Positions 1-64,000 of a stretch of DNA of 64,000 bases are shown piece after piece. The notes below the pieces were generated by a model. That model saw only the letters and a program-made list of their open reading frames with translations. It did no database searches and was not told where the DNA came from. The stretch comes from Alteromonadaceae bacterium (GTDB taxonomy: Bacteria > Pseudomonadota > Gammaproteobacteria > Enterobacterales > Alteromonadaceae): contig WGGB01000001.1 of NCBI GenBank assembly GCA_015491935.1, positions 5,214-69,213 of the forward strand, read 5' to 3'. The stretch's first letter is position 1; the number at the start of each line of letters is the position of its first letter. The position numbers were made by a program, and so were the translations under genes.

Positions 1-3000
1 CCTAGAGTAATGAAAGTATAAATATCATTTTTAAATTCAGTATAGCTTTTTGAATAATTATTACAGGCCATAGCTAGAGCCGATGACTGGTAGAATTCAA
101 AGTTTTCTACAACTTTCTCATTTAAATTATTAATAAGTGCTGAGGGATTGGAGAGCCTTCCTGCTACTTTTCTGGTGATATCAAACAATCCCTTAGATTC
201 CTGATATTTAGAACTTAAGTGCTCACCAGAAGTATCCCACCCTTGCCATATTTTATCTTGTTCAAAGTCACTAATATTCTCAGAAACCTTTTTAGCTATA
301 CTATTGATATCATCTAATAATGATAATTCTTCAAGTGTTATTTCACCATGTACACCAACAGCATTTAACGTTTTTATGATTTTTCTTTTAGCAAACCATT
401 TCAACGGCCAAATTTTTTGTTGTGCTATTTGAAATGATGTAAGCCAATCTGAAGTAGAATGGCTAGATATTGTGTCTAGTGAGAATGTTAACTTCGAACT
501 TCTCACTTGTTCATCTATTACGCCTTTAAATTCTGCTAATGAATTTAGTTTTTCTAACTCATCTATAGCATTTGGCTTATAAATAAAGCTTAATCGGGTG
601 TTTTTTTGTTTAATTAGGAAAGTGACTAAATCATATATTTCTGCATAGTTTTCGTTGTATTCATTTAAATCTGCTAACTGTAATAACTCAACCAATTCTC
701 CAAAGTGTTTGCTCATTACTTGTGATGAGTTTCTCACTGTTTTAATGGTTGAAATCAATTCTGATTGCCAAGCATTTGACCAGTCAGTATTTTGAACAAT
801 AGAAATATCTGAAAGGTTTAAATCCTCTATATCTGTAAAGGCTAAGCCTAGTGTTTTAGCTGTTTCATATAAAGCGTCCAAATCTTCTTTTGAGCCAACA
901 GGAGAGTTTTCATAAGAGTGACCCCAACCTAGATCTACTTTTGTTATCTCTTTATACCTAACATATCTCGATATGGCTTGCCTTGGGGTTATGCCTAAAG
1001 CTGATTCTTGATGAAGTTCATTAACGTATGCATTTAAACTTTTTCGTATGTTAAACAGTTTATCTGCATTCTCATCCCATTCACTACTAGAGGCCGTTTC
1101 TCGTGTAGTCCATGATTTTTTCAGTTGCTCTAATATTGCTCGTTTATTGGCTTTATTACTATGAAGCTCTAAGCATAAGTGATCTAAACCAATCTTATGA
1201 AGGCGGCTATACACAACATTTAATGCGGCCATTTTTTCTGCCACAAATAGAACTTTTTTACCTTTAGCTAGGTTATGGCAAATAATATTTGCTATCGTTT
1301 CTGACTTGCCTGTACCTGGAGGTCCTTCCAAAACAAAGTCTTGGCTTTTTGTTGATGCGTCAATAGCAACTAATTGAGAGCTATCAGCATTTAATGGCGC
1401 AAAAACATCAGAAGGTTTTAACGTATTATCTATGTCATTTTGGTCTTTAAATTGTACATCTTGTTCATATGTTTTTTGAGGGTTTTCTACTAAGTGCTTA
1501 ACGAAAAGGTTAGACTTTAAATCATTAACCCTATCTTTTAAATCTTTCCACATTAAATATTTCGCGAATGAGAAAGTACTTAAAGTCAGTTCTTCTACAA
1601 CCTCAAACCCTTTAATTTCTTTGATTTTATCTCTAACAACTGACCAAATCAAATCTACATCAATACCACTTTCATCTGTTGGTAATGCTTCGTTAAATTG
1701 AGATAAATCAACTTCATAATCATTCTGTAAAAATTCAATTAATGTGGCATTGAAAATAGGTTCTTCCCCATCTCGTTGCTTAATTTTTATTTTTGAACGC
1801 GCACTACTTCGTTTTAACTCAGCAGGTAGAAGGATTAGCGGTGCCTGATAAGTTCTATCGCTTTCAGGTGTTTCTTTCCATTTTATCATGCCAACAGCAA
1901 GAAAAAGTGTATTTGAACCACCTTCTTCTATATCTGTTTTTGATTTTCGGTATAAAGAAAGTAAATTTCTTTCTAGTTTTTTAGAAGAATCATTGGCAAT
2001 TAAGGTATTACTTTTTAATTGCTCTCTGGCAAACTCAGCTTGTAAATCATTACCCACTTTAAATTTGAACAGTTCTTTGTCTCGTGCTTCATTCGCATAA
2101 GGAGTATCACCAGCGGTAATAAAATTAAAACTTTGATTTGAGGCTAATTCATCTTCTAATAAAGCTATGTCCGGACAAAATAATTTAATAGCTACAGCAG
2201 TTTTAGATAAATTTAATAGCCTATTTCGTTTTGTGAGATCAAGTAGTTTTCTTTGCCACTGTTCGACTCTTCCATCTGGCGTCTCAGCTACAGGAAGCTC
2301 TTCTTTTCTAACAGGTGGTAATGCAGGAGCAACAGGTAAAATTTGAATGGTAGTTTCTGCTTTATTACTATTTGCTTCAATACTACTTTCGCCAATGGTC
2401 GGAATTGGTTTAATTTGTCTTTTTCTTGCTTGAGTTAAATCTATAGCGTAAACAAATGTATCTTCTGATTCCTCAGATATAATCTGATCTGCATACTCAA
2501 TAGCTTGACCAAAGGTAATTGGTGAATCAGAAGTTGCCAATGTTGTTTCAAATAGCACTATGTCTTTTGAAGCTACACGCTTTCTAATATCCATCGAATC
2601 ATCGTTGGTCAATAAAGGGAAACATTCATTGATTAACCAAAGACCACAACACGCATGAGTGTCAGTTATCGCAATAATTGAATTGAGGCCTATGTGCTCC
2701 AGACAAGCTGCAAACAATAAGGACAAATCTAAACATGCACCCGTTTTATGATTTTTTATATCACTAGGTAATCTAATTCGTTGTCCTGAATAAGCAAAGC
2801 TAGTCGGTGGTGTAACATAAGCAATCGTTTCATTGGAAATAATATTCCACAATGCAGCAGCCATTAAATAGGGTCTTTCACGCGTTGCTGATTGGTAGCC
2901 ATCCAACTTTGATTCATGCCCAGCAGCCTTCATTACATCGGATGCCTTTTTTACTAATTCTGATATGTAATTTGCGTTAGGGGTAGAAAAAGCGGCTAAT

Positions 3001-3422
3001 AGCTCAGCCATTCGCTCTTCGCCACCCCAGAAATTTTTTGGCAGTAAATTAGTTTGGTATGATTGTGTTGCTAATACTTCATCAGAACTATAGAGGGTGA
3101 AGTTCAAATTAATTTCGATTTGCTCAGTCAATGCATCTAAATATTCATTTGATATTTTTAGAGGTCGTTTTTGTAATAAAAGTGAATGACCTGCTTCAAG
3201 TGAGTCCACGTGCCATTCTTCAGGGGAAAACACTACTGGATCAGAAGTTAAAACAAGCTTTAAATCTGTATACGTTTTGTAGGAATTTTCAGGAATAATT
3301 TCTGTAGAAAAATTCAATTCAAGAGATGTAATAAGTGGATATTGGTTTTGTTGAAATGCAAAAGAGTACACTTTAGCTATTTCTGCATTAATAAAGAGTT
3401 TGATTTTTCCCTGATCCTTCAT
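1..3422 (-). CDS. Large SF1 (Upf1/DNA2-like) helicase, N-terminal ~1140 codons only: uncharacterised N-terminal region, transglutaminase-like Cys/His core, DUF4011-like region, Walker A. The C-terminus lies left of the window.
   Basis: Own translation of the minus strand. ATG at 3422-3420 (MKDQGKIKLFINAEIAKVYSFAFQQNQYPL...) stays open down to codon 5-3, so it is missing from the ORF track only because it has no in-window stop. Motifs read directly: HKTGACLDLSLLFAACLEHIGL...DTHACCGLW (Cys codon 2735-2733); RVEQWQRKLLDLTKRNRLLNL and TLFLAVGMIKWKE..YQAPLILLPAELKR (DUF4011-type, from memory of the family); VLEGPPGTGKSETIANII (Walker A, Lys codon 1307-1305); FVAEKMAALNVV; CLELHSNKANKRAIL. Confidence 0.8.
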   Translation of the reverse strand, partial: MKDQGKIKLFINAEIAKVYSFAFQQNQYPLITSLELNFSTEIIPENSYKTYTDLKLVLTSDPVVFSPEEWHVDSLEAGHSLLLQKRPLKISNEYLDALTEQIEINLNFTLYSSDEVLATQSYQTNLLPKNFWGGEERMAELLAAFSTPNANYISELVKKASDVMKAAGHESKLDGYQSATRERPYLMAAALWNIISNETIAYVTPPTSFAYSGQRIRLPSDIKNHKTGACLDLSLLFAACLEHIGLNSIIAITDTHACCGLWLINECFPLLTNDDSMDIRKRVASKDIVLFETTLATSDSPITFGQAIEYADQIISEESEDTFVYAIDLTQARKRQIKPIPTIGESSIEANSNKAETTIQILPVAPALPPVRKEELPVAETPDGRVEQWQRKLLDLTKRNRLLNLSKTAVAIKLFCPDIALLEDELASNQSFNFITAGDTPYANEARDKELFKFKVGNDLQAEFAREQLKSNTLIANDSSKKLERNLLSLYRKSKTDIEEGGSNTLFLAVGMIKWKETPESDRTYQAPLILLPAELKRSSARSKIKIKQRDGEEPIFNATLIEFLQNDYEVDLSQFNEALPTDESGIDVDLIWSVVRDKIKEIKGFEVVEELTLSTFSFAKYLMWKDLKDRVNDLKSNLFVKHLVENPQKTYEQDVQFKDQNDIDNTLKPSDVFAPLNADSSQLVAIDASTKSQDFVLEGPPGTGKSETIANIICHNLAKGKKVLFVAEKMAALNVVYSRLHKIGLDHLCLELHSNKANKRAILEQLKKSWTTRETASSSEWDENADKLFNIRKSLNAYVNELHQESALGITPRQAISRYVRYKEITKVDLGWGHSYENSPVGSKEDLDALYETAKTLGLAFTDIEDLNLSDISIVQNTDWSNAWQSELISTIKTVRNSSQVMSKHFGELVELLQLADLNEYNENYAEIYDLVTFLIKQKNTRLSFIYKPNAIDELEKLNSLAEFKGVIDEQVRSSKLTFSLDTISSHSTSDWLTSFQIAQQKIWPLKWFAKRKIIKTLNAVGVHGEITLEELSLLDDINSIAKKVSENISDFEQDKIWQGWDTSGEHLSSKYQESKGLFDITRKVAGRLSNPSALINNLNEKVVENFEFYQSSALAMACNNYSKSYTEFKNDIYTFITL

Positions 3423-3798
3423 AACTATATCCTTTGTAAAATAGAAGGTTAATTGATGTTAATATAGTTATGTCATATCTTTATGAAATTGCAATGCTTT
3501 TTATTGAGATATAATATATTTATTGTTTTAAGATAACTTTCACTTGCTTAATTACAAAAATTTAACAATATATGTGTAATGTTTATCATTATTATTTAGA
3601 TGATACGTTTATAGCCATGGTGCGTCAGTATCAGTTTAAAGTACAAAATGGTGAATTAACGCGTTTAAGCTAGGTACTTAAGTTGTAATAATACATAAGG
3701 GCTTTTTATTATAAGTAACAATAATTCAGCCCTTGAATTTATATTACATATACCTCATCTTATGGTTATATTTAATAAATGAGTGATGGGAATAAATT

Positions 3799-4191
3799 AT
3801 GCACATAGAAATAAGTATGCTTGATGGGCAGCAATTAAAAGCTAGCTTTGGTGATCATGAAATTATTAGTGATCAAAGTGTGACTGCGGGTGGTAAAGCT
3901 GAATACCCAGAACCTTTTGATTACTTTTTAGCAAGTATGCCCTTATGCGCGGCTTTTTATATTCGAAAATTTTGTGATGCGCGTGATATTAGCACTGATG
4001 GTATTAAAATATCACAAGATAATGAAAATATTGATCCTGAAAATAAATACAAGAAAAAACTGACGGTATCCGTTGAATTACCCGAGTCTTTTCCTAAAAA
4101 ATATCACAAGGCGTTATTAGCGGCGGCAAATACTTGTACGGTTAAGCGTGTTGTTCAAGCGTCGCCTGAATTTGAAGTGAAGATTGTTTAA
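3799..4191 (+). CDS. OsmC/Ohr family peroxiredoxin-like protein
   Basis: 130 aa. Size and the two conserved Cys contexts (ASMPLCAAFY, AANTCTVKR) are typical of the OsmC family. Confidence 0.7.
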   Translation: MHIEISMLDGQQLKASFGDHEIISDQSVTAGGKAEYPEPFDYFLASMPLCAAFYIRKFCDARDISTDGIKISQDNENIDPENKYKKKLTVSVELPESFPKKYHKALLAAANTCTVKRVVQASPEFEVKIV

Positions 4192-4216
4192 TTAATGAAA
4201 CTGGTATAAAACCAAT

Positions 4217-4254
4217 AACCAGTGTAGATCTATAAACTTAGATATACACTGGTT
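4217..4254. terminator. Candidate bidirectional hairpin between convergent OsmC-like gene and lysA
   Basis: aaccagtgta (4217-4226) pairs perfectly with tacactggtt (4245-4254). The 18-nt loop is long and there is no strong T-tract. Confidence 0.35.
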
Positions 4255-4276
4255 AGTTAGCTATTCGGTTATCCCG

Positions 4277-5548
4277 TTATTCTAGCCAAGCAGGGATTTT
4301 ATCCGCATTAATATATTCTTCATAGCTTGGTCTATCTTTTATCACGCACCATTGGTTTTGATTAATCATTATTTCAGTTGCGGGTAATCGAGTGTTATAC
4401 GCTGAGGACATTACTGCACCATAAGCCCCACAACTTTTAATCGCGACTAAATCATCTTGTTGACAAGTGGCTATTTTTCTAGCTTTAGCAAAGGTATCGC
4501 CTGTTTCACAAACGGGGCCAACAATATCGTAAGTTTGCTCAGAAGAATTAGGGCTATTTTTTACCCGAATAATATCATGGTAGGCATCATACATACTTGG
4601 GCGGATCATATCATTCATACCCGCATCAAGGATCAAAAATTGGCGTTGTTCACCTTTTTTTACATAAACCACTTTGGACACTAAAACACCTGCATTACCA
4701 ACGATTGAACGTCCCGGTTCAACGATGATTTTACACTTAAGTGAGGCTAATTGCTGATATGCTAACTCAGCATATTCTGTTACTTTGGGAATGCTTTCAT
4801 TCGCTTGATATTCAATACCTAAACCGCCACCAATATCAATAACACTAATGGTGTGACCATCGCTATTAAGTGCATTTACAAGCTCAGCTACTTTTGCAAA
4901 CGCTTCTTTAAATGGTGTAATTTCTGTGAGTTGAGAGCCAATGTGCACGTCAACGCCTTGTATTTTTATATTAGGTAAACTTGCCGCTTTTTTGTAAATA
5001 TTGCGCGCTTTATCAATAGGTATTCCAAATTTATTTTCAGCTTTACCCGTTGTTATTTTAGCGTGAGTATTAGCATTTACATCAGGGTTTATGCGAAATG
5101 ATACCGCTGCTATTTTATTTAAACGCGTTGCTATTGTACTAATTTGTTCTAATTCAGGCTCAGACTCAATATTAAATTGAAAGATATTTTGCTTAAGGGC
5201 AAATTCAATTTCTTCTGCCGTTTTAGCAACCCCTGAAAAAACTATTTTGTTGGCGGGAATATTGGCCGTTAATGCACGCTTTATTTCACCTAATGAAACA
5301 ACATCGGCGCCAGCCCCTAATTTGGCTAAAGTGGTTAAAATGGCTTGATTAGAGTTGGCTTTTACCGCATAACAGATTAAAGTGTCTTGCTTGGCAAATG
5401 CTTGTTGGTATTGAATAAAATTATCAGTGATAGCGCGACTAGAATAACAATAAAAAGGTGTTGTTATTTGTTTAGCAATATCATTAATCGCGATATCTTC
5501 AACAAAAAGCTGCTCGTTACGATAATAAAAAGCTTGATTAGAATTCAT
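4277..5548 (-). CDS. lysA: Diaminopimelate decarboxylase
   Basis: 423 aa. PLP-dependent Orn/DAP/Arg decarboxylase fold 3 motifs: YAVKANSN (PLP Lys), DIGGGLGI, CETGD, GAYG. Confidence 0.92.
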   Translation of the reverse strand: MNSNQAFYYRNEQLFVEDIAINDIAKQITTPFYCYSSRAITDNFIQYQQAFAKQDTLICYAVKANSNQAILTTLAKLGAGADVVSLGEIKRALTANIPANKIVFSGVAKTAEEIEFALKQNIFQFNIESEPELEQISTIATRLNKIAAVSFRINPDVNANTHAKITTGKAENKFGIPIDKARNIYKKAASLPNIKIQGVDVHIGSQLTEITPFKEAFAKVAELVNALNSDGHTISVIDIGGGLGIEYQANESIPKVTEYAELAYQQLASLKCKIIVEPGRSIVGNAGVLVSKVVYVKKGEQRQFLILDAGMNDMIRPSMYDAYHDIIRVKNSPNSSEQTYDIVGPVCETGDTFAKARKIATCQQDDLVAIKSCGAYGAVMSSAYNTRLPATEIMINQNQWCVIKDRPSYEEYINADKIPAWLE

Positions 5549-5675
5549 AACTATAAAAGTAGAGTAAATATATATTGAATAACTTATTCGTAATTACCAC
5601 ACTATTCAAGTTTTTTATAACCTAAATTCGCGATATAAAATAAAGATAAAAATTATAATTAAAAGGTTGTTATTT

Positions 5676-7073
5676 ATGGAATGGTTAACTGTATTACCAC
5701 CACTGCTCGCCATTGTAGTCGTTATTTGGAAAAAAGAAGTGATTATGGCGCTGCTATTGGCGGTGTTTTCTTCTGAATTTTTATTAGTTCTTCAAAAATC
5801 AGAACATTCTAATGTACTTTTTTATGCCTTTATAAGTTTCATTGAACGCATTATTTCGGTATTTAGTTTACCTAGCAACACGCGTTTACTCATTTTTAGC
5901 TTATTAATTGGCACATTACTCGCTTATTTACGTAATTCAGGTGGAGTGAGTGCGTTAGTTGAGCGCTTAATAAATAAAGGGGTTGCCAAGTCTCGACGTC
6001 AAGTAGGTAGTGTTACCTTTTTTACGGGGCTTGTTATTTTTATTGAATCTAATTTAAGCGTATTAACCGCAGGTATTTTATCACGAGGCCTATTTGATAA
6101 ATTTAAAATGAGTCGTGCGCGTTTAGCCTTTATGATTGATTCAACGAGTGCCCCTGTATGTATTTTAATACTATTAAACGGTTGGGGGGCTTATGTTCTG
6201 GGTTTATTGAATAATTATGAATTAGGACAAACATCTACATCGATACTTTGGGGAACAATACCACTTAATTTTTATGCCATTATTGTTTTGTTAATAGTGT
6301 TTTATACTGTCGTGGCAGATAAAGTTTATGGTCCGATGAAACAAGCAGAAAAAGAGTTAAATAAATTAAGTGATGACCCCGCATTGCAAGAAGAATTAGT
6401 AAAACCAACGAAAGCACGTTTTATGTTGATACCATTGGCTACTATGATTTTAAGTATGTTCTTTTTTATGTATTGGACAGGTAATGGTGATTTTACGCAG
6501 GGAAGTGGTGGTACTTCAGTACTTTATGCTACGGTATTAGCTTGTGTAGTTGCTTATTTTTTACTTTATTTTTCAAAACGATATACACATCAAGAACTCG
6601 TTGATGTGGGTTTTAATGGTATGTCAGAGTTATTACCTCTAGTCACGATAGTGCTGTTTTCATTAACGTTAGGTGCTAGTTTAAAAGAGTTAGGTACGGG
6701 GGTTTTTATTGCTGGGGTGGTGGGCGATTATCTACCTTTAGTTTTTATTGTCCCGATGTTGTTTTTAGCGGGTGCTGTTATTTCGTTTAGCACAGGTACC
6801 TCTTGGGGAACTTTTGCCATTCTTATTCCTATTGGAGTTCCACTTATTCAAACACTTGGTTTACCTCCATCATTAGTTATTGCGGCTATTTTAGGAGGTG
6901 GAGTGTTTGGTGATCATTGTTCACCTATTTCAGATACTACCTGTATATCAGCTATTGCTTCGGGTTGTAATTTGTTAGAGCACGTTAAAACACAATTGCC
7001 ATATTCTTTATTTGCAGGCGCTTTAACATTAGTTTGTTATACCATTGTAAGTATTATTATGGTGGGTGTTTAG
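5676..7073 (+). CDS. Na+/H+ antiporter NhaC family membrane transporter
   Basis: Polytopic membrane protein with the C-terminal motif [11 protein letters not shown] shared with the paralog at 10875-12611. ATG at 5676 (MEWLTVLPP) is preferred over the upstream TTG 5667 used in the track. Confidence 0.8.
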   Translation: MEWLTVLPPLLAIVVVIWKKEVIMALLLAVFSSEFLLVLQKSEHSNVLFYAFISFIERIISVFSLPSNTRLLIFSLLIGTLLAYLRNSGGVSALVERLINKGVAKSRRQVGSVTFFTGLVIFIESNLSVLTAGILSRGLFDKFKMSRARLAFMIDSTSAPVCILILLNGWGAYVLGLLNNYELGQTSTSILWGTIPLNFYAIIVLLIVFYTVVADKVYGPMKQAEKELNKLSDDPALQEELVKPTKARFMLIPLATMILSMFFFMYWTGNGDFTQGSGGTSVLYATVLACVVAYFLLYFSKRYTHQELVDVGFNGMSELLPLVTIVLFSLTLGASLKELGTGVFIAGVVGDYLPLVFIVPMLFLAGAVISFSTGTSWGTFAILIPIGVPLIQTLGLPPSLVIAAILGGGVFGDHCSPISDTTCISAIASGCNLLEHVKTQLPYSLFAGALTLVCYTIVSIIMVGV

Positions 7074-7090
7074 TACTGTAATTATAAAAC

Positions 7091-7118
7091 AAAGCAGGAC
7101 AAGTACTTGTCCTGCTTT
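7091..7118. terminator. Bidirectional rho-independent terminator (NhaC-type gene / aldB convergent pair)
   Basis: Perfect 14+14 palindrome aaagcaggacaagt/acttgtcctgcttt, flanked by an A-run on the left and a T-run on the right. Confidence 0.75.
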
Positions 7119-7131
7119 GTTGACTATTTTT

Positions 7132-8652
7132 TTAGAAAAAGCCTAGTGGGTTAGGATCGTAACTGACCAGCATATTTTTAGTCTGTTGATAATGCTCTAA
7201 TGCCATTTTATGAGTTTCTCGACCAACACCTGATTTTTTATAACCGCCAAATGCTGCATGAGCAGGGTAAAGATGATAGCAGTTTGTCCAGACTCGACCT
7301 GCTTGTATTTTACGTCCCATGCGATAGGCTTTATTCATATCACGAGTCCATACGCCTGCTCCTAAACCAAATTCAGAGCTATTGGCTATTTCAAGCGCTT
7401 GTGCTTCATCTTTAAAAGTACACAGTGATATAACGGGGCCAAAAATTTCTTCTTGGAATACCCGCATATCATTTGTTCCTTTTAACAAGGTTGGTTGAAT
7501 GTAATAACCATTTTCGTATTCACCTTCAATTTGAGCTATTTCACCGCCAATTAAGACTTCTGCGCCTTCTTTTTTACCAATATCAATATATTTTAATATT
7601 TTATCAAACTGTTGTTGTGAAGCTTGTGCACCAACCATAGTTTCGGTATCAAGCGGATCACCGCGTTTTATTTGTAATGAACGTGCAATGACTTTTTCGA
7701 TAAATTTATCGTAAATATCTTCTTGTACTAATAAACGAGATGGGCAGGTACAGACTTCGCCTTGATTAAAATAGGCAAGCACCGCACCTTCAATGGCTTT
7801 ACTTAAAAACTCATCTTCAAAATCCATCACATCATTAAAGAAAATATTAGGTGATTTTCCACCGAGCTCTACCGTTGATGGGATAATACTATCTGCGGCA
7901 CATTTTAATATGTGCGAACCCACAGGGGTTGAACCTGTAAAGGCTATTTTAGCGATGCGTTTACTAGTAGCTAAAGCTTCACCAGCTTCTTTACCAAAAC
8001 CATTAATAATATTTAAGACACCAGCGGGCAACAAATCTTCAATGAGTTCCATTAATATTAAAATAGAGGCAGGGGTTTGCTCTGCTGGTTTTAAAACTAT
8101 ACAGTTACCTGCTGCTAAGGCTGGAGCAAGTTTCCATGCGGCCATTAATATAGGAAAATTCCATGGAATTATTTGTCCCACTACGCCTAAGGGTTCATGA
8201 AAATGATAGGCAACCGTATTTTCGTCAATCTCACCAATTGAACCTTCTTGTGCGCGTAAACAACCAGCAAAGTATCTGAAATGATCAACGGCTAATGGTA
8301 TATCTGCTGCTAAGGTTTCGCGTACGGCTTTGCCATTATCCCAAGTTTCGGCAACAGCAAGCATTTCTATATTTTGTTCTATTCTATCGGCTATTTTTAA
8401 TAAAGTATTTGAACGTTCGGTTACCGATGTTGCTCCCCAAGCATCTTTTGCTTTATGAGCGGCATCTAAGGCTAAATCTATATCTAAGGCACATGAACGT
8501 GGAATTTCACAAATTACTTTTCCTGTGGTCGGACTAATATTGTCAAAATATCGTCCTTGCTGAGGTTCAACCCATTGACCACCAATATAATTTTGGTAAC
8601 GTTGTTTAAAGTTAACGATGGCACCATCAGTGCCTGGAGCTGCATAAATCAT
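7132..8652 (-). CDS. aldB: NAD(P)-dependent aldehyde dehydrogenase, AldB-like
   Basis: 506 aa, collinear with E. coli AldB as I remember it: [43 protein letters not shown] (catalytic Cys), EEIFGPV, C-terminal HYQQTKN.LVSY. Confidence 0.9.
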
Positions 8653-8815
8653 CTCTGTTTCCTTTTGTTGTAATTTTAGTTAAGACAAGGTAATTTAGTT
8701 ATTTCTAATTAATTAAAGTTAATAATTTACCTGAGTGTTAATTAATCATAGTTAATAAAATAAAATGTGCTGAAAATTTATTAAAGTTGACTCAAAATCC
8801 AAAAAGAGTTGTTAA

Positions 8816-9745
8816 ATGATCACTGGAAAAATTAAAAATAATCGTAATAACCCACAAGTATTGGTTGAAAACAAAATGACTTTTGCAGCTCACGAATGTG
8901 AGTTAGGTATTTATGACACGTATCAGCAAGCTAAAAGAGTGGCATTAAGCTCAGATCAGCTATTATTTTGCGGTATGGTTACGGGTAAAAAAATTATGCA
9001 TACTGAAAATGATCACTATCACAGTGCTTTTTTACCGCATGAGTCTTTTGTTATTGCACCCAATAAGAAAGTTGAAATAGATTTTCCTATCGCGCAAATA
9101 GATAATCCGACAACTTGTATTGCTATTGAAATATCGACGGATAAGGTGCAACAGATCAGTCAAAAATTAAATCAAAAAATTGTTATGCCAAAAGAATTTG
9201 GGCAATGGCAATATCAGGATGAATTACTGCACACCCATCACAGCAGTGAAACACAAATATTATTAAATCGTATCGTACATATTTTCACTGAAAATCATCC
9301 TGACAGAAACTACCTTGTAGAGCTTGCTATTACTGAATTGACAGTACGGTTATTGCGACATCAAGCACGTGATTTTTTAGTTTCTTTTAGTACGCAGCAA
9401 CCTGATCATAATGGGCTTAATGCGGTGCTTGCTTATATTGATAAACATTTAAGTGAAAATATTGATGTTGATTTGTTATGTCGTATTGCTTGTATGAGTC
9501 GTTCGCGTTTTTACACTCAGTTTAAGCAACAATTAGGTTGTTCGCCTATTGCTTATCAACAACAATTACGTCTTAAACAAGCGGCTTCTATGCTTAAACA
9601 ACATCTAAACATTACCCAAGTTTGTTTTAACTTAGGCTTTATTAATCCTAGCCATTTTAGCCGTAGTTTTAAATTGTTTTATGGTATGACGCCGAGTCAG
9701 TATAAATTACGACATCAGCCAAAAAACGCTTCTTATCAACATTAA
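8816..9745 (+). CDS. AraC family transcriptional regulator
   Basis: C-terminal double HTH (LCRIACMSRSRFYTQFKQQLGCSPIAYQQQLRL..., GFINPSHFSRSFKLFYGMTPSQY). Divergent from the ALDH gene. Start uncertain: ATG 8816 or internal Met. Confidence 0.85.
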   Translation: MITGKIKNNRNNPQVLVENKMTFAAHECELGIYDTYQQAKRVALSSDQLLFCGMVTGKKIMHTENDHYHSAFLPHESFVIAPNKKVEIDFPIAQIDNPTTCIAIEISTDKVQQISQKLNQKIVMPKEFGQWQYQDELLHTHHSSETQILLNRIVHIFTENHPDRNYLVELAITELTVRLLRHQARDFLVSFSTQQPDHNGLNAVLAYIDKHLSENIDVDLLCRIACMSRSRFYTQFKQQLGCSPIAYQQQLRLKQAASMLKQHLNITQVCFNLGFINPSHFSRSFKLFYGMTPSQYKLRHQPKNASYQH

Positions 9746-9817
9746 TTACTTTTATCTTGAGTTCAGTTAAGTAGAGGTGCTTTTGTGATTAACGAAAAAC
9801 TAATATATTAGATAAAG

Positions 9818-10654
9818 TTAGAAATAATTTTTACTGGTTAAATAATAGATAAAGTCAACCATTTCTTGTTGCGCCTTAGTGCTATTTTCGCCAAGATTTT
9901 TATCTTGGCGCTCTGCTTCTATATTAATGTAGCGTATATGGTGCATTTGCGCGTAAACCGATAACGAACCATCATCTTCTTTAGGATCCGTTGTTACGAT
10001 AGGATTTTGTAAAACGACGTTCCAATGATATTTACGCATCATGTGAAAATCTATCGGTTCAGTCACATAAAATAAATTATCTTCATCATGAAAGTCAGCA
10101 ATATTGACATCAATTAAAAAATTTTCGCCTTTACCTAATTTACTTTTATAACGATAAATAGAGACATCCCCTCGACCATGTTGATGATCGCCTGCAAATC
10201 CTTCGGTATTATTGTGCATTGCTACCCAAGTTATCGGTTGTTTGGCTTGATTTAGTTGGGCTAAGACAAATTTGCCTAATTTAAAGGCTCGTTTTATCGC
10301 TTTTCGAGCTGTTGAGCTATTTAGTTTTAATTTAGGATTTAATTTTTTTATAGAGGAGGCAATACCCGCAATGGTAAATAAACGATTAGGGTCAACATAA
10401 ACTTGGGTTGTTTTTTGCTGTTCTTTGATGTGTAAAGTAACATTACGCGTACCTTGTTGGCGCATAATAATAAAGGCTCCGCCTTGTTTTTTTACTTTAT
10501 CAGCCACATAAGTATTACCAACAAATTCACTTTCATGAGGGGCATAAAATATTTGTTTTTGTGCGCTGGCAGGTTTACCTACTACTTCAAGGTAAATATC
10601 CTGTTGGTTTGGAAAAATAAGCGCGTGTGATAATAAAAAAGCTAATTTGATCAT
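9818..10654 (-). CDS. Hypothetical protein, possibly a secreted zinc-hydrolase-like enzyme
   Basis: 278 aa with a weakly hydrophobic N-terminus (MIKLAFLLSHALIF). H40-E-S-E43 ... VDPNRLF ... H147 (VAMHNNTEG) is spaced like the HxxE...H zinc ligands of M14/AstE-type hydrolases. The assignment is tentative. Confidence 0.35.
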   Translation of the reverse strand: MIKLAFLLSHALIFPNQQDIYLEVVGKPASAQKQIFYAPHESEFVGNTYVADKVKKQGGAFIIMRQQGTRNVTLHIKEQQKTTQVYVDPNRLFTIAGIASSIKKLNPKLKLNSSTARKAIKRAFKLGKFVLAQLNQAKQPITWVAMHNNTEGFAGDHQHGRGDVSIYRYKSKLGKGENFLIDVNIADFHDEDNLFYVTEPIDFHMMRKYHWNVVLQNPIVTTDPKEDDGSLSVYAQMHHIRYINIEAERQDKNLGENSTKAQQEMVDFIYYLTSKNYF

Positions 10655-10874
10655 AATAAATTAAAATATGGTTACTTTATTGTTGTTACGTTTGTTATTG
10701 TATTTGTTGTTTTAATTTTTATTTTATAACGATATAGTACACTTAAATTTAAGGTTATTGCTAACCATAATTCAATTATTTACTCGTCATTTTTCTTAAT
10801 TTAATAATAATGATTTGCTAAATCTTTACCTCAGGTTATAGTTTAATTATTGTCTCATTATTCCTCTGCTTTAT

Positions 10875-12611
10875 ATGCCATTAACCAATAATCAAATAGC
10901 GCTCATTATTTTTATATTAAGTTTAATTGCTGCGCTGTTTGTCCAGCAAAATGTCAGTAAACAATGGCAAGAGCAAAGTTATGTTTATCAAATTTATAAA
11001 AATTCAGCAGGTGTTGATGCTTATAAATATAAAGGTAAAGAGCAATTAATTACGCACGCCGTTGCTTATGAAAACTCACCTTTAAATCAGCAACACTTAA
11101 ATCAATTAACGGAACAACCGCGTTTAATTGAGCAATGGGTGTATAAGGTTAATGATAAAGGTGAAAAAGTTTTACAACTACTTAAACCAGGTTTTCATTT
11201 TGGTTTATGGTCATTATTGCCCGCTGCTATTGCGATTATTTTATGCTTGTTAACCAAAGAGCCCATTACCGCATTATTTGGCGGTATTGTTGTTGGTGCT
11301 TTTATGTTGGGGCGTTTTGATATTACCGACAAAGTGTTAGTACCAAGTTTAGCCAGTGAAAGTGCGGCAGCCATATTGTTGTTGTATTTATGGTTGTTAG
11401 GCGGGTTAATTGGTATTTGGTCAAAAACGGGAGCCGCTTATGCTTTTGCTCAAACCATGACTAAACATTTTGTACGCGGTGCTCGTTCGGCAAAAGTGGT
11501 GAGTTGGTTGTTAGGCATTATTTTTTTTCAAGGTGGTACTGTCTCAACTGTTTTAGTGGGCACTACTGTTAGACCTTTAGCGGATAAAGCAAAGGTGAGT
11601 CATGAAGAGATGAGTTATATTGTTGATTCTACCGCGTCACCTATCGCCTTAATTTTGGCTTTTAATGCTTGGCCTATCTATGTTCAAGCATTAATTTTTG
11701 TGCCTGGTGTTACTTTTTTAGCGACAGAGGCTGATAGAATTGCTTTTTTCTTTGCTAGCATTCCCTTTAGTTTTTATAGCATTTTAGCTGTAACAGGGAC
11801 TTTTTTACTGAGTATTAATATTACCAAATTTAGTGGAAAAGGTATTCGTGCAGCTCACCAACGAGCTGCGACAACAGGGCAGTTAGATGCACCCGACGCA
11901 CGTCCATTAAGTGCTAAGGAACTACAACATAGCCGTATTCCAGAGTATTACACGCCTAATTTTATTGAGTTTATTTTACCCTTAATTGTTTTAATTATTA
12001 TTGCTATTAGTAGTTTTATTTTTCTCGGTTCACCTAAAGTAAATTGGGCATTTGGTGCAGCATTAATGTTGTCTGTTATTATTGCCTTAATAAAAGGGAT
12101 GAAATTAACCGATTTACTCGACGGTTTTAACCAAGGTTTAAAAGGGGTTGTTGTCGCTTCTGTTATTTTAATGCTTGCTATAACTATTGGTAGTATTAGT
12201 AAAGAAATTGGTGGTGGTTTATATTTAGTTGATTTATTAGGGAAAAACATTCCATATTGGGCATTACCAGTCATGTTACAAGTGATCACTATGATCATTG
12301 CTTTTTCAACGGGTACAAGCTGGGGAACTTACGCTATTGCGTTTCCATTAGCTATGCCGCTGGCATGGACGATTGCACAATCACAAGGTTTAGCTAACCC
12401 TGAGTTATTTATGATGGTGTGTTTTGCTACGGTGTTAAATGGCAGTATTTATGGCGATCAGTGTTCCCCCATTTCAGATACCACTATTTTAAGTTCGATG
12501 ACAACGGGATGTGATTTAATGGACCATGTTAAAACACAATTATTTCCAGCAACCTTAACCGCAGGGATCGCTGGAGTATTATGGACATTAACCGTTTTAC
12601 TTGCTGCTTAG
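10875..12611 (+). CDS. Na+/H+ antiporter NhaC family transporter with ~100-aa N-terminal extension
   Basis: 578 aa, polytopic. [11 protein letters not shown] and DHVKTQL motifs match the paralog at 5676-7073. N-terminal TM helix plus a soluble segment. Confidence 0.8.
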
Positions 12612-12669
12612 CTTCTTGTTATTTCGCCTATTTGCGTATTAAATAAGTGATTAATATAAAATAATAAAT

Positions 12670-14658
12670 ATGACTAAAAAATTCTTTTTTGTTTTCATTG
12701 CCTTTACATTCATCATAGTGGTTATAAAGTTGACTTATAATAAAACAAATCAAGCTAAAAAGGCTCCCGTAAAGATGACATTAGAGCAACAAGTTGCACA
12801 GAAAATAATGATTGATTTACGCTATTATTGTCCTGATATGAATGAAAATACCAACGCAGAAAGCGAGTTAGAAAATCACTTAGAAGGTTATATAGGACAA
12901 AATAATCCGCATAATACTTCAGTGAATGAGCAAAAAAAATGTTTTACACCATTAACACGATTACCGAAAGAACTGGCCGAGTTAATTAAAACGACTTCAT
13001 TAGGTGGAGTGATTTTATTTGATGATAATTTAGTTGATAGTAAACAAATCATTCAATTAACGAGTGATTTGCAAAATGCAGCATTAAGTTCTGATACTGG
13101 TTTACCGTTATTTATATCTGTAGATCAAGAAGGAGGGCGAGTGGTGCGTTTACCTCGCAATATAACCACCTCTTTTACGGGCAATATGGCAATAGGCGCA
13201 ACATATGCAAAACACGGTACAGAGTATGCCTTAAAAGTTGGTAAAATACTCGGTAATGAATTATATGCTTTAGGTTTTAATGTGGATCACGCACCTGATA
13301 TTGATGTGAACATTAATGCGAATAATCCCGTGATAAATGTACGCTCTTTTGGTGAAGACCCTAAAATGGTGGCTGATTTAGGTATTGCCATGCTCGAAGG
13401 TTTACAAAGTCAAGGGGTTATTGCAACACTGAAGCATTTTCCAGGTCATGGTGATACCAATATAGACAGCCATACTGGTTTGCCTGTCGTAAATCATAAT
13501 TTAACCACGGTTGAAAAGATTGATTTATACCCATTTCAGCAGGCAATTGATCATAGTCATGTTGACATGATCATGACAGCACATATTCAGTATCCAGCCT
13601 TAGATAATTCAGTTATGGTGAATAAACGCGGTGAATCTATGATAAAACCCGCGACTTTATCTAAAAAAATATTAACAGATTTATTACGTAATAAAATGGG
13701 CTATAAAGGATTAGTAGTCACTGATGCGTTAGATATGGCAGGCATTAGTCATTTTTTCACACCAGTAGAAGCGGTACTAAAAACTTTTAAAGCAGGCGCT
13801 GATATTGCTTTAATGCCCATAAAAATACGTAAGCCTTCAGATATTAAAGTATTTAAAAACTTTATTAGTTTATTAACAAAACGCATTTTAGATGATCCGC
13901 TTACCTTGCAACAAACTAATGCTTCTGTTGAACGTATTCTCAAGGTTAAAAAGAAGATAATGGTAACAAAATTATCACCTGAAAAAATTAAAGAGAAAAT
14001 AACTCAGGCGAATAAAGTATTAGCAAGCCCTGCTCATCGAAAGGTTGAGCTAGCATTAGCTCTGAATGCGATTGTTGAAATACAAAATAACCTTGAGCAA
14101 TCTAGTTCAGATAAAGCCTCTGTTTATAAATCAGCACAGCATTCATGGCAAGCATCTATTCGTCGAGTACATATTCTATTTCCACAGCAACAACAAAGTG
14201 ATGCCATGACAATGGCACTTGAGCAGTATTCAGATCAATTTCCTTGGCAAATATCGAGTTCAAGTCTTGAAAACTATAATCTAGAAACGCTTTTTCAACA
14301 GATTAAAAAAAGTGATTTACTTATTGTTGCTAGTGACAGTCAAAAAACAGCCGTTGAATTAGGTGGTGTTGATAATTTAGCTCAAAAAAATTCTTTGATA
14401 AACTCTGATTTTGGGGATAACAGCATAAAAGCATTATCTTTTGCAAAAAAGCATCATAAAAAAACAATATTTATAACCTTAAAAACGCCTTATAATTTAG
14501 CTAAATTTTTACCTTTGTCTGATTGTGTTTTGACAAGTTTTGATGGTAATTTATACCAGAATAAAAATAACCAGTTAGTTGGCGCTGCTTTTGAGGCTTT
14601 AGCTGCTGTCATTACGGGTAAATTTTTACCTCAAGGTAAACTCCCCGTGACTATTTAG
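12670..14658 (+). CDS. Glycoside hydrolase family 3 beta-N-acetylhexosaminidase (exported, two-domain YbbD/NagZ-like)
   Basis: 662 aa with an N-terminal signal/anchor. GH3 motifs: SVDQEGGRV, KHFPGHGDT, VVTDALDM. Confidence 0.85.
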   Translation: MTKKFFFVFIAFTFIIVVIKLTYNKTNQAKKAPVKMTLEQQVAQKIMIDLRYYCPDMNENTNAESELENHLEGYIGQNNPHNTSVNEQKKCFTPLTRLPKELAELIKTTSLGGVILFDDNLVDSKQIIQLTSDLQNAALSSDTGLPLFISVDQEGGRVVRLPRNITTSFTGNMAIGATYAKHGTEYALKVGKILGNELYALGFNVDHAPDIDVNINANNPVINVRSFGEDPKMVADLGIAMLEGLQSQGVIATLKHFPGHGDTNIDSHTGLPVVNHNLTTVEKIDLYPFQQAIDHSHVDMIMTAHIQYPALDNSVMVNKRGESMIKPATLSKKILTDLLRNKMGYKGLVVTDALDMAGISHFFTPVEAVLKTFKAGADIALMPIKIRKPSDIKVFKNFISLLTKRILDDPLTLQQTNASVERILKVKKKIMVTKLSPEKIKEKITQANKVLASPAHRKVELALALNAIVEIQNNLEQSSSDKASVYKSAQHSWQASIRRVHILFPQQQQSDAMTMALEQYSDQFPWQISSSSLENYNLETLFQQIKKSDLLIVASDSQKTAVELGGVDNLAQKNSLINSDFGDNSIKALSFAKKHHKKTIFITLKTPYNLAKFLPLSDCVLTSFDGNLYQNKNNQLVGAAFEALAAVITGKFLPQGKLPVTI

Positions 14659-15034
14659 TCTATTTGTAGCACTAATGATTTACTAAAGTTTAAATTTTGT
14701 TAAACTATTATTTACTAAGATTAGTAACATATTATTAAATCTGAAATATTTAGAATTTAAACTACTTAGAGCCTGCTTTGTTTGTTGTCGTTGGTACAAT
14801 CATTGCTTGTTTTAATAAGTAATTTATTAACTTAGTAAAACATTAGTAAAACAATAATAATATTTTAGTGTCACTTTTTATCCTTTTAATCACCTATTCA
14901 AGTACTTACTGTATTTTATTGTTTTAGTAACTAATTTAAGTTAACAAAAATGAATACTGGTCTAATGTGTGTTGATTTAAGTTAATTACCACGTAAAATA
15001 AAAAAACTATTTTTAATTCTTTGTGAGGGATGTT

Positions 15035-16837
15035 ATGAAATCAAAGCTAATACAATTTAAATCTTTTGTGACGCTAGTAATACTAGGTTTAAGCCTAGTT
15101 ATTACAGGACAGGCTTGGGCGCAAAATTCAGCTTTAGAGACTAAAAAAGCTATTTTAGTAAGTAAATTTATTAAATATGTAGAGTGGCCTGAACAAGCAG
15201 TTAAATCTAAATTCGAAATAGGAGTTTATGAAGATACTAAATTATATAATATATTTAACCATTATTTTGCTGATAAATCGATTAAAGACAAAAGTATTGT
15301 CGTTACTTTAGTTAATAGTCTTAATAAAGCTAAAAAAGTTAATTTATTGTATATTCCGTCTTCAAAAAGTAGAGATTTATTTAAAATAGCAGAAAAAACG
15401 AGCGGTTCTTATGTGTTATTAGTGAGTGAAAATAATAAAAACACTCCTAAAACAATGATTAATCTTTTATTTAATCAAGATAAAAGTAAAATAGCCATCA
15501 AAATAAATTATGCTAACACCAAGCGTGAAAAGTTAAAAGTTCCAGAAGCGTCATATTTTTTAGATGGAAAAAATGATGCTCATGTTCTAGCGTTAAGTGA
15601 ACGAGCGGTTAAACAAAACCAACTTAAGAAAGAATTAAAAATCTTAAACAAATATGTTTTACAGCAAAAAAATCAGTTATCTCAACTAAAAGATAAACTT
15701 AGTGCGAACGAAGAAAAACTAGCCAAATATAATCTTGCTCTGAAACAACAAACAGCAAAATTAAAAATAGCTCAAAAACAAAATGATAAGCAACAAAAAA
15801 CACTTGCATCAGCGACTAAAAAAGTAGAAAAATTAAGTAAAAATCTTGCGGATAAAACTAAACAGTTAAATATGACCAAGGAAGAATGGTTAGGAGCTGA
15901 AGCAGAAAAGTCAGCGCAACAAGAAGCTAAAATTAAAGAATTATCTGAAAAAATAGCTAAACAAGAAAAACTAGTTAAAACTCAAATTAGTCAATTGGCC
16001 AAAGTGAAAAAACAAAATAAGCAATTAGCAAACTATAGTAATTTGTTTTATATTGCTTTAATTATCGCATTAGTGGCTTTAGCAATAGCAGGTTTATTTT
16101 GGAGTAGAAATAAAAAATCTACCGCGATAATTAATGAAGCAGAGAAGGTTGCTAAAGAAGCTCAGTCAACTCTAGCAACGAGAGAACAACAGCTAGTAAA
16201 ATCTGAAAATATAGCAGCATTAGGTTATATCGCTTCCGATGTTACATATGCTGCAGGTAATTCAGTTGAAGATGCATTAGAGCATAGTGTTGAAATAAAA
16301 GATTTGAAAAATATTGAAACACTTAAACCTGCAGTAGCTTTATTAGAAAATTATAATCAAATAGCGACGGATCAAGATGAAGATGAAAAACAATCTTTTG
16401 ATCTAGTGGCTTATATTAATAAGCTGATGAGTCTTTTCAGTGTAGAATTTCAAGCAAGTAATATTCAATATATTTTCGCTGGTGAAAGTAAATTAGTGGT
16501 TAATTCAATTCCTGGCCATATTGCTTTGGTTTTATTAAACCTAGTTAATAATTCAATAAAACACGGTTTTGATAATAAAGGTAACGGTAAAATATCAATA
16601 TTGATTGAAAAAACACCGCAAGGTGGGGCTAAACTTGTTGTTCAGGATAATGGTGCGGGTATGGATAAGAAAACTCAGCAAGAAATTTTTACGCCATTTT
16701 TTACCACTAAGCCAGAACGTGGTTATTTAGGTCTAGGAATGAGTACTGTAGAAGATATAGTTAAAAATAAATTAACTGCCAATATTAAATTGCAAAGTCA
16801 AACGGGTAAAGGCACAACAATTACTATTACACTATAG
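15035..16837 (+). CDS. Histidine-kinase-like membrane protein: signal peptide, YfiR/DUF4154-like domain, long coiled coil, TM, degenerate DHp, HATPase_c
   Basis: ATG 15035 (MKSKLIQFKSF...AWA) preferred over GTG 15023. Periplasmic AILVSKFIKYVEWPE...LLYIPSS...VLLVSEN is DUF4154-like. TM helix LFYIALIIALVALAIAGLFW. N box LLNLVNNSIKHG, G1 DNGAGM, F FTPFFTTK, G2 GLGLGMS. Confidence 0.8.
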   Translation: MKSKLIQFKSFVTLVILGLSLVITGQAWAQNSALETKKAILVSKFIKYVEWPEQAVKSKFEIGVYEDTKLYNIFNHYFADKSIKDKSIVVTLVNSLNKAKKVNLLYIPSSKSRDLFKIAEKTSGSYVLLVSENNKNTPKTMINLLFNQDKSKIAIKINYANTKREKLKVPEASYFLDGKNDAHVLALSERAVKQNQLKKELKILNKYVLQQKNQLSQLKDKLSANEEKLAKYNLALKQQTAKLKIAQKQNDKQQKTLASATKKVEKLSKNLADKTKQLNMTKEEWLGAEAEKSAQQEAKIKELSEKIAKQEKLVKTQISQLAKVKKQNKQLANYSNLFYIALIIALVALAIAGLFWSRNKKSTAIINEAEKVAKEAQSTLATREQQLVKSENIAALGYIASDVTYAAGNSVEDALEHSVEIKDLKNIETLKPAVALLENYNQIATDQDEDEKQSFDLVAYINKLMSLFSVEFQASNIQYIFAGESKLVVNSIPGHIALVLLNLVNNSIKHGFDNKGNGKISILIEKTPQGGAKLVVQDNGAGMDKKTQQEIFTPFFTTKPERGYLGLGMSTVEDIVKNKLTANIKLQSQTGKGTTITITL

Positions 16838-16884
16838 TATCGTCATTGTTCTTCTTTATTTAAGAAAAACGATCCTATTTACCT

Positions 16885-17733
16885 CTAGCAATGCCGAGTA
16901 ATTAACTGTTTTAACAGACTAGTTACTCGGTTTTCTTGTTTATACACCAAGCCAATTTTTCGAGTTAATTTTACCCCTTTAATTTTTCTAAAACTTATAT
17001 CACTGTACTGCTCTAATTCATTATATAAAGGCAGCAACGCTAGACCAACTCCCGCACTAACTAAGCCAAGTGCATAATCAATAGTTTGAATTTTGGCGCG
17101 CACATCAATATTAATTTGCTTTGTGCTTAGCTCACTAACAAAAGGTTGCCAAGCACTGCAAGGCGTGCGCTGAATAAAAGGTTGTTGATGCAAATCGTCT
17201 AATTCAATTTCATTTTTTAATGATAAAATATGATTATGTGGTAAAGCTAATACGTAATCCTCTTGCCACATAGCAATAAAATTATCATCGTTGTGGCATT
17301 CTTCTATGGCAATGATTTTTGCATCACAAGGTTCATTTGGCGACACTAAAGTCAATTCGATAGATTCTAATGATGTGGTGAAATCTTTTAGCAGCGCACT
17401 CATACGAGCGACCCCCAAACCTTTTGTTAAACCAAGACTGACGGGAATTTTTTCATTTTTTTGCACAAAAAGAGATTTAATTGCATCTGCTTGGCCTAAC
17501 AGTTTTTTGGCTAATGGGTAGAGCTGTTTGCCTGCATCTGTTGCTTTTACACCTCGAGCATGGCGAAAAAATAATTGTATTGCCAATTCTTTTTCTAGTA
17601 GTTGAATTGAAGCGGAAATAGAAGGTTGAGCGACAAAGCAAGCTTTAGCGGCACTGCTAATACTACCTTGTTCATAAATACTGATAAAATAATGTAATGC
17701 ACGTAAATCCATAATGACTCTGTTGAAATTCAA
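16885..17733 (-). CDS. LysR family transcriptional regulator (GcdR-like position, divergent from gcdH)
   Basis: 282 aa. N-terminal HTH (LRALHYFISIYEQGSISSAAKACFVAQPSISASIQLLEKEL) and a LysR substrate-binding domain. Confidence 0.88.
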   Translation of the reverse strand: MNFNRVIMDLRALHYFISIYEQGSISSAAKACFVAQPSISASIQLLEKELAIQLFFRHARGVKATDAGKQLYPLAKKLLGQADAIKSLFVQKNEKIPVSLGLTKGLGVARMSALLKDFTTSLESIELTLVSPNEPCDAKIIAIEECHNDDNFIAMWQEDYVLALPHNHILSLKNEIELDDLHQQPFIQRTPCSAWQPFVSELSTKQINIDVRAKIQTIDYALGLVSAGVGLALLPLYNELEQYSDISFRKIKGVKLTRKIGLVYKQENRVTSLLKQLITRHC

Positions 17734-17905
17734 TAAATACCCATAGTATAAAGCTATAGCTAATAAAGTTAATTAATATTTTAACTTTGTAGCTATTCAT
17801 TTTACTATAGAAAAATTATTATAAATTTAGTTTTAACATAAACTAATAAACTTTATACAAATAGCCTATTCAAATACTATGGCTTATAAAAACTAAGGAT
17901 AACTT

Positions 17906-19081
17906 ATGTCACGCACTACCTTTAACTGGCAAGATCCACTTTCAATTGATTCTTTATTAACCGAAGACGAGCGTATGATCCGTGATAGTGCGCATCAATA
18001 TTGCCAAGAAAAATTAATGCCTCGAGTCTTAACCGCTAATCGTGAAGAACGTTTTGATCGTGAAATAATGACAGAATTAGGTGAGTTAGGTTTATTAGGG
18101 GCAACCATTCCCGAAAAGTATGGTTGTGCTGGTGTTAATTATGTTGTTTATGGTTTAGTTGCGCGTGAAGTTGAGCGTGTTGATAGTGGTTATCGTAGTG
18201 CAATGAGTGTGCAATCATCACTGGTTATGCATCCAATATACGCGTACGGCAGCGAAGAACAACGTATGAAGTATTTGCCCAAATTGGCGACGGGTGAATA
18301 TGTTGGCTGTTTTGGTTTAACTGAGCCAAATTCAGGCTCAGATCCTGCAAGTATGGCAACTAAAGCGATTAAAGTTGACGGTGGCTTTAAACTAAACGGC
18401 ACTAAAATGTGGATCACCAATTCACCCATTGCTGATGTATTTATTGTTTGGGGTAAATTAGACGGTGTCATTCGCGGCTTTATTTTAGAAAAAGGTATGG
18501 CGGGTTTATCTGCGCCCAAAATTGAAGGTAAGTTTTCATTACGAGCCTCTATTACGGGGGAAATAGTCATGGAAGATGTTTTTGTACCAAAAGAAAATAT
18601 GCTACCCAATGTTAGTGGTTTAAAAGGCCCATTTGGTTGCTTAAATAAAGCGCGTTATGGTATTGCTTGGGGCGCTTTAGGAGCGGCAGAATTTTGTTGG
18701 CACGCCGCTCGTCAATATACTCTTGATCGTGAGCAATTTGGTCGCCCATTAGCAGCAACACAACTTATCCAGAAAAAATTGGCTGATATGCAAACGGATA
18801 TAACCACGAGTTTATTTGCGTGTTTACAAGCGGGTCGCTTAATGGATGAAGATAAATTGGCTGTTGAAGCAATCTCTTTAATTAAACGTAATTCGTGTGG
18901 TAAAGCGTTAGAAATTGCGCGCATAGCACGTGATATGCACGGCGGTAACGGTATTAGCGATGAATTTCATGTTATTCGTCATGTCATGAATCTTGAAGCG
19001 GTGAATACCTATGAAGGTACACATGATGTGCACGCGTTAATATTGGGTCGTGCGCAAACAGGTATTCAAGCGTTCTACTAA
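17906..19081 (+). CDS. gcdH: Glutaryl-CoA dehydrogenase (acyl-CoA dehydrogenase family)
   Basis: 391 aa. [20 protein letters not shown], the C-terminal [14 protein letters not shown] signature and the overall length are typical of GcdH. Confidence 0.88.
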
Positions 19082-19192
19082 TATTCGTTTAAATAGAATA
19101 AATAAATTTTTGTAGGTCGACTGTTGAGTCTCACTGCGCTGGTGTCAATCTACAATCGTTTGATTTAAATAAAATAATCATGTGGAGTACAC

Positions 19193-21469
19193 ATGCTAGA
19201 CCGTAATACTTTAGTTAAAGAAAATTTCAAAAAAAATGTATTAAATAAAAACTTTCCGCAATCGTCTTGTTCCTTAACACCCGCTGATGTCGATTTAAAC
19301 GATAGCGATGTAATTGACTTATTTGAAACACAAGTGATGAGTCGAGTACTCGATTTACAATCGCGTGTGATGCAGAAAAAAGGGCAAAGTTTTTATACTA
19401 TAGGTAGCTCAGGTCATGAAGGCAATGCCGCTTATGCTAAAGCGTTTCGCCCAACCGATATGGCATTTTTACATTATCGCAGTGGCGCTTTTGCTATTCA
19501 ACGCGGTAAGCAAGTCCCAGGTGAAACCACACTTTATGATATGTTGTTATCGTTTGCCGCTTCAAAAAACGATCCTATTTCGGGTGGTCGCCATAAAGTT
19601 TTAGGCTCTAAATCGTTATTCATACCACCACAAACTAGCACGATTGCCTCGCATTTGCCCAAAGCTGTAGGGGCAGCGTTTAGTGTACCGTTAACTAAGC
19701 GAATAAACATTACGGGTGAAATGCCTGATGACAGTGTGGTTATTTGTAACTTTGGTGATGCCTCATCAAATCATTCAACCGCGCAGGGCGCTATTAATGC
19801 GGCAGCATGGGCAGCATATCAATCAATGCCTATGCCATTAGTATTGGTTTGTGAAGATAATGGTATTGGTATTTCTACTTCTACGCCACAGGGTTGGGTT
19901 GCTGCTAATTATCAACATAGAGCAGGGCTTGAATATTTATATTGTGATGGCTTAAATATACTTGATACTTATCAAACGGCAAAACGTGCTGAACATATCG
20001 CGAGAAAACTGAAAAAACCAGTGTTTTTACATATTCGAACCGTACGTTTGTTAGGTCACGCGGGTTCTGATGCAGAATTTGTTTACCGTGAATTAAGTGC
20101 TATTGAAGCGACTGAAAAGCAAGATCCGTTATTACACACCGCGCGTATTTTAGTTGAAAATAATATTTTAACACCACAGCAAGTTGTTGATATTTATCAA
20201 AACTTAGAGCAACGGATTGCATTAATAGGGGAGCAAGCGGCGAGTCGTCCACGTTTAACCAGTGCCAGTGAAGTTAAAGCAAGTATATTACCGCAACAAA
20301 ATAAAATGGTTACTCGCGTACCTCAAAGTGATGAACAACGCGCGCAATTATTTAAACACGACAAACATAACCTCAGTAAAAAACAGCATTTAGCAAAATT
20401 AATTAACTGGACGTTACTCGATTTAATGGCTGAACGCAGCAATATTGTGCTGTGTGGTGAAGACATTGGTAAAAAAGGTGGCGTTTATAATGTAACGACT
20501 AAATTACATGAACGTTTTGGTAGTAATCGTGTGATCAATACCTTACTTGATGAACAATCTATTTTAGGGCTTGCTATTGGTATGGCACATAACGGCATTT
20601 TACCTATTCCTGAAATTCAGTTTTTAGCTTATGTGCATAATGCGGAAGATCAAATTCGTGGTGAAGCGGCAACGCTACCATTTTTCTCTAATGGTCAATA
20701 TACCAATGGTATGGTTATTCGTATTGCGGGTTTAGCTTATCAAAAAGGCTTTGGTGGTCATTTTCATAACGATAACTCTTTTGCGGTATTTCGTGATATT
20801 CCAGGGGTTATTATCGCTTGCCCATCAAACGGAGCTGATGCGGTGGATATGCTGCGTACTTGTGTACAAATGGCACAAGAGCAACAACGTGTGGTGATTT
20901 TTATCGAACCTATTGCGCTTTATATGACCCGTGATTTACTCGAAAAAGGTGATGATTTATGGGCGTTTGATTATTTACCACCAGCTCAAGCTCATCAACC
21001 ATTAAAATTAGGTTCAGTAAGTAGTGTTTATAACGGCGATTATGGTGCAAATGACGTTTGTATTATCACTTACGGCAACGGTTATTACTTATCTCGCCAA
21101 GCGCAAGCAAGATTGCAGCAACAAAATATCAATGTAAAAGTGGTTGATTTGCGTTGGTTAGCGCCACTTGATTCGAACGAAATTATGCAAGCGATTAATA
21201 GTTTTTATAAAGTATTAATTGTTGATGAGTGTCGTCAAACTGCCTCTATTAGTGAGGCGATTGTCACTATAATTAATGAGAATTGCCAAGATAAAAATCT
21301 TGCCTTACCTAAAATTAACCGCATAACCGCCGAAGATTGTTTTATTCCTTTAGGTAGTGCAGCAACCACAGTTCTACCATCAACAAATGAGATTGTTGCT
21401 ACTGTATTGGCTATGACAGCAACTCATAATAGCGATAATAAAATAACTAGCTTGTATGAGAGAGATTAA
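19193..21469 (+). CDS. TPP-dependent 2-oxoacid dehydrogenase E1 component, fused alpha-beta subunits
   Basis: 758 aa. Alpha part carries the TPP motif GDASSNHS...LVLVCEDNGIGIST. Beta part: CGEDIGKKGGVYNVTTKL..FG.NRVINTLLDEQSILGLAIGMA..G..PIPEIQFLAY. Confidence 0.85.
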   Translation: MLDRNTLVKENFKKNVLNKNFPQSSCSLTPADVDLNDSDVIDLFETQVMSRVLDLQSRVMQKKGQSFYTIGSSGHEGNAAYAKAFRPTDMAFLHYRSGAFAIQRGKQVPGETTLYDMLLSFAASKNDPISGGRHKVLGSKSLFIPPQTSTIASHLPKAVGAAFSVPLTKRINITGEMPDDSVVICNFGDASSNHSTAQGAINAAAWAAYQSMPMPLVLVCEDNGIGISTSTPQGWVAANYQHRAGLEYLYCDGLNILDTYQTAKRAEHIARKLKKPVFLHIRTVRLLGHAGSDAEFVYRELSAIEATEKQDPLLHTARILVENNILTPQQVVDIYQNLEQRIALIGEQAASRPRLTSASEVKASILPQQNKMVTRVPQSDEQRAQLFKHDKHNLSKKQHLAKLINWTLLDLMAERSNIVLCGEDIGKKGGVYNVTTKLHERFGSNRVINTLLDEQSILGLAIGMAHNGILPIPEIQFLAYVHNAEDQIRGEAATLPFFSNGQYTNGMVIRIAGLAYQKGFGGHFHNDNSFAVFRDIPGVIIACPSNGADAVDMLRTCVQMAQEQQRVVIFIEPIALYMTRDLLEKGDDLWAFDYLPPAQAHQPLKLGSVSSVYNGDYGANDVCIITYGNGYYLSRQAQARLQQQNINVKVVDLRWLAPLDSNEIMQAINSFYKVLIVDECRQTASISEAIVTIINENCQDKNLALPKINRITAEDCFIPLGSAATTVLPSTNEIVATVLAMTATHNSDNKITSLYERD

Positions 21470-21472
21470 CCC

Positions 21473-22540
21473 ATGACGAATCCTGCAATAAAGGGTACTA
21501 ATAAACAAAAACAGCGAGCTGTGGTTATTTGCCCGGGTCGTGGTACTTATAATAAAGATGAACTCGGTTATTTTCACCGCTTTCATAGCGACAAGACTAA
21601 TATTTTGTCGATTATTGATGCTCACCGAAGTAAACAAAACCAAGTAACAGTGAAAGAACTCGATAAAATGCCTAATTATAATATGCGTTTGCATACCTCA
21701 GGTGAAAATGCCTCATCATTAATTTATGCTTGCTCAAAAGGTGATTTTGAAGCAATAGATAAAGATGAATACGACATTGTTGCAGTTACGGGTAACTCTA
21801 TGGGCTGGTACATAGCACTTGCTGTAGCTGGTGCGCTTGATGAGCAAGGCGCTATTGAACTCATTAATACCATGGGTTCAATGATGAAAAATGGCGTGAT
21901 CGGCGGGCAAATTATTTATCCTATTGTAGATGATAATTGGTGTGAAGATACCGCTAAAATTGCTCATGTCACTGAGGTAATGCAAGTTGTTAACGAGCTT
22001 GATAATTGTGAAGTTTATACGTCTATTAAGCTCGGTGGCTTTATTGTTATGGGTGGCAATAAAGCGGGTTTAAAGCAGCTTGAACAGCGCCTTGAAAATA
22101 TTGATGATAGATATCCGATGAATTTATTTAATCATGCTGCATTTCATACGCCACTATTAACTGAAACCGCAAAACAAGCCAAACAATTATTAAGTAAAGA
22201 TTTATTTAAGCAACCTAAAATACCGTTAATCGATGGACAAGGTAAAATTTGGCAACATTATAGTACTGATACGGATAAATTGTGGGAATACACTTTAGGT
22301 CGACAAGTAGACGATTATTATGATTTTACTAAAGCGATTGAAGTAGCCGTGAAAGAATTTGCACCAGATAAACTCATTATTTTAGGCCCAGGCATAACAT
22401 TAGGTGGTGCAACAGGACAAAGTTTAATTAAGCATAATTGGCAAAATATGGCTTGTAAGCAAGATTTTATTCGCCAACAAAAAGACAAACCTTTTGTTTT
22501 AGCGATGGGAATGGATGAACAAAGAGCTTGGGTTGTGTAA
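21473..22540 (+). CDS. FabD-like (malonyl-CoA:ACP transacylase superfamily) acyltransferase
   Basis: 355 aa. Nucleophile elbow GNSMGWYIA (GxSxG) and downstream NHAAFHTPLL (FabD-type His). The start lies 3 nt after the E1 stop, suggesting translational coupling. Confidence 0.7.
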   Translation: MTNPAIKGTNKQKQRAVVICPGRGTYNKDELGYFHRFHSDKTNILSIIDAHRSKQNQVTVKELDKMPNYNMRLHTSGENASSLIYACSKGDFEAIDKDEYDIVAVTGNSMGWYIALAVAGALDEQGAIELINTMGSMMKNGVIGGQIIYPIVDDNWCEDTAKIAHVTEVMQVVNELDNCEVYTSIKLGGFIVMGGNKAGLKQLEQRLENIDDRYPMNLFNHAAFHTPLLTETAKQAKQLLSKDLFKQPKIPLIDGQGKIWQHYSTDTDKLWEYTLGRQVDDYYDFTKAIEVAVKEFAPDKLIILGPGITLGGATGQSLIKHNWQNMACKQDFIRQQKDKPFVLAMGMDEQRAWVV

Positions 22541-22564
22541 CTTTTCTATGGTAATTTATGTAAA

Positions 22565-22589
22565 CAAAGCCATCATTAAAACGGCTTTG
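22565..22589 (+). terminator. Candidate terminator after the gcdH-E1-acyltransferase operon
   Basis: caaagcc (22565-22571) pairs with ggctttg (22583-22589), followed by tt. The T-tract is weak. Confidence 0.45.
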
Positions 22590-22725
22590 TTAATATAGGT
22601 TTTAATCATCTCAGATTCAATTTATCGCCGCTTGCGGCGTAAAGCTTTTTAAACTTAACATAATAAGATACCACTATTCGCGTAGCGAATTTGAGCTAAA
22701 GCGAAAAGCCTTGGCGCGAGATAAT

Positions 22726-23334
22726 TCATTTCTGGTGTAAGTTCAGCAAATAGATAGCACTAAAAAACAAACCACCTATAGCTCCCCATAAATGAGCGTC
22801 TACCGCAACATTAGCTCCAATTAAGTTAATAACATCACTACTGGCACCATAAATTTGCTCATGTGCTATTTTTAACCAAACACCGATAAACAATAGATAG
22901 CCCGTTTTATCACCTTGTTTAATATCCATAACAGCACCAAATACAAAAACACCGTGCAATACGCCAGATAAGCCGACATATTCTTGTAATTCACTGTCGA
23001 AAAAGAATAAGCCTAAACTACAACTTAATGCTGAAAACAAAAATAACCCAGCATAGTTTTTAACAGTGTAAAAATGACCATGTAATGCCCAAAGCATTAT
23101 TAGAGCCGCTAAATTAAGTAATAAATGGTTTAAGTTGGTATGAAAAAAATGTCCAGTTAATAAACGCCACCATTGCCCATTGGCTATTAAATTGCGATTA
23201 TAAACAAATAAGTCACTTAAATGATCATTAAAAACAAAAGCGAAAAGGGCAAGTAACATTATAAATGAAGGAACAAGTAAAGCTTGCACTGATATGGGCC
23301 AAGTGCGTTTAATGGTTAAAGGCATATTTTTCAA
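22726..23334 (-). CDS. rrtA: Rhombosortase (rhomboid-family intramembrane serine protease)
   Basis: 202 aa. WWRLLTGHFFHTNLNHLLLNL, GLSGVLHGVF (catalytic Ser) and a C-terminal AHLWGAIGG (His), in a six-TM small rhomboid. Confidence 0.8.
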   Translation of the reverse strand: MKNMPLTIKRTWPISVQALLVPSFIMLLALFAFVFNDHLSDLFVYNRNLIANGQWWRLLTGHFFHTNLNHLLLNLAALIMLWALHGHFYTVKNYAGLFLFSALSCSLGLFFFDSELQEYVGLSGVLHGVFVFGAVMDIKQGDKTGYLLFIGVWLKIAHEQIYGASSDVINLIGANVAVDAHLWGAIGGLFFSAIYLLNLHQK

Positions 23335-23568
23335 TAATGTATAATGTATAATGTAAAAAGTGATATAACTAGATAATACCTTAATAAATAAAAAAGAGTA
23401 ACCTCTAGTATTTGCTTTCAGTAATTATCGGTGATTGAGCATTTACTGAGTCCAAATTTCCCCTATTGTCATTTTTCAGCTTTTTCTTGCATTCCCTTTA
23501 ATGTTAATATTTATTAGCAGGCACAAGTCAAGCTAGACATTCAAGTCTATTATTTCATTTTTATCTTT

Positions 23569-23784
23569 TTAATGATTTTTCGTGGCGCCCACCTCATAGT
23601 TGTCAGGATGTAGTATTAAATCCATTAACTGAGCCCTATCCACTACAATAATCATGGATTGGTTTGATATTAAAGCATCACCACAAATTATAAATTTTTT
23701 TCTCGGGTGAGCAGCGCGTAAATTAGCAATAAAATGTTTGCTGGCATTAAGGTCACAGTCTTGCTTTTTTATGCCATCTTCACT
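23569..23784 (-). pseudogene. Start-less remnant of a DDE transposase-like gene
   Basis: A 71-codon minus-strand frame with no start codon and stops just upstream: SEDGIKKQDCDLNASKHFIANLRAAHPRKKFIICGDALISNQSMIIVVDRAQLMDLILHPDNYEVGATKNH*. The DG.KKQDC..A.....LR..HP.....I.GD.L.S.Q..I pattern resembles IS4/ISKra4-type transposases from memory. Not verified. Confidence 0.4.
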
Positions 23785-23803
23785 TTATTTTTAGTGTGAA
23801 TTA

Positions 23804-24439
23804 TCACGAATCAATTTTATCTTTAAACTCACATAGGTCTTCAATTATACAACTACCACATTTGGGTTTACGGGCTATACAGATATAACGACCATGTAAA
23901 ATAAGCCAATGATGAACATCAACTTTAAATTCTTTTGGCACTACTTTTTCAAGTTTCGCTTCCACTTTATCAACGTCTTTGCCCATGGCGAACTTAGTAC
24001 GGTTAGATACACGGAATATATGCGTATCGACAGCAATTGTAGGCCAGCCAAAGGCAGTATTAAGAACAACATTAGCCGTTTTACGTCCTACGCCAGGTAG
24101 GGCCTCTAAAGCGGCTCTATTTTCTGGAACTTCTCCACCATGTAAGTCAATCAACATTTGGCAAGTTTTAATGGTATTAACTGCTTTGGTGTTAAATAAG
24201 CCAATAGTTTTAATATAAAATTTTAAACCATCGATTCCTAAATCAAGTATTGCTTGTGGGGTATTGGCAACAGGGTAAAGTTTAGCCGTTGCTTTGTTAA
24301 CACTAACATCAGTGGCTTGTGCAGATAAAAGTACGGCAATAAGCAACTCAAAGGATGATGAAAAGTTTAGCTCAGTTGTTGGGTGGGGATTGTTATCACG
24401 CAAGCGTGTTAATATTTCAAGGCGTTTGGCTTTATTCAT
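23804..24439 (-). CDS. nth: Endonuclease III
   Basis: 211 aa. HhH-GPD (LPGVGRKTANVVL, VDTHIFRV) and a C-terminal 4Fe-4S cluster loop (CIARKPKCGSCIIEDLC). Directly downstream of rnfE as in E. coli. Confidence 0.95.
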   Translation of the reverse strand: MNKAKRLEILTRLRDNNPHPTTELNFSSSFELLIAVLLSAQATDVSVNKATAKLYPVANTPQAILDLGIDGLKFYIKTIGLFNTKAVNTIKTCQMLIDLHGGEVPENRAALEALPGVGRKTANVVLNTAFGWPTIAVDTHIFRVSNRTKFAMGKDVDKVEAKLEKVVPKEFKVDVHHWLILHGRYICIARKPKCGSCIIEDLCEFKDKIDS

Positions 24440-24481
24440 GGTATTATTTTATTAAATTTATTAAAGTGATTTAATGAGAAA

Positions 24482-25192
24482 CTATTGTGCATCAAAATTA
24501 ACACGCATTCGCTCAATAGTTTTTTCTTCCACTTTTGGTTTACGAGTAGCAACTTTTGCATCAATATAGTTTTTTCCTGCGATTAAAAAACCTAATGTAA
24601 AAAAAGCACCGGGTGGTAAAATAGCCAATAAAAATTTATTATCAAAATGAAAAACTTCAATTTTTAATGAGCTTGCCCAATCACCTAAGAGTAATTGAGC
24701 GCCATCAAACAAGGTACCTTGTCCTAATATTTCACGAATACCACCAAGCACTAACAATAAAAGCGCAAAACCTAATCCCATCATCAAGCCATCAAAAAAG
24801 GCTTTTTTAACAGGGTTTTTAGACGCATAAGCTTCTGCTCGGCCAATAATAGTGCAGTTAGTAACAATAAGCGGTAGAAAAATACCTAAAGATTGGTATA
24901 AGCCATAAGTAAAAGCATTCATCAATAGTTGAACACAAGTTACAAAGGCAGCAATAATCATAACAAAAATAGGAATACGAATTTCTTTAGGGACCCACTG
25001 ACGGACTAAAGAGACGGTAACATTAGAGCCAATTAGCACTAACATTGTTGCTAAACCTAAACCTAAAGCATTGGTAATGGTTGACGTTACAGCAAGTAAA
25101 GGGCATAAACCTAAAATTTGTACTAATCCTGGATTATTTTTCCATAAACCTTGCCAAGCTATTTCTTTGTATTCTGTATTAAGTAAGCTCAT
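24482..25192 (-). CDS. rnfE: Rnf/Rsx electron transport complex subunit E
   Basis: 236 aa polytopic protein. [21 protein letters not shown] is paralogous to RnfA. Operon position. Confidence 0.93.
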
Positions 25193-25821
25193 GAATTACC
25201 TCGACAATTAGCCTTTTGGTTAAAGAGTTCTTGTTTATGTTGTTTGAAATAACGAGCCGTTTTCTTTACCGCTTTAACAACGGCTCTGGGGGTGATGGTT
25301 GCGCCTGTAAATTGATCAAATATACCACCATCTTTAGCAACGTGCCATTGACTATCTTTTTCGGCTGGAATTTTTTTATCATTAAAAGAGAGTATCCATG
25401 GACTTTTTCGTTCGTCTATATTATCACCTAATCCTGGTGTTTCTTGATGTTCTAATACTCTTACACCACTGATCGTATCGTTCATATTTAATGCGACAAT
25501 TAACTCAATATTACCATTATAACCATCAGGAGCAATGGTGGTTATAGCTGCTGCAACTGGTTTATCATTATATTTAGCTAAATAAACTTTTTGTGGTGTT
25601 ACTGTACCGAGTTCTGCATTGGTGATAGTTAAACAATCTTGATAAATATTATTATTTAATCGTTCAGGAGCAATAATACTATGTAAAATATTTAATAAAT
25701 GTTGTTGCTTTTGAATAGCAATTCTATTTTTAGTCGTTTCGTGTACTATGCCAACAATAGCGGTGCAAACAATGGCAAAAAGTGCTAAAACGCGACTGTT
25801 TTTTTGAATACTTATATTCAT
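25189..25821 (-). CDS. rnfG: Rnf complex subunit G (FMN-binding)
   Basis: 210 aa with an N-terminal anchor. HQETPGLGD and the [17 protein letters not shown]-attachment motif. 4-nt overlap with rnfE. Confidence 0.92.
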
Positions 25822-26912
25822 TAAGTCAGCTCCTTCGTGGTATTATTTGAATTTATTTGGCCATAAGTACGAGGTTTCGTGTATAAGTCAATTAAAGGAG
25901 CGGCCATATTACAAAGTAGTACAGCAAAAGCTACCCCATCAGGATAGCCACCTAAGTGACGAATAATGACGAAAATAAAACCAGCAAGCGCTCCAAAGAC
26001 TAAGCGACCTTTAACACTCGTTGCACCTGATACGGGATCAGTTAAAATAAAAAATGCACCTAACATGGTACCACCCGATAACCAGTGAAACATTGTTGGT
26101 GCATTCATGCCAGGGTTTATTGTATAAGCAATAAAAGTAAAAATTAAAATGCTTAATAAAAAGCTAACAGGAGTTGACCAATGAATAGCCTTTTTGGCAA
26201 GTAAAAACAATCCTCCAGCTAAAAAACCTAAGTTGATCCATTCCCAACCTAAAGCAAAATTTTCACCAAAAACCATATTTTTTCGGCTTTCATCAATAGT
26301 TAAACCTAATGTTAAATTAGTTTTTAAAGTATCTAATGGAGTTGCCATTGTGTAGCCATCAATGTGGGTACGTAATTGTGCAACAGAATAACCTTCATTC
26401 GTGTAGCCAGTTAAAATAGTAGATAAAGTGTTGGCAAAATCTAAATGAGTAGACATTAATGATAATGGCGGTTGCCAGTTAGTCATTTGTACAGGAAATG
26501 AAACAAGTAGTAAAACATAAGCTGCCATTGCTGGATTAAAAGGATTATGTCCTAAGCCACCATATAACTGTTTAACGACTAAAATTGCAAATACAGCACC
26601 TATAACAATGATCCACCATGGTGCCAGTGCAGGTACAGCAATACCAAGTAATACTGCGGTTAATATAGCACTGCCATCGAATAATTGATGCTTGATAGCT
26701 TTTCCATTAGGTTTTTCACGTAATGACAGTACAGTAAATTCGGTTAGTAAAGCGCAACAAACAGCGATACTAATTTGAATTAAATTACCCCAACCAAAGA
26801 AGTACCATTGGGCAAATACACCTGGAATTGTAGCGTAAATAACTAAACGCATTAATTGTGAGGTTTTATTACGATTATGTTCATGCGGAGAGCTAGCGAT
26901 AAAAAAGGCCAT
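25821..26912 (-). CDS. rnfD: Rnf complex subunit D
   Basis: 363 aa polytopic, NqrB/RnfD family (SSPH...GGLGHNPFNPAM, TDPVSGATS FMN site). Confidence 0.93.
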   Translation of the reverse strand: MAFFIASSPHEHNRNKTSQLMRLVIYATIPGVFAQWYFFGWGNLIQISIAVCCALLTEFTVLSLREKPNGKAIKHQLFDGSAILTAVLLGIAVPALAPWWIIVIGAVFAILVVKQLYGGLGHNPFNPAMAAYVLLLVSFPVQMTNWQPPLSLMSTHLDFANTLSTILTGYTNEGYSVAQLRTHIDGYTMATPLDTLKTNLTLGLTIDESRKNMVFGENFALGWEWINLGFLAGGLFLLAKKAIHWSTPVSFLLSILIFTFIAYTINPGMNAPTMFHWLSGGTMLGAFFILTDPVSGATSVKGRLVFGALAGFIFVIIRHLGGYPDGVAFAVLLCNMAAPLIDLYTKPRTYGQINSNNTTKELT

Positions 26913-26914
26913 AT

Positions 26915-28975
26915 TTAAGAAGACTCTTTTGATTGGTTATTTTTAGATTCAGTAGATTGCTGTTGTTTTTTAGCCTTGGCTTTAGCCACTGCTACGGCAA
27001 TACGTTGTTTTTTGGCATTAATATCATCAGTATTATTTTGATTGTTAATATCATTATCAATGCTATTTAAATTAGAGTCAGTATGGTGAGTTGAACTATT
27101 CTCAGCTGCTTTTTTCGCTTTAGCTTTAGCTACCGCTAATGCTATTTTTTCAGCTTTAGTTAATACTTTTTCTTTAGTTGCAGTCTCGTTATTATTATCA
27201 TTACTGTTTTGTTTTTTTGTATTTGGTTTAGTTGTCTCTGTATTGCTGCTTGTTATTGAGTCGAGTACCTCTTGGTCATCAGCATTTTTTTCTTTTGTTA
27301 ACCTATCACTCGTTTTTGCTGTGGTCGTTTTATTTGTTGCTATACCATCTTTAGCTTGTTTTTTAGCTTTAGCCCTTGCTATTGCTGCGCTAACTTGTGA
27401 TTTTTTATCATTGTTGTCATCACTTGCTTGAGCTTTTTTTGCTTTAGCACGAGCTAATGCTGCGGCAACGGCTGACTTAGCGTCTTTTGCTTGAGCGGTA
27501 TTACTATTCATTGCTGCTTTTCTAGCTTCAGCTGCTTTTCGATGCTTTTCTTCGCGTTTAATTTTTTCTTGTGCTAGTCGCTGTTTACGAGCTTCAAAAC
27601 GTGCTTTTGCTTTTTCTGCTTTTAAATCTTGTTGTTGTTGCTGTCTAATTTCAGCTTTCGCAATACGATAATAATGTACGAGAGGAATTTGGCTAGGACA
27701 AACATAAGCACAAGCTCCACATTCGATGCAGTCAAATAAATTAAATTTTTGTAATTGGTCATGATCTTTAGCTTTTGCAAACCATTGCAATTCTTGTGGT
27801 AATAATTGGCTAGGGCAAACGTCTGCGCATTGACCACAACGAATACAGTCAACTTCATTATTATCTTTAGGAATTTCTTTTGTGCTTGGGGCTAAAATAC
27901 AATTACTTGTTTTGGTAATACTTATATCAATTGAAGGTAAGCTAAAGCCCATCATAGGGCCGCCCATGATCAAATGTTCAGGCGATTGTTTTTGGTATCC
28001 ACATTGAGTAAGTAAATGTTTTATCGGGGTGCCGAGTAAAGCCCACACATTTTGAGGTTTTTCTAGCGCTTTACCTGTAACAGTTACCACACGGCGGATC
28101 AATGGAATATCGTTGATCACAGCATCCGCTACTGCAAAACAGGTTGCTACATTTTGTACTACTATACCTAATGCACTAGGTAATCCACCTTGTGGAACTT
28201 CTAAACCTGTTAATCGGGTAATAAGCTGTTTTTCACCGCCTGTTGGATATATGGTTGGTATAACGCATACATGAAAATTATCGAGTGATCCCGTTACTTT
28301 TTTTAAGGCTTTAATTGCTTCTGGCTTATTATCTTCAATAGCAATTAATATTTGTTCAGCCGATAAAACTTTATTTAATATTTTTATGCCATCAACTATT
28401 TCACTGCTATGCTCTCTCATTAATAAATCATCGGCAGTAATATAAGGTTCACATTCAGCAGCATTAATGATTAGAAATTTAGTGGCTACTTTAGTATTAA
28501 TTTTTACATTAGTTGGGAAGCCAGCACCGCCCATTCCCGCAATACCAGCATTTGTTATTTTGGTTAATATTTCTTGAGCGCTTAATTGTTTATAATCTTG
28601 ACAGATATGACGTGCTACCCATTCCTCTTTTTCATCAGGCTTTATAAATATACATAATTCACTTAAACCAGAAGGGTGAGCCACAAGGGTATTTTTTATT
28701 TCAGTAATGATCCCACTTGTTGGTGCATGAATAGGCACTGCCATTGGATGTGGACTATTCGTTAGTGGTTGCCCCTTGAGAACATTATCACCTACATTAA
28801 CTTGTATATCACCTTTTTGACCAATATGTTGCTTTAATGGAAGCACGAGTACTTTAGGCAAAGGTAGATTGCGAATAGGTTTATGCATAGTCAAAAATTT
28901 TTGCTCTGGTGGATGAATACCACCATGAAATTTCCACCAGCGACCTTGTTTAATTCTTGCTAGTATAGATCCCAT
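26915..28975 (-). CDS. rnfC: Rnf complex subunit C with long Lys/Ala-rich C-terminal tail
   Basis: 686 aa. GMGGAGFPT, two CxxCxxCxxxCP ferredoxin motifs (CIRCGQCADVCP, CIECGACAYVCP). The tail carries four A(L/I/V)A(R/K)AKAKK repeats. Confidence 0.93.
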   Translation of the reverse strand: MGSILARIKQGRWWKFHGGIHPPEQKFLTMHKPIRNLPLPKVLVLPLKQHIGQKGDIQVNVGDNVLKGQPLTNSPHPMAVPIHAPTSGIITEIKNTLVAHPSGLSELCIFIKPDEKEEWVARHICQDYKQLSAQEILTKITNAGIAGMGGAGFPTNVKINTKVATKFLIINAAECEPYITADDLLMREHSSEIVDGIKILNKVLSAEQILIAIEDNKPEAIKALKKVTGSLDNFHVCVIPTIYPTGGEKQLITRLTGLEVPQGGLPSALGIVVQNVATCFAVADAVINDIPLIRRVVTVTGKALEKPQNVWALLGTPIKHLLTQCGYQKQSPEHLIMGGPMMGFSLPSIDISITKTSNCILAPSTKEIPKDNNEVDCIRCGQCADVCPSQLLPQELQWFAKAKDHDQLQKFNLFDCIECGACAYVCPSQIPLVHYYRIAKAEIRQQQQQDLKAEKAKARFEARKQRLAQEKIKREEKHRKAAEARKAAMNSNTAQAKDAKSAVAAALARAKAKKAQASDDNNDKKSQVSAAIARAKAKKQAKDGIATNKTTTAKTSDRLTKEKNADDQEVLDSITSSNTETTKPNTKKQNSNDNNNETATKEKVLTKAEKIALAVAKAKAKKAAENSSTHHTDSNLNSIDNDINNQNNTDDINAKKQRIAVAVAKAKAKKQQQSTESKNNQSKESS

Positions 28976-29595
28976 TAGACATTTACTTCTTCTGTTGTAT
29001 TGGTTTTAACGTTATTGCTTTGTTTATTTGAATAATCATCTGCGTCGATAGTTTTTACGTTAATGCGGTTTAGATCCCATTGCCAATTATGAGTTGTTTG
29101 CGCGATAGGGATCATTTTTATGCAATCTACAGGGCAGGGTGCTACACATAAGTCACAACCCGTACATTCATCAGCAATAATGGTATGCATTTGTTTTGCG
29201 GCGCCAATAATGGCATCTACAGGGCAGGCTTGAATACATTTAGTACAGCCTATGCAATCTTCTTCAATAATAAAAGCAACTTTAGGAGTATTGTCTTGGG
29301 CATGGCTTTCATCTAATGGTTGTACATCGACCCCCATTAAGTTAGCAATTTTTTTTATGGTATCTTCACCACCAGGCGCGCATTTATTAATGGCTTCGCC
29401 ATTAGCGATTGCTTGAGCATAAGGTTTACACCCTGGATATCCGCATTGTCCGCATTGCGTTTGAGGTAATAAAGCATCTAGTTGTTCTACTAAAGGATCA
29501 CCTTCAACTTTAAATTTTACCGCTGCATAGCCAAGTAATGCACCAAAGAATAAACACATACCACCTAAAACGAGTATAGCTATTAAAATGCTCAT
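28975..29595 (-). CDS. rnfB: Rnf complex subunit B (Fe-S)
   Basis: 206 aa. N-terminal anchor, [13 protein letters not shown] cluster, two 4Fe-4S motifs ([24 protein letters not shown]). TAATG 1-nt overlap with rnfC. Confidence 0.93.
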
Positions 29596-30176
29596 TGCAG
29601 TTTTATTAATCCAGTAAAGCCCATAAAGGCAAGAGACATTAATCCAGCAGTGATCAACGCGATAGCTGGTCCTTTAAAGGGCATTGGCACATCAGCACTT
29701 GCCAATTTTTCACGCATAGCAGAAAACATGATTAAAACGAGTGAAAATCCTAAAGCAGCACCAAAACCATAAATAATGGATTCAAAAAAGTTATGTTGTT
29801 GATAAATATTTAGTAGTGCAACACCTAATACGGCACAATTGGTTGTAATTAGGGGCAGAAATATGCCCAAGGTACGATATAAGTTTGCGCTAGTTTTATG
29901 AACAACCATCTCGGTAAATTGCACAACAACAGCAATGACTAAAATAAAAGCCATGGTCATTAAATAGTCTAAACCAAGAGGGGCTAAAATATAATTATTA
30001 ACTAAGTAGCTAAGTAGCGAGGCTATTGTCATAACAAAAGTAGTCGCAAATGACATACCTATTGCTGTTTCTGTACGAGAAGAAACCCCCATAAATGGGC
30101 ACAAACCAAGAAACTTAACTAAAACAAAGTTATTTACTAACACTGTGCCGACAAGCAGCAGTAGATAATCAACCAT
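29592..30176 (-). CDS. rnfA: Rnf complex subunit A
   Basis: 194 aa. [19 protein letters not shown] signature. First gene of the operon, with a 4-nt overlap with rnfB. Confidence 0.93.
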
Positions 30177-30323
30177 TTATAAAATCGTTAGTTTATTAAA
30201 ATTGTTACTATTATCTGACTTTATTAAACAGATAACAACACATCAGTAGTAAGGTTATTTAACTTTTATCTCAAATAACGTGTATTTTAATAGACAAATA
30301 AAACATAACAAGAGAGTTAGCAA

Positions 30324-32258
30324 CTAAAGCGACATTGGTTTATCTATATAGTAACCCTGACAGCCATCAATAAATAATTTTTCTAAGGTATGCTTTTCTT
30401 CTAATGTTTCAACACTTTCCGCTAATACATTAATACTTAAACGGTGAGCTAAATCCACCATCAAACGAATAAAATATTGATTGTTTTTATCCTCATCAAT
30501 GTCACGAGTATAAGTGCTATCCATTTTGATAAAATCAGGCTTTAAATCTTTAAAAAACTTAAATGAGGTTAAACTAATACCAAAACGTTCTACCGTAATA
30601 CGAGCGCCAGAACGGTGTAATAAATCAATAAAACGTTTACTATTTCTAATGTTTTGCTGTAAACCATATTCAGTTATTTCAAAAACTAAGCGTGAAGCAA
30701 CTTGATGTTCTTTTAATAGTCTACGTTCAAGCCAAATTAAAAAATGTTCATCACTAATAGAGCGAGAGCTAATATTTAAGCCAAAACTTTTATCAAGCAA
30801 ATTTTTATTTTTAATTTCTTCAATAGCTTTTTCAATAATCAAACGATCAATATCAACAATTTTATCTAATTTTTCAGCCATAGCGATAAAGGATACCGTG
30901 GGTAGCATTTCGTCATTTGAGTTAATAAAGCGCGCCAATATTTCACCATAAACCTTAGAATTTCGAGAATTGGGTTGAATAGGCTGAACTAATAATGAAA
31001 CCCTTTTTTGTTCAATAACATGCTCTATTTCTTGACGCCAATTTTTATTTCCATAAGTGGCACTAGGATCTTTTAAAATATTTGCGTCTTTTTGTGCAAA
31101 CCAAGAATTAATATTTTGAGTTTGCGCAATACTAATGGCAGTATCGACTAAAGCGAGTAATTCCCCTAAAGGCGATTGCCAATTAAAGGCAATGAGTCCC
31201 GTATAGGCTATAGAGTCTAAATCGGAAGCTTGTTTGTATTCATTAAATTTATCCGTTAATATTTTTGCGTATTTTTCACCATCGGGTAATTGCCGATTAG
31301 GTAATATAGTGGCAAAATCACAACTATTCATTCTAAATATTTGCCCGCCTGTAAATTGCATAACGGCTGACTGCATTATTTTAGCAACTTTACTTATATA
31401 GCGATCACCTTCATTAAAACCTCTGATCTTATTAATAGATTGCAACTCAGAACAACGCGTTATAATTAATACACCAAATTTAGCATCACCATCTTTAGTA
31501 ACATTATTCTCAAAATATTGAACAAATTTATTACGATTATTTAAACCCGTAATAGTATCGGTGAAGGCTTTTTCTTCTAAAATAAGAGAGCTTTTTTGCT
31601 GTGATTCGATTAGTGATTTTATTTCACTAATACCTTCTTTTAAATAGTCAAAAGTACTATCAGAATAGATTTTTTTGTTTTTAAGAATTTGTGAAAATTG
31701 TTTTTTTATCTGCTCGCCGATCCCTTTATATAATTTTTGATAACGTTTATTACCTAATGTAGTGACAATAAAGCAAAATATAACCATTGCTAAAGCAAAT
31801 ATTAATAATAATTGTTGAAATAAATTAAGATCTTTATTAAAAGATAATTGAAAATGAATACGCACGTTTTGTTTTTTTAATATTAAATTAACAGGTTTAG
31901 GTACCATAAAATCAAAATACGGATATTGATTTTTATTTTGTTGTGAAAATAGTTTTTTACCTGAAATAATAGAAATGTCTACTACATTGAACGTAAATAA
32001 GTTATTCAACGTTTGTGCAAGTTGCTTTGCCGTAGTTTCTGTATTATTAATAACATTTGTTTTTAAATTATTATCAATGTTAGAGGTATCAATTGTAATT
32101 AAAGTTTGTTCAGCAAGATAACGTATAGATTTTTTTCCAAAGGCTTGTTGTTGGTTTATGTTTTCCATAAAAAGTAAGGTAAATACCACCGCTATACTGA
32201 TATAAAATAACAAACTCAAGCCGAGATTTCTTAGTAGTAACTGTGAATATGAATACAT
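30324..32258 (-). CDS. Two-TM membrane protein with degenerate GGDEF and EAL domains (LapD/CsrD-like architecture)
   Basis: 644 aa: TM1, a ~130-aa periplasmic segment, TM2, a GGDEF-like domain (DTITGLNNRNKF present, but the GG(D/E)EF site reads NSCDF), and an EAL-like domain (EIL, LNISS, FEITE, ERFG in place of DDFG, IKMD, AESVET, QGYY). Confidence 0.8.
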   Translation of the reverse strand: MYSYSQLLLRNLGLSLLFYISIAVVFTLLFMENINQQQAFGKKSIRYLAEQTLITIDTSNIDNNLKTNVINNTETTAKQLAQTLNNLFTFNVVDISIISGKKLFSQQNKNQYPYFDFMVPKPVNLILKKQNVRIHFQLSFNKDLNLFQQLLLIFALAMVIFCFIVTTLGNKRYQKLYKGIGEQIKKQFSQILKNKKIYSDSTFDYLKEGISEIKSLIESQQKSSLILEEKAFTDTITGLNNRNKFVQYFENNVTKDGDAKFGVLIITRCSELQSINKIRGFNEGDRYISKVAKIMQSAVMQFTGGQIFRMNSCDFATILPNRQLPDGEKYAKILTDKFNEYKQASDLDSIAYTGLIAFNWQSPLGELLALVDTAISIAQTQNINSWFAQKDANILKDPSATYGNKNWRQEIEHVIEQKRVSLLVQPIQPNSRNSKVYGEILARFINSNDEMLPTVSFIAMAEKLDKIVDIDRLIIEKAIEEIKNKNLLDKSFGLNISSRSISDEHFLIWLERRLLKEHQVASRLVFEITEYGLQQNIRNSKRFIDLLHRSGARITVERFGISLTSFKFFKDLKPDFIKMDSTYTRDIDEDKNNQYFIRLMVDLAHRLSINVLAESVETLEEKHTLEKLFIDGCQGYYIDKPMSL

Positions 32259-32673
32259 AACTTAGTAGCAACCTCAATTGAACTGTTGTTTTTATTTATA
32301 GTAGGCGGTTTATTTTATTTATATATGCGATTTAATGACATACTAATCATAAGTATATCATAAAATTGATTATGTGCGAATTTTAGTCAGCAGAGTGTTT
32401 GTTTAAACGCTTGGTTATACAACTTTCTATTTATTCTAGGGAATATTTTGCGCGATTATATTTATCTTAATTGAACTATATGCCATCTTTAGACGGTATA
32501 GTTCAGTTTCATCAGATATTTGAATTAACCTATGGTGTTTATCAAGTTTGTCGCGTATCGTTTGGTTCTAGCCCTCCATTGTAGGAAATAATATAACTAT
32601 ATGCATATCAGCAAGAAAATCATATATTCATACAATAAAAAATTTCTTTATAATATTTGAAAAAAGGATAAAT

Positions 32674-33285
32674 ATGAGTGAATTAGATGTATTATTGCAA
32701 GATATTCGTCAATGTACAATTTGCAAAGGTTTAATTCCTGATCCTATCAGACCTATTTTACAAGTTGATGTAAAAGCAAAAATTTTAATAGTAGGTCAAG
32801 CACCAGGAAGAAAAGTACATGATACTGGTATTGTTTTCAATGATGCTAGCGGAAAACGTCTACGAGAATGGATGGGTATAACAAAAGAAACTTTTTACGA
32901 TAAAGAGAAAGTTGCTATTTTACCAATGGGGTTTTGTTATCCTGGAACGGGAAAATATGGTGATTTTCCACCACGAAAAGAATGTGCTATTGCATATCGT
33001 TCGCAACTTTTAAAACTTTTAGAAAATGTTGAGCTTACTTTAGTCATAGGTAAATATGCACAAGCATATCATATGAATGAAAAAGGAGTCTCGCTTACGA
33101 CATTAGTAGAAAATTGGAAAAATTATTTACCTAATCTTTTACCTCTTCCGCATCCTAGTCCACGTAATAATATATGGCTTAAAAAGAATCCTTGGTTTGT
33201 AACTAATGTAGTACCCGCTCTTAAAACTAGAGTCAGTCAAATTTTGCATATCAAAGAGAATAAAATGAGTAACATACTTAAATAA
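32674..33285 (+). CDS. Uracil-DNA glycosylase superfamily protein
   Basis: 203 aa. IVGQAPG motif A-like, and HPSPRN motif B-like near the C-terminus. Confidence 0.7.
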   Translation: MSELDVLLQDIRQCTICKGLIPDPIRPILQVDVKAKILIVGQAPGRKVHDTGIVFNDASGKRLREWMGITKETFYDKEKVAILPMGFCYPGTGKYGDFPPRKECAIAYRSQLLKLLENVELTLVIGKYAQAYHMNEKGVSLTTLVENWKNYLPNLLPLPHPSPRNNIWLKKNPWFVTNVVPALKTRVSQILHIKENKMSNILK

Positions 33286-33569
33286 ACTCAGAGCATAGTC
33301 GTATTTAAACAAGGACTTGTCATCAATGATTTATTGATAAACGCTGACTAATCAAAGCTTACCGATGGTATGGCCTAAAGAGTATAATTCAAAAAGGCTG
33401 AAGTTTACGATAAATCGGCAGGTACAGATACAATAGAACTCCGTTTAAATGTCAGTTCGTAGAACTAAATGCAGAGTAAGCGTTAAATCCGCTAACCGTG
33501 TATGCATATGGGGAAAACGTACATAAAGAATACTAATATGATCAAAAAAAATATCGAGGTATTTACTTA

Positions 33570-34532
33570 ATGGCGCAATTATTAAAAAAAGAATTATTAG
33601 AAAAATATGCATTAGGTATTGATGGCGGTGCTAGCAAAACATTAGCACGCTTAGTTAATATACAAACGGGGCAGCATTGGCACGCACAAGGTGGACCATC
33701 CTCATTAACCAATGATTTTAATGGCGCTTTATCTACTATTACTCACTTATGTCGGCAAGTTATTCATCAAGCACAAATAGAAGAAAAGTCCCAAGTTAAT
33801 GAAGACAATAATTCAAATAATAACCACTGTAATGTTCATCATATTTCAGCCGTATTTGGCTTGGCTGGCGCAGAAAATAAAGAAAGAGTACAACAGTTAA
33901 AAGAAGCACTTGCCATGCCTTTTGTAAAATTAATCATTTGCAGTGATGCAAAAATATCAGCTTATGGTGCTAATAATGGTGAAGCGGTTGCCGTCGTTGC
34001 TTTAGGCACTGGCTCTGTTGGTTTTCGTTTAGATGATAATGGGGATAGTTATTTAGTTGGTGGTTGGGGATTTACTGTGGGAGATGAAGGCAGTGGTGCT
34101 AAATTAGGGCTAGCTGCAGTGCAAGCAACCATTAATGAATTAGAAAATAAAGGAACCATTAACAGTAAACTAACCGCACAAATTAGTGATGTTATCGGTA
34201 AAGAACGCCTTGATAGGTTAACTTGGTTAAGTACCGCTAAACCTTATGATTTTGCAAAATTTGCCCCATTGATTTTTTCTTTAGCATCCACTTGCCCTGT
34301 AGCGAACACCTTGTTAAAACAGCATTTAGCGGCAGTTGAACAACTTATACAATTAACACTGGCAAAGACTCATTTACCGTTAGTGTTACTCGGTGGATTG
34401 GCTAAAGCAACACAACCTTACCTCGCAACTAAATATCAACAACACTTGATAACCGCAGAAGGTAATGCGTTAGATGGAGCTTGTTTTTTAGCGCAACAGT
34501 TTTTCGCTTTAGAGCCGATAAAAAAAGAGTAA
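33570..34532 (+). CDS. BadF/BadG/BcrA/BcrD-type sugar kinase (GlcNAc/MurNAc kinase-like)
   Basis: 320 aa. ALGIDGGASKT phosphate-1 motif, GTGSVG, GGWGFTVGDEGSGA. Immediately upstream of murQ. Confidence 0.75.
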   Translation: MAQLLKKELLEKYALGIDGGASKTLARLVNIQTGQHWHAQGGPSSLTNDFNGALSTITHLCRQVIHQAQIEEKSQVNEDNNSNNNHCNVHHISAVFGLAGAENKERVQQLKEALAMPFVKLIICSDAKISAYGANNGEAVAVVALGTGSVGFRLDDNGDSYLVGGWGFTVGDEGSGAKLGLAAVQATINELENKGTINSKLTAQISDVIGKERLDRLTWLSTAKPYDFAKFAPLIFSLASTCPVANTLLKQHLAAVEQLIQLTLAKTHLPLVLLGGLAKATQPYLATKYQQHLITAEGNALDGACFLAQQFFALEPIKKE

Positions 34533-34541
34533 AGTAAACTT

Positions 34542-35462
34542 ATGTCATTAAAAAAACAAAATAAACTCGTGGAAGAGCTAAAAAATATTGCTACCGAGGC
34601 ACAAAATCAAAATACATTAGATATTGATTTGTTAGATAGTTTATCGGTAGTAAAAAAAATTAATAATGAGGATAAAAAAGTGGCTTTAGCGGTGGAAAAA
34701 ATACTACCGCAAGTCGCACAAGCCGTCGATAAAATTGTCGCTGCATTTGCTGTTGGTGGGCGGTTAATTTATATCGGTGCAGGTACTAGTGGTCGTTTAG
34801 GAATATTAGATGCTGTTGAATGCCCACCAACTTTTAGTGTGAGTGATAAACAAGTAGTAGGCATTATTGCTGGTGGCGATAACGCTATTTATAAAGCGGT
34901 TGAGGGGGCTGAAGACAATGCCCAAGGAGCCATTGACGATTTAGAAAAAATAAATTTTAATCATAATGATATTTTAGTTGGTATTGCTGCAAGTGGGCGT
35001 ACACCTTATGTTATTTCGGCGATGCAATATGGTAAAAATTTAGGTGCTACAGTCGTTGGTGTGTCTTGTTCACCTAAACAAGTGGTTAGTGATATTGCTG
35101 ATATTAATTTATGTGCAGTAGTGGGACCTGAAGCATTAACTGGTTCAACAAGAATGAAATCAGGAACCGCACAAAAGCTCATTTTAAATATGTTAAGTAC
35201 CGCTAGTATGATCCGTAGCGGCAAAAGTTATCGCAATTTAATGGTTGATGTAAATTCTAGTAATGAAAAACTTTATGCTCGAGCTATACGCATTGTAATA
35301 CAAGCAACTCATTGTGATTATCAAGAAGCCAAAAATGCCTTAGCGCAGGCAGAAAATAACGCCAAATTAGCTATTTTATTAATATTAACAGGGGTTGATG
35401 CTAAGCAAGGTAAAATTATGCTAGCTCAAAGTCATGGTTTTTTACGTAAAGCGGTAGAATAA
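34542..35462 (+). CDS. murQ: N-acetylmuramic acid 6-phosphate etherase
   Basis: 306 aa SIS domain. [49 protein letters not shown]. Confidence 0.92.
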
Positions 35463-35706
35463 TTTTTTGTGCTGAAGTTGAGTTGATATTGGTCAATTTA
35501 TTTTAAGCTTAGTTTGTAGCACCTTTAGAGGTTATACCATTCCGTATAAGTAAATGATTAATGATTGCGCAGAAAAAATTAGCAAGAGCAAGACGCTTGA
35601 TTGAGTAATAGCTGGCTATTGCGATTGAAAGCAACACAGCGATTGTTAATTTTAACCAGCAAGGGTGAGCAAATATTTATGCGGATTGGTATTATTTAGG
35701 AACATC

Positions 35707-36906
35707 ATGATTAAATGGTTTCAATGTCTATGTTTCTTCAGTTTATGTGTAATGAAGGTCGTTTATGCAGATACTACGGCTTCTTTTTCAATAAATAACA
35801 GTATTATCGTTGGCGCAGAACAGAGCGAGTTATATTTACCTTTACTTAAAGGGAAACGTGTTGGTTTGGTGGTCAATCAAACCTCTAGATTGCGTAATAA
35901 ACAAGGGCAATACGTTCATTTAGTTGATCATTTAAAAGCGAACAATGTCAATGTTAAAACCATTTTTGCTTTAGAGCATGGTTTTCGCGGTGATCATGAT
36001 GCTGGCGCTAAAATAGCTAATAATTTTGATGCGAAAACAGGTGTAAAAATAGTTTCTATTTATGGAAAAATGAAACAACCACCACCAGATGTGCTTGCTC
36101 AACTAGACGTTATTATTTTTGATATTCAAGATGTTGGCGTACGCTATTACACTTATATTAGCTCTATGCACTACGTTATGGCTGCGGCAGCAGATGCAAA
36201 AGTTGAATTTATCATACTTGATCGTCCTAATCCTATTATAAGGCTGGTTGATGGTCCTATGCTCGAACCTAAATTTCGTTCTTTTATTGGAGTCGATAAA
36301 ATTCCATTATTATATGGTATGACAGTCGGTGAATTGGCAAAAATGATATTAGGCGAGCACTGGTTACTCACACCCCAAAAACTCAAGTTAACGGTTATTC
36401 CCGTTGCTAATTACACTCGTAACAGTCTTTATGTACTACCAATAAAACCTAGCCCTAATTTACCTAACCAATCGGCAATTTATCTTTATCCTCAACTTGG
36501 ATTTTTTGAAGCAACTACAGTGAGTGTTGGACGAGGTACGTCTTTTCCATTTCAGGTGATCGGTCATGATAAAGTAAAACTTGGAGACTTTAGTTTTACG
36601 CCAAAAAGCACTAAAGGAGCAGCATTACACCCTAAATTAATGAATAAAGAACTTTATGGTAAAGACTTACGTGGTGTTAAACACCCTTATTTTGATTTAA
36701 CAATGTTTGTCACTGTTTACCACCAATTTAAGCAAGCGGGTGTTAAATTTATTAACCGTCCTAAATTTTTAGACAAATTAGCAGGGACTGACAAATTTAG
36801 AAAAGCATTACAAGCAGGCAAAAGTTTAACAACAATAAAACAAGGTTGGCAAAAAGATTTAAAGGCTTTTAAAAAACAACGACAAGCTTATTTGCTTTAT
36901 CAATAA
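35707..36906 (+). CDS. DUF1343 family protein (exo-beta-N-acetylmuramidase NamZ-like), exported
   Basis: ATG 35707 gives a signal peptide (MIKWFQCLCFFSLCVMKVVYA/DT); the track start GTG 35665 is less likely. RVGLVVNQTS and FDIQDVGVRYYTYIS are typical of DUF1343. Confidence 0.75.
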   Translation: MIKWFQCLCFFSLCVMKVVYADTTASFSINNSIIVGAEQSELYLPLLKGKRVGLVVNQTSRLRNKQGQYVHLVDHLKANNVNVKTIFALEHGFRGDHDAGAKIANNFDAKTGVKIVSIYGKMKQPPPDVLAQLDVIIFDIQDVGVRYYTYISSMHYVMAAAADAKVEFIILDRPNPIIRLVDGPMLEPKFRSFIGVDKIPLLYGMTVGELAKMILGEHWLLTPQKLKLTVIPVANYTRNSLYVLPIKPSPNLPNQSAIYLYPQLGFFEATTVSVGRGTSFPFQVIGHDKVKLGDFSFTPKSTKGAALHPKLMNKELYGKDLRGVKHPYFDLTMFVTVYHQFKQAGVKFINRPKFLDKLAGTDKFRKALQAGKSLTTIKQGWQKDLKAFKKQRQAYLLYQ

Positions 36907-37184
36907 TAAGGTTGAGAGCTGTTATTTTTAGGAAGATTATAATGACTCGTAAATTAGTCATACATTTTGTTCTTTTATTAATCAATTGATCGTTTTAGCT
37001 CATTTAAGCGTTGTATTTAATGAAAATCGGCTATACTCTTAAACAAATAATTAACAAGTAAGAAAGCTTTCGTATTTATTTTCGGTTTTTTATTTGTTTT
37101 ATGTCGCATAAACAATAGTGGTTATAATATTGTTTATGGATAATGTTAATTTAATTACTGAAGTTTAGTAAAAGGTAGCATACG

Positions 37185-37829
37185 TTGATAAATATTTTAT
37201 TAGTAGATGATCATGAATTGGTTCGCACAGGCATTCATAAAATTCTTAATGATGTTAAGGGTTTTAAAGTAGTAGGTGAAGCACAAACGGGCGAAGAAGC
37301 GGTACAATATTGTCGTAAATCTGAGCCAGATGTAGTACTAATGGATATGAATATGCCGGGCATCGGTGGGCTGGAAGCTACAAAAAAGATTTTACGCTAC
37401 GCGCCAGATGTAAAGATTATAGTACTTACCGTACATAGCGAAGATCCTTTTCCAACTAAAGTCATGCAAATTGGTGCGTCGGGTTATTTAACCAAAGGTG
37501 CGGGACCAGATGAAATGATCAATGCTATTCGTGCCGTACATAGTGGTCAGCGTTACATTACCCCAGATATTGCTCAGCAAATGGCACTTAATCAATTTAA
37601 ATCAGTAGAAGAAAACCCATTTAATAGTTTAAGTGAACGAGAGTTGCAAATTATGCTGATGATCACGCGAGGCGAAAAAGTTACTGATATTTCGAAACAG
37701 CTCATTCTCAGTACCAAAACCATTAATAGTTATCGCTATCGTATGTTTGAAAAGCTTAATGTGGGTAATGATGTAGAATTAACCCATCTTGCGATTAGAT
37801 ACGGTATGTTAAATACTGAAAAAATGTAA
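37185..37829 (+). CDS. uvrY: Response regulator UvrY/GacA/SirA (NarL family)
   Basis: 214 aa with an apparent TTG start. ILLVDDHELVR, DVVLMDMNMPG (phospho-Asp), LuxR HTH (LSERELQIMLMITRGEKVTDISKQL). Directly upstream of uvrC as in E. coli. Confidence 0.92.
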   Translation: MINILLVDDHELVRTGIHKILNDVKGFKVVGEAQTGEEAVQYCRKSEPDVVLMDMNMPGIGGLEATKKILRYAPDVKIIVLTVHSEDPFPTKVMQIGASGYLTKGAGPDEMINAIRAVHSGQRYITPDIAQQMALNQFKSVEENPFNSLSERELQIMLMITRGEKVTDISKQLILSTKTINSYRYRMFEKLNVGNDVELTHLAIRYGMLNTEKM

Positions 37830-37842
37830 TGCTATTGCTGGA

Positions 37843-39768
37843 TTGCTATTGTCTTCTTCATCATCTCTAACAGTTACCTCAAATAAATTATTAACTAATG
37901 AATCGGCAACTAACTTAGCTGATGATTCATTACCGTTGTTTGATCACCAATCATTTTTAGCGGCAGTCAGTGAAAGTGCGGGTGTTTATCGTATGTATAA
38001 TAACGAACAAGTTATTATTTATGTCGGTAAAGCCAAAAACTTAAAAAAGCGCCTAGCAAGCTATTTCCGTAAAGATGTCGGGAGTATTAAAACCAAAGCT
38101 TTGGTAAAACAAATTACCGCCATTGAAGTGACGGTAACCCATACTGAAGCCGAAGCGTTAATTCTTGAAAATAATTACATTAAGAAATACCAACCCAAAT
38201 ATAATATTTTGTTGCGTGACGACAAATCCTATCCTTATCTGCTAATTACCGATCATAAACATCCAAAACTAGGGCTACATCGTGGCGGTAAACGCATAAA
38301 AGGAGATTATTTTGGTCCTTATCCCAGTGTTGGTGCTGTATGGGAAAGTTTGCGCTTAATGCAAAAAATATTTCCTCTTCGACAATGTGAAGACAGTTAT
38401 TATCGTGCTCGTTCTCGTCCTTGTTTACAATATCAGTTAGGGCGCTGCTCTGCGCCGTGTGTCGATAAAATATCTCAAGAGGATTATCAACAACAAGTAA
38501 AGTTGGCGAAATTGTTTTTAAAAGGTAAAAGCTCACAAGTTATTGAACAGCTTGTCGGTAAAATGGAACAGGCGAGCCAAACGTTAAATTTTGAACAGGC
38601 AGCTAAATATCGAGATCAAATAACCACGTTACGCAAAGTACAACAGCAGCAACACGTTAGTGGACTAGCGTCTGAGCTTGATGTCGTGGGTCTTTATCGA
38701 ATGAAATCACAAGTGGCCGTGTGTTTATTATTTATTCGTGATCATAAAATATTAGGTAGTAAAAATTATTTTCCTGCGGTGCCTGTAGAAAGTAGTGACA
38801 GTGAAGTGATAGGTGCATTTATTACTCAACACTACTTGGGTGATAGTATTCATCAAAGTAACACACCAAAAGAAATCGTCGTCTCTCATACTATTGCGCT
38901 ACAAGCCGACATTGAAAGCTTGCTAACCAAACAAGCGGGCTTTGAAGTAAAAATATCGAGAAAGGTAAAAACTGAACGTTCAAAATACTTACAATTAGCG
39001 CAAACCAATGCGCAAAGTGCCTTAGTTAGTCGTAATAGTCATAAAGAGTCTATGTTAGCGCGTTTTACAGCCTTGAATGAGCTATTTGAATTAACCAACG
39101 GTATTCACCGTATTGAATGTTTCGATATTAGTCATACCATGGGGCAGCAAACGGTGGCCTCTAATGTGGTATTTAATCAAGAAGGGCCACTAAAAACAGA
39201 TTATCGACGTTATAATGTTTATGGCATAACGCCTGGAGATGATTATGCCGCAATGGATTTTGCCCTTAATAAACGCTACGGCAAAATAACTGCAGATGCC
39301 GTTATGCCAGATATTGTTTTTATTGATGGTGGCAAAGGGCAATTAGGGCGCGCAGAAGCATTTTTTGCGCAGCTTGAACAAGAAAAACAAAATATAAAAG
39401 TACCTTTATTAATTGGTGTAGCCAAAGGTGAAGGGCGCAAGGCTGGTTTAGAAACTTTAATTGTTGCTGGTAGCCATCAACTCATTAATTTACCTAATAG
39501 TTCACCAGCATTGCATTTAGTGCAACATATTCGTGATGAATCACATCGCTTTGCCATTACAGGGCATCGTGCCAAACGCCAAAAACACAGTAAAAAATCT
39601 ACTTTAGAAGATATACCTGGTATTGGCGCTAAAAAACGCCAAGCCTTATTAAAATTTTTAGGCGGCTTACAAGAAGTAAAACAAGCGGATATTGCGTCAT
39701 TAGCGCAAGTACCAGGAATAAGTCATGGGTTAGCGAAAATAATTTATGAGGCATTGCATGACAAGTGA
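37843..39768 (+). CDS. uvrC: Excinuclease ABC subunit C
   Basis: GIY-YIG (GVYRMYNNEQVIIYVGKAKNLKKRL), UVR domain, Endo V-like domain and C-terminal (HhH)2. The frame opens at 37813 and the first in-frame ATG lies inside the GIY-YIG motif, so a non-ATG start (TTG 37843/37849 or later) is required. The exact start is uncertain. Confidence 0.9.
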   Translation: MLLSSSSSLTVTSNKLLTNESATNLADDSLPLFDHQSFLAAVSESAGVYRMYNNEQVIIYVGKAKNLKKRLASYFRKDVGSIKTKALVKQITAIEVTVTHTEAEALILENNYIKKYQPKYNILLRDDKSYPYLLITDHKHPKLGLHRGGKRIKGDYFGPYPSVGAVWESLRLMQKIFPLRQCEDSYYRARSRPCLQYQLGRCSAPCVDKISQEDYQQQVKLAKLFLKGKSSQVIEQLVGKMEQASQTLNFEQAAKYRDQITTLRKVQQQQHVSGLASELDVVGLYRMKSQVAVCLLFIRDHKILGSKNYFPAVPVESSDSEVIGAFITQHYLGDSIHQSNTPKEIVVSHTIALQADIESLLTKQAGFEVKISRKVKTERSKYLQLAQTNAQSALVSRNSHKESMLARFTALNELFELTNGIHRIECFDISHTMGQQTVASNVVFNQEGPLKTDYRRYNVYGITPGDDYAAMDFALNKRYGKITADAVMPDIVFIDGGKGQLGRAEAFFAQLEQEKQNIKVPLLIGVAKGEGRKAGLETLIVAGSHQLINLPNSSPALHLVQHIRDESHRFAITGHRAKRQKHSKKSTLEDIPGIGAKKRQALLKFLGGLQEVKQADIASLAQVPGISHGLAKIIYEALHDK

Positions 39769-39821
39769 TCCTTGTTCTGTGTAAAATGGAATAAAAATAC
39801 TTGCTGTGAAAGTAAAACTGT

Positions 39822-40406
39822 ATGCTACAGACTCTACCTAATCAAATAACCTTATTTCGGATCATCTTGATCCCTATTTTTTTACTTATTTTTTATTTAC
39901 CGCTTTCTTGGAGCCATTTTGGTGCTTTTGCTGTTTTTTGGCTAGCTTCCGTTAGTGACGCCCTTGATGGTTATTTAGCACGTAAGCTCAACCAGTCGAC
40001 TCCTTTTGGCGCTTTTATTGATCCTGTTGCGGATAAACTCATGGTGGTTTGCGGTTTAGTTGTTATTGCGCAAGATTACCAACAATGGTGGATCACTATT
40101 CCTGCCTTATTAATGATCGCTCGCGAAATTATTATTAGTGCATTGCGAGAATTTATGTCATCACGGGGAAAAAGAGACGAAGTTGCGGTGTCTGAAATGG
40201 GTAAATATAAAACAGCAGCACAAATGCTGGGTATTATGGGATTAATTTGGCAGCCAGATTATGACATTCCACTCATTATTTTTAATTTTCCACATCAAAT
40301 TTTAATGTTTGCTGCTTATAGTTTTTATGCCATTGCGACAATTTTAACCGTTTGGTCTATGATTGAATACATAAGAGCGGCATGGTCTGAATTATTAAGT
40401 CATTAA
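39822..40406 (+). CDS. pgsA: CDP-diacylglycerol--glycerol-3-phosphate 3-phosphatidyltransferase
   Basis: 194 aa. CDP-alcohol phosphatidyltransferase motif DALDGYLARK....FGAFIDPVADK. Synteny uvrC-pgsA-tRNA. Confidence 0.93.
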   Translation: MLQTLPNQITLFRIILIPIFLLIFYLPLSWSHFGAFAVFWLASVSDALDGYLARKLNQSTPFGAFIDPVADKLMVVCGLVVIAQDYQQWWITIPALLMIAREIIISALREFMSSRGKRDEVAVSEMGKYKTAAQMLGIMGLIWQPDYDIPLIIFNFPHQILMFAAYSFYAIATILTVWSMIEYIRAAWSELLSH

Positions 40407-40504
40407 ATATTGAATAAATTATAAACTAACCGATAGAAAGTTAGTTAAAAAAACACCACATTAGCTGCTTTTTGAGCAAACAAAATAAAATTTAAATTAA
40501 AGTG

Positions 40505-40532
40505 TTGACTCCAAACTTAGACGATGTAGAAT
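40505..40532 (+). promoter_or_regulatory. Sigma70-type promoter of the tRNA array
   Basis: ttgact (40505-40510), 16-nt spacer, tagaat (40527-40532), followed by the GC-rich discriminator gcgtcccc typical of stringently controlled stable-RNA promoters. About 30 nt upstream of tRNA-Gly. Confidence 0.6.
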
Positions 40533-40565
40533 GCGTCCCCGTTGAGACAGGAAGTCTTAACTGAA

Positions 40566-40641
40566 GCGGCTGTAGCTCAGCTGGTAGAGCATCACGTTGC
40601 CAACGTGAATGTCACGAGTTCGAGTCTCGTTAGCCGCTCCA
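40566..40641 (+). tRNA. tRNA-Gly (GCC)
   Basis: 76 nt. Acceptor gcggctg/tagccgc, D arm gctc-agctggta-gagc, anticodon arm tcacg-ttGCCaa-cgtga, T arm acgag-ttcgagt-ctcgt, encoded CCA. Confidence 0.95.
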
Positions 40642-40702
40642 ATTTAACTTTTTATTTTAAGTTGAAAATTCTAAGGAACACCTAGCTCGACGTTGATAAA
40701 AT

Positions 40703-40776
40703 GGCGGGTTGGCAGACTGGTTATGCAGCGGATTGCAAATCCGTGGACCTCGGTTCGACTCCGGGACCCGCCTCCA
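40703..40776 (+). tRNA. tRNA-Cys (GCA)
   Basis: 74 nt. ggcgggt...acccgcc acceptor, anticodon loop ttGCAaa, T loop ttcgact, encoded CCA. Confidence 0.93.
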
Positions 40777-40782
40777 TGTTAT

Positions 40783-40868
40783 GCCCGGGTGGTGGAATTG
40801 GTAGACACAAGGGATTTAAAATCCCTCGCTGAATAAGCGTGCCGGTTCAAGTCCGGCTCCGGGTACCA
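40783..40868 (+). tRNA. tRNA-Leu (TAA)
   Basis: 86 nt class II tRNA with a long variable arm. gcccggg...ccgggta acceptor, anticodon loop ttTAAaa, T loop ttcaagt, encoded CCA. Confidence 0.93.
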
Positions 40869-41003
40869 TTTCATCAACGGTAAGTTGGGTTGTTTTTATA
40901 GTTGTTTTTATAAATTAACTATATTAGAATACGCAGGCTTTTGAAATTGAAGTATAAAAGTCGTTATAAGGATATAACAAAGTAAATTAAAGCTCTAAAT
41001 GAA

Positions 41004-41079
41004 GCGGCTGTAGCTCAGCTGGTAGAGCATCACGTTGCCAACGTGAATGTCACGAGTTCGAGTCTCGTTAGCCGCTCCA
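41004..41079 (+). tRNA. tRNA-Gly (GCC), second copy
   Basis: Sequence identical to 40566-40641. Confidence 0.95.
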
Positions 41080-41110
41080 ATTTAAGTAGGAAAAGTTAAG
41101 TTATTTATTA

Positions 41111-41180
41111 GGTAAGTAGCATCACGTTCAACGTGAATGTCATACGATTTACCAACAAGAATAAGTCTCGTTAGCTGCCC
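41111..41180 (+). pseudogene. Decayed tRNA-Gly fragment (D-arm to 3' end) with disrupted T arm
   Basis: ggtaagtagcatcacgttcaacgtgaatgtcatacgatttaccaacaagaataagtctcgttagctgccc aligns to the tRNA-Gly from the D loop onward. It has a 2-nt loss in the anticodon loop, a ~20-nt replacement of the T stem-loop, and no pairing 5' acceptor strand. Confidence 0.7.
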
Positions 41181-41258
41181 CCATTTTAGAATATAAGTAA
41201 CTGCCGTAGGTGTTAGGTATGTTAATTGGCTTTTTAATTTACTATTGCTCTATATGAA

Positions 41259-41334
41259 GCGGCTGTAGCTCAGCTGGTAGAGCATCACGTTGCCAACGTG
41301 AATGTCACGAGTTCGAGTCTCGTTAGCCGCTCCA
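41259..41334 (+). tRNA. tRNA-Gly (GCC), third copy
   Basis: Sequence identical to 40566-40641. Confidence 0.95.
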
Positions 41335-41365
41335 ATTAAAGCAGGAAAAGTTAAGTGATTTATTA

Positions 41366-41439
41366 GGTAAGTAGCATCACGTTACCAACGTGAATGTCAC
41401 ACGATTTACCAACAAGAATAAGTCTCATTAGTCGCTCCA
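41366..41439 (+). pseudogene. Second decayed tRNA-Gly fragment
   Basis: ggtaagtagcatcacgttaccaacgtgaatgtcacacgatttaccaacaagaataagtctcattagtcgctcca. It has the same T-arm replacement as 41111-41180 and its anticodon loop reads ACC. Confidence 0.7.
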
Positions 41440-41514
41440 AATTTTCTCTTTAATAAGAGAAGTAGGTTACCAATATCCTACTATAAAAAAAATTACCCCA
41501 ATCTTTATGATTAT

Positions 41515-41600
41515 GCCCGGGTGGTGGAATTGGTAGACACAAGGGATTTAAAATCCCTCGCTGAATAAGCGTGCCGGTTCAAGTCCGGCTCCGGGTACCA
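41515..41600 (+). tRNA. tRNA-Leu (TAA), second copy
   Basis: Sequence identical to 40783-40868. Confidence 0.93.
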
Positions 41601-41677
41601 TTTTAGACAAATTTAATTCTTCATCTAGTCTGATCCAATAATTTAATTCTTAAATGTATTATATAACTTTAGTTTAT

Positions 41678-42139
41678 TTAATGACTTAAATAGCCTTTAA
41701 TTTGATCCACTTTATTGACCAAACAAGCCATCCGTTGTTGCGCTCTTCCTGCTTCCATAAAAACGGCACCAATAGGGTAAAATCCTCTTGTTCTAAAATA
41801 GTCTACATAATTGAGCGGACTATTTATAAATATTTCTTTTAATTTTAGTTCTTGAGCAACTTTTAGTAAGCCATCTAATATTATTTTATCTATAGCTTGG
41901 TTGCGGTGAGACTGTAGCACGGCAATACGGCTGATTTCTCCACTGGGTAAAATACGCCCTGTAGCGATAGGTTCTTGGCTATAGTCATCACAGACAAGCA
42001 TATGAAATGCTTGTCTGTCGAGGTGATCAAATTCAATTTTTTTAGGAATTCGCCACTCACAAATAAATACCTTTTCACGAATATTACGCAATAAGGGGGC
42101 AGCTAAATCCCATTCAACACGACAAATACTTAATGACAT
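41678..42139 (-). CDS. GNAT family N-acetyltransferase
   Basis: 153 aa. Motif A-like region (RIAVLQSHRNQAIDKIILDGLLKVAQE) and the overall size. Confidence 0.7.
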   Translation of the reverse strand: MSLSICRVEWDLAAPLLRNIREKVFICEWRIPKKIEFDHLDRQAFHMLVCDDYSQEPIATGRILPSGEISRIAVLQSHRNQAIDKIILDGLLKVAQELKLKEIFINSPLNYVDYFRTRGFYPIGAVFMEAGRAQQRMACLVNKVDQIKGYLSH

Positions 42140-42537
42140 TTTTCAACTCGCACAAAATAATATAAAGACCTTTATTTGACTCTAGTTAATGAGTGGTTGT
42201 TTTTCAACCAGTAGATGAGTTTTTTTTATTATCATTTGTCAAAAATAAAATTTTTTGTGTTTTTTATATTTATTGAAAAATAAAATAAATAATTAGCCTT
42301 TAGCATTCTATTTTTTCTCTATTTGTTTGTTCTATACTCATCTCTACTATTGATCTATGTAAAAGTAATCCCCATTTAATTAAAAACTCAGGGCTATGTT
42401 TGATTGTTTTTTTCTGCATCTTTGAAGTGGGATGAGTCTATAAAATAATTTATTTAATTAATGAAACGGGTATAACAAAACTGGTGATTTATAATGAATA
42501 GGTTAAAATACCTTATTTGAAAAAATGTAGGAATAAT

Positions 42538-42864
42538 ATGGCTATAATCGACTGTCCTAGTTGCAATAAAAGAGTATCAGATAAGGCTAAAGAGTGTTCG
42601 CATTGTCAGCAAAATTTAACTGATTTAGATACTGATAAAATTAAACAATGGCAAAAAATTTCACGTATTAAACAATCGCAAAAATTGATGAATTTTTCCT
42701 TTGTTGCGATGTTATTATTTTGCGGCGGTTTTTTAATGCTGTATTGGCGAGATGCATTGCCTAATAGTCTTGAATATACCCTTTCAGTTAGTGCAACGGT
42801 GATTGGCTTTATTTTATATATAGTGACTCGCATTCGTATTTTATTTTTAAAAAGAAGTAAGTAG
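42538..42864 (+). CDS. Zinc-ribbon membrane protein (hypothetical)
   Basis: ATG 42538 is preceded by aggaat. CPSC...CSHC zinc ribbon, then two TM helices. The track start at TTG 42517 is less likely. Confidence 0.55.
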   Translation: MAIIDCPSCNKRVSDKAKECSHCQQNLTDLDTDKIKQWQKISRIKQSQKLMNFSFVAMLLFCGGFLMLYWRDALPNSLEYTLSVSATVIGFILYIVTRIRILFLKRSK

Positions 42865-42865
42865 C

Positions 42866-43171
42866 ATGGATATTATAAAATTAGTTGATAACTTATCACC
42901 TGAAATGTATTTACGTTTAAAATCAGCCGTTGAAACAGGGAAGTGGCCTGAAGGTACTGAGGTTGATCAACCGCAGCGCGAATCTGCTATGCATATTGTT
43001 ATGGCATATCAGTCAAGAGTATTGAAATCTGATGATATTATGACAGTAGGAGCAGACGGACATATAGTAAATAAGTCAAAACGTGAATTAAAAACCCAAT
43101 TTGCGACTAAGTCGAATGAGCAATTAGACTCACCATCTGAAAATGAAATAGCTAGGTTTTCTCAATTATGA
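42866..43171 (+). CDS. yeaC: YeaC/DUF1315 family protein
   Basis: 101 aa. MYLRLKSAVETGKWPEG... resembles E. coli YeaC as remembered. The start lies 2 nt after the upstream stop. Confidence 0.6.
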   Translation: MDIIKLVDNLSPEMYLRLKSAVETGKWPEGTEVDQPQRESAMHIVMAYQSRVLKSDDIMTVGADGHIVNKSKRELKTQFATKSNEQLDSPSENEIARFSQL

Positions 43172-46044
43172 TTTTTTCTCTTTTTAAAAGAAACGCATTT
43201 AAACCTAAATGGCAGCATAAAAACAGTAATGTGCGTATTGAAGCTATTGAACATGAGTTAAATAATGAACTAGCAGAAGATAAAGACGCTTTAATTACTT
43301 TATTAAATAATGATGAAGTTGAATTGGTTCGTCGGGCAGCCTTGCTTAAACTCAATAGTTTTTCTGATTATTTACAAGCTAGCCGCGATAATAGCCATAA
43401 AAAAATTAAAGAATTTGCACAAAAGCAAGTAATTAAAATACTTTTAGGTGAGCATAGTATTATTGCCACTGACGCAGAAAAAAAACAATTCTTATCTTCT
43501 AACCCTAAAAATAGCCTTTTAGAACAATGGCTTTTTGCTGAGCAGGATGTCGCCTTAATAAAAGCTATTTACGAGAAAATAGGAAAACCACAGTTATTAA
43601 CGCGTTTATTTATTCACAGCCAAAATAAAAAAATTCAAACTTATTTACTTGAACAAGTAAATGATATTGTTAGTTTAGAAAAGCTTAGTAAAAAAAATAT
43701 CAATGCTGAAATAAGTAAATCTATTAGTGATAAAATAACACGATTACAATTAGATGCTCAAAAACCTAAATTAATACATAAAAATATTCAGTTGTTATTA
43801 TCAAAACTTTTAGCGTTAAAAGAACAAAGTAATTATGAGACGGTAGTAACTAAACGTCAGCAATTGTCGGCACAATGGCAAGCGCAACAAGATGATTTAG
43901 CATTGCTTGATAGCGATGAACAAAAGCTTTTTATTGAAAAACATCAAAAAATTAACGAACAATTAGATAAAATATTTGCAGTAAAAGCAGAGCAGTATCA
44001 GCAAGATCAAATACGATTGAAATTATTACAGCAACAAGCAAATGATAAGCAATCATTTACAGCAGAGCTTGAAAATATAGATAAACAGTTAGTGAATGTA
44101 GTCTTTGCAGATGAAACCTTAGATGAAGTGAAATTTGAACAACAATTAACACAGTTACAAAACCAAATTGAACAATCATCATTAGGCGACATTGATAAAC
44201 GCCAATTAATTAATAAATTAACTCAGCAAAAACAAAGAGCTAGTCAATTACCTCAAATAGCTCAGTCTATTAGTGATGCGACTCAGCTTATCGCTAAAAT
44301 AGTACAGCTAGCATTACCAGAAAATATGGCTGATTTTAATGAACGTCAAACCATATATCAAGATTGGTTAAAGCAATGGCGTAAGGTTGAAAAGCAAAGT
44401 GACGGCTTATTGCCAGAGTCTATTTTGCAAGCATATCAAGAAATAAATCAACGTTGGCAACAAGGGTTAAAACCTTTTATTAATGAACAGCAAAAATTAT
44501 TTAATCAAGTGCGTAAAATGCATAGTGATTTAAAACGTTTATTAAATAGTGGTAAATATAATGCTTGTTTTGGCTTATTTAAAAAAGTAAATCGCCAATT
44601 TGCTTTATTATCACCTTCTCAACAGCAAAAATTGCAACGTGAACATACAGTGATAGAAGAAAAAATGGCGGAGTTAAGTGATTGGGAACATTACATTGCC
44701 ACGCCACGCAAGCAAGAATTATTGACCGCGATACAAACTTTAGCCGAACAGCCTTGTGATGATCTGAATGAACAGGCAAAAAAAGTTAAAGAATACAGAA
44801 AACAATGGAATTTATTAGGCCATGCTGACGAAGAAATTGATCATGATTTAAATGAAAATTTTAATACTTTTTGTGAAAAAGCCTTTGAACCATGTCGTAA
44901 GTTTTATGCTCACCAAGAAGAAATAAGAGAACAAAATAAACAGCAACGTTTACAATTAATTGCTGCCGCGCGTACATTAAGCGATGAATTTTTAGCGCAA
45001 CAAGATAATGTAGACTGGAAATTACTCGATAATCAATTAGCTAAGCTTAATAAGCAATGGAAAAATGTTGGTGAAGTGGAACGTAGTCAATATAAAAACT
45101 TAATGGACAATTTTAGTCAAGCTATAGCTCCTCTAAAGAGCGCTATTCATCAACAGCAATTGAACAATGCAACGAGTAAGAAGCAGTTAATAACACAAGC
45201 AGAGGCGTTATTAGCAGGGTTAACGCAACAAACGCTCGATTGTAAGCAAGCAATAGCCCAAACTAAACACTTACAAGAAAAGTGGCGAAGTATTGGTTAT
45301 TCAGGTGAACGTAATGAAAATAAATTATGGCAAAACTTTAGAAAAGTTAATGATCAAATATTTGCTTTACGCGATCAAGATAAAGCTTCACAACGTTCCT
45401 TAATACAAGAACAAGAAGAAATTTTCACCAAAAAACTAGCCGAGCTTGAAGAGCATTATAACACAATAAGTAGCGCCGCAAGTATAGAACAACTACAAGC
45501 CTTATTAGTTAGCGGAGAAGAATTATTACAGGAAATTAACGCTCAGCAACCCGTAATGAAAAAAAATATGGTTAGTACTGAAAAATTAATGAAAAAGCTT
45601 CATGTTAGTATTCAACAAAAGCAGAATGAACAGACTTCTCGTCAATGGCAGAGGTTATTTGAATTATTAAAGCTTATTATTAATCAACAGATGGTACTTG
45701 ATGATCTTGAAAATAATGATTTATTTCAATCATTATCAATGCGTTGGAAAAAACGATTTATTGAACTGATGAGCTTAAAAATAGTAGAAAATCGCGATGA
45801 TAAAACGCTTGAGTTAGAAATTTTGGCGGGTATTGATTCTCCTGTTGAATTAAAAGCACAGCGAATGAAAGTACAGGTAGCTTTGATGCAAAAGCAAATG
45901 TCGTCAGGTGAGCAGATGAATGTTGAAAAAGTGTTTGAACAATGGCTATTATCAGGAAAATTAATTGAAAACGATATTCGCTTGATTGAACGTGTTGAAG
46001 CTATTTTGGTGAAAGATCCTGCAGATCAAGATCAATTATCTTAG
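43168..46044 (+). CDS. DUF349 domain-containing coiled-coil protein
   Basis: 958 aa, Gln/Lys/Glu-rich, with recurring W-centred repeats (..LWQNFRKVNDQIF, ..YRKQWNLLGH, ..LNKQWKNVGEV, ..LQEKWRSIGY) typical of DUF349. ATGA overlap with yeaC. Confidence 0.7.
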   Translation: MIFSLFKRNAFKPKWQHKNSNVRIEAIEHELNNELAEDKDALITLLNNDEVELVRRAALLKLNSFSDYLQASRDNSHKKIKEFAQKQVIKILLGEHSIIATDAEKKQFLSSNPKNSLLEQWLFAEQDVALIKAIYEKIGKPQLLTRLFIHSQNKKIQTYLLEQVNDIVSLEKLSKKNINAEISKSISDKITRLQLDAQKPKLIHKNIQLLLSKLLALKEQSNYETVVTKRQQLSAQWQAQQDDLALLDSDEQKLFIEKHQKINEQLDKIFAVKAEQYQQDQIRLKLLQQQANDKQSFTAELENIDKQLVNVVFADETLDEVKFEQQLTQLQNQIEQSSLGDIDKRQLINKLTQQKQRASQLPQIAQSISDATQLIAKIVQLALPENMADFNERQTIYQDWLKQWRKVEKQSDGLLPESILQAYQEINQRWQQGLKPFINEQQKLFNQVRKMHSDLKRLLNSGKYNACFGLFKKVNRQFALLSPSQQQKLQREHTVIEEKMAELSDWEHYIATPRKQELLTAIQTLAEQPCDDLNEQAKKVKEYRKQWNLLGHADEEIDHDLNENFNTFCEKAFEPCRKFYAHQEEIREQNKQQRLQLIAAARTLSDEFLAQQDNVDWKLLDNQLAKLNKQWKNVGEVERSQYKNLMDNFSQAIAPLKSAIHQQQLNNATSKKQLITQAEALLAGLTQQTLDCKQAIAQTKHLQEKWRSIGYSGERNENKLWQNFRKVNDQIFALRDQDKASQRSLIQEQEEIFTKKLAELEEHYNTISSAASIEQLQALLVSGEELLQEINAQQPVMKKNMVSTEKLMKKLHVSIQQKQNEQTSRQWQRLFELLKLIINQQMVLDDLENNDLFQSLSMRWKKRFIELMSLKIVENRDDKTLELEILAGIDSPVELKAQRMKVQVALMQKQMSSGEQMNVEKVFEQWLLSGKLIENDIRLIERVEAILVKDPADQDQLS

Positions 46045-46058
46045 TGCTTTTTTTAGTT

Positions 46059-46089
46059 AAGACTTGTGGGTAAAGCATCCACAAGTCTT
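46059..46089. terminator. Bidirectional terminator between DUF349 gene and ansA
   Basis: aagacttgtgg (46059-46069) pairs perfectly with ccacaagtctt (46079-46089), with a 9-nt loop and a T-run upstream. Confidence 0.65.
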
Positions 46090-46096
46090 GATTCGA

Positions 46097-47107
46097 TTAC
46101 TCTGTTAATTCACCACGTAAATTTTGTAACATTAATTTTTTTGTTTGAACAAATGTTAAATTTTGACTAAGTAAATAATGTAATTTAGTTAATGTTGCCT
46201 CTAACGTCATATCTTGACCACTAATAACCCCCGCTTGACTTAACCAAGAGCCTGTAGCGTAACCTTCCATGTTAACTGTGCCTTTTATGCATTGGCTACA
46301 ATTTACAACCACAATATTATTTTCTTTGGCTTTTTCTAAGCTTGCTAGTAAGTCACTGTCTTGTGGCGCATTACCAACGCCATAGCTGCGCATGATCAGC
46401 GCTTTTACTGGTTGTTGAATAATATTATTGATGAGCTCACTACTAATACCAGGATAAAGGTGAGCAACACCAATAGGCTGAGGAGTAATATTTGATAACC
46501 TTAGAGGGGCAATATCACGATGACTTACTACTTTACCAACAATAGTTTTTATATTTATGCCAGCTTCAAGTAATGGTGGTAAATTAGGCGAGTCAAAGGC
46601 ATTAAAGCCGTCAGCATAGGCTTTAATGCAGCGGTTTCCCCGATATAATTTATTATTAAAATACAAACCGACCTCATCAATAGGGTAGTTAGCAGCAATA
46701 TAAAGTGAATTTAATAGGTTAACTTGCCCGTCAGAACGTAATTGTGTTAATGGTATTTGAGAGCCCGTGACAATGACTGGTTTCGCTAAGTTTTCAAACA
46801 TAAATGATAATGCGGAGCTTGTATATGCCATAGTATCTGTACCATGTAGCACAACAAAACCGTCATAATCATCATAGTGTGCCTTTATATCATCAGCAAT
46901 GCGTTGCCAGTCGCTTGGTGTCATATTTGATGAGTCAATTAATGGTTGATATTCATTAATAACAAAATTAGGCATTTCAGCGCGGTGAAAATCTGGCATT
47001 GCTTGTATTGATTTAGTTAAATGATCTTTGACAGGAATATAACCATCACTACTGGCTTTCATACCAATAGTTCCGCCTGTATAAGCAATATATATTTTCT
47101 TTTTCAC
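46097..47107 (-). CDS. ansA: Cytoplasmic L-asparaginase I
   Basis: 336 aa. IYIAYTGGTIGM (catalytic Thr), HGTDTMAYT. Confidence 0.92.
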   Translation of the reverse strand: MKKKIYIAYTGGTIGMKASSDGYIPVKDHLTKSIQAMPDFHRAEMPNFVINEYQPLIDSSNMTPSDWQRIADDIKAHYDDYDGFVVLHGTDTMAYTSSALSFMFENLAKPVIVTGSQIPLTQLRSDGQVNLLNSLYIAANYPIDEVGLYFNNKLYRGNRCIKAYADGFNAFDSPNLPPLLEAGINIKTIVGKVVSHRDIAPLRLSNITPQPIGVAHLYPGISSELINNIIQQPVKALIMRSYGVGNAPQDSDLLASLEKAKENNIVVVNCSQCIKGTVNMEGYATGSWLSQAGVISGQDMTLEATLTKLHYLLSQNLTFVQTKKLMLQNLRGELTE

Positions 47108-47152
47108 GCGTTTTACCTTGTTGTTATGGGAAGTGCTATAGCAAGTGCTATC

Positions 47153-47185
47153 ACAAAAAAAACCTCGTATTTGCGAGGTTTTTTA
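47153..47185 (-). terminator. Rho-independent terminator of sppA
   Basis: On the minus strand: aacctcgcaaatacgaggtt followed by a T-run (plus strand: A-run, aacctcg...cgaggtt, T-run). 65 nt after the sppA stop. Confidence 0.75.
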
Positions 47186-47249
47186 ATCATGATTGTAATC
47201 TAGAAGCATCCGCTAAATTTTAGCATTATTTTACTTATAGCCAAATAGG

Positions 47250-49169
47250 TTAATTTATTTCACAGCTTTCGCAACGAGAATACATACCTTGTGGATCATT
47301 AAAACTACTCAATTTGTTCAGTTGTGTTGACAACAAACGCATCAATTTTTCTGTCGTATTGGGATTCGTCGATGTTGTTGAGGTAAATGTTGATAAAGGC
47401 AATATACTTGCCGCATGACCAAAAATATTTTGTAATAATTTATCTTTTTCTGAGATCTCTTTTTCGATTAATAGTGGTTTATATTTTTTTAGTTTAGCTA
47501 ACTTAGCCGCAGCATTAATGGCATCACTTAAGTTACCTAATTCATCGACTAACCCGAGTTCTTTTGCCTTTGTTCCTGTCCATACACGACCTTGGGCTAC
47601 GGCATCCACTTCAGCTAAGGTCATATGACGGTTTTTGGCGACTAAGCTAATAAAATCATGATAACCTCGATTGATATTTAATTGGAATAATTTTGCCATA
47701 CCAGCACTCATAGGCCGCATTGGACTAAATCCAGCTAGTTCGGTAGTAGCAACACCATCACTGTATATACCCAGCTTAGCGAGTGAGTTTTCAAAAGTCA
47801 TCACCATACCAAAAATGCCAATAGAGCCTGTAATGGTTGTTGGTTCGGCATAAATTTCATTAGCTGCAACCGAAATCCAGTAGCCACCAGACGCAGCATA
47901 AGTTCCCATAGATGCTACAACAGGCTTACCAGACGCTTTTAAAAGTTCGATTTCTTGGCTAATTATTTCAGAGGCATAAGCACTACCACCAGGGCTATCG
48001 ACACGCAATACAACGGCTTTTACATTACTGTTTTTTCTTGCTTTTCTTAGTAAACGAGCCGTACTGTCACCACCAATGCTACCAGAGGGTTGTTCACCAT
48101 TTAAAATTTCACCTTTTGCTATAATTATTGCTACTTTGGGCGTTTTGTTTAAAGATTCAACCAAGTGAAGTTTTTTAGATTGCATTAAATAGTCATCAAA
48201 ATGAATTTGTGAATAACTGTCTTGGTTTTTATTTTTACCGACTATAGCAATCAGGTCTTGGCGTATTTTTTCTCTCGTTTTAAGCGCATCTACATAATGA
48301 TTTGTTAAGGTATATTCAGCAATATTACTGCCAGTAGACTCAAGTTTATGAATAAGGGCGGTTGTAGTTTCATCAAAGTTAGTTATATCAAAACCACGAT
48401 TTTTGGCTACGTCTTTTTTATAGGTTGTCCATAACTCATTTAACCATAGACTATTTGCCTCTTTGGCCGCATTTGACATGTTATTTCTAATAAATGGTTC
48501 AACTGCTGATTTATAAGTGCCGACTCTAAAAACATGAGAACTAATATTTAATTTAGCTAATGCAGACTTAAAATAAAGAGGGTAACTTGCATAGCCTTCT
48601 AATAGTAACCAACCTTGTGGGTTCATCCATATTTTGTCAGCATAACTCGCTAAATAATATTGATCTTGGCTAAATTGTTCACCAATGGCAATAATTTTTT
48701 TATTACTTTGTTTAAAGTTATTTAACGCTTGGCCAATGTCTCGTGATTTGGTTAAATCAACATGGTTTAAATTTTCCAAATTTAGTACTAATAGTTTAAT
48801 GCGCTTATCATCTTTCGCTTTATTGATAACCTTAATAATATCACTGAGTAATATTTCAGGGCGTTTTTCTTTTTTGCTAAAAGCTTCATTAATAAAAGCG
48901 TTAAAGGGATCTATTTGATGTTTTTGTTCAACTACATCACCATATAAATCAAGTACCAATGCAGTATTATTAGGTACGATAATATGATCTTTCTCATTGC
49001 TAATAGCGGCAATAAATAGTGCGATAAAAAAGAAAAAAATAATATTTAAGAGTAATTTTCTAGTGCCGTTAATAAATTGCCATAACACGCTAAAAATACG
49101 TTTTATAATATTAGGTTTAGCTTTGTTAACTATAATTGAGTCGGTTGTCTTGTGTTCTGATTGCTGCAT
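47250..49169 (-). CDS. sppA: Signal peptide peptidase SppA, 67K type
   Basis: 639 aa with an N-terminal TM and two tandem S49 domains (VVLRVDSPGGSAYASE; GTYAASGGYW). Confidence 0.92.
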   Translation of the reverse strand: MQQSEHKTTDSIIVNKAKPNIIKRIFSVLWQFINGTRKLLLNIIFFFFIALFIAAISNEKDHIIVPNNTALVLDLYGDVVEQKHQIDPFNAFINEAFSKKEKRPEILLSDIIKVINKAKDDKRIKLLVLNLENLNHVDLTKSRDIGQALNNFKQSNKKIIAIGEQFSQDQYYLASYADKIWMNPQGWLLLEGYASYPLYFKSALAKLNISSHVFRVGTYKSAVEPFIRNNMSNAAKEANSLWLNELWTTYKKDVAKNRGFDITNFDETTTALIHKLESTGSNIAEYTLTNHYVDALKTREKIRQDLIAIVGKNKNQDSYSQIHFDDYLMQSKKLHLVESLNKTPKVAIIIAKGEILNGEQPSGSIGGDSTARLLRKARKNSNVKAVVLRVDSPGGSAYASEIISQEIELLKASGKPVVASMGTYAASGGYWISVAANEIYAEPTTITGSIGIFGMVMTFENSLAKLGIYSDGVATTELAGFSPMRPMSAGMAKLFQLNINRGYHDFISLVAKNRHMTLAEVDAVAQGRVWTGTKAKELGLVDELGNLSDAINAAAKLAKLKKYKPLLIEKEISEKDKLLQNIFGHAASILPLSTFTSTTSTNPNTTEKLMRLLSTQLNKLSSFNDPQGMYSRCESCEIN

Positions 49170-49396
49170 GAAATACTTCGTTGTTAAGTTTGAGGTTATT
49201 ATTTAAAACTATTAGTTTAAAATTAATTTGTCTGCATACCTGAGGTAATTTGACTTTATATTCTTATGCTACTTAAATTTTGTGAAGTAAAGTAGTGTTG
49301 AATTAAAAAAAGTGTAACTATTTTTGAAATAGTTTTATATCAATTAAGTTCTTATAATTTAGTCATTATATTAATAATCAAAAGAATGAGTTATTT

Positions 49397-50107
49397 ATGT
49401 TTCAAACGATAAGTAAGTTTTATCTCGCTATTATAAACAAACTACCTTTATTTAATGGTATTCCTGCCTTAATGATACGCGTTTATTTAGCGCCTATTTT
49501 TATTATTGCAGGTTATAACAAACTTGGTCTAGCTGATCCTGATATAACGGGATTAATGAGTCTATTTGCTAATCCTAATATTGTTGAATGGTTTGGTAAT
49601 AGTGAGTGGGGTTTAGGACTACCATTTCCCGCTTTATTAGCTAATTTAGCCGCATGGTCTGAATTTTTAGGCGGTTGGTTTTTATTATTGGGTTTATTAA
49701 CTCGATTAGTGTCTATTCCTTTAATGTTTACTATGATCATGGCTATGACGACAGTGCATACTGATAACGGTTGGTTTGCAATAACGCCGACTAATCCAGA
49801 TACCAGTCCCGCTAAAGTCGCTTCATGGTTAGGATTTGAACAAGGTGATATAAGTCTTAAAAATAGTGAAGCAACCGCAATACGTTTAAATAAAATGCGT
49901 GAACTATTAGAAGAAAATGGCAATACTGATTGGCTTTATGAAAAGGGTCCTATTGTGGTACTTAATAATGGTATTGAATTTGCGATGACTTATTTAATTA
50001 TGTTGTTAGCATTAATTTTTATTGGCGCAGGGCGTTATACCAGTATAGATTTTTATTTAAGCCGTTTTTTATGTGCAAAATACAAACAAAATAAAGCGAG
50101 CTTTTAA
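49397..50107 (+). CDS. DoxX family membrane protein with ~80-aa hydrophilic insert
   Basis: 236 aa. LMIRVYLAPIFIIAGYNKL and EFLGGWFLLLGLLTRL are DoxX-like. Confidence 0.65.
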   Translation: MFQTISKFYLAIINKLPLFNGIPALMIRVYLAPIFIIAGYNKLGLADPDITGLMSLFANPNIVEWFGNSEWGLGLPFPALLANLAAWSEFLGGWFLLLGLLTRLVSIPLMFTMIMAMTTVHTDNGWFAITPTNPDTSPAKVASWLGFEQGDISLKNSEATAIRLNKMRELLEENGNTDWLYEKGPIVVLNNGIEFAMTYLIMLLALIFIGAGRYTSIDFYLSRFLCAKYKQNKASF

Positions 50108-50387
50108 ATTCCCTAATTTTAAGCCATCCCTTTATTAGCAATAATACAATAAAATCGAGTACACTAAAGGTAATACCAATATCACAAACCAAGTGATCAT
50201 TTATACTTGTTAAAATCACCAACTATCGCGTTATTTATTTTATAATTAGAACAAGTAGTTATTAAAATAAACGCCTTGTATTTGGCAATTTTTCCTGCGT
50301 ATAAAATAGGTCACTTAATTAATGACATTAGTATAATATTTTTACTTTGATGTTCTCGATTTTTTTATATTTTTAGGCGCTTACTTT

Positions 50388-50936
50388 ATGAATGGCATAG
50401 AACTTCTTTTAACTCGGCAATCAACAGCTCAATTAATTTCCCCAGCACCCGATCAAACTTCTTTAGATACTATATTAAAAGCGGCAATGCGTGTACCTGA
50501 TCATGCAGCATTAACGCCTTGGCACTTTACTCTTGTTGCAGGAGATGGATTAGATAGGCTAAGTCATATTTTTACTCAAGCAGCTATAAATATGGGGTTT
50601 AATGAAAATAAAATATTAAAAGCGACAAAAATGCCTTACAGAGCCCCCTTAATTATAATTGTTAGTAGCAATATTGTTAAACATGAAAAAGTCCCTAAGC
50701 AAGAGCAAATTATAACCGCAGGATGCTGTGTGTATGCTATGCAAATGGCAGCATTTTCTCTCGGGTATGGTGCTATGTGGCGAACAGGTGATTTTGCTTA
50801 TAATGAGTATGTAAAACAACAATTAGCGATTAATAAACAAGACGAAATCATTGGCTTTTTGTATGTTGGCTCTTTAGCTAAAGTAGAAAAGAAAAAGACA
50901 AGAAAAAATTATAATGCTTATGTAACGTATTTGTAA
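50388..50936 (+). CDS. ydjA: NAD(P)H nitroreductase YdjA
   Basis: 182 aa, collinear with E. coli YdjA as remembered (ELLL.R.S...L..PAP, RVPDH..L.PW.F, YRAPLII.V, AGC.V.AMQMAA, GFLY.G, C-terminal VTYL). Confidence 0.88.
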   Translation: MNGIELLLTRQSTAQLISPAPDQTSLDTILKAAMRVPDHAALTPWHFTLVAGDGLDRLSHIFTQAAINMGFNENKILKATKMPYRAPLIIIVSSNIVKHEKVPKQEQIITAGCCVYAMQMAAFSLGYGAMWRTGDFAYNEYVKQQLAINKQDEIIGFLYVGSLAKVEKKKTRKNYNAYVTYL

Positions 50937-51119
50937 TATCAAGCAAGAAAGTAAGATTAACTTATTGTTTTTATTCATGTAAAAAGATGTGGTTGTTCTA
51001 TGTTTTTTATTGCTTTTTGAATAACGAACCTTGAGTATAAAAAATAGGCTCTATTAGCGTTAATTGTAGGTCTGCACTAAACTAAAACCATATCGTTGAT
51101 ATTAACGGGATGGTTTTAG

Positions 51120-51998
51120 ATACGCAATCACGAATTTAAACAAATTATTCATTCACTTTTCAACCTTACTGGCACTCAAAAGCGAGAATTGCTTGATGCG
51201 GTAAAATCTGAGTTAAATCGCAGCCAAACTGAGCCGATGATTGAAGATATTAAAGGTGATGTTACTTGTTGTCCTCATTGCGGTAGTACAGCCATTCAAC
51301 GATGGGGGAGATCTTCAGGCTTACAGCGTTTTAAGTGCAAAGAGTCTGAATGTGGCTCAACCTTTAATCCCTTAACTGGAACGCCATTCGCTCGATTACG
51401 CCATCGAAACCGATGGATTCAAAACCTTGACGGAATGCAGTACGGATTAAGTATCACAAAAATGGCTGAACTGATGGGCGTTGCGAGAACTACCGCTTTC
51501 CGTTGGCGACATCGATTTTTAGCTGCACCAACGGCAGCACGACCTACAGAGGTTAGCGGCATCATAGAAGCGGATGAAACGTTCTTTACTGAGCCATTTA
51601 AAGGTAATCAGACCATCGACAAACGCAAGTCCAGAAAACGTGGCAAACAAGGTAATAAACGCTCTAATGCCGATAAAATAGCTGTACTTATTGTCAAAGA
51701 TCGCAGCGGAGTAACGACTGACTACGTGCTTGGCGAGCATAATAATCAGGCTATTATTGAAAAGCTTGAGCCGATTGTAAATAAGGATTAAATTCTCTGC
51801 TCTGATGGTGCTCTCGCTTATAAAAACTTTGCTAAAAAGCATGGTATTACACATCATAGACTGATCGCTCTTGATGGAAATCGAGTGATAGGAAAGGAAT
51901 ACCACATTCAAAATGTCAATGGATATACTCGTGGATGGGACGTTTTAATGGCGTTGGCACCGCTTATTTAGGTAACTTATGTGGAGTCCACATAAGTT
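51120..51998 (+). pseudogene. IS1595-family (ISXO2-like) transposase gene, decayed: in-frame TAA, frameshift, 3' truncation
   Basis: Zinc ribbon CCPHCGS...FKCKESECGSTFNPLTGTPF, DDE region IIEADETFF... In-frame stop at 51789-51791 (VNKD*ILCSDGALAYKNF...HIQNVNGY). The expected continuation (WMGRFNGVGTAYLGN) is in another frame from ~51935. No canonical ATG start; the open frame begins after a TAG at 51117. Confidence 0.75.
51974..51998. repeat. Perfect 12-bp-arm palindrome at the junction of the two IS remnants
   Basis: aacttatgtgga g tccacataagtt. The left arm is the last recognisable IS1595 coding sequence (..LGNLCG) and the right arm is its inverted copy. Confidence 0.85.
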
Positions 51999-52005
51999 GA
52001 CGTCT

Positions 52006-52808
52006 GATACGCGAATCACCGCGCAACCAAGACAATTACACGACAAGTAGAGCGGGCGAAAGATAAAGCAGAAAAAGAATTAGTTCATTTACAAGCTCAG
52101 CGCTTTGCCTGCGAAACAGATGCACAGCGTCATATTGATAAAGTAAGTAAAAAGTTAAAATATCATCAAGTCAGTACGACTCAGCATGTAGAACATAAGG
52201 TGTATGAAGGTAAAGGTCGCCCCAAAAAAGGTGCAAAAGTTAAGTGTATAGAGTGGCAGGTGCTCGCTGAAATTGAAGAAAATCAAACAGCGATAGCTCA
52301 GGCCGTTGAGCAAAAGTCATGCTTTATTCTTGCGACTAATATCGACGATAAAGCGCTTTTACCTATAGAAATATTAGCGCATTACAAAGCACAATCTGCG
52401 GTTGAAAGAGGTTTTAGGTTTTTAAAAGACCCTTTGTTTTTTGTTTCATCATTATTTATCAAAAAGCCAAGTAGAATCGATGCCCTGTTGATGGTAATGA
52501 CACTATCATTACTTATTTATTCTATTGCTCAGCGACGGATGCGAGCGAATATGAAAAAGATTGAAGCAACTATCCCAAACTAAATTAATCAAGATACGGC
52601 AACACCTACATTGCGTTGGGTATTTCAATGTTTTGACGGAATTAACTTACTTCAGCAAGGTGATAGTTATTTTTATGAAAAACTTCATCTCGACGGTTTT
52701 AACGAGCTAAGGCAAAAGATAATCAAACTTATTGATGGCCATGCAATGCATTTATATAAAATCAAAAAAGTTGCCTGGGGTCTGATCAATGTCTGTTATA
52801 TTAGCTAG
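52006..52808 (+). pseudogene. IS1634/IS4-family transposase, C-terminal fragment with in-frame nonsense codon
   Basis: The frame is open from ~52006 (..ITRQVERAKDKAEKELVHLQAQRFACETDAQRHIDKVSKKLKYHQV...YEGKGRPKKG...SCFILATN...HYKAQSAVERGFRFLKD). TAA at 52581-52583 lies in the same frame as the continuation INQDTATPTLRWVFQCFDGINLL (track ORF 52611-52808). The N-terminal half of the transposase is absent. Confidence 0.7.
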
Positions 52809-52844
52809 TATAATAGAGTAAACACTAATTATAAGAATACAAAA

Positions 52845-52873
52845 AAGCCCAATAAAATAAAATTATTGGGCTT
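52845..52873 (-). terminator. Rho-independent terminator downstream of fabA (bidirectional shape)
   Basis: aagcccaata (52845-52854) pairs with tattgggctt (52864-52873), flanked by an A-run and a T-run. Confidence 0.7.
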
Positions 52874-52925
52874 TATCGGTTAATTAAATTTGTTTAACAC
52901 TTTATTAAAATAGTGAAATACACTT

Positions 52926-53444
52926 TTAAAATTTAGAGGTGTCAGCAAACAATCCAACTTTTAAATCTTTAGCACTATAAATTTCACGGCCGTCAACACT
53001 AACTGTGCCATCAGCTAATCCCATATAAAGCTTACGTTTAATTACACGTTTTAAATCTATTTTAAAGGTTACTTTTTTCGCTGTTGGTAATATTTGCCCT
53101 GTAAATTTTACTTCACCCACACCTAAAGCACGACCTCGACCTGGACCACCAGTCCAAGCTAAGAAAAAACCAACCAATTGCCACATAGCATCTAAGCCCA
53201 AACAACCAGGCATAACAGGATCGCCCTTAAAGTGACAATCAAAAAACCATAAATCAGGAGAAATATCGAGTTCAGCAATTATTTGCCCTTTGCCATACTC
53301 GCCACCGTCATCATTAATAGTAATGATACGATCCATCATTAACATATTATCTGAAGGTAATTGGCTGTTACCTTCGCCAAACATTTCGCCTGTACCTGCT
53401 TTTACTAAATCTTCTTTAGTATAAGAACTTTTTGGTGTCATCAT
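52926..53444 (-). CDS. fabA: 3-hydroxydecanoyl-ACP dehydratase/isomerase
   Basis: 172 aa. [24 protein letters not shown] active-site region (His and Asp). Confidence 0.95.
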
Positions 53445-53648
53445 ATTTTAAATAACCATTAATAATTTTGAAGGCGCTACTTTAGCGAACACTTGTACAC
53501 TAAACAACTCCGAACAGTTAAAAAAGTTTGTATTAAATCAAATTTTAAGCATTTTTAGTGTGATTTTTGCTATAGTGATATTTAAAGTGGTTATGCGTAA
53601 CTTGTTTGTAGCTTTAAAAACAATAAAAAGCTAAAGGAAACTCACTAA

Positions 53649-53936
53649 ATGAAAAATAATACAACCTCAAGCGAAGATAAAATTAAGACTAAAAAGCCAG
53701 CATTAACCAATGCTCAAAAGCAGCAGCGTTATAGAGAACGACAAAAACTTAAAGGAAAAAAAGAAATGCGCGGTTATTTGTCTAAAGAAGCCTTGGTCTG
53801 TTATGAATTAATACAACAGCAAACACAATGGTCTGATTCAATTATCTTAAGTAATGCCGTAAGACTTACTTATGCTGCTTATAAAAATGGTCAAATAGGC
53901 TTGTTGAATAATTGGCTAAATGAACATGATTTATAA
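53649..53936 (+). CDS. Small basic protein, possibly a ribbon-helix-helix/CopB-YbfE-like DNA-binding protein
   Basis: 95 aa. LTNAQKQQRYRERQKLKGKKEMRGYLSKEALVCYELI resembles the basic N-terminal part of YbfE/CopB-type proteins from memory. Weak. Confidence 0.35.
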   Translation: MKNNTTSSEDKIKTKKPALTNAQKQQRYRERQKLKGKKEMRGYLSKEALVCYELIQQQTQWSDSIILSNAVRLTYAAYKNGQIGLLNNWLNEHDL

Positions 53937-53996
53937 TCTAAAAAGATAATATTCAACGATAAAAATTATTATAATATTCCCCTTAAGAGAGCCGTC

Positions 53997-56852
53997 GTGT
54001 CAGCAAAGTTGCAGTTATTAAAAAAAGAACGGGTTGCATTATTTGCGAGTAATATTGCTGATTTTATTGCAGAAAAAAATATTATTACCCGTTATATTCA
54101 ACGTTTTGCCTATGGCACTGATGCCAGCTTTTACCGTTTAGTGCCCGCTATTGTGGTACGCATTGATAATCAAACACAGTTAATTCAGTTAATTAAGTGT
54201 GCCCGTTCTTTTAATTTATCTATTACCTTTAGAGCCGCTGGTACTAGTCTTTCAGGTCAAGCGATCACTGATAATATCTTAGTGCTTTTGTCTCATCATT
54301 GGCAACAATATGAAATAATCAATAATGGCGAACAAATAAAGCTTCAAACTGGGATTATTGGCGCACAGGCTAATAAGTTATTACAACCTTATGCGCGTAA
54401 AATAGGACCGGATCCAGCCTCTATTAACAGTTGTAAAATTGGAGGTATTGCCGCCAATAATGCTTCTGGTATGTGCTGTGGTGTTAAAAATAACAGTTAT
54501 CATACTTTAGCGGCAATCAAGGTAGTATTTGCTGATGGTAGTGTTTTAAATACCCGTGATAATGACTCTAAAACTGCATTTATAGCGACTCATCAAAAAC
54601 AAATACAGCAATTATTATTGTTAGCACAACAAATAAAACAAACTCCCGCATTATTGCAACGCGTACAACATAAATACCGCCTTAAAAATACGACTGGTTA
54701 TGGTATTAACGCCTTAGTCGATTTTGATGATCCTATTGATATTATTAGTCATTTAATGATTGGTTCAGAAGGAACCTTAGCTTTTATTAGCGATATTACA
54801 TATAAAACTATTGCGATAAAAAAATATAAGACGGCTGGTTTATATTTATTTGATACTATGCAAGTTGCATGTCAGTTGGTCGAAAAAATAGCTCATGAGA
54901 AAGTTGATGCCGTTGAAATACTGGATGCTCGAGCTTTAAATTCAGTTGCGTCATCATTAGCCAAAATCCTCGATTTTAATCAGGCCTCTAATAACACTGC
55001 TGGCTTATTAATTGAATTTAGTGCTGATGATGAATCATCATTATTAAATATAAACAATAAACTTGAAGCATTATTACAGTCTTTTAAAAAGCATATATTA
55101 CCCAGTAAAACATTTACTCAAGATGGTAATGTTATTGAGCAACTTTGGAAAATACGTCAAGGCATGTTTCCTGCTGTTGGTGCTAATCGTCGCTTAGGAA
55201 CAACCGTTGTTATTGAAGATATAGCGCTACCTCTGAACAAACTTGCGGCGGGGGTTGAACAATTACACCGTTTATTTGAGCAGTTTGGTTATGATGAAGC
55301 CATTATTTTTGGTCACGCTTTAGCGGGCAATTTGCATTTTGTTTTTACTCAGTCTTTTGAAACGTCAATAGAAATAAAACGTTACCATGATTTTATGGCT
55401 GCGGTAAGTAAAATGGTTGCCATTGATTTTAACGGTTCACTTAAGGCAGAACATGGTACAGGTCGAAATATGGCGCCATTTGTGGAGCTAGAGTGGGGCA
55501 CCGATCTTTATAAGATTATGCAGCAAATTAAGCATATTTTTGATCCCGATAATTTATTTAATCCTGATGTCATTATTAGTCACAATAAAAATAGTCATAT
55601 TGAAAATTTAAAAGCAATGCCACTTGCCGATGAGTTTATTGATCACTGTATTGAATGCGGTTTTTGTGAGTCAGTATGTCCATCTAATCATTTAACGCTA
55701 ACACCAAGGCAACGCATTTCAGTGTGGCGGCGTATTTCTCAATTACAATCTTTGGCTGATAATCATTATATTTTACCCGCACAACAACAGGAGTTGGTAA
55801 ATTTAAAGCAAGATTATCAATACTTTGGTATAGATAGTTGCGCGGCTACTGGGCTTTGTGGGCAATCATGCCCAGTAGATATTGATACAGGGGTTTTTAT
55901 TAAAAAGCTACGCGCCCAAAAGGTTAGTCCGTTAGCTAAAAAAACAGCACAACAGTTAGGCAAGCATTTTTCAACACTCACTAGCATTACTAAATTTGCT
56001 TTAAATAGTGTAGATTTAGCCAGTAATGTTTTGCCAAATAACCTTATGTATAAAACGTTTTCTGTGATGAATGATTTAACGCGAAATAGAATACCTAAAT
56101 GGCATCCGACTTGGCCAAGAGGGGCGAAAAAGTACCAATTTAAAACAACACATTTTGCTCAAAAAGTCGTTTATATCCCGAGTTGTGCTAATCGTATTTT
56201 TGCGACAGAGAGTAAAGCTGAAGATCAACGAGCATTACCTGAAGTTATGTCTTCGTTATTAGCTAAAGCTAAAATATCAATGGTTATTCCCGAAGATATT
56301 GCTCACTTATGTTGTGGTATGCCGTGGGAATCTAAAGGTATAAATGATGAGGCTAATCGCCAAAAACAAGCATTTATTAACGCCATAATGCAAGTGTCTG
56401 AGCAAGGAATATTACCCGTTATAACTGATGCAAGTCCTTGCGCATTAACGCTTAATCAAAATAATAAAGTTAAAGTTTATGAGGCGAGTGAATATATTGT
56501 CAAATATATACTCCCTAAACTTACCATACATAAAAATACGGAGACTTTTATGCTTCATAAAACGTGTAGTAGTATAAAAATGGACAATGGTCGTTACTTA
56601 GAACAAATAGCGTATGCTTGCAGTGATAATATTATTATTCCTGATAATATTCATTGTTGTGGCTTTGCTGGTGATAAAGGTTTTTATTTTCCAGAATTAA
56701 ATAAAAATGCCTTGCAAGGGTTAGCCGCACAAGTGCCATCTTCGTGTCAACATGGTATCAGTAATAGCCGTACTTGCGAAATAGGGTTAACTAAACACAG
56801 TAACGTGAGTTATCAGTCCTTTTTATATTTGTTAGACAAGGTTAGTTTATAA
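53997..56852 (+). CDS. FAD-linked oxidase fused to Fe-S/CCG domains (Dld-II-type D-lactate dehydrogenase-like)
   Basis: 951 aa with a GTG start. FAD_binding_4 N-terminus (FRAAGTSLSGQA), central CIECGFCESVCP and a second cluster motif (CAATGLCGQSCP), and C-terminal Cys-rich CCG-type repeats (HLCCGMPW, IHCCGFAGDKG). Confidence 0.8.
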   Translation: MSAKLQLLKKERVALFASNIADFIAEKNIITRYIQRFAYGTDASFYRLVPAIVVRIDNQTQLIQLIKCARSFNLSITFRAAGTSLSGQAITDNILVLLSHHWQQYEIINNGEQIKLQTGIIGAQANKLLQPYARKIGPDPASINSCKIGGIAANNASGMCCGVKNNSYHTLAAIKVVFADGSVLNTRDNDSKTAFIATHQKQIQQLLLLAQQIKQTPALLQRVQHKYRLKNTTGYGINALVDFDDPIDIISHLMIGSEGTLAFISDITYKTIAIKKYKTAGLYLFDTMQVACQLVEKIAHEKVDAVEILDARALNSVASSLAKILDFNQASNNTAGLLIEFSADDESSLLNINNKLEALLQSFKKHILPSKTFTQDGNVIEQLWKIRQGMFPAVGANRRLGTTVVIEDIALPLNKLAAGVEQLHRLFEQFGYDEAIIFGHALAGNLHFVFTQSFETSIEIKRYHDFMAAVSKMVAIDFNGSLKAEHGTGRNMAPFVELEWGTDLYKIMQQIKHIFDPDNLFNPDVIISHNKNSHIENLKAMPLADEFIDHCIECGFCESVCPSNHLTLTPRQRISVWRRISQLQSLADNHYILPAQQQELVNLKQDYQYFGIDSCAATGLCGQSCPVDIDTGVFIKKLRAQKVSPLAKKTAQQLGKHFSTLTSITKFALNSVDLASNVLPNNLMYKTFSVMNDLTRNRIPKWHPTWPRGAKKYQFKTTHFAQKVVYIPSCANRIFATESKAEDQRALPEVMSSLLAKAKISMVIPEDIAHLCCGMPWESKGINDEANRQKQAFINAIMQVSEQGILPVITDASPCALTLNQNNKVKVYEASEYIVKYILPKLTIHKNTETFMLHKTCSSIKMDNGRYLEQIAYACSDNIIIPDNIHCCGFAGDKGFYFPELNKNALQGLAAQVPSSCQHGISNSRTCEIGLTKHSNVSYQSFLYLLDKVSL

Positions 56853-56955
56853 AACGGTTGCCAAAACAGTGTTCGTTCGAGTTGGCGATAACCTAGTTGC
56901 TTTAGGATGACTCAAGTACAAGGATTTTGCTATAATCGCGCGGTTGTATAATTAA

Positions 56956-59900
56956 TTGTGTGGAATTATTTTGTCTCTTACTGGCTCTTCTCAAAATTCG
57001 TCAAATGCTAATAAAAATAATCAAAATGAAAAGAGTGAACTTGTGCCTTCATTAAAATCACTGTTCTCTTTATTAAAGCAAACTAAAAATAGTGATCATG
57101 GTCGTTTAAAAAATCGCTTACACGGCATAAAAAAAATAACGAATGAAGCTAAAAAACAACAAGCTCTTACCACTATTGCCAAGGCAATTGAAGCATCAAT
57201 AGCAGCTAAACAAATTAAATTAGCCAATTTACCTCAAGTAACTTACCCTGATTTACCCGTGAGTGATAATGTTGATGTTATTAGCGAGGCTATTAAACAT
57301 AATCAAGTTGTGATCATTGCGGGGGAAACAGGCTCAGGCAAAACAACACAAATACCTAAAATTTGCCTTGAATTAGGACGTGGGGTTGACGGCTTAATTG
57401 GTCATACTCAGCCACGTCGTATTGCTGCGCGTACTGTCGCAAGCCGTATTGCGCAAGAATTAAATAGTAATATTGGTGATGTGGTCGGTTATAAAGTGCG
57501 CTTTACTGATCACGTCACTGAACGCAGTTATATTAAATTGATGACTGATGGTATTTTGTTAGCAGAAATGCAAAAAGATCATTTATTACGTCAATACGAC
57601 ACTATCATTATTGATGAAGCGCATGAGCGTAGTTTAAATATTGATTTTATTTTAGGTTATTTAAAGCAAATTTTACCGCGTCGACCTGATTTAAAAGTCA
57701 TTATTACTTCAGCCACCATTGATCCGCAGCGTTTTGCGGAACATTTTTGTGATGCTCAAGGTAAACCTGCTCCTATTATTGAAGTATCGGGGCGTACTTA
57801 TCCTGTAGATATTCACTATCGACCGTTGCTTGGTGACAATACAGAAGAATCAGATACGCAAGATATTATTTCAGGCATTTTAGCTGCGGTGGATGAATTA
57901 TCACAGAGTAGTTATGGTGATATTCTGATCTTTTTAAATGGCGAACGTGAAATACGCGATACGGCGTATGCACTAGAAAAAGCACAACTTCGCCATACGC
58001 AAATATTACCCTTATTTTCGCGATTAACCGTGCAAGAACAAAACCGTATTTTTGCACCGCATAGTGGTCGAAATATTGTTTTAGCAACCAATGTTGCCGA
58101 AACATCCTTAACGGTTCCTGGTATTAAATATGTAATTGACCCAGGAACCGCGCGTATTTCTCGCTATAGCTATCGCACTAAAGTACAGCGTTTACCGATA
58201 GAACCAATATCACAAGCCAGTGCCAATCAACGTTCTGGTCGTTGTGGACGAGTATCTGCAGGTATGTGTATTCGTTTATATTCAGAAGAAGACTTTAATA
58301 ATAGGCCAGAATTTACTGATCCTGAAATATTACGTACTAATTTAGCCACCGTTATATTACAAATGTTGGCGCTTGATTTAGGCGAAATTAGTGATTTTCC
58401 ATTTTTACAGCCGCCAGATAATCGAAATATTAATGATGGTGTACGTTTATTAGAAGAACTCGCCGCAGTTGAAAATACTATTTCTAAGCAAAGTCATCAT
58501 GGACATAAGCTTACGAAAGCAGGGCGTTTATTAGCCAAGTTTTCGATTGATCCGCGCTTAGCTAAAATGCTCTTAAGTGCTATCGAAACTAATTGTGTCC
58601 AAGCGGTTATGGTGATTATTGCAGGTTTGAGTATTCAAGATCCGCGTGAACGTCCCATGGAAAAACAACAAGCGGCAGATGAAAAGCATAATCGTTTTAA
58701 AAATAAAGAATCAGATTTTATATCACTATTAAATTTATGGCAGTATGTCAGCGAACAACAACAGCAATTAACAAATAATCAATTTAGACGTTTATGCCAA
58801 AAAGAATTTCTTTCTTATGTTAGATTGCGTGAATGGCAAGATATTGTCAGTCAATTAACACAAACCCTTAAAGAGTTAAAAATGCCACTAGGAAAAGCAT
58901 TTTTAACGCATTCAATAGTAGAAGAAAATATAGCCTCCCAAACCAAACAGCAATTACAACAACAAAATGATGCTATTCATCAAGCGATACTTTCAGGGTT
59001 ATTAAGTCATTTAGGGCAGTTAGATGAGAACCGTGAGTATAAAGGCGCACGCGGTACACGTTTTTATATTTTCCCAGGTTCGGGGCTAGCTAAAAAATCC
59101 CCCAAATGGTTAATGGCGGCAGAGTTGGTAGAAACCAGTCGTTTATTTGCTCGCATGGCGGCAAAAATAGAACAACAATGGATAGAACCATTGGCTCAGC
59201 ATTTAACTAAACATAATTACAGTGAACCACATTGGGAGAAAAAACAAGGCGCGGTAATGGCATACGAACAAGTATCGCTATACGGCATGATCATTGTTGC
59301 CAAACGCAGTATTCATTTTAAACAGTTTGAGCCACAAACTTGTCGAGAAATTTTCATTCGTGAAGCCTTAGTAAATGGCGATTGCGAATTAAATGAAGCT
59401 TTTTTTCAGCATAATAATAATCTTGTTAGGCACATAGAAAAGTTAGAGCAAAAAGCACGCCGTAAGGATTTTTTAATTGATGAAGAACAGTTATTTGACT
59501 TTTATCAGCAAAAAATTCCCCAAGAGGTGGTTTGTTTAGCCAGTTTTAAAGCATGGTGGCAAAAGGCGAAAAAGGTTGATGCAAAACAGCTTCATTTTAC
59601 TAAAGACTTTTTATTAAGTGACAAAGCAAAAGTACTCTCAAAAGCTGATTATCCCGACACATGGCGACAAGGTTCGTTAACCTTGCCGTTAAGTTATCAT
59701 TTTAGCCCTGGTGATGTGGATGATGGTGTTTCAATTACGATCCCTATTGGCGTGTTAAATCAAATAGAAAATACAGGTTTTGACTGGTTAATTCCTGCAT
59801 TACGAAATGAATTAGTGATCGCGTTAATTAAAGCCTTACCAAAAAGTTTGCGCCGTAATTTTGTACCTGCGCCTAATTATGCCGAGGCGTGTTTGGCACG

Positions 59901-61020
59901 TTTTAACGAAGATGAAAAATTATTTGACTTGCCCTTAACGCAAGCATTAGCAAAACAACTATTACGTATGACGGGTGTACGTTTACCTGATGATATATGG
60001 CAAGATGTTGAATTACCGCCACATTTAATGATGAATTTTAAAGTTGTTAATGAGCGCGGTAAATTACTTAGCCAAGGACGAGATTTAATAACCCTTAAAA
60101 ATGAATTGCAAGGTAAGGTAAAAAAATCTATTCAAAAAGTCGCCGAAAAAGGCATAGAGCAAGCAGATATTACTACATGGTCTATAGGGGCTTTACCTAA
60201 AGGTTATGAGAAAAAAGTCGCGAATATTACGATTAAAGCTTTTCCTGCACTCGTTGACCATAAAACGAGTGTTGCTATTGAGTTATTTGAACAGCAAGCG
60301 TTAGCTGAACAAGCCATGCTCGATGGTTTAACGCGCCTGATTTTACTCAATATTCCATCACCGATTAAATATTTACAACAAAAGCTGCCTAATAAGGCTA
60401 AATTAGGTTTGTACTTTAACCCGTTCGGCACCATTAATGATTTACTTAATGACTGCGTGAGTGCCGCTTGTCGTTATTTATTGCAACAATTGCCTGAACT
60501 ACCACGCAACGAAAATGACTTTAATCAAGCGCGCGATCATATACGTGCTGAAATTGCTGACTGTGTACTCACAACAGCAATTAAACTTGAACAAGCACTC
60601 AGTTTAAGTCATGACATTCGCAAAAAACTTAAAGGTAAGGTTAATTTAAATGTTATCCAAGCGCATGGCGATATTAAGGCACAGTTAGAACGTTTAATAT
60701 TCAAAGGCTTTGTGACTGAATTAGGTGTACAGCGTCTTGACGATGTTATTCGCTATTTAAAAGGTATTATACGGCGTTTAGAAAAACTCGCTATAGATGC
60801 GAATCAAGATAGATTAAAAATGTTAGACGTTGTAAAAGTAACAGAACAATATCAAGCCTTAATTGCTAAAGTTAAAAATCAACAAACAATATTACCGCAA
60901 GAAATAGCTGATATTCGTTGGATGATAGAAGAATTACGTATTTCATTTTTTGCACAAAATTTAGGAACGCCATATCCCATTTCAGTAAAACGCATATTAA
61001 ATAAATTAAAAGGGTTTTAA
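56956..61020 (+). CDS. hrpA: ATP-dependent RNA helicase HrpA (DEAH box)
   Basis: GETGSGKTTQIPK, DEAHERS, SATID, LATNVAETSLTVPGI, QRSGRCGR, plus the long HrpA C-terminal region. There is no in-frame ATG upstream of the conserved N-terminus, so a TTG start (56956 or 56971) is assumed. The start is uncertain. Confidence 0.92.
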   Translation: MCGIILSLTGSSQNSSNANKNNQNEKSELVPSLKSLFSLLKQTKNSDHGRLKNRLHGIKKITNEAKKQQALTTIAKAIEASIAAKQIKLANLPQVTYPDLPVSDNVDVISEAIKHNQVVIIAGETGSGKTTQIPKICLELGRGVDGLIGHTQPRRIAARTVASRIAQELNSNIGDVVGYKVRFTDHVTERSYIKLMTDGILLAEMQKDHLLRQYDTIIIDEAHERSLNIDFILGYLKQILPRRPDLKVIITSATIDPQRFAEHFCDAQGKPAPIIEVSGRTYPVDIHYRPLLGDNTEESDTQDIISGILAAVDELSQSSYGDILIFLNGEREIRDTAYALEKAQLRHTQILPLFSRLTVQEQNRIFAPHSGRNIVLATNVAETSLTVPGIKYVIDPGTARISRYSYRTKVQRLPIEPISQASANQRSGRCGRVSAGMCIRLYSEEDFNNRPEFTDPEILRTNLATVILQMLALDLGEISDFPFLQPPDNRNINDGVRLLEELAAVENTISKQSHHGHKLTKAGRLLAKFSIDPRLAKMLLSAIETNCVQAVMVIIAGLSIQDPRERPMEKQQAADEKHNRFKNKESDFISLLNLWQYVSEQQQQLTNNQFRRLCQKEFLSYVRLREWQDIVSQLTQTLKELKMPLGKAFLTHSIVEENIASQTKQQLQQQNDAIHQAILSGLLSHLGQLDENREYKGARGTRFYIFPGSGLAKKSPKWLMAAELVETSRLFARMAAKIEQQWIEPLAQHLTKHNYSEPHWEKKQGAVMAYEQVSLYGMIIVAKRSIHFKQFEPQTCREIFIREALVNGDCELNEAFFQHNNNLVRHIEKLEQKARRKDFLIDEEQLFDFYQQKIPQEVVCLASFKAWWQKAKKVDAKQLHFTKDFLLSDKAKVLSKADYPDTWRQGSLTLPLSYHFSPGDVDDGVSITIPIGVLNQIENTGFDWLIPALRNELVIALIKALPKSLRRNFVPAPNYAEACLARFNEDEKLFDLPLTQALAKQLLRMTGVRLPDDIWQDVELPPHLMMNFKVVNERGKLLSQGRDLITLKNELQGKVKKSIQKVAEKGIEQADITTWSIGALPKGYEKKVANITIKAFPALVDHKTSVAIELFEQQALAEQAMLDGLTRLILLNIPSPIKYLQQKLPNKAKLGLYFNPFGTINDLLNDCVSAACRYLLQQLPELPRNENDFNQARDHIRAEIADCVLTTAIKLEQALSLSHDIRKKLKGKVNLNVIQAHGDIKAQLERLIFKGFVTELGVQRLDDVIRYLKGIIRRLEKLAIDANQDRLKMLDVVKVTEQYQALIAKVKNQQTILPQEIADIRWMIEELRISFFAQNLGTPYPISVKRILNKLKGF

Positions 61021-61140
61021 ATGAATATTGAAACATTTCAGCAAAGTTGAATACATCATCAACATATTTGACAGATAAAGTTGTGCAAAGTATAAAGTAG
61101 TAAGAATAATAAAATTGTAGTCTATCAGAGGGAAAACTAA

Positions 61141-61440
61141 ATGCTTAATTATGATGATAAACGTAACTTTTATCGAATGTTACTTAACAGTGAAGTAGAG
61201 CTAACAGTCGTTGATGATGAAGCTAATAGTAAAATATTTGCGACTTGTCGCGATTTAAGTGCAACAGGGATGGCAATAGAAATGAGTTACCCGCTAGCGC
61301 TAGATACACAAGTACGCATGAAAATAGATTCATTAAATAATAATGTACAAGCGTTTGATGCTAGCGGTAAAGTTGTTCGTGTGGTTGAAGAAAACCCTGA
61401 AACCTATCTTGTTGGTATTACTATACAAGAGCTTGATTAA
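61141..61440 (+). CDS. Single-domain PilZ protein (c-di-GMP receptor type)
   Basis: 99 aa. KRNFYR (RxxxR) followed by DLSATG (DxSxxG). Confidence 0.7.
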   Translation: MLNYDDKRNFYRMLLNSEVELTVVDDEANSKIFATCRDLSATGMAIEMSYPLALDTQVRMKIDSLNNNVQAFDASGKVVRVVEENPETYLVGITIQELD

Positions 61441-61572
61441 ATATTTGTAGTGGCTTGTACGTTTTTATATATTTTTACACTTTTTAACAACAAGTCACCA
61501 AGCTATGCCTATACTTATTTTAGTCATTTAATTTAATTTTAAATTTAATTAACAAAAATAATAGGAATTGCC

Positions 61573-61842
61573 ATGAAAGTATGTTTTCAAGTTCATGTAA
61601 GTGGCACCGTACAAGGTGTGTTTTTTCGTGCATCAACACAGCAACAAGCGATAGAATATGGGATCAGTGGTTATGCTCATAACTTAGCTGATGGTGATGT
61701 TGAGTTAATGATTTGTGGAGAACAAGAAAATGTAGAGGCAATGTTGCAATGGTTAGAGCACGGGCCAGAAAATGCAGAAGTTACAGAGCTACAGAGCAAG
61801 CAAGTACCTCTACAAGAATTTAATCATTTTTCTATTGGCTAA
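61573..61842 (+). CDS. Acylphosphatase
   Basis: 89 aa. VSGTVQGVFFRASTQQQA and GYAHNLADGDVE signatures. Confidence 0.88.
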   Translation: MKVCFQVHVSGTVQGVFFRASTQQQAIEYGISGYAHNLADGDVELMICGEQENVEAMLQWLEHGPENAEVTELQSKQVPLQEFNHFSIG

Positions 61843-61853
61843 AGGTTGATTTT

Positions 61854-62825
61854 TTGAAATACATTTCAGTTAATCAACAGCAGCAATTAGTTTTTGCTGC
61901 TGTTGAATGCCCCCGTATTACGACTTCACAATGCTTAATTAAAGTTCATGCTATTGGTGTTAACCGCGCTGATATTTTGCAACGTCAAGGAAAATATCCG
62001 CCACCAGCAGGTGAATCAACCATTTTAGGTTTAGAAGTGAGTGGTGAAATTGTCGCTTGTGGTGGTGCGGTTGATCATTGGCAAAGAGGGGATAAAGTTT
62101 ACGGTTTAGTTGCTGGTGGTGGTTATGCCGAATATGTTGCAATAAACGCTGAACACTTAATGAAATTGCCTGACAATTATACTTATGAGCAAGGTGCTGC
62201 AATTGCTGAGGTATTTTTAACCGCTTATCAAAGCTTATTTTCATTGGCACAGTTACAACCGCAACAAAGTGTACTTATTCATGCTGGCGCAAGTGGCGTA
62301 GGAACAGCCGCTATTCAGTTGGCTAAAGCCAAGCAATGTAAGGTTGTGGTAACGGTTGGTCATGAAGAAAAAGCTCAAGCGTGTATTTTGCTAGGTGCAG
62401 ATGCCGCCATTAATTACCAAGAGGTTGATTTTGTCGCTTGGGCTAAAAAAAATCACCCACAAGGGTTTGATGTTATTGTTGATGTGGTTGCGGGGGAATA
62501 CTTAAATAAAAACATTAAGGTAGCAGCACTGGATGCACGTATTATTATTTTGGCCATGTTAGGAGGGCGTTTTAGCCAATCGGTAGATATAGCTAAACTT
62601 TTAATGAAACGCCTTACTATTCAAGCATCAACTTTAAGAAATCGTAGTGATGGTTATAAAAAGCAATTAATTATTGATTTTGTAAATGATTTTTATCCGT
62701 TATTGAAAAAGGGTAAAATACATCCCGTGATCGATAGTGTGTTTTCTTGGCAAGAGACTGAACAAGCACATCAATTAATGCTAACTAATAATAATATCGG
62801 AAAAATAGTGCTTAGAGTCGATTAA
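61854..62825 (+). CDS. NAD(P)H:quinone oxidoreductase, MDR/zeta-crystallin (PIG3-like) family
   Basis: 323 aa with a TTG start. AIGVNRADILQRQGKYPPP, HAGASGVGTAAIQLAK Rossmann motif. Confidence 0.85.
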   Translation: MKYISVNQQQQLVFAAVECPRITTSQCLIKVHAIGVNRADILQRQGKYPPPAGESTILGLEVSGEIVACGGAVDHWQRGDKVYGLVAGGGYAEYVAINAEHLMKLPDNYTYEQGAAIAEVFLTAYQSLFSLAQLQPQQSVLIHAGASGVGTAAIQLAKAKQCKVVVTVGHEEKAQACILLGADAAINYQEVDFVAWAKKNHPQGFDVIVDVVAGEYLNKNIKVAALDARIIILAMLGGRFSQSVDIAKLLMKRLTIQASTLRNRSDGYKKQLIIDFVNDFYPLLKKGKIHPVIDSVFSWQETEQAHQLMLTNNNIGKIVLRVD

Positions 62826-62829
62826 TTAC

Positions 62830-62869
62830 CACTAAAGACCCTTTATCACAGTATATAAAGTCTTTAGTG
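62830..62869. terminator. Candidate bidirectional hairpin between quinone oxidoreductase and DUF1653 gene
   Basis: cactaaagac (62830-62839) pairs perfectly with gtctttagtg (62860-62869). The loop is 20 nt and the right arm overlaps the minus-strand stop codon. Confidence 0.35.
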
Positions 62870-63097
62870 CGGCAAAGCATCAATATAAGTAAAACGCTTA
62901 ATTTCTTTACCCTCACGTTCAATTATTTCATCAAACATTGCTAAAGGGCGCGCCCAAATACCTAAATCATTACCTTGTTCATCAGTATATAACGGTTTAT
63001 AAATTACCAACCATTCTTGTGTTTCACTGTGTCTTGCAAGATGTAGTACTTGATAGTAATTACCTTTAAAATGTTGATATTTACCTAGTTTAAGCAT
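62864..63097 (-). CDS. DUF1653 domain protein
   Basis: 77 aa. YQHFKGNYYQVL..ARHSETQEWLVIYKPLY is typical of DUF1653. Confidence 0.7.
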   Translation of the reverse strand: MLKLGKYQHFKGNYYQVLHLARHSETQEWLVIYKPLYTDEQGNDLGIWARPLAMFDEIIEREGKEIKRFTYIDALPH

Positions 63098-63115
63098 AAT
63101 GGGTACCTAGTTAAG

Positions 63116-63511
63116 TTAAGCAAAAAACTTAGTATATACCGCTTCACCCCAAACCAACCATAATAAAATAAGCGCAATAAAAACGCCTGCTGAGGCTAAA
63201 TCTTTAGCTCGGCCGATCAATTCATCATGTTGCAATGTTATTTTATCGGCTAAAGCTTCAATAGCCGAATTTATTATTTCTGAGAATAACAAAAACAATA
63301 AGCAAGCAACTAGCATAATAAAATGTAAATTTGATTGCGCTAAATAAAAAGAAAAGGGGAATAAGATGAGGCTTAATAATAGTTCTTGGCGAAATGCAGA
63401 TTCATATTTGAATGCGGCTTTAAACCCTTTCATAGAACAATTTGCGGCTTTAAAAATTCGAGCGATACCCGTGCCATTTACCTTGTTTGTTTTTGCAGTG
63501 TCTTGAGTCAT
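63116..63511 (-). CDS. dgkA: Diacylglycerol kinase (prokaryotic, membrane)
   Basis: 131 aa with three TM helices. FRQELLL, EIINSAIEALADKI, AKDLASAGV. Confidence 0.9.
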   Translation of the reverse strand: MTQDTAKTNKVNGTGIARIFKAANCSMKGFKAAFKYESAFRQELLLSLILFPFSFYLAQSNLHFIMLVACLLFLLFSEIINSAIEALADKITLQHDELIGRAKDLASAGVFIALILLWLVWGEAVYTKFFA

Positions 63512-63774
63512 AAATACGTTACATGATCATAAAATAAAATTGGCATTATAAGCGATTGGATTTAATAGTCTAATAAGAATAATAATAACCTTGTAATAAA
63601 CTATAAATATTAGGATATAAATGTCATTAAGTTAAACCTGTGTAACAAGTCTAACCCTATGGTATAGATTGACTTTTTTGTTATTTTAAACTAGTATAAG
63701 CCCATAAAAAATCATCTTTCCTTCCTGATTTTTTAACGACAAAATCAATATAATTTATTTATTAAGGATATGCC

Positions 63775-64000
63775 ATGCATCAATTGGTATTAATATCATT
63801 GTTGTTAATTATCGCTTCTGGCGTGTGCGCCATTTTTGCTGGTTTTGATGACAAAATAGCAAAAAAACTTCATTTTATTTTACTTGGCGCAGGTGGCTTG
63901 TTAACCGCTATTCTAAGCTTTTGGATATTATTTAATGGTTATTCTTTTCAATGGCAACTTCCTTTTGGATTACCTTGGATGCAATGGCAGCAAAAGCTAG
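63775..64000 (+). CDS. Partial (5' end) polytopic membrane protein, possibly a proton-conducting NuoL/HyfB/MnhD-like subunit
   Basis: ATG 63775 is open to the window end (MHQLVLISLLLIIASGVCAIFAG...). Two predicted TM helices; only 75 codons are visible. Confidence 0.3.
   Translation, partial: MHQLVLISLLLIIASGVCAIFAGFDDKIAKKLHFILLGAGGLLTAILSFWILFNGYSFQWQLPFGLPWMQWQQKL

Follow-up and report, generated by a model that had tools for sequence, protein, structure and literature searches.

A probable ProA-family anti-phage gene standing alone in an acquired insertion between phoD and osmC of a Colwellia-like gammaproteobacterium

The window analysed here, 64,000 nucleotides of contig WGGB01000001.1, begins inside a long gene on the minus strand. 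Translation of window positions 1-3422 reproduced the edge-truncated frame described in the original prediction, with 1,140 stop-free codons from ATG 3422 to the window edge and in-frame stops immediately 5' of this ATG. Every motif quoted there was found at its claimed position, namely GACLDLSLLFAACLEHIGL (residues 228-246, including Cys230), DTHACCGLW (254-262), KLLDLTKRNRLLNL (392-405), LAVGMIKW (508-515), APLILLPAEL (527-536), the Walker A motif GPPGTGKS (700-707, including Lys706) and CLELHSNKANK (750-760). The proposed leftward extension was achieved with two contigs, L007 and L008, which are 99.96-99.97% identical to the window at the DNA level and supply the missing part of the gene. 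On L007 (window position = L007 position - 6202) the full gene encodes 1,918 amino acids, and the 1,140 residues of the window are identical to its N-terminus. The window therefore carries the 5' 59% of the gene (1..3422, minus strand), while the other 778 codons lie to the left. Based on the open frame, the identity to L007 and the NCBIfam match described below, this part was assigned as codons 1-1140 of a proA-family gene.

The domain order of the encoded protein is beta-sandwich, transglutaminase-like core, Pro-rich linker, DUF4011, split SF1 (Upf1/Dna2-type) helicase, Vsr-like PD-(D/E)xK nuclease (MTES_1575) and a tail of about 190 residues. Pfam analysis of the full protein identified DUF4011, AAA_11, AAA_12 and MTES_1575 (E 4.8e-33). 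DUF4011 covers residues 392-565 (1728..2249, minus strand; PF13195, E 5e-42, model positions 1-158 of 158), and it is followed at residues 680-806 by the initial segment of the SF1 helicase core (AAA_11, PF13086; 1005..1385, minus strand) with the Walker A motif at 1302-1325, in agreement with the succession of DUF4011 and SF1 helicase predicted for this locus. AAA_11 resumes at about residue 1316 and AAA_12 spans residues 1384-1580. The gap between the AAA_11 halves defines an insertion of about 500 residues (807 to ~1315), the start of which is located at 3..1004 on the minus strand; the Pfam scan gave no match for its residues 807-1140. All the helicase and nuclease motifs were present in the complete protein, with Walker A inside the window and DEASQ (1333), GDPKQ (1357), RRLNVAITRA (1563), FRID (1655) and ECDGATYH (1675) in the L007 continuation. 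A PD-(D/E)xK-type nuclease and a DUF3320 domain had been expected at the C-terminus. The nuclease was found, outside the window and of the Vsr/MTES_1575 type, but in the C-terminal 203 residues neither DUF3320 nor any other Pfam family gave a match with E <= 10.

The full L007 protein scored 1,868.7 bits against the equivalog model NF058533.1 of NCBIfam, named anti-phage protein ProA (cut-off 1,500), and its residues 20-1881 aligned in one stretch to positions 1-1883 of 1903, the N-terminal module included. The window fragment alone reached 987.7 bits, which is below the cut-off because the fragment is truncated. PADLOC, which had been suggested as a check, matched the full protein to the candidate PDC-S37 (1,119.6 bits, profile positions 9-1459 of 1550). 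PDC-S37 is a single-gene candidate to which ProA corresponds, and its profile lacks the N-terminal 385-residue module, since it starts at residue 385 of our protein. In comparison to other ProA members the protein has the same length class (1,900-2,000 aa) and domain order, but it differs in its first 11 residues and scores lower than the others (1,792-2,152 bits), and is thus a somewhat divergent marine branch. The ProA equivalog and PDC-S37 support the predicted defence-type function. We consider it very probable that the frame encodes the first 1,140 residues of an anti-phage protein of the ProA family, a single polypeptide of 1,918 residues whose gene stands alone in an acquired insertion.

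In the N-terminal module, an all-beta domain with an Ig/RhoGDI-like sandwich (residues 9-126; 3045..3398, minus strand) was identified from an AlphaFold model with strands spanning these residues. Its Foldseek matches were RhoGDI, UNC119, FN3 and the transglutaminase 2 beta-sandwich, with a probability of about 1.0 but E-values of 2e-3 to 2e-2, and the Pfam scan of residues 1-130 gave no match. Residues ~138-334 (2421..3011, minus strand) are predicted to form a transglutaminase-like Cys-His-Asp core, for which the evidence is at the fold level and statistically modest. A second model of this region had a pLDDT of 90.9, and its top Foldseek matches were nearly all transglutaminase-like or papain-like folds, with probabilities of at most 0.99 but E-values of 0.017-0.1 and TM scores of 0.3-0.39. 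The list was coherent (3kd4, 3isr, PNGase, TgpA, a TGase, CPR-C4, PeiP, LapG, Rad4 and TG2). Among 16 family members, the Pfam models Transglut_core (E 0.26 in 2) and DUF553 (E 0.07-0.16 in 3) stayed below their gathering scores, and PDB sequence searches gave no match. Cys230, placed by the model as the first residue of helix 230-243, was invariant in both homologue alignments (32 and 73 sequences), Asp274 was invariant in the 32-sequence alignment and His256 was present in 90% or more of the sequences in each. These residues form a candidate triad (2733-2735, 2601-2603 and 2655-2657, respectively, minus strand). The predicted papain/transglutaminase-like core is favoured by the conserved Cys, His and Asp, and the structural matches, though statistically modest, point to such a fold. 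A low-complexity, Pro-rich linker follows at residues ~338-385 (2268..2411, minus strand; pLDDT below 50 for 338-359).

The transglutaminase-like module had been taken for an undescribed fusion, but it turned out to be a conserved N-terminal feature throughout the ProA family. It opens 3,070 representative proteins, almost all of them 1,700-2,300 aa long, and four out of four distant proteins with the same module passed the ProA cut-off. The architecture was published in 2013, when giant proteins of the MTES_1575 type combining transglutaminase, SF1 helicase and Vsr nuclease were reported (Anantharaman et al., PMC3710099). These occur without modification genes and were predicted to be a stand-alone, modification-independent defence (PMC3710099). 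Our protein shares with them the SF-I helicase and the Vsr REase of the MTES_1575 type, preceded at the N-terminus by a transglutaminase-like peptidase, which in our protein is a candidate one. MTES_1575-type HEPN giants differ in having an N-terminal HEPN where our protein has the beta-sandwich, and HEPN was absent from the Pfam scans of both the whole protein and residues 1-130. They also differ in a C-terminal wHTH pair overlapping DUF3320, in contrast to the tail of our protein without Pfam match.

Sequence alignments show that the first 11 codons (MKDQGKIKLFI; 3390..3422, minus strand) and the promoter region stem from an NYN-domain gene, which was lost here through an in-frame deletion. 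Alignments to the NYN+OST-HTH genes of other ProA loci placed the junction at ...TTTATT|AATGCAGAA. In those loci the NYN proteins begin with LKDKEKIALFID... and ProA begins with MENLGINAEIAKV... The cassette-borne upstream region (3423..3588, minus strand) is homologous to the DNA upstream of the NYN gene of other ProA loci (BLAST E 7e-11 to 1e-15), with which it has conserved blocks such as AAAGTTATYTTAAAACAATAAATAT and ATTGCWATTTCAT...ATATGRCATAA in common. The number of promoter-like sites in this region was not above shuffled expectation. The AT-rich upstream spacer that had been described was measured as 376 bp at 24% GC.

To the right, the insertion is bounded by an 84-nt segment (3589..3672, plus strand), identified by a repeat search on L007 as the right copy of a direct repeat of the phoD 3' end. 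The two copies (L007 3678-3761 and 9791-9874) flank the insert with 82% identity and a spacing of 6,113. The left copy completes phoD and the right copy is the severed original phoD 3' end. Native phoD-osmC intergenic DNA with the old terminator-like hairpin of phoD (3673..3798) follows, co-linear with the empty sites of two related genomes (L009 and L023), and leads to the osmC-like gene (3799..4191, plus strand; Pfam OsmC, E 2e-11), the right-hand core neighbour outside the insert. At both empty sites the repeat segment is single-copy and phoD directly adjoins osmC, which gives the acquired segment a length of 6,113 bp with proA as its sole gene; the host is an uncultured, Colwellia-like gammaproteobacterium. 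The osmC-like protein at L009 is identical to that of the window. Besides the ProA ORF, the insert contains flanks of 180 bp and 106 bp. No integrase or transposase was detected within the 6,113 bp.

Horizontal acquisition, as originally predicted, was supported by these empty sites and by the codon usage of the gene. The proposed comparison among relatives gave presence at L007 and L008 and absence at L009 and L023. The proA DNA is 90-92% identical to the copies of Colwellia sp. MB3u-41 and Pseudoalteromonas denitrificans, with homology ending at the ORF ends, and the copies in other genera are 85-92% identical overall, whereas the host LysA is merely 65-68% identical to that of Colwellia/Litorilituus. 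ProA homologues were also found on 483 plasmid records. Arg codons in the proA ORF were AGA 17, AGG 5, CGA 12, CGC 1, CGG 0 and CGT 3, as compared to AGA 69, AGG 11, CGA 83, CGC 120, CGG 17 and CGT 255 in the other 38 ORFs of the window (Chi-square p = 1e-14), which bears out the claimed bias. When the 38 other genes were each evaluated by leave-one-out, the overall codon usage of the proA ORF was 14.6 SD above the length-matched null, against a maximum of 4.1 SD among the others, making it the clear outlier of the window. Arg, Ser and Phe drove the deviation. GC (0.341) and GC3 (0.231) of the ORF were no different from those of the window. Of the predicted island boundary the acquired segment thus stands, but the island amounts to one gene.

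Four other explanations were weighed. That the gene is a decaying, non-functional remnant of an NYN-ProA cassette or of a larger integrative element, with partner and integrase lost, would fit the in-frame loss of the NYN gene, the chimeric N-terminus and a direct repeat of the kind expected from site-specific integration, present here with no recombinase gene. However, all 1,918 codons form an uninterrupted frame that retains its motifs, the 1,140 comparable residues of the window and L007 are identical, L007 and L008 match the window at 99.96-99.97% in DNA, the first ~10 residues are variable across the ProA family (the NCBIfam alignment begins at residue 20) and many homologues have no NYN gene, so we regard decay as unlikely. 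A host housekeeping helicase-nuclease for DNA repair or RNA quality control, rather than defence, is very unlikely. The helicase and Vsr-like domains do resemble repair enzymes, homologues in JGI are named 'very-short-patch-repair endonuclease', and in Pseudomonas aeruginosa a large DUF4011 gene flanking a defence hotspot was reported to be core (PMC10250203), for which reason some relatives may have non-defence or fixed roles. Against such a role stand the presence and absence of the gene among relatives at 91-97% DNA identity, its foreign codons, near-identical copies in other genera, a Tn7-like element and plasmids, neighbours such as Hachiman, SbcCD-linked SMC systems and NERD, and the match to a curated anti-phage equivalog.

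The original prediction saw here the opening gene of a defence system with several genes, the partners lying to the left of the window. Close homologues often have an adjoining NYN gene (upstream in L001, L012, L015 and L016, downstream in L005), and some lie amid defence-like genes. But the insert holds no other partner-type ORF and proA ends 106 bp from the stop of the convergent left neighbour phoD (L007 and L008); the NYN gene is deleted here, is not found at the ProA loci L013, L017, L018 and L019-L022, and its protein matches no PADLOC model. The extended contigs thus refute left-hand partners at this locus, and the multi-gene reading is highly improbable. Membership of Hhe or Mokosh instead of ProA is scarcely conceivable. 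Hhe (NF042953.1 and PADLOC Hhe), of which ProA is a paralogue, is likewise a stand-alone gene with DUF4011, SF1 helicase and Vsr-like nuclease, and matched with E-values of 1e-247 (NCBIfam) and 8e-176 (PADLOC), but at 825.2 bits the protein fails the cut-off of 2,000. The Hhe match falls into two stretches limited to DUF4011, helicase and nuclease, with nothing in the profile corresponding to residues 1-480, in contrast to the end-to-end ProA match. Mokosh MkoA, to which the gene had been compared, shares the SF1 Upf1-like motor (AAA_11/AAA_12); the similarity is confined to this helicase core (41 bits with the window fragment and 103 bits with the full-length protein), and the accessory domains differ and no Mokosh partner gene or PLD nuclease was found in the 6,113-bp insert. 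Distant ProA homologues occur as single genes amid unrelated neighbours, in defence islands beside Hachiman or in a Tn7-like element.

For annotation, the assignment to ProA means that the left-edge frame is a truncated proA (anti-phage helicase-nuclease) without new defence architecture, and that a search for partner genes is unneeded. As no experiment on the present gene or a close homologue was found in the literature searched, the anti-phage role rests on the curated name at NCBI and the candidate status in PADLOC. The publication behind the ProA name, with its phage spectrum, was also not found in this literature, and we therefore infer the mechanism. ProA would act alone, without modification genes: it would load on invading nucleic acid, the SF1 motor would translocate with ATP and the Vsr-like nuclease would cut. 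The transglutaminase-like cysteine peptidase module would be sensing, regulatory or second-line proteolytic. By cleaving a protein of the phage or the host, or by processing ProA, the candidate peptidase might switch on the helicase-nuclease. If true, ProA would be a protease-gated single-polypeptide nuclease, for which no published mechanism was found in the literature searched.

Small osmC-side cassettes may move by an undescribed recombinase-independent or trans-acting route. That such a route exists and that the Cys230-His256-Asp274 module is also an active peptidase is, taken jointly, a tentative and rather doubtful reading. The locus offers a clean natural case of a single defence gene between two core genes, and the coexistence of occupied and empty alleles in closely related populations makes it suited to population or expression studies. 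Near osmC in L025 a YhaV/PrlF toxin-antitoxin pair was found as a small cassette, and the two osmC-side cassettes, ProA and YhaV/PrlF, each bring a surrogate 3' end of the adjoining gene.

The minus-strand frame at the left edge of the window (1-3422) was reproduced by translation, with 1,140 stop-free codons from ATG 3422 and in-frame stops immediately upstream of it. All motifs quoted in the original prediction were found at their residues, including Cys230 and Lys706. The 3' remainder of the gene was read, in place of the window's own contig, from two near-identical contigs that we located through an exact-sequence look-up of the adjoining OsmC-like protein (window 3799-4191). These contigs (L007, an ENA metagenome scaffold, and L008, NCBI GCA_027047705.1) were 99.96-99.97% identical in DNA to window 1-12000, and both reach further left. 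There the frame runs for 778 more codons, so that the proposed leftward extension recovered a full ORF of 1,918 aa; the 1,140 residues of the window were identical to the same residues of L007. In both contigs the left neighbour is a convergent phoD, with 106 bp between its stop and that of ProA, and the partner genes expected to the left are therefore absent. A perfect 14-bp hairpin lies between the two genes. The terminator scan around ProA gave nothing above shuffled expectation and did not flag this hairpin, and the promoter scan of the same surroundings likewise gave nothing above shuffled expectation.

The full protein matched the NCBIfam equivalog model NF058533.1 ('anti-phage protein ProA') with 1,868.7 bits against a cut-off of 1,500, in a single stretch spanning model positions 1-1883 of 1903, and the window fragment alone scored 987.7 bits over positions 1-1106. 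The ORF belongs to a family that is both curated and widespread. The PADLOC candidate PDC-S37 was also matched (1,119.6 bits), but its profile begins only at ProA residue 385. Hhe was the next best family; its match was limited to DUF4011, the helicase and the nuclease, and membership was rejected at 825 bits, below the cut-off of 2,000. The comparison with the Upf1-like helicase of Mokosh held for the motor, to which the match with MkoA was confined. Pfam placed DUF4011 at residues 392-565 (E 5e-42), as predicted, and AAA_11 at 680-806, both already in the fragment. In the full protein AAA_11 was split, resuming near 1316, and was followed by AAA_12 (1384-1580) and the Vsr-like REase MTES_1575 (1631-1728). 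Helicase motifs I, II, III and VI are intact, as are the nuclease motifs FRID and ECDGATYH. The last approximately 200 residues had no Pfam match, and thus the C-terminal DUF3320 that had been expected is missing. A large DUF4011 gene has been described as core in every P. aeruginosa isolate, where it flanks a defence hotspot, cDHS1 (PMC10250203).

Homologues of about 1,900-1,950 aa covered 98-99% of the query, N-terminus included. C230 and D232 were invariant in both of our alignments (32 and 73 sequences), D274 was invariant in the 32-sequence alignment and H256 was retained by 90% or more of the sequences in each. Pfam DUF553 and Transglut_core appeared in a few family members, at E 0.07-0.26, and PDB-chain sequence searches with the N-terminal region (single sequence and profile) gave nothing useful. 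A structure model of residues 1-385 showed a beta-sandwich (9-126) followed by an alpha/beta domain. As this model was mediocre (pLDDT 73) and its fold search returned mostly beta-sandwich matches, residues 130-345 were modelled separately from the 73 sequences, with a pLDDT of 90.9. In this second model a helix begins with Cys230, and His256 stands at the start of a strand. Foldseek matches to this model were nearly all transglutaminase-like or papain-like, including the putative proteases 3kd4 and 3isr, PNGase, TgpA, a bacterial TGase, CPR-C4, PeiP, LapG, Rad4, arylamine N-acetyltransferase and TG2, with modest statistics (E from 0.017 up, TM 0.3-0.39, prob up to 0.99). Judged from the model, the N-terminal core is likely transglutaminase-like; the papain/transglutaminase assignment of the original prediction is favoured by fold, and not by the Pfam and PDB sequence searches.

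The same prediction knew of no described fusion of this kind. Searches with the 385-residue module gave 3,070 matching representatives of 50%-identity clusters, 614 of them at E <= 1e-30, almost always with the module at the N-terminus of proteins of 1,700-2,300 aa, and four distant module-bearing proteins all scored above the ProA cut-off. The transglutaminase-like head is not new: it is the standard head of the family, and giants of similar make-up were described by Anantharaman et al., 2013 (PMC3710099), in which a transglutaminase-like peptidase is joined with an SF-I helicase, the MTES_1575 Vsr REase and wHTH domains. Those giants carry an N-terminal HEPN, whereas the protein studied here has none. 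They were proposed to work alone, without modification genes, the peptidase forming a further line of defence.

Horizontal acquisition had been predicted, and the comparison with relatives agreed with it. In L009, a relative with 96-97% identical flanking DNA and an identical OsmC protein, phoD is directly followed by osmC, and the arrangement is the same in L023 (approximately 91% identical DNA, LysA 92%). ProA was also absent from the more distant relative L025 (LysA 80%). The occupied allele has 6,113 extra bases. A direct repeat of 84 nt, made of phoD 3'-terminal sequence, bounds them with copies that are 82% identical (L007 3678-3761 and 9791-9874, the latter being window 3589-3672). In both empty sites the one copy present resembles the right repeat more than the left, and we therefore take the right repeat as the original end of phoD, which has been severed from the gene. 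The left repeat makes phoD complete and seems to have arrived with the cassette. Sliding identity of phoD between L007 and L009, examined for a tract derived from the donor, was 92-94% in the last 200-300 nt as compared to about 96% overall, with other stretches equally low. No recombinase gene was found in the 6.1-kb insert. The locus fits a mobile, self-sufficient single-gene system.

The codon usage of the ORF was also found to deviate, as had been claimed. Its overall distance was 14.6 SD against a length-matched null, with Arg, Ser and Phe as the largest contributors, and every other gene of the window stayed at or below 4.1 SD. The Arg codons in the ORF (AGA 17, AGG 5, CGA 12, CGC 1, CGG 0, CGT 3) contrasted with those in the remaining 38 ORFs (AGA 69, AGG 11, CGA 83, CGC 120, CGG 17, CGT 255; chi-square p = 1e-14). 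GC and GC3 equalled the window average, which points to a donor of similar base composition.

In L001, L012, L015 and L016, other loci with ProA, a 240-aa gene encoding NYN and OST-HTH lies directly upstream (9105-9909 in L001, ~9035-9902 in the other three); in L005 a 198-aa NYN gene was seen downstream of ProA instead. In the window (3390-3588), the first 33 coding bases and the 166 bp that precede the ATG aligned with the start of the NYN gene and the DNA before it, and from codon 12 onward the alignment was with ProA (NAEIAKVYSF...). The junction falls where the two genes share a short stretch of similarity (ATYGAYGCWGA in NYN, ATTAATGCAGA in ProA). This switch indicates that the NYN gene was lost here by an in-frame deletion, and ProA would now rely on the promoter region of NYN, on its ribosome-binding site and on its initial 11 codons. 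The NYN gene matched no PADLOC or NCBIfam defence model and was rejected as a known defence partner; nor is it an obligatory partner, since this locus, like many others, lacks it. The upstream spacer, correctly predicted as very AT-rich (376 bp, 24% GC), is composed of promoter DNA brought in with the cassette (3423-3588), the phoD end that was severed (3589-3672) and native phoD-osmC intergenic DNA (3673-3798).

Copies of ProA with 83-92% DNA identity were found in Colwellia sp. MB3u-41, Pseudoalteromonas denitrificans DSM 6059 and an Alcanivoracaceae MAG, as well as in MAGs labelled Sulfurimonas and Bacteroidetes. The homology was restricted to the ORF. The host LysA shares only 65-68% identity with that of Colwellia/Litorilituus, and together these observations are evidence for recent transfer. 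The copies in the 'uncultured Bacteroidetes' and 'Sulfurimonas sp.' MAGs (L012 and L013, 85-91% DNA identity) represent either mis-binned gammaproteobacterial contigs or cross-phylum transfer. Genomic sites differed greatly between genomes. More distant members were located in the gap between gcvP and a gene for an antiporter, alongside greA-carAB with an IS nearby, and next to Fic and Hachiman. Homologues were present in 483 plasmid records, including 221 from Klebsiella and 214 typed as conjugative, and the only phage genome carrying one was an unannotated faecal contig. On Klebsiella/Raoultella plasmids a ProA-like gene annotated as DUF3320 domain-containing is common (36% identity over residues 15-1097). 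A Tn7-like element with TnsA-like, TniB and TniQ genes (L001/L002 258-5721 and 15775-21773) carries an 88%-identical ProA as cargo, along with a protein that combines NERD and a Top1 zinc ribbon and a Y4jQ protein of 1,109 aa that matches the PADLOC candidate PDC-M60A. In L005 (384-9702) an 84%-identical ProA directly follows SbcCD and a three-gene cluster of CTD1, MComp1 and an SMC-like ATPase, which looks like another conflict system.

Our literature searches found no primary or experimental paper behind the name ProA, and for this reason we inferred the mechanism from the protein families concerned and the study of 2013 (PMC3710099). The motor and nuclease motifs are intact, the Cys-His-Asp head is conserved, and the cassette has a single gene and no modification gene. 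By the mechanism proposed, ProA would recognise invading nucleic acid and translocate by its SF1 motor, the Vsr-like nuclease would cleave, and the transglutaminase-like module may sense, regulate or add proteolytic activity. The finding is real and was read well from the sequence, but the family is curated and widespread, the head is standard and there are no partner genes of the kind predicted. The questions of interest are the role of the peptidase-like head and the movement of cassettes with surrogate gene ends.

The osmC-lysA gap (window ~4192-4276) was also variable among relatives. L025 has a YhaV/PrlF toxin-antitoxin pair there, beside an 89-aa duplicated lysA fragment (11693-13053), L023 has an 85-aa ORF (11339-11596), and L009 has about 150 extra nt with repeated TTAATTAATGAAACTGGTAT (10400-10585). 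The duplicated gene end in L025 is a signature shared with the ProA insertion, and by this comparison both small cassettes seem to carry a surrogate gene end. Elsewhere in the window, the next codon-usage outliers (51237-51791 and 37341-37829; z 4.1 and 2.9, GC 0.44 and 0.385) are perhaps highly expressed genes, and the ORFs at 15035-16837 and 30324-32258 are unusually AT-rich (GC 0.29-0.30). A tRNA cluster at 40566-41600, Gly(GCC)-Cys-Leu(TAA)-Gly-Gly-Leu, contains repeated units with identical scores and looks like a locally amplified tRNA array.
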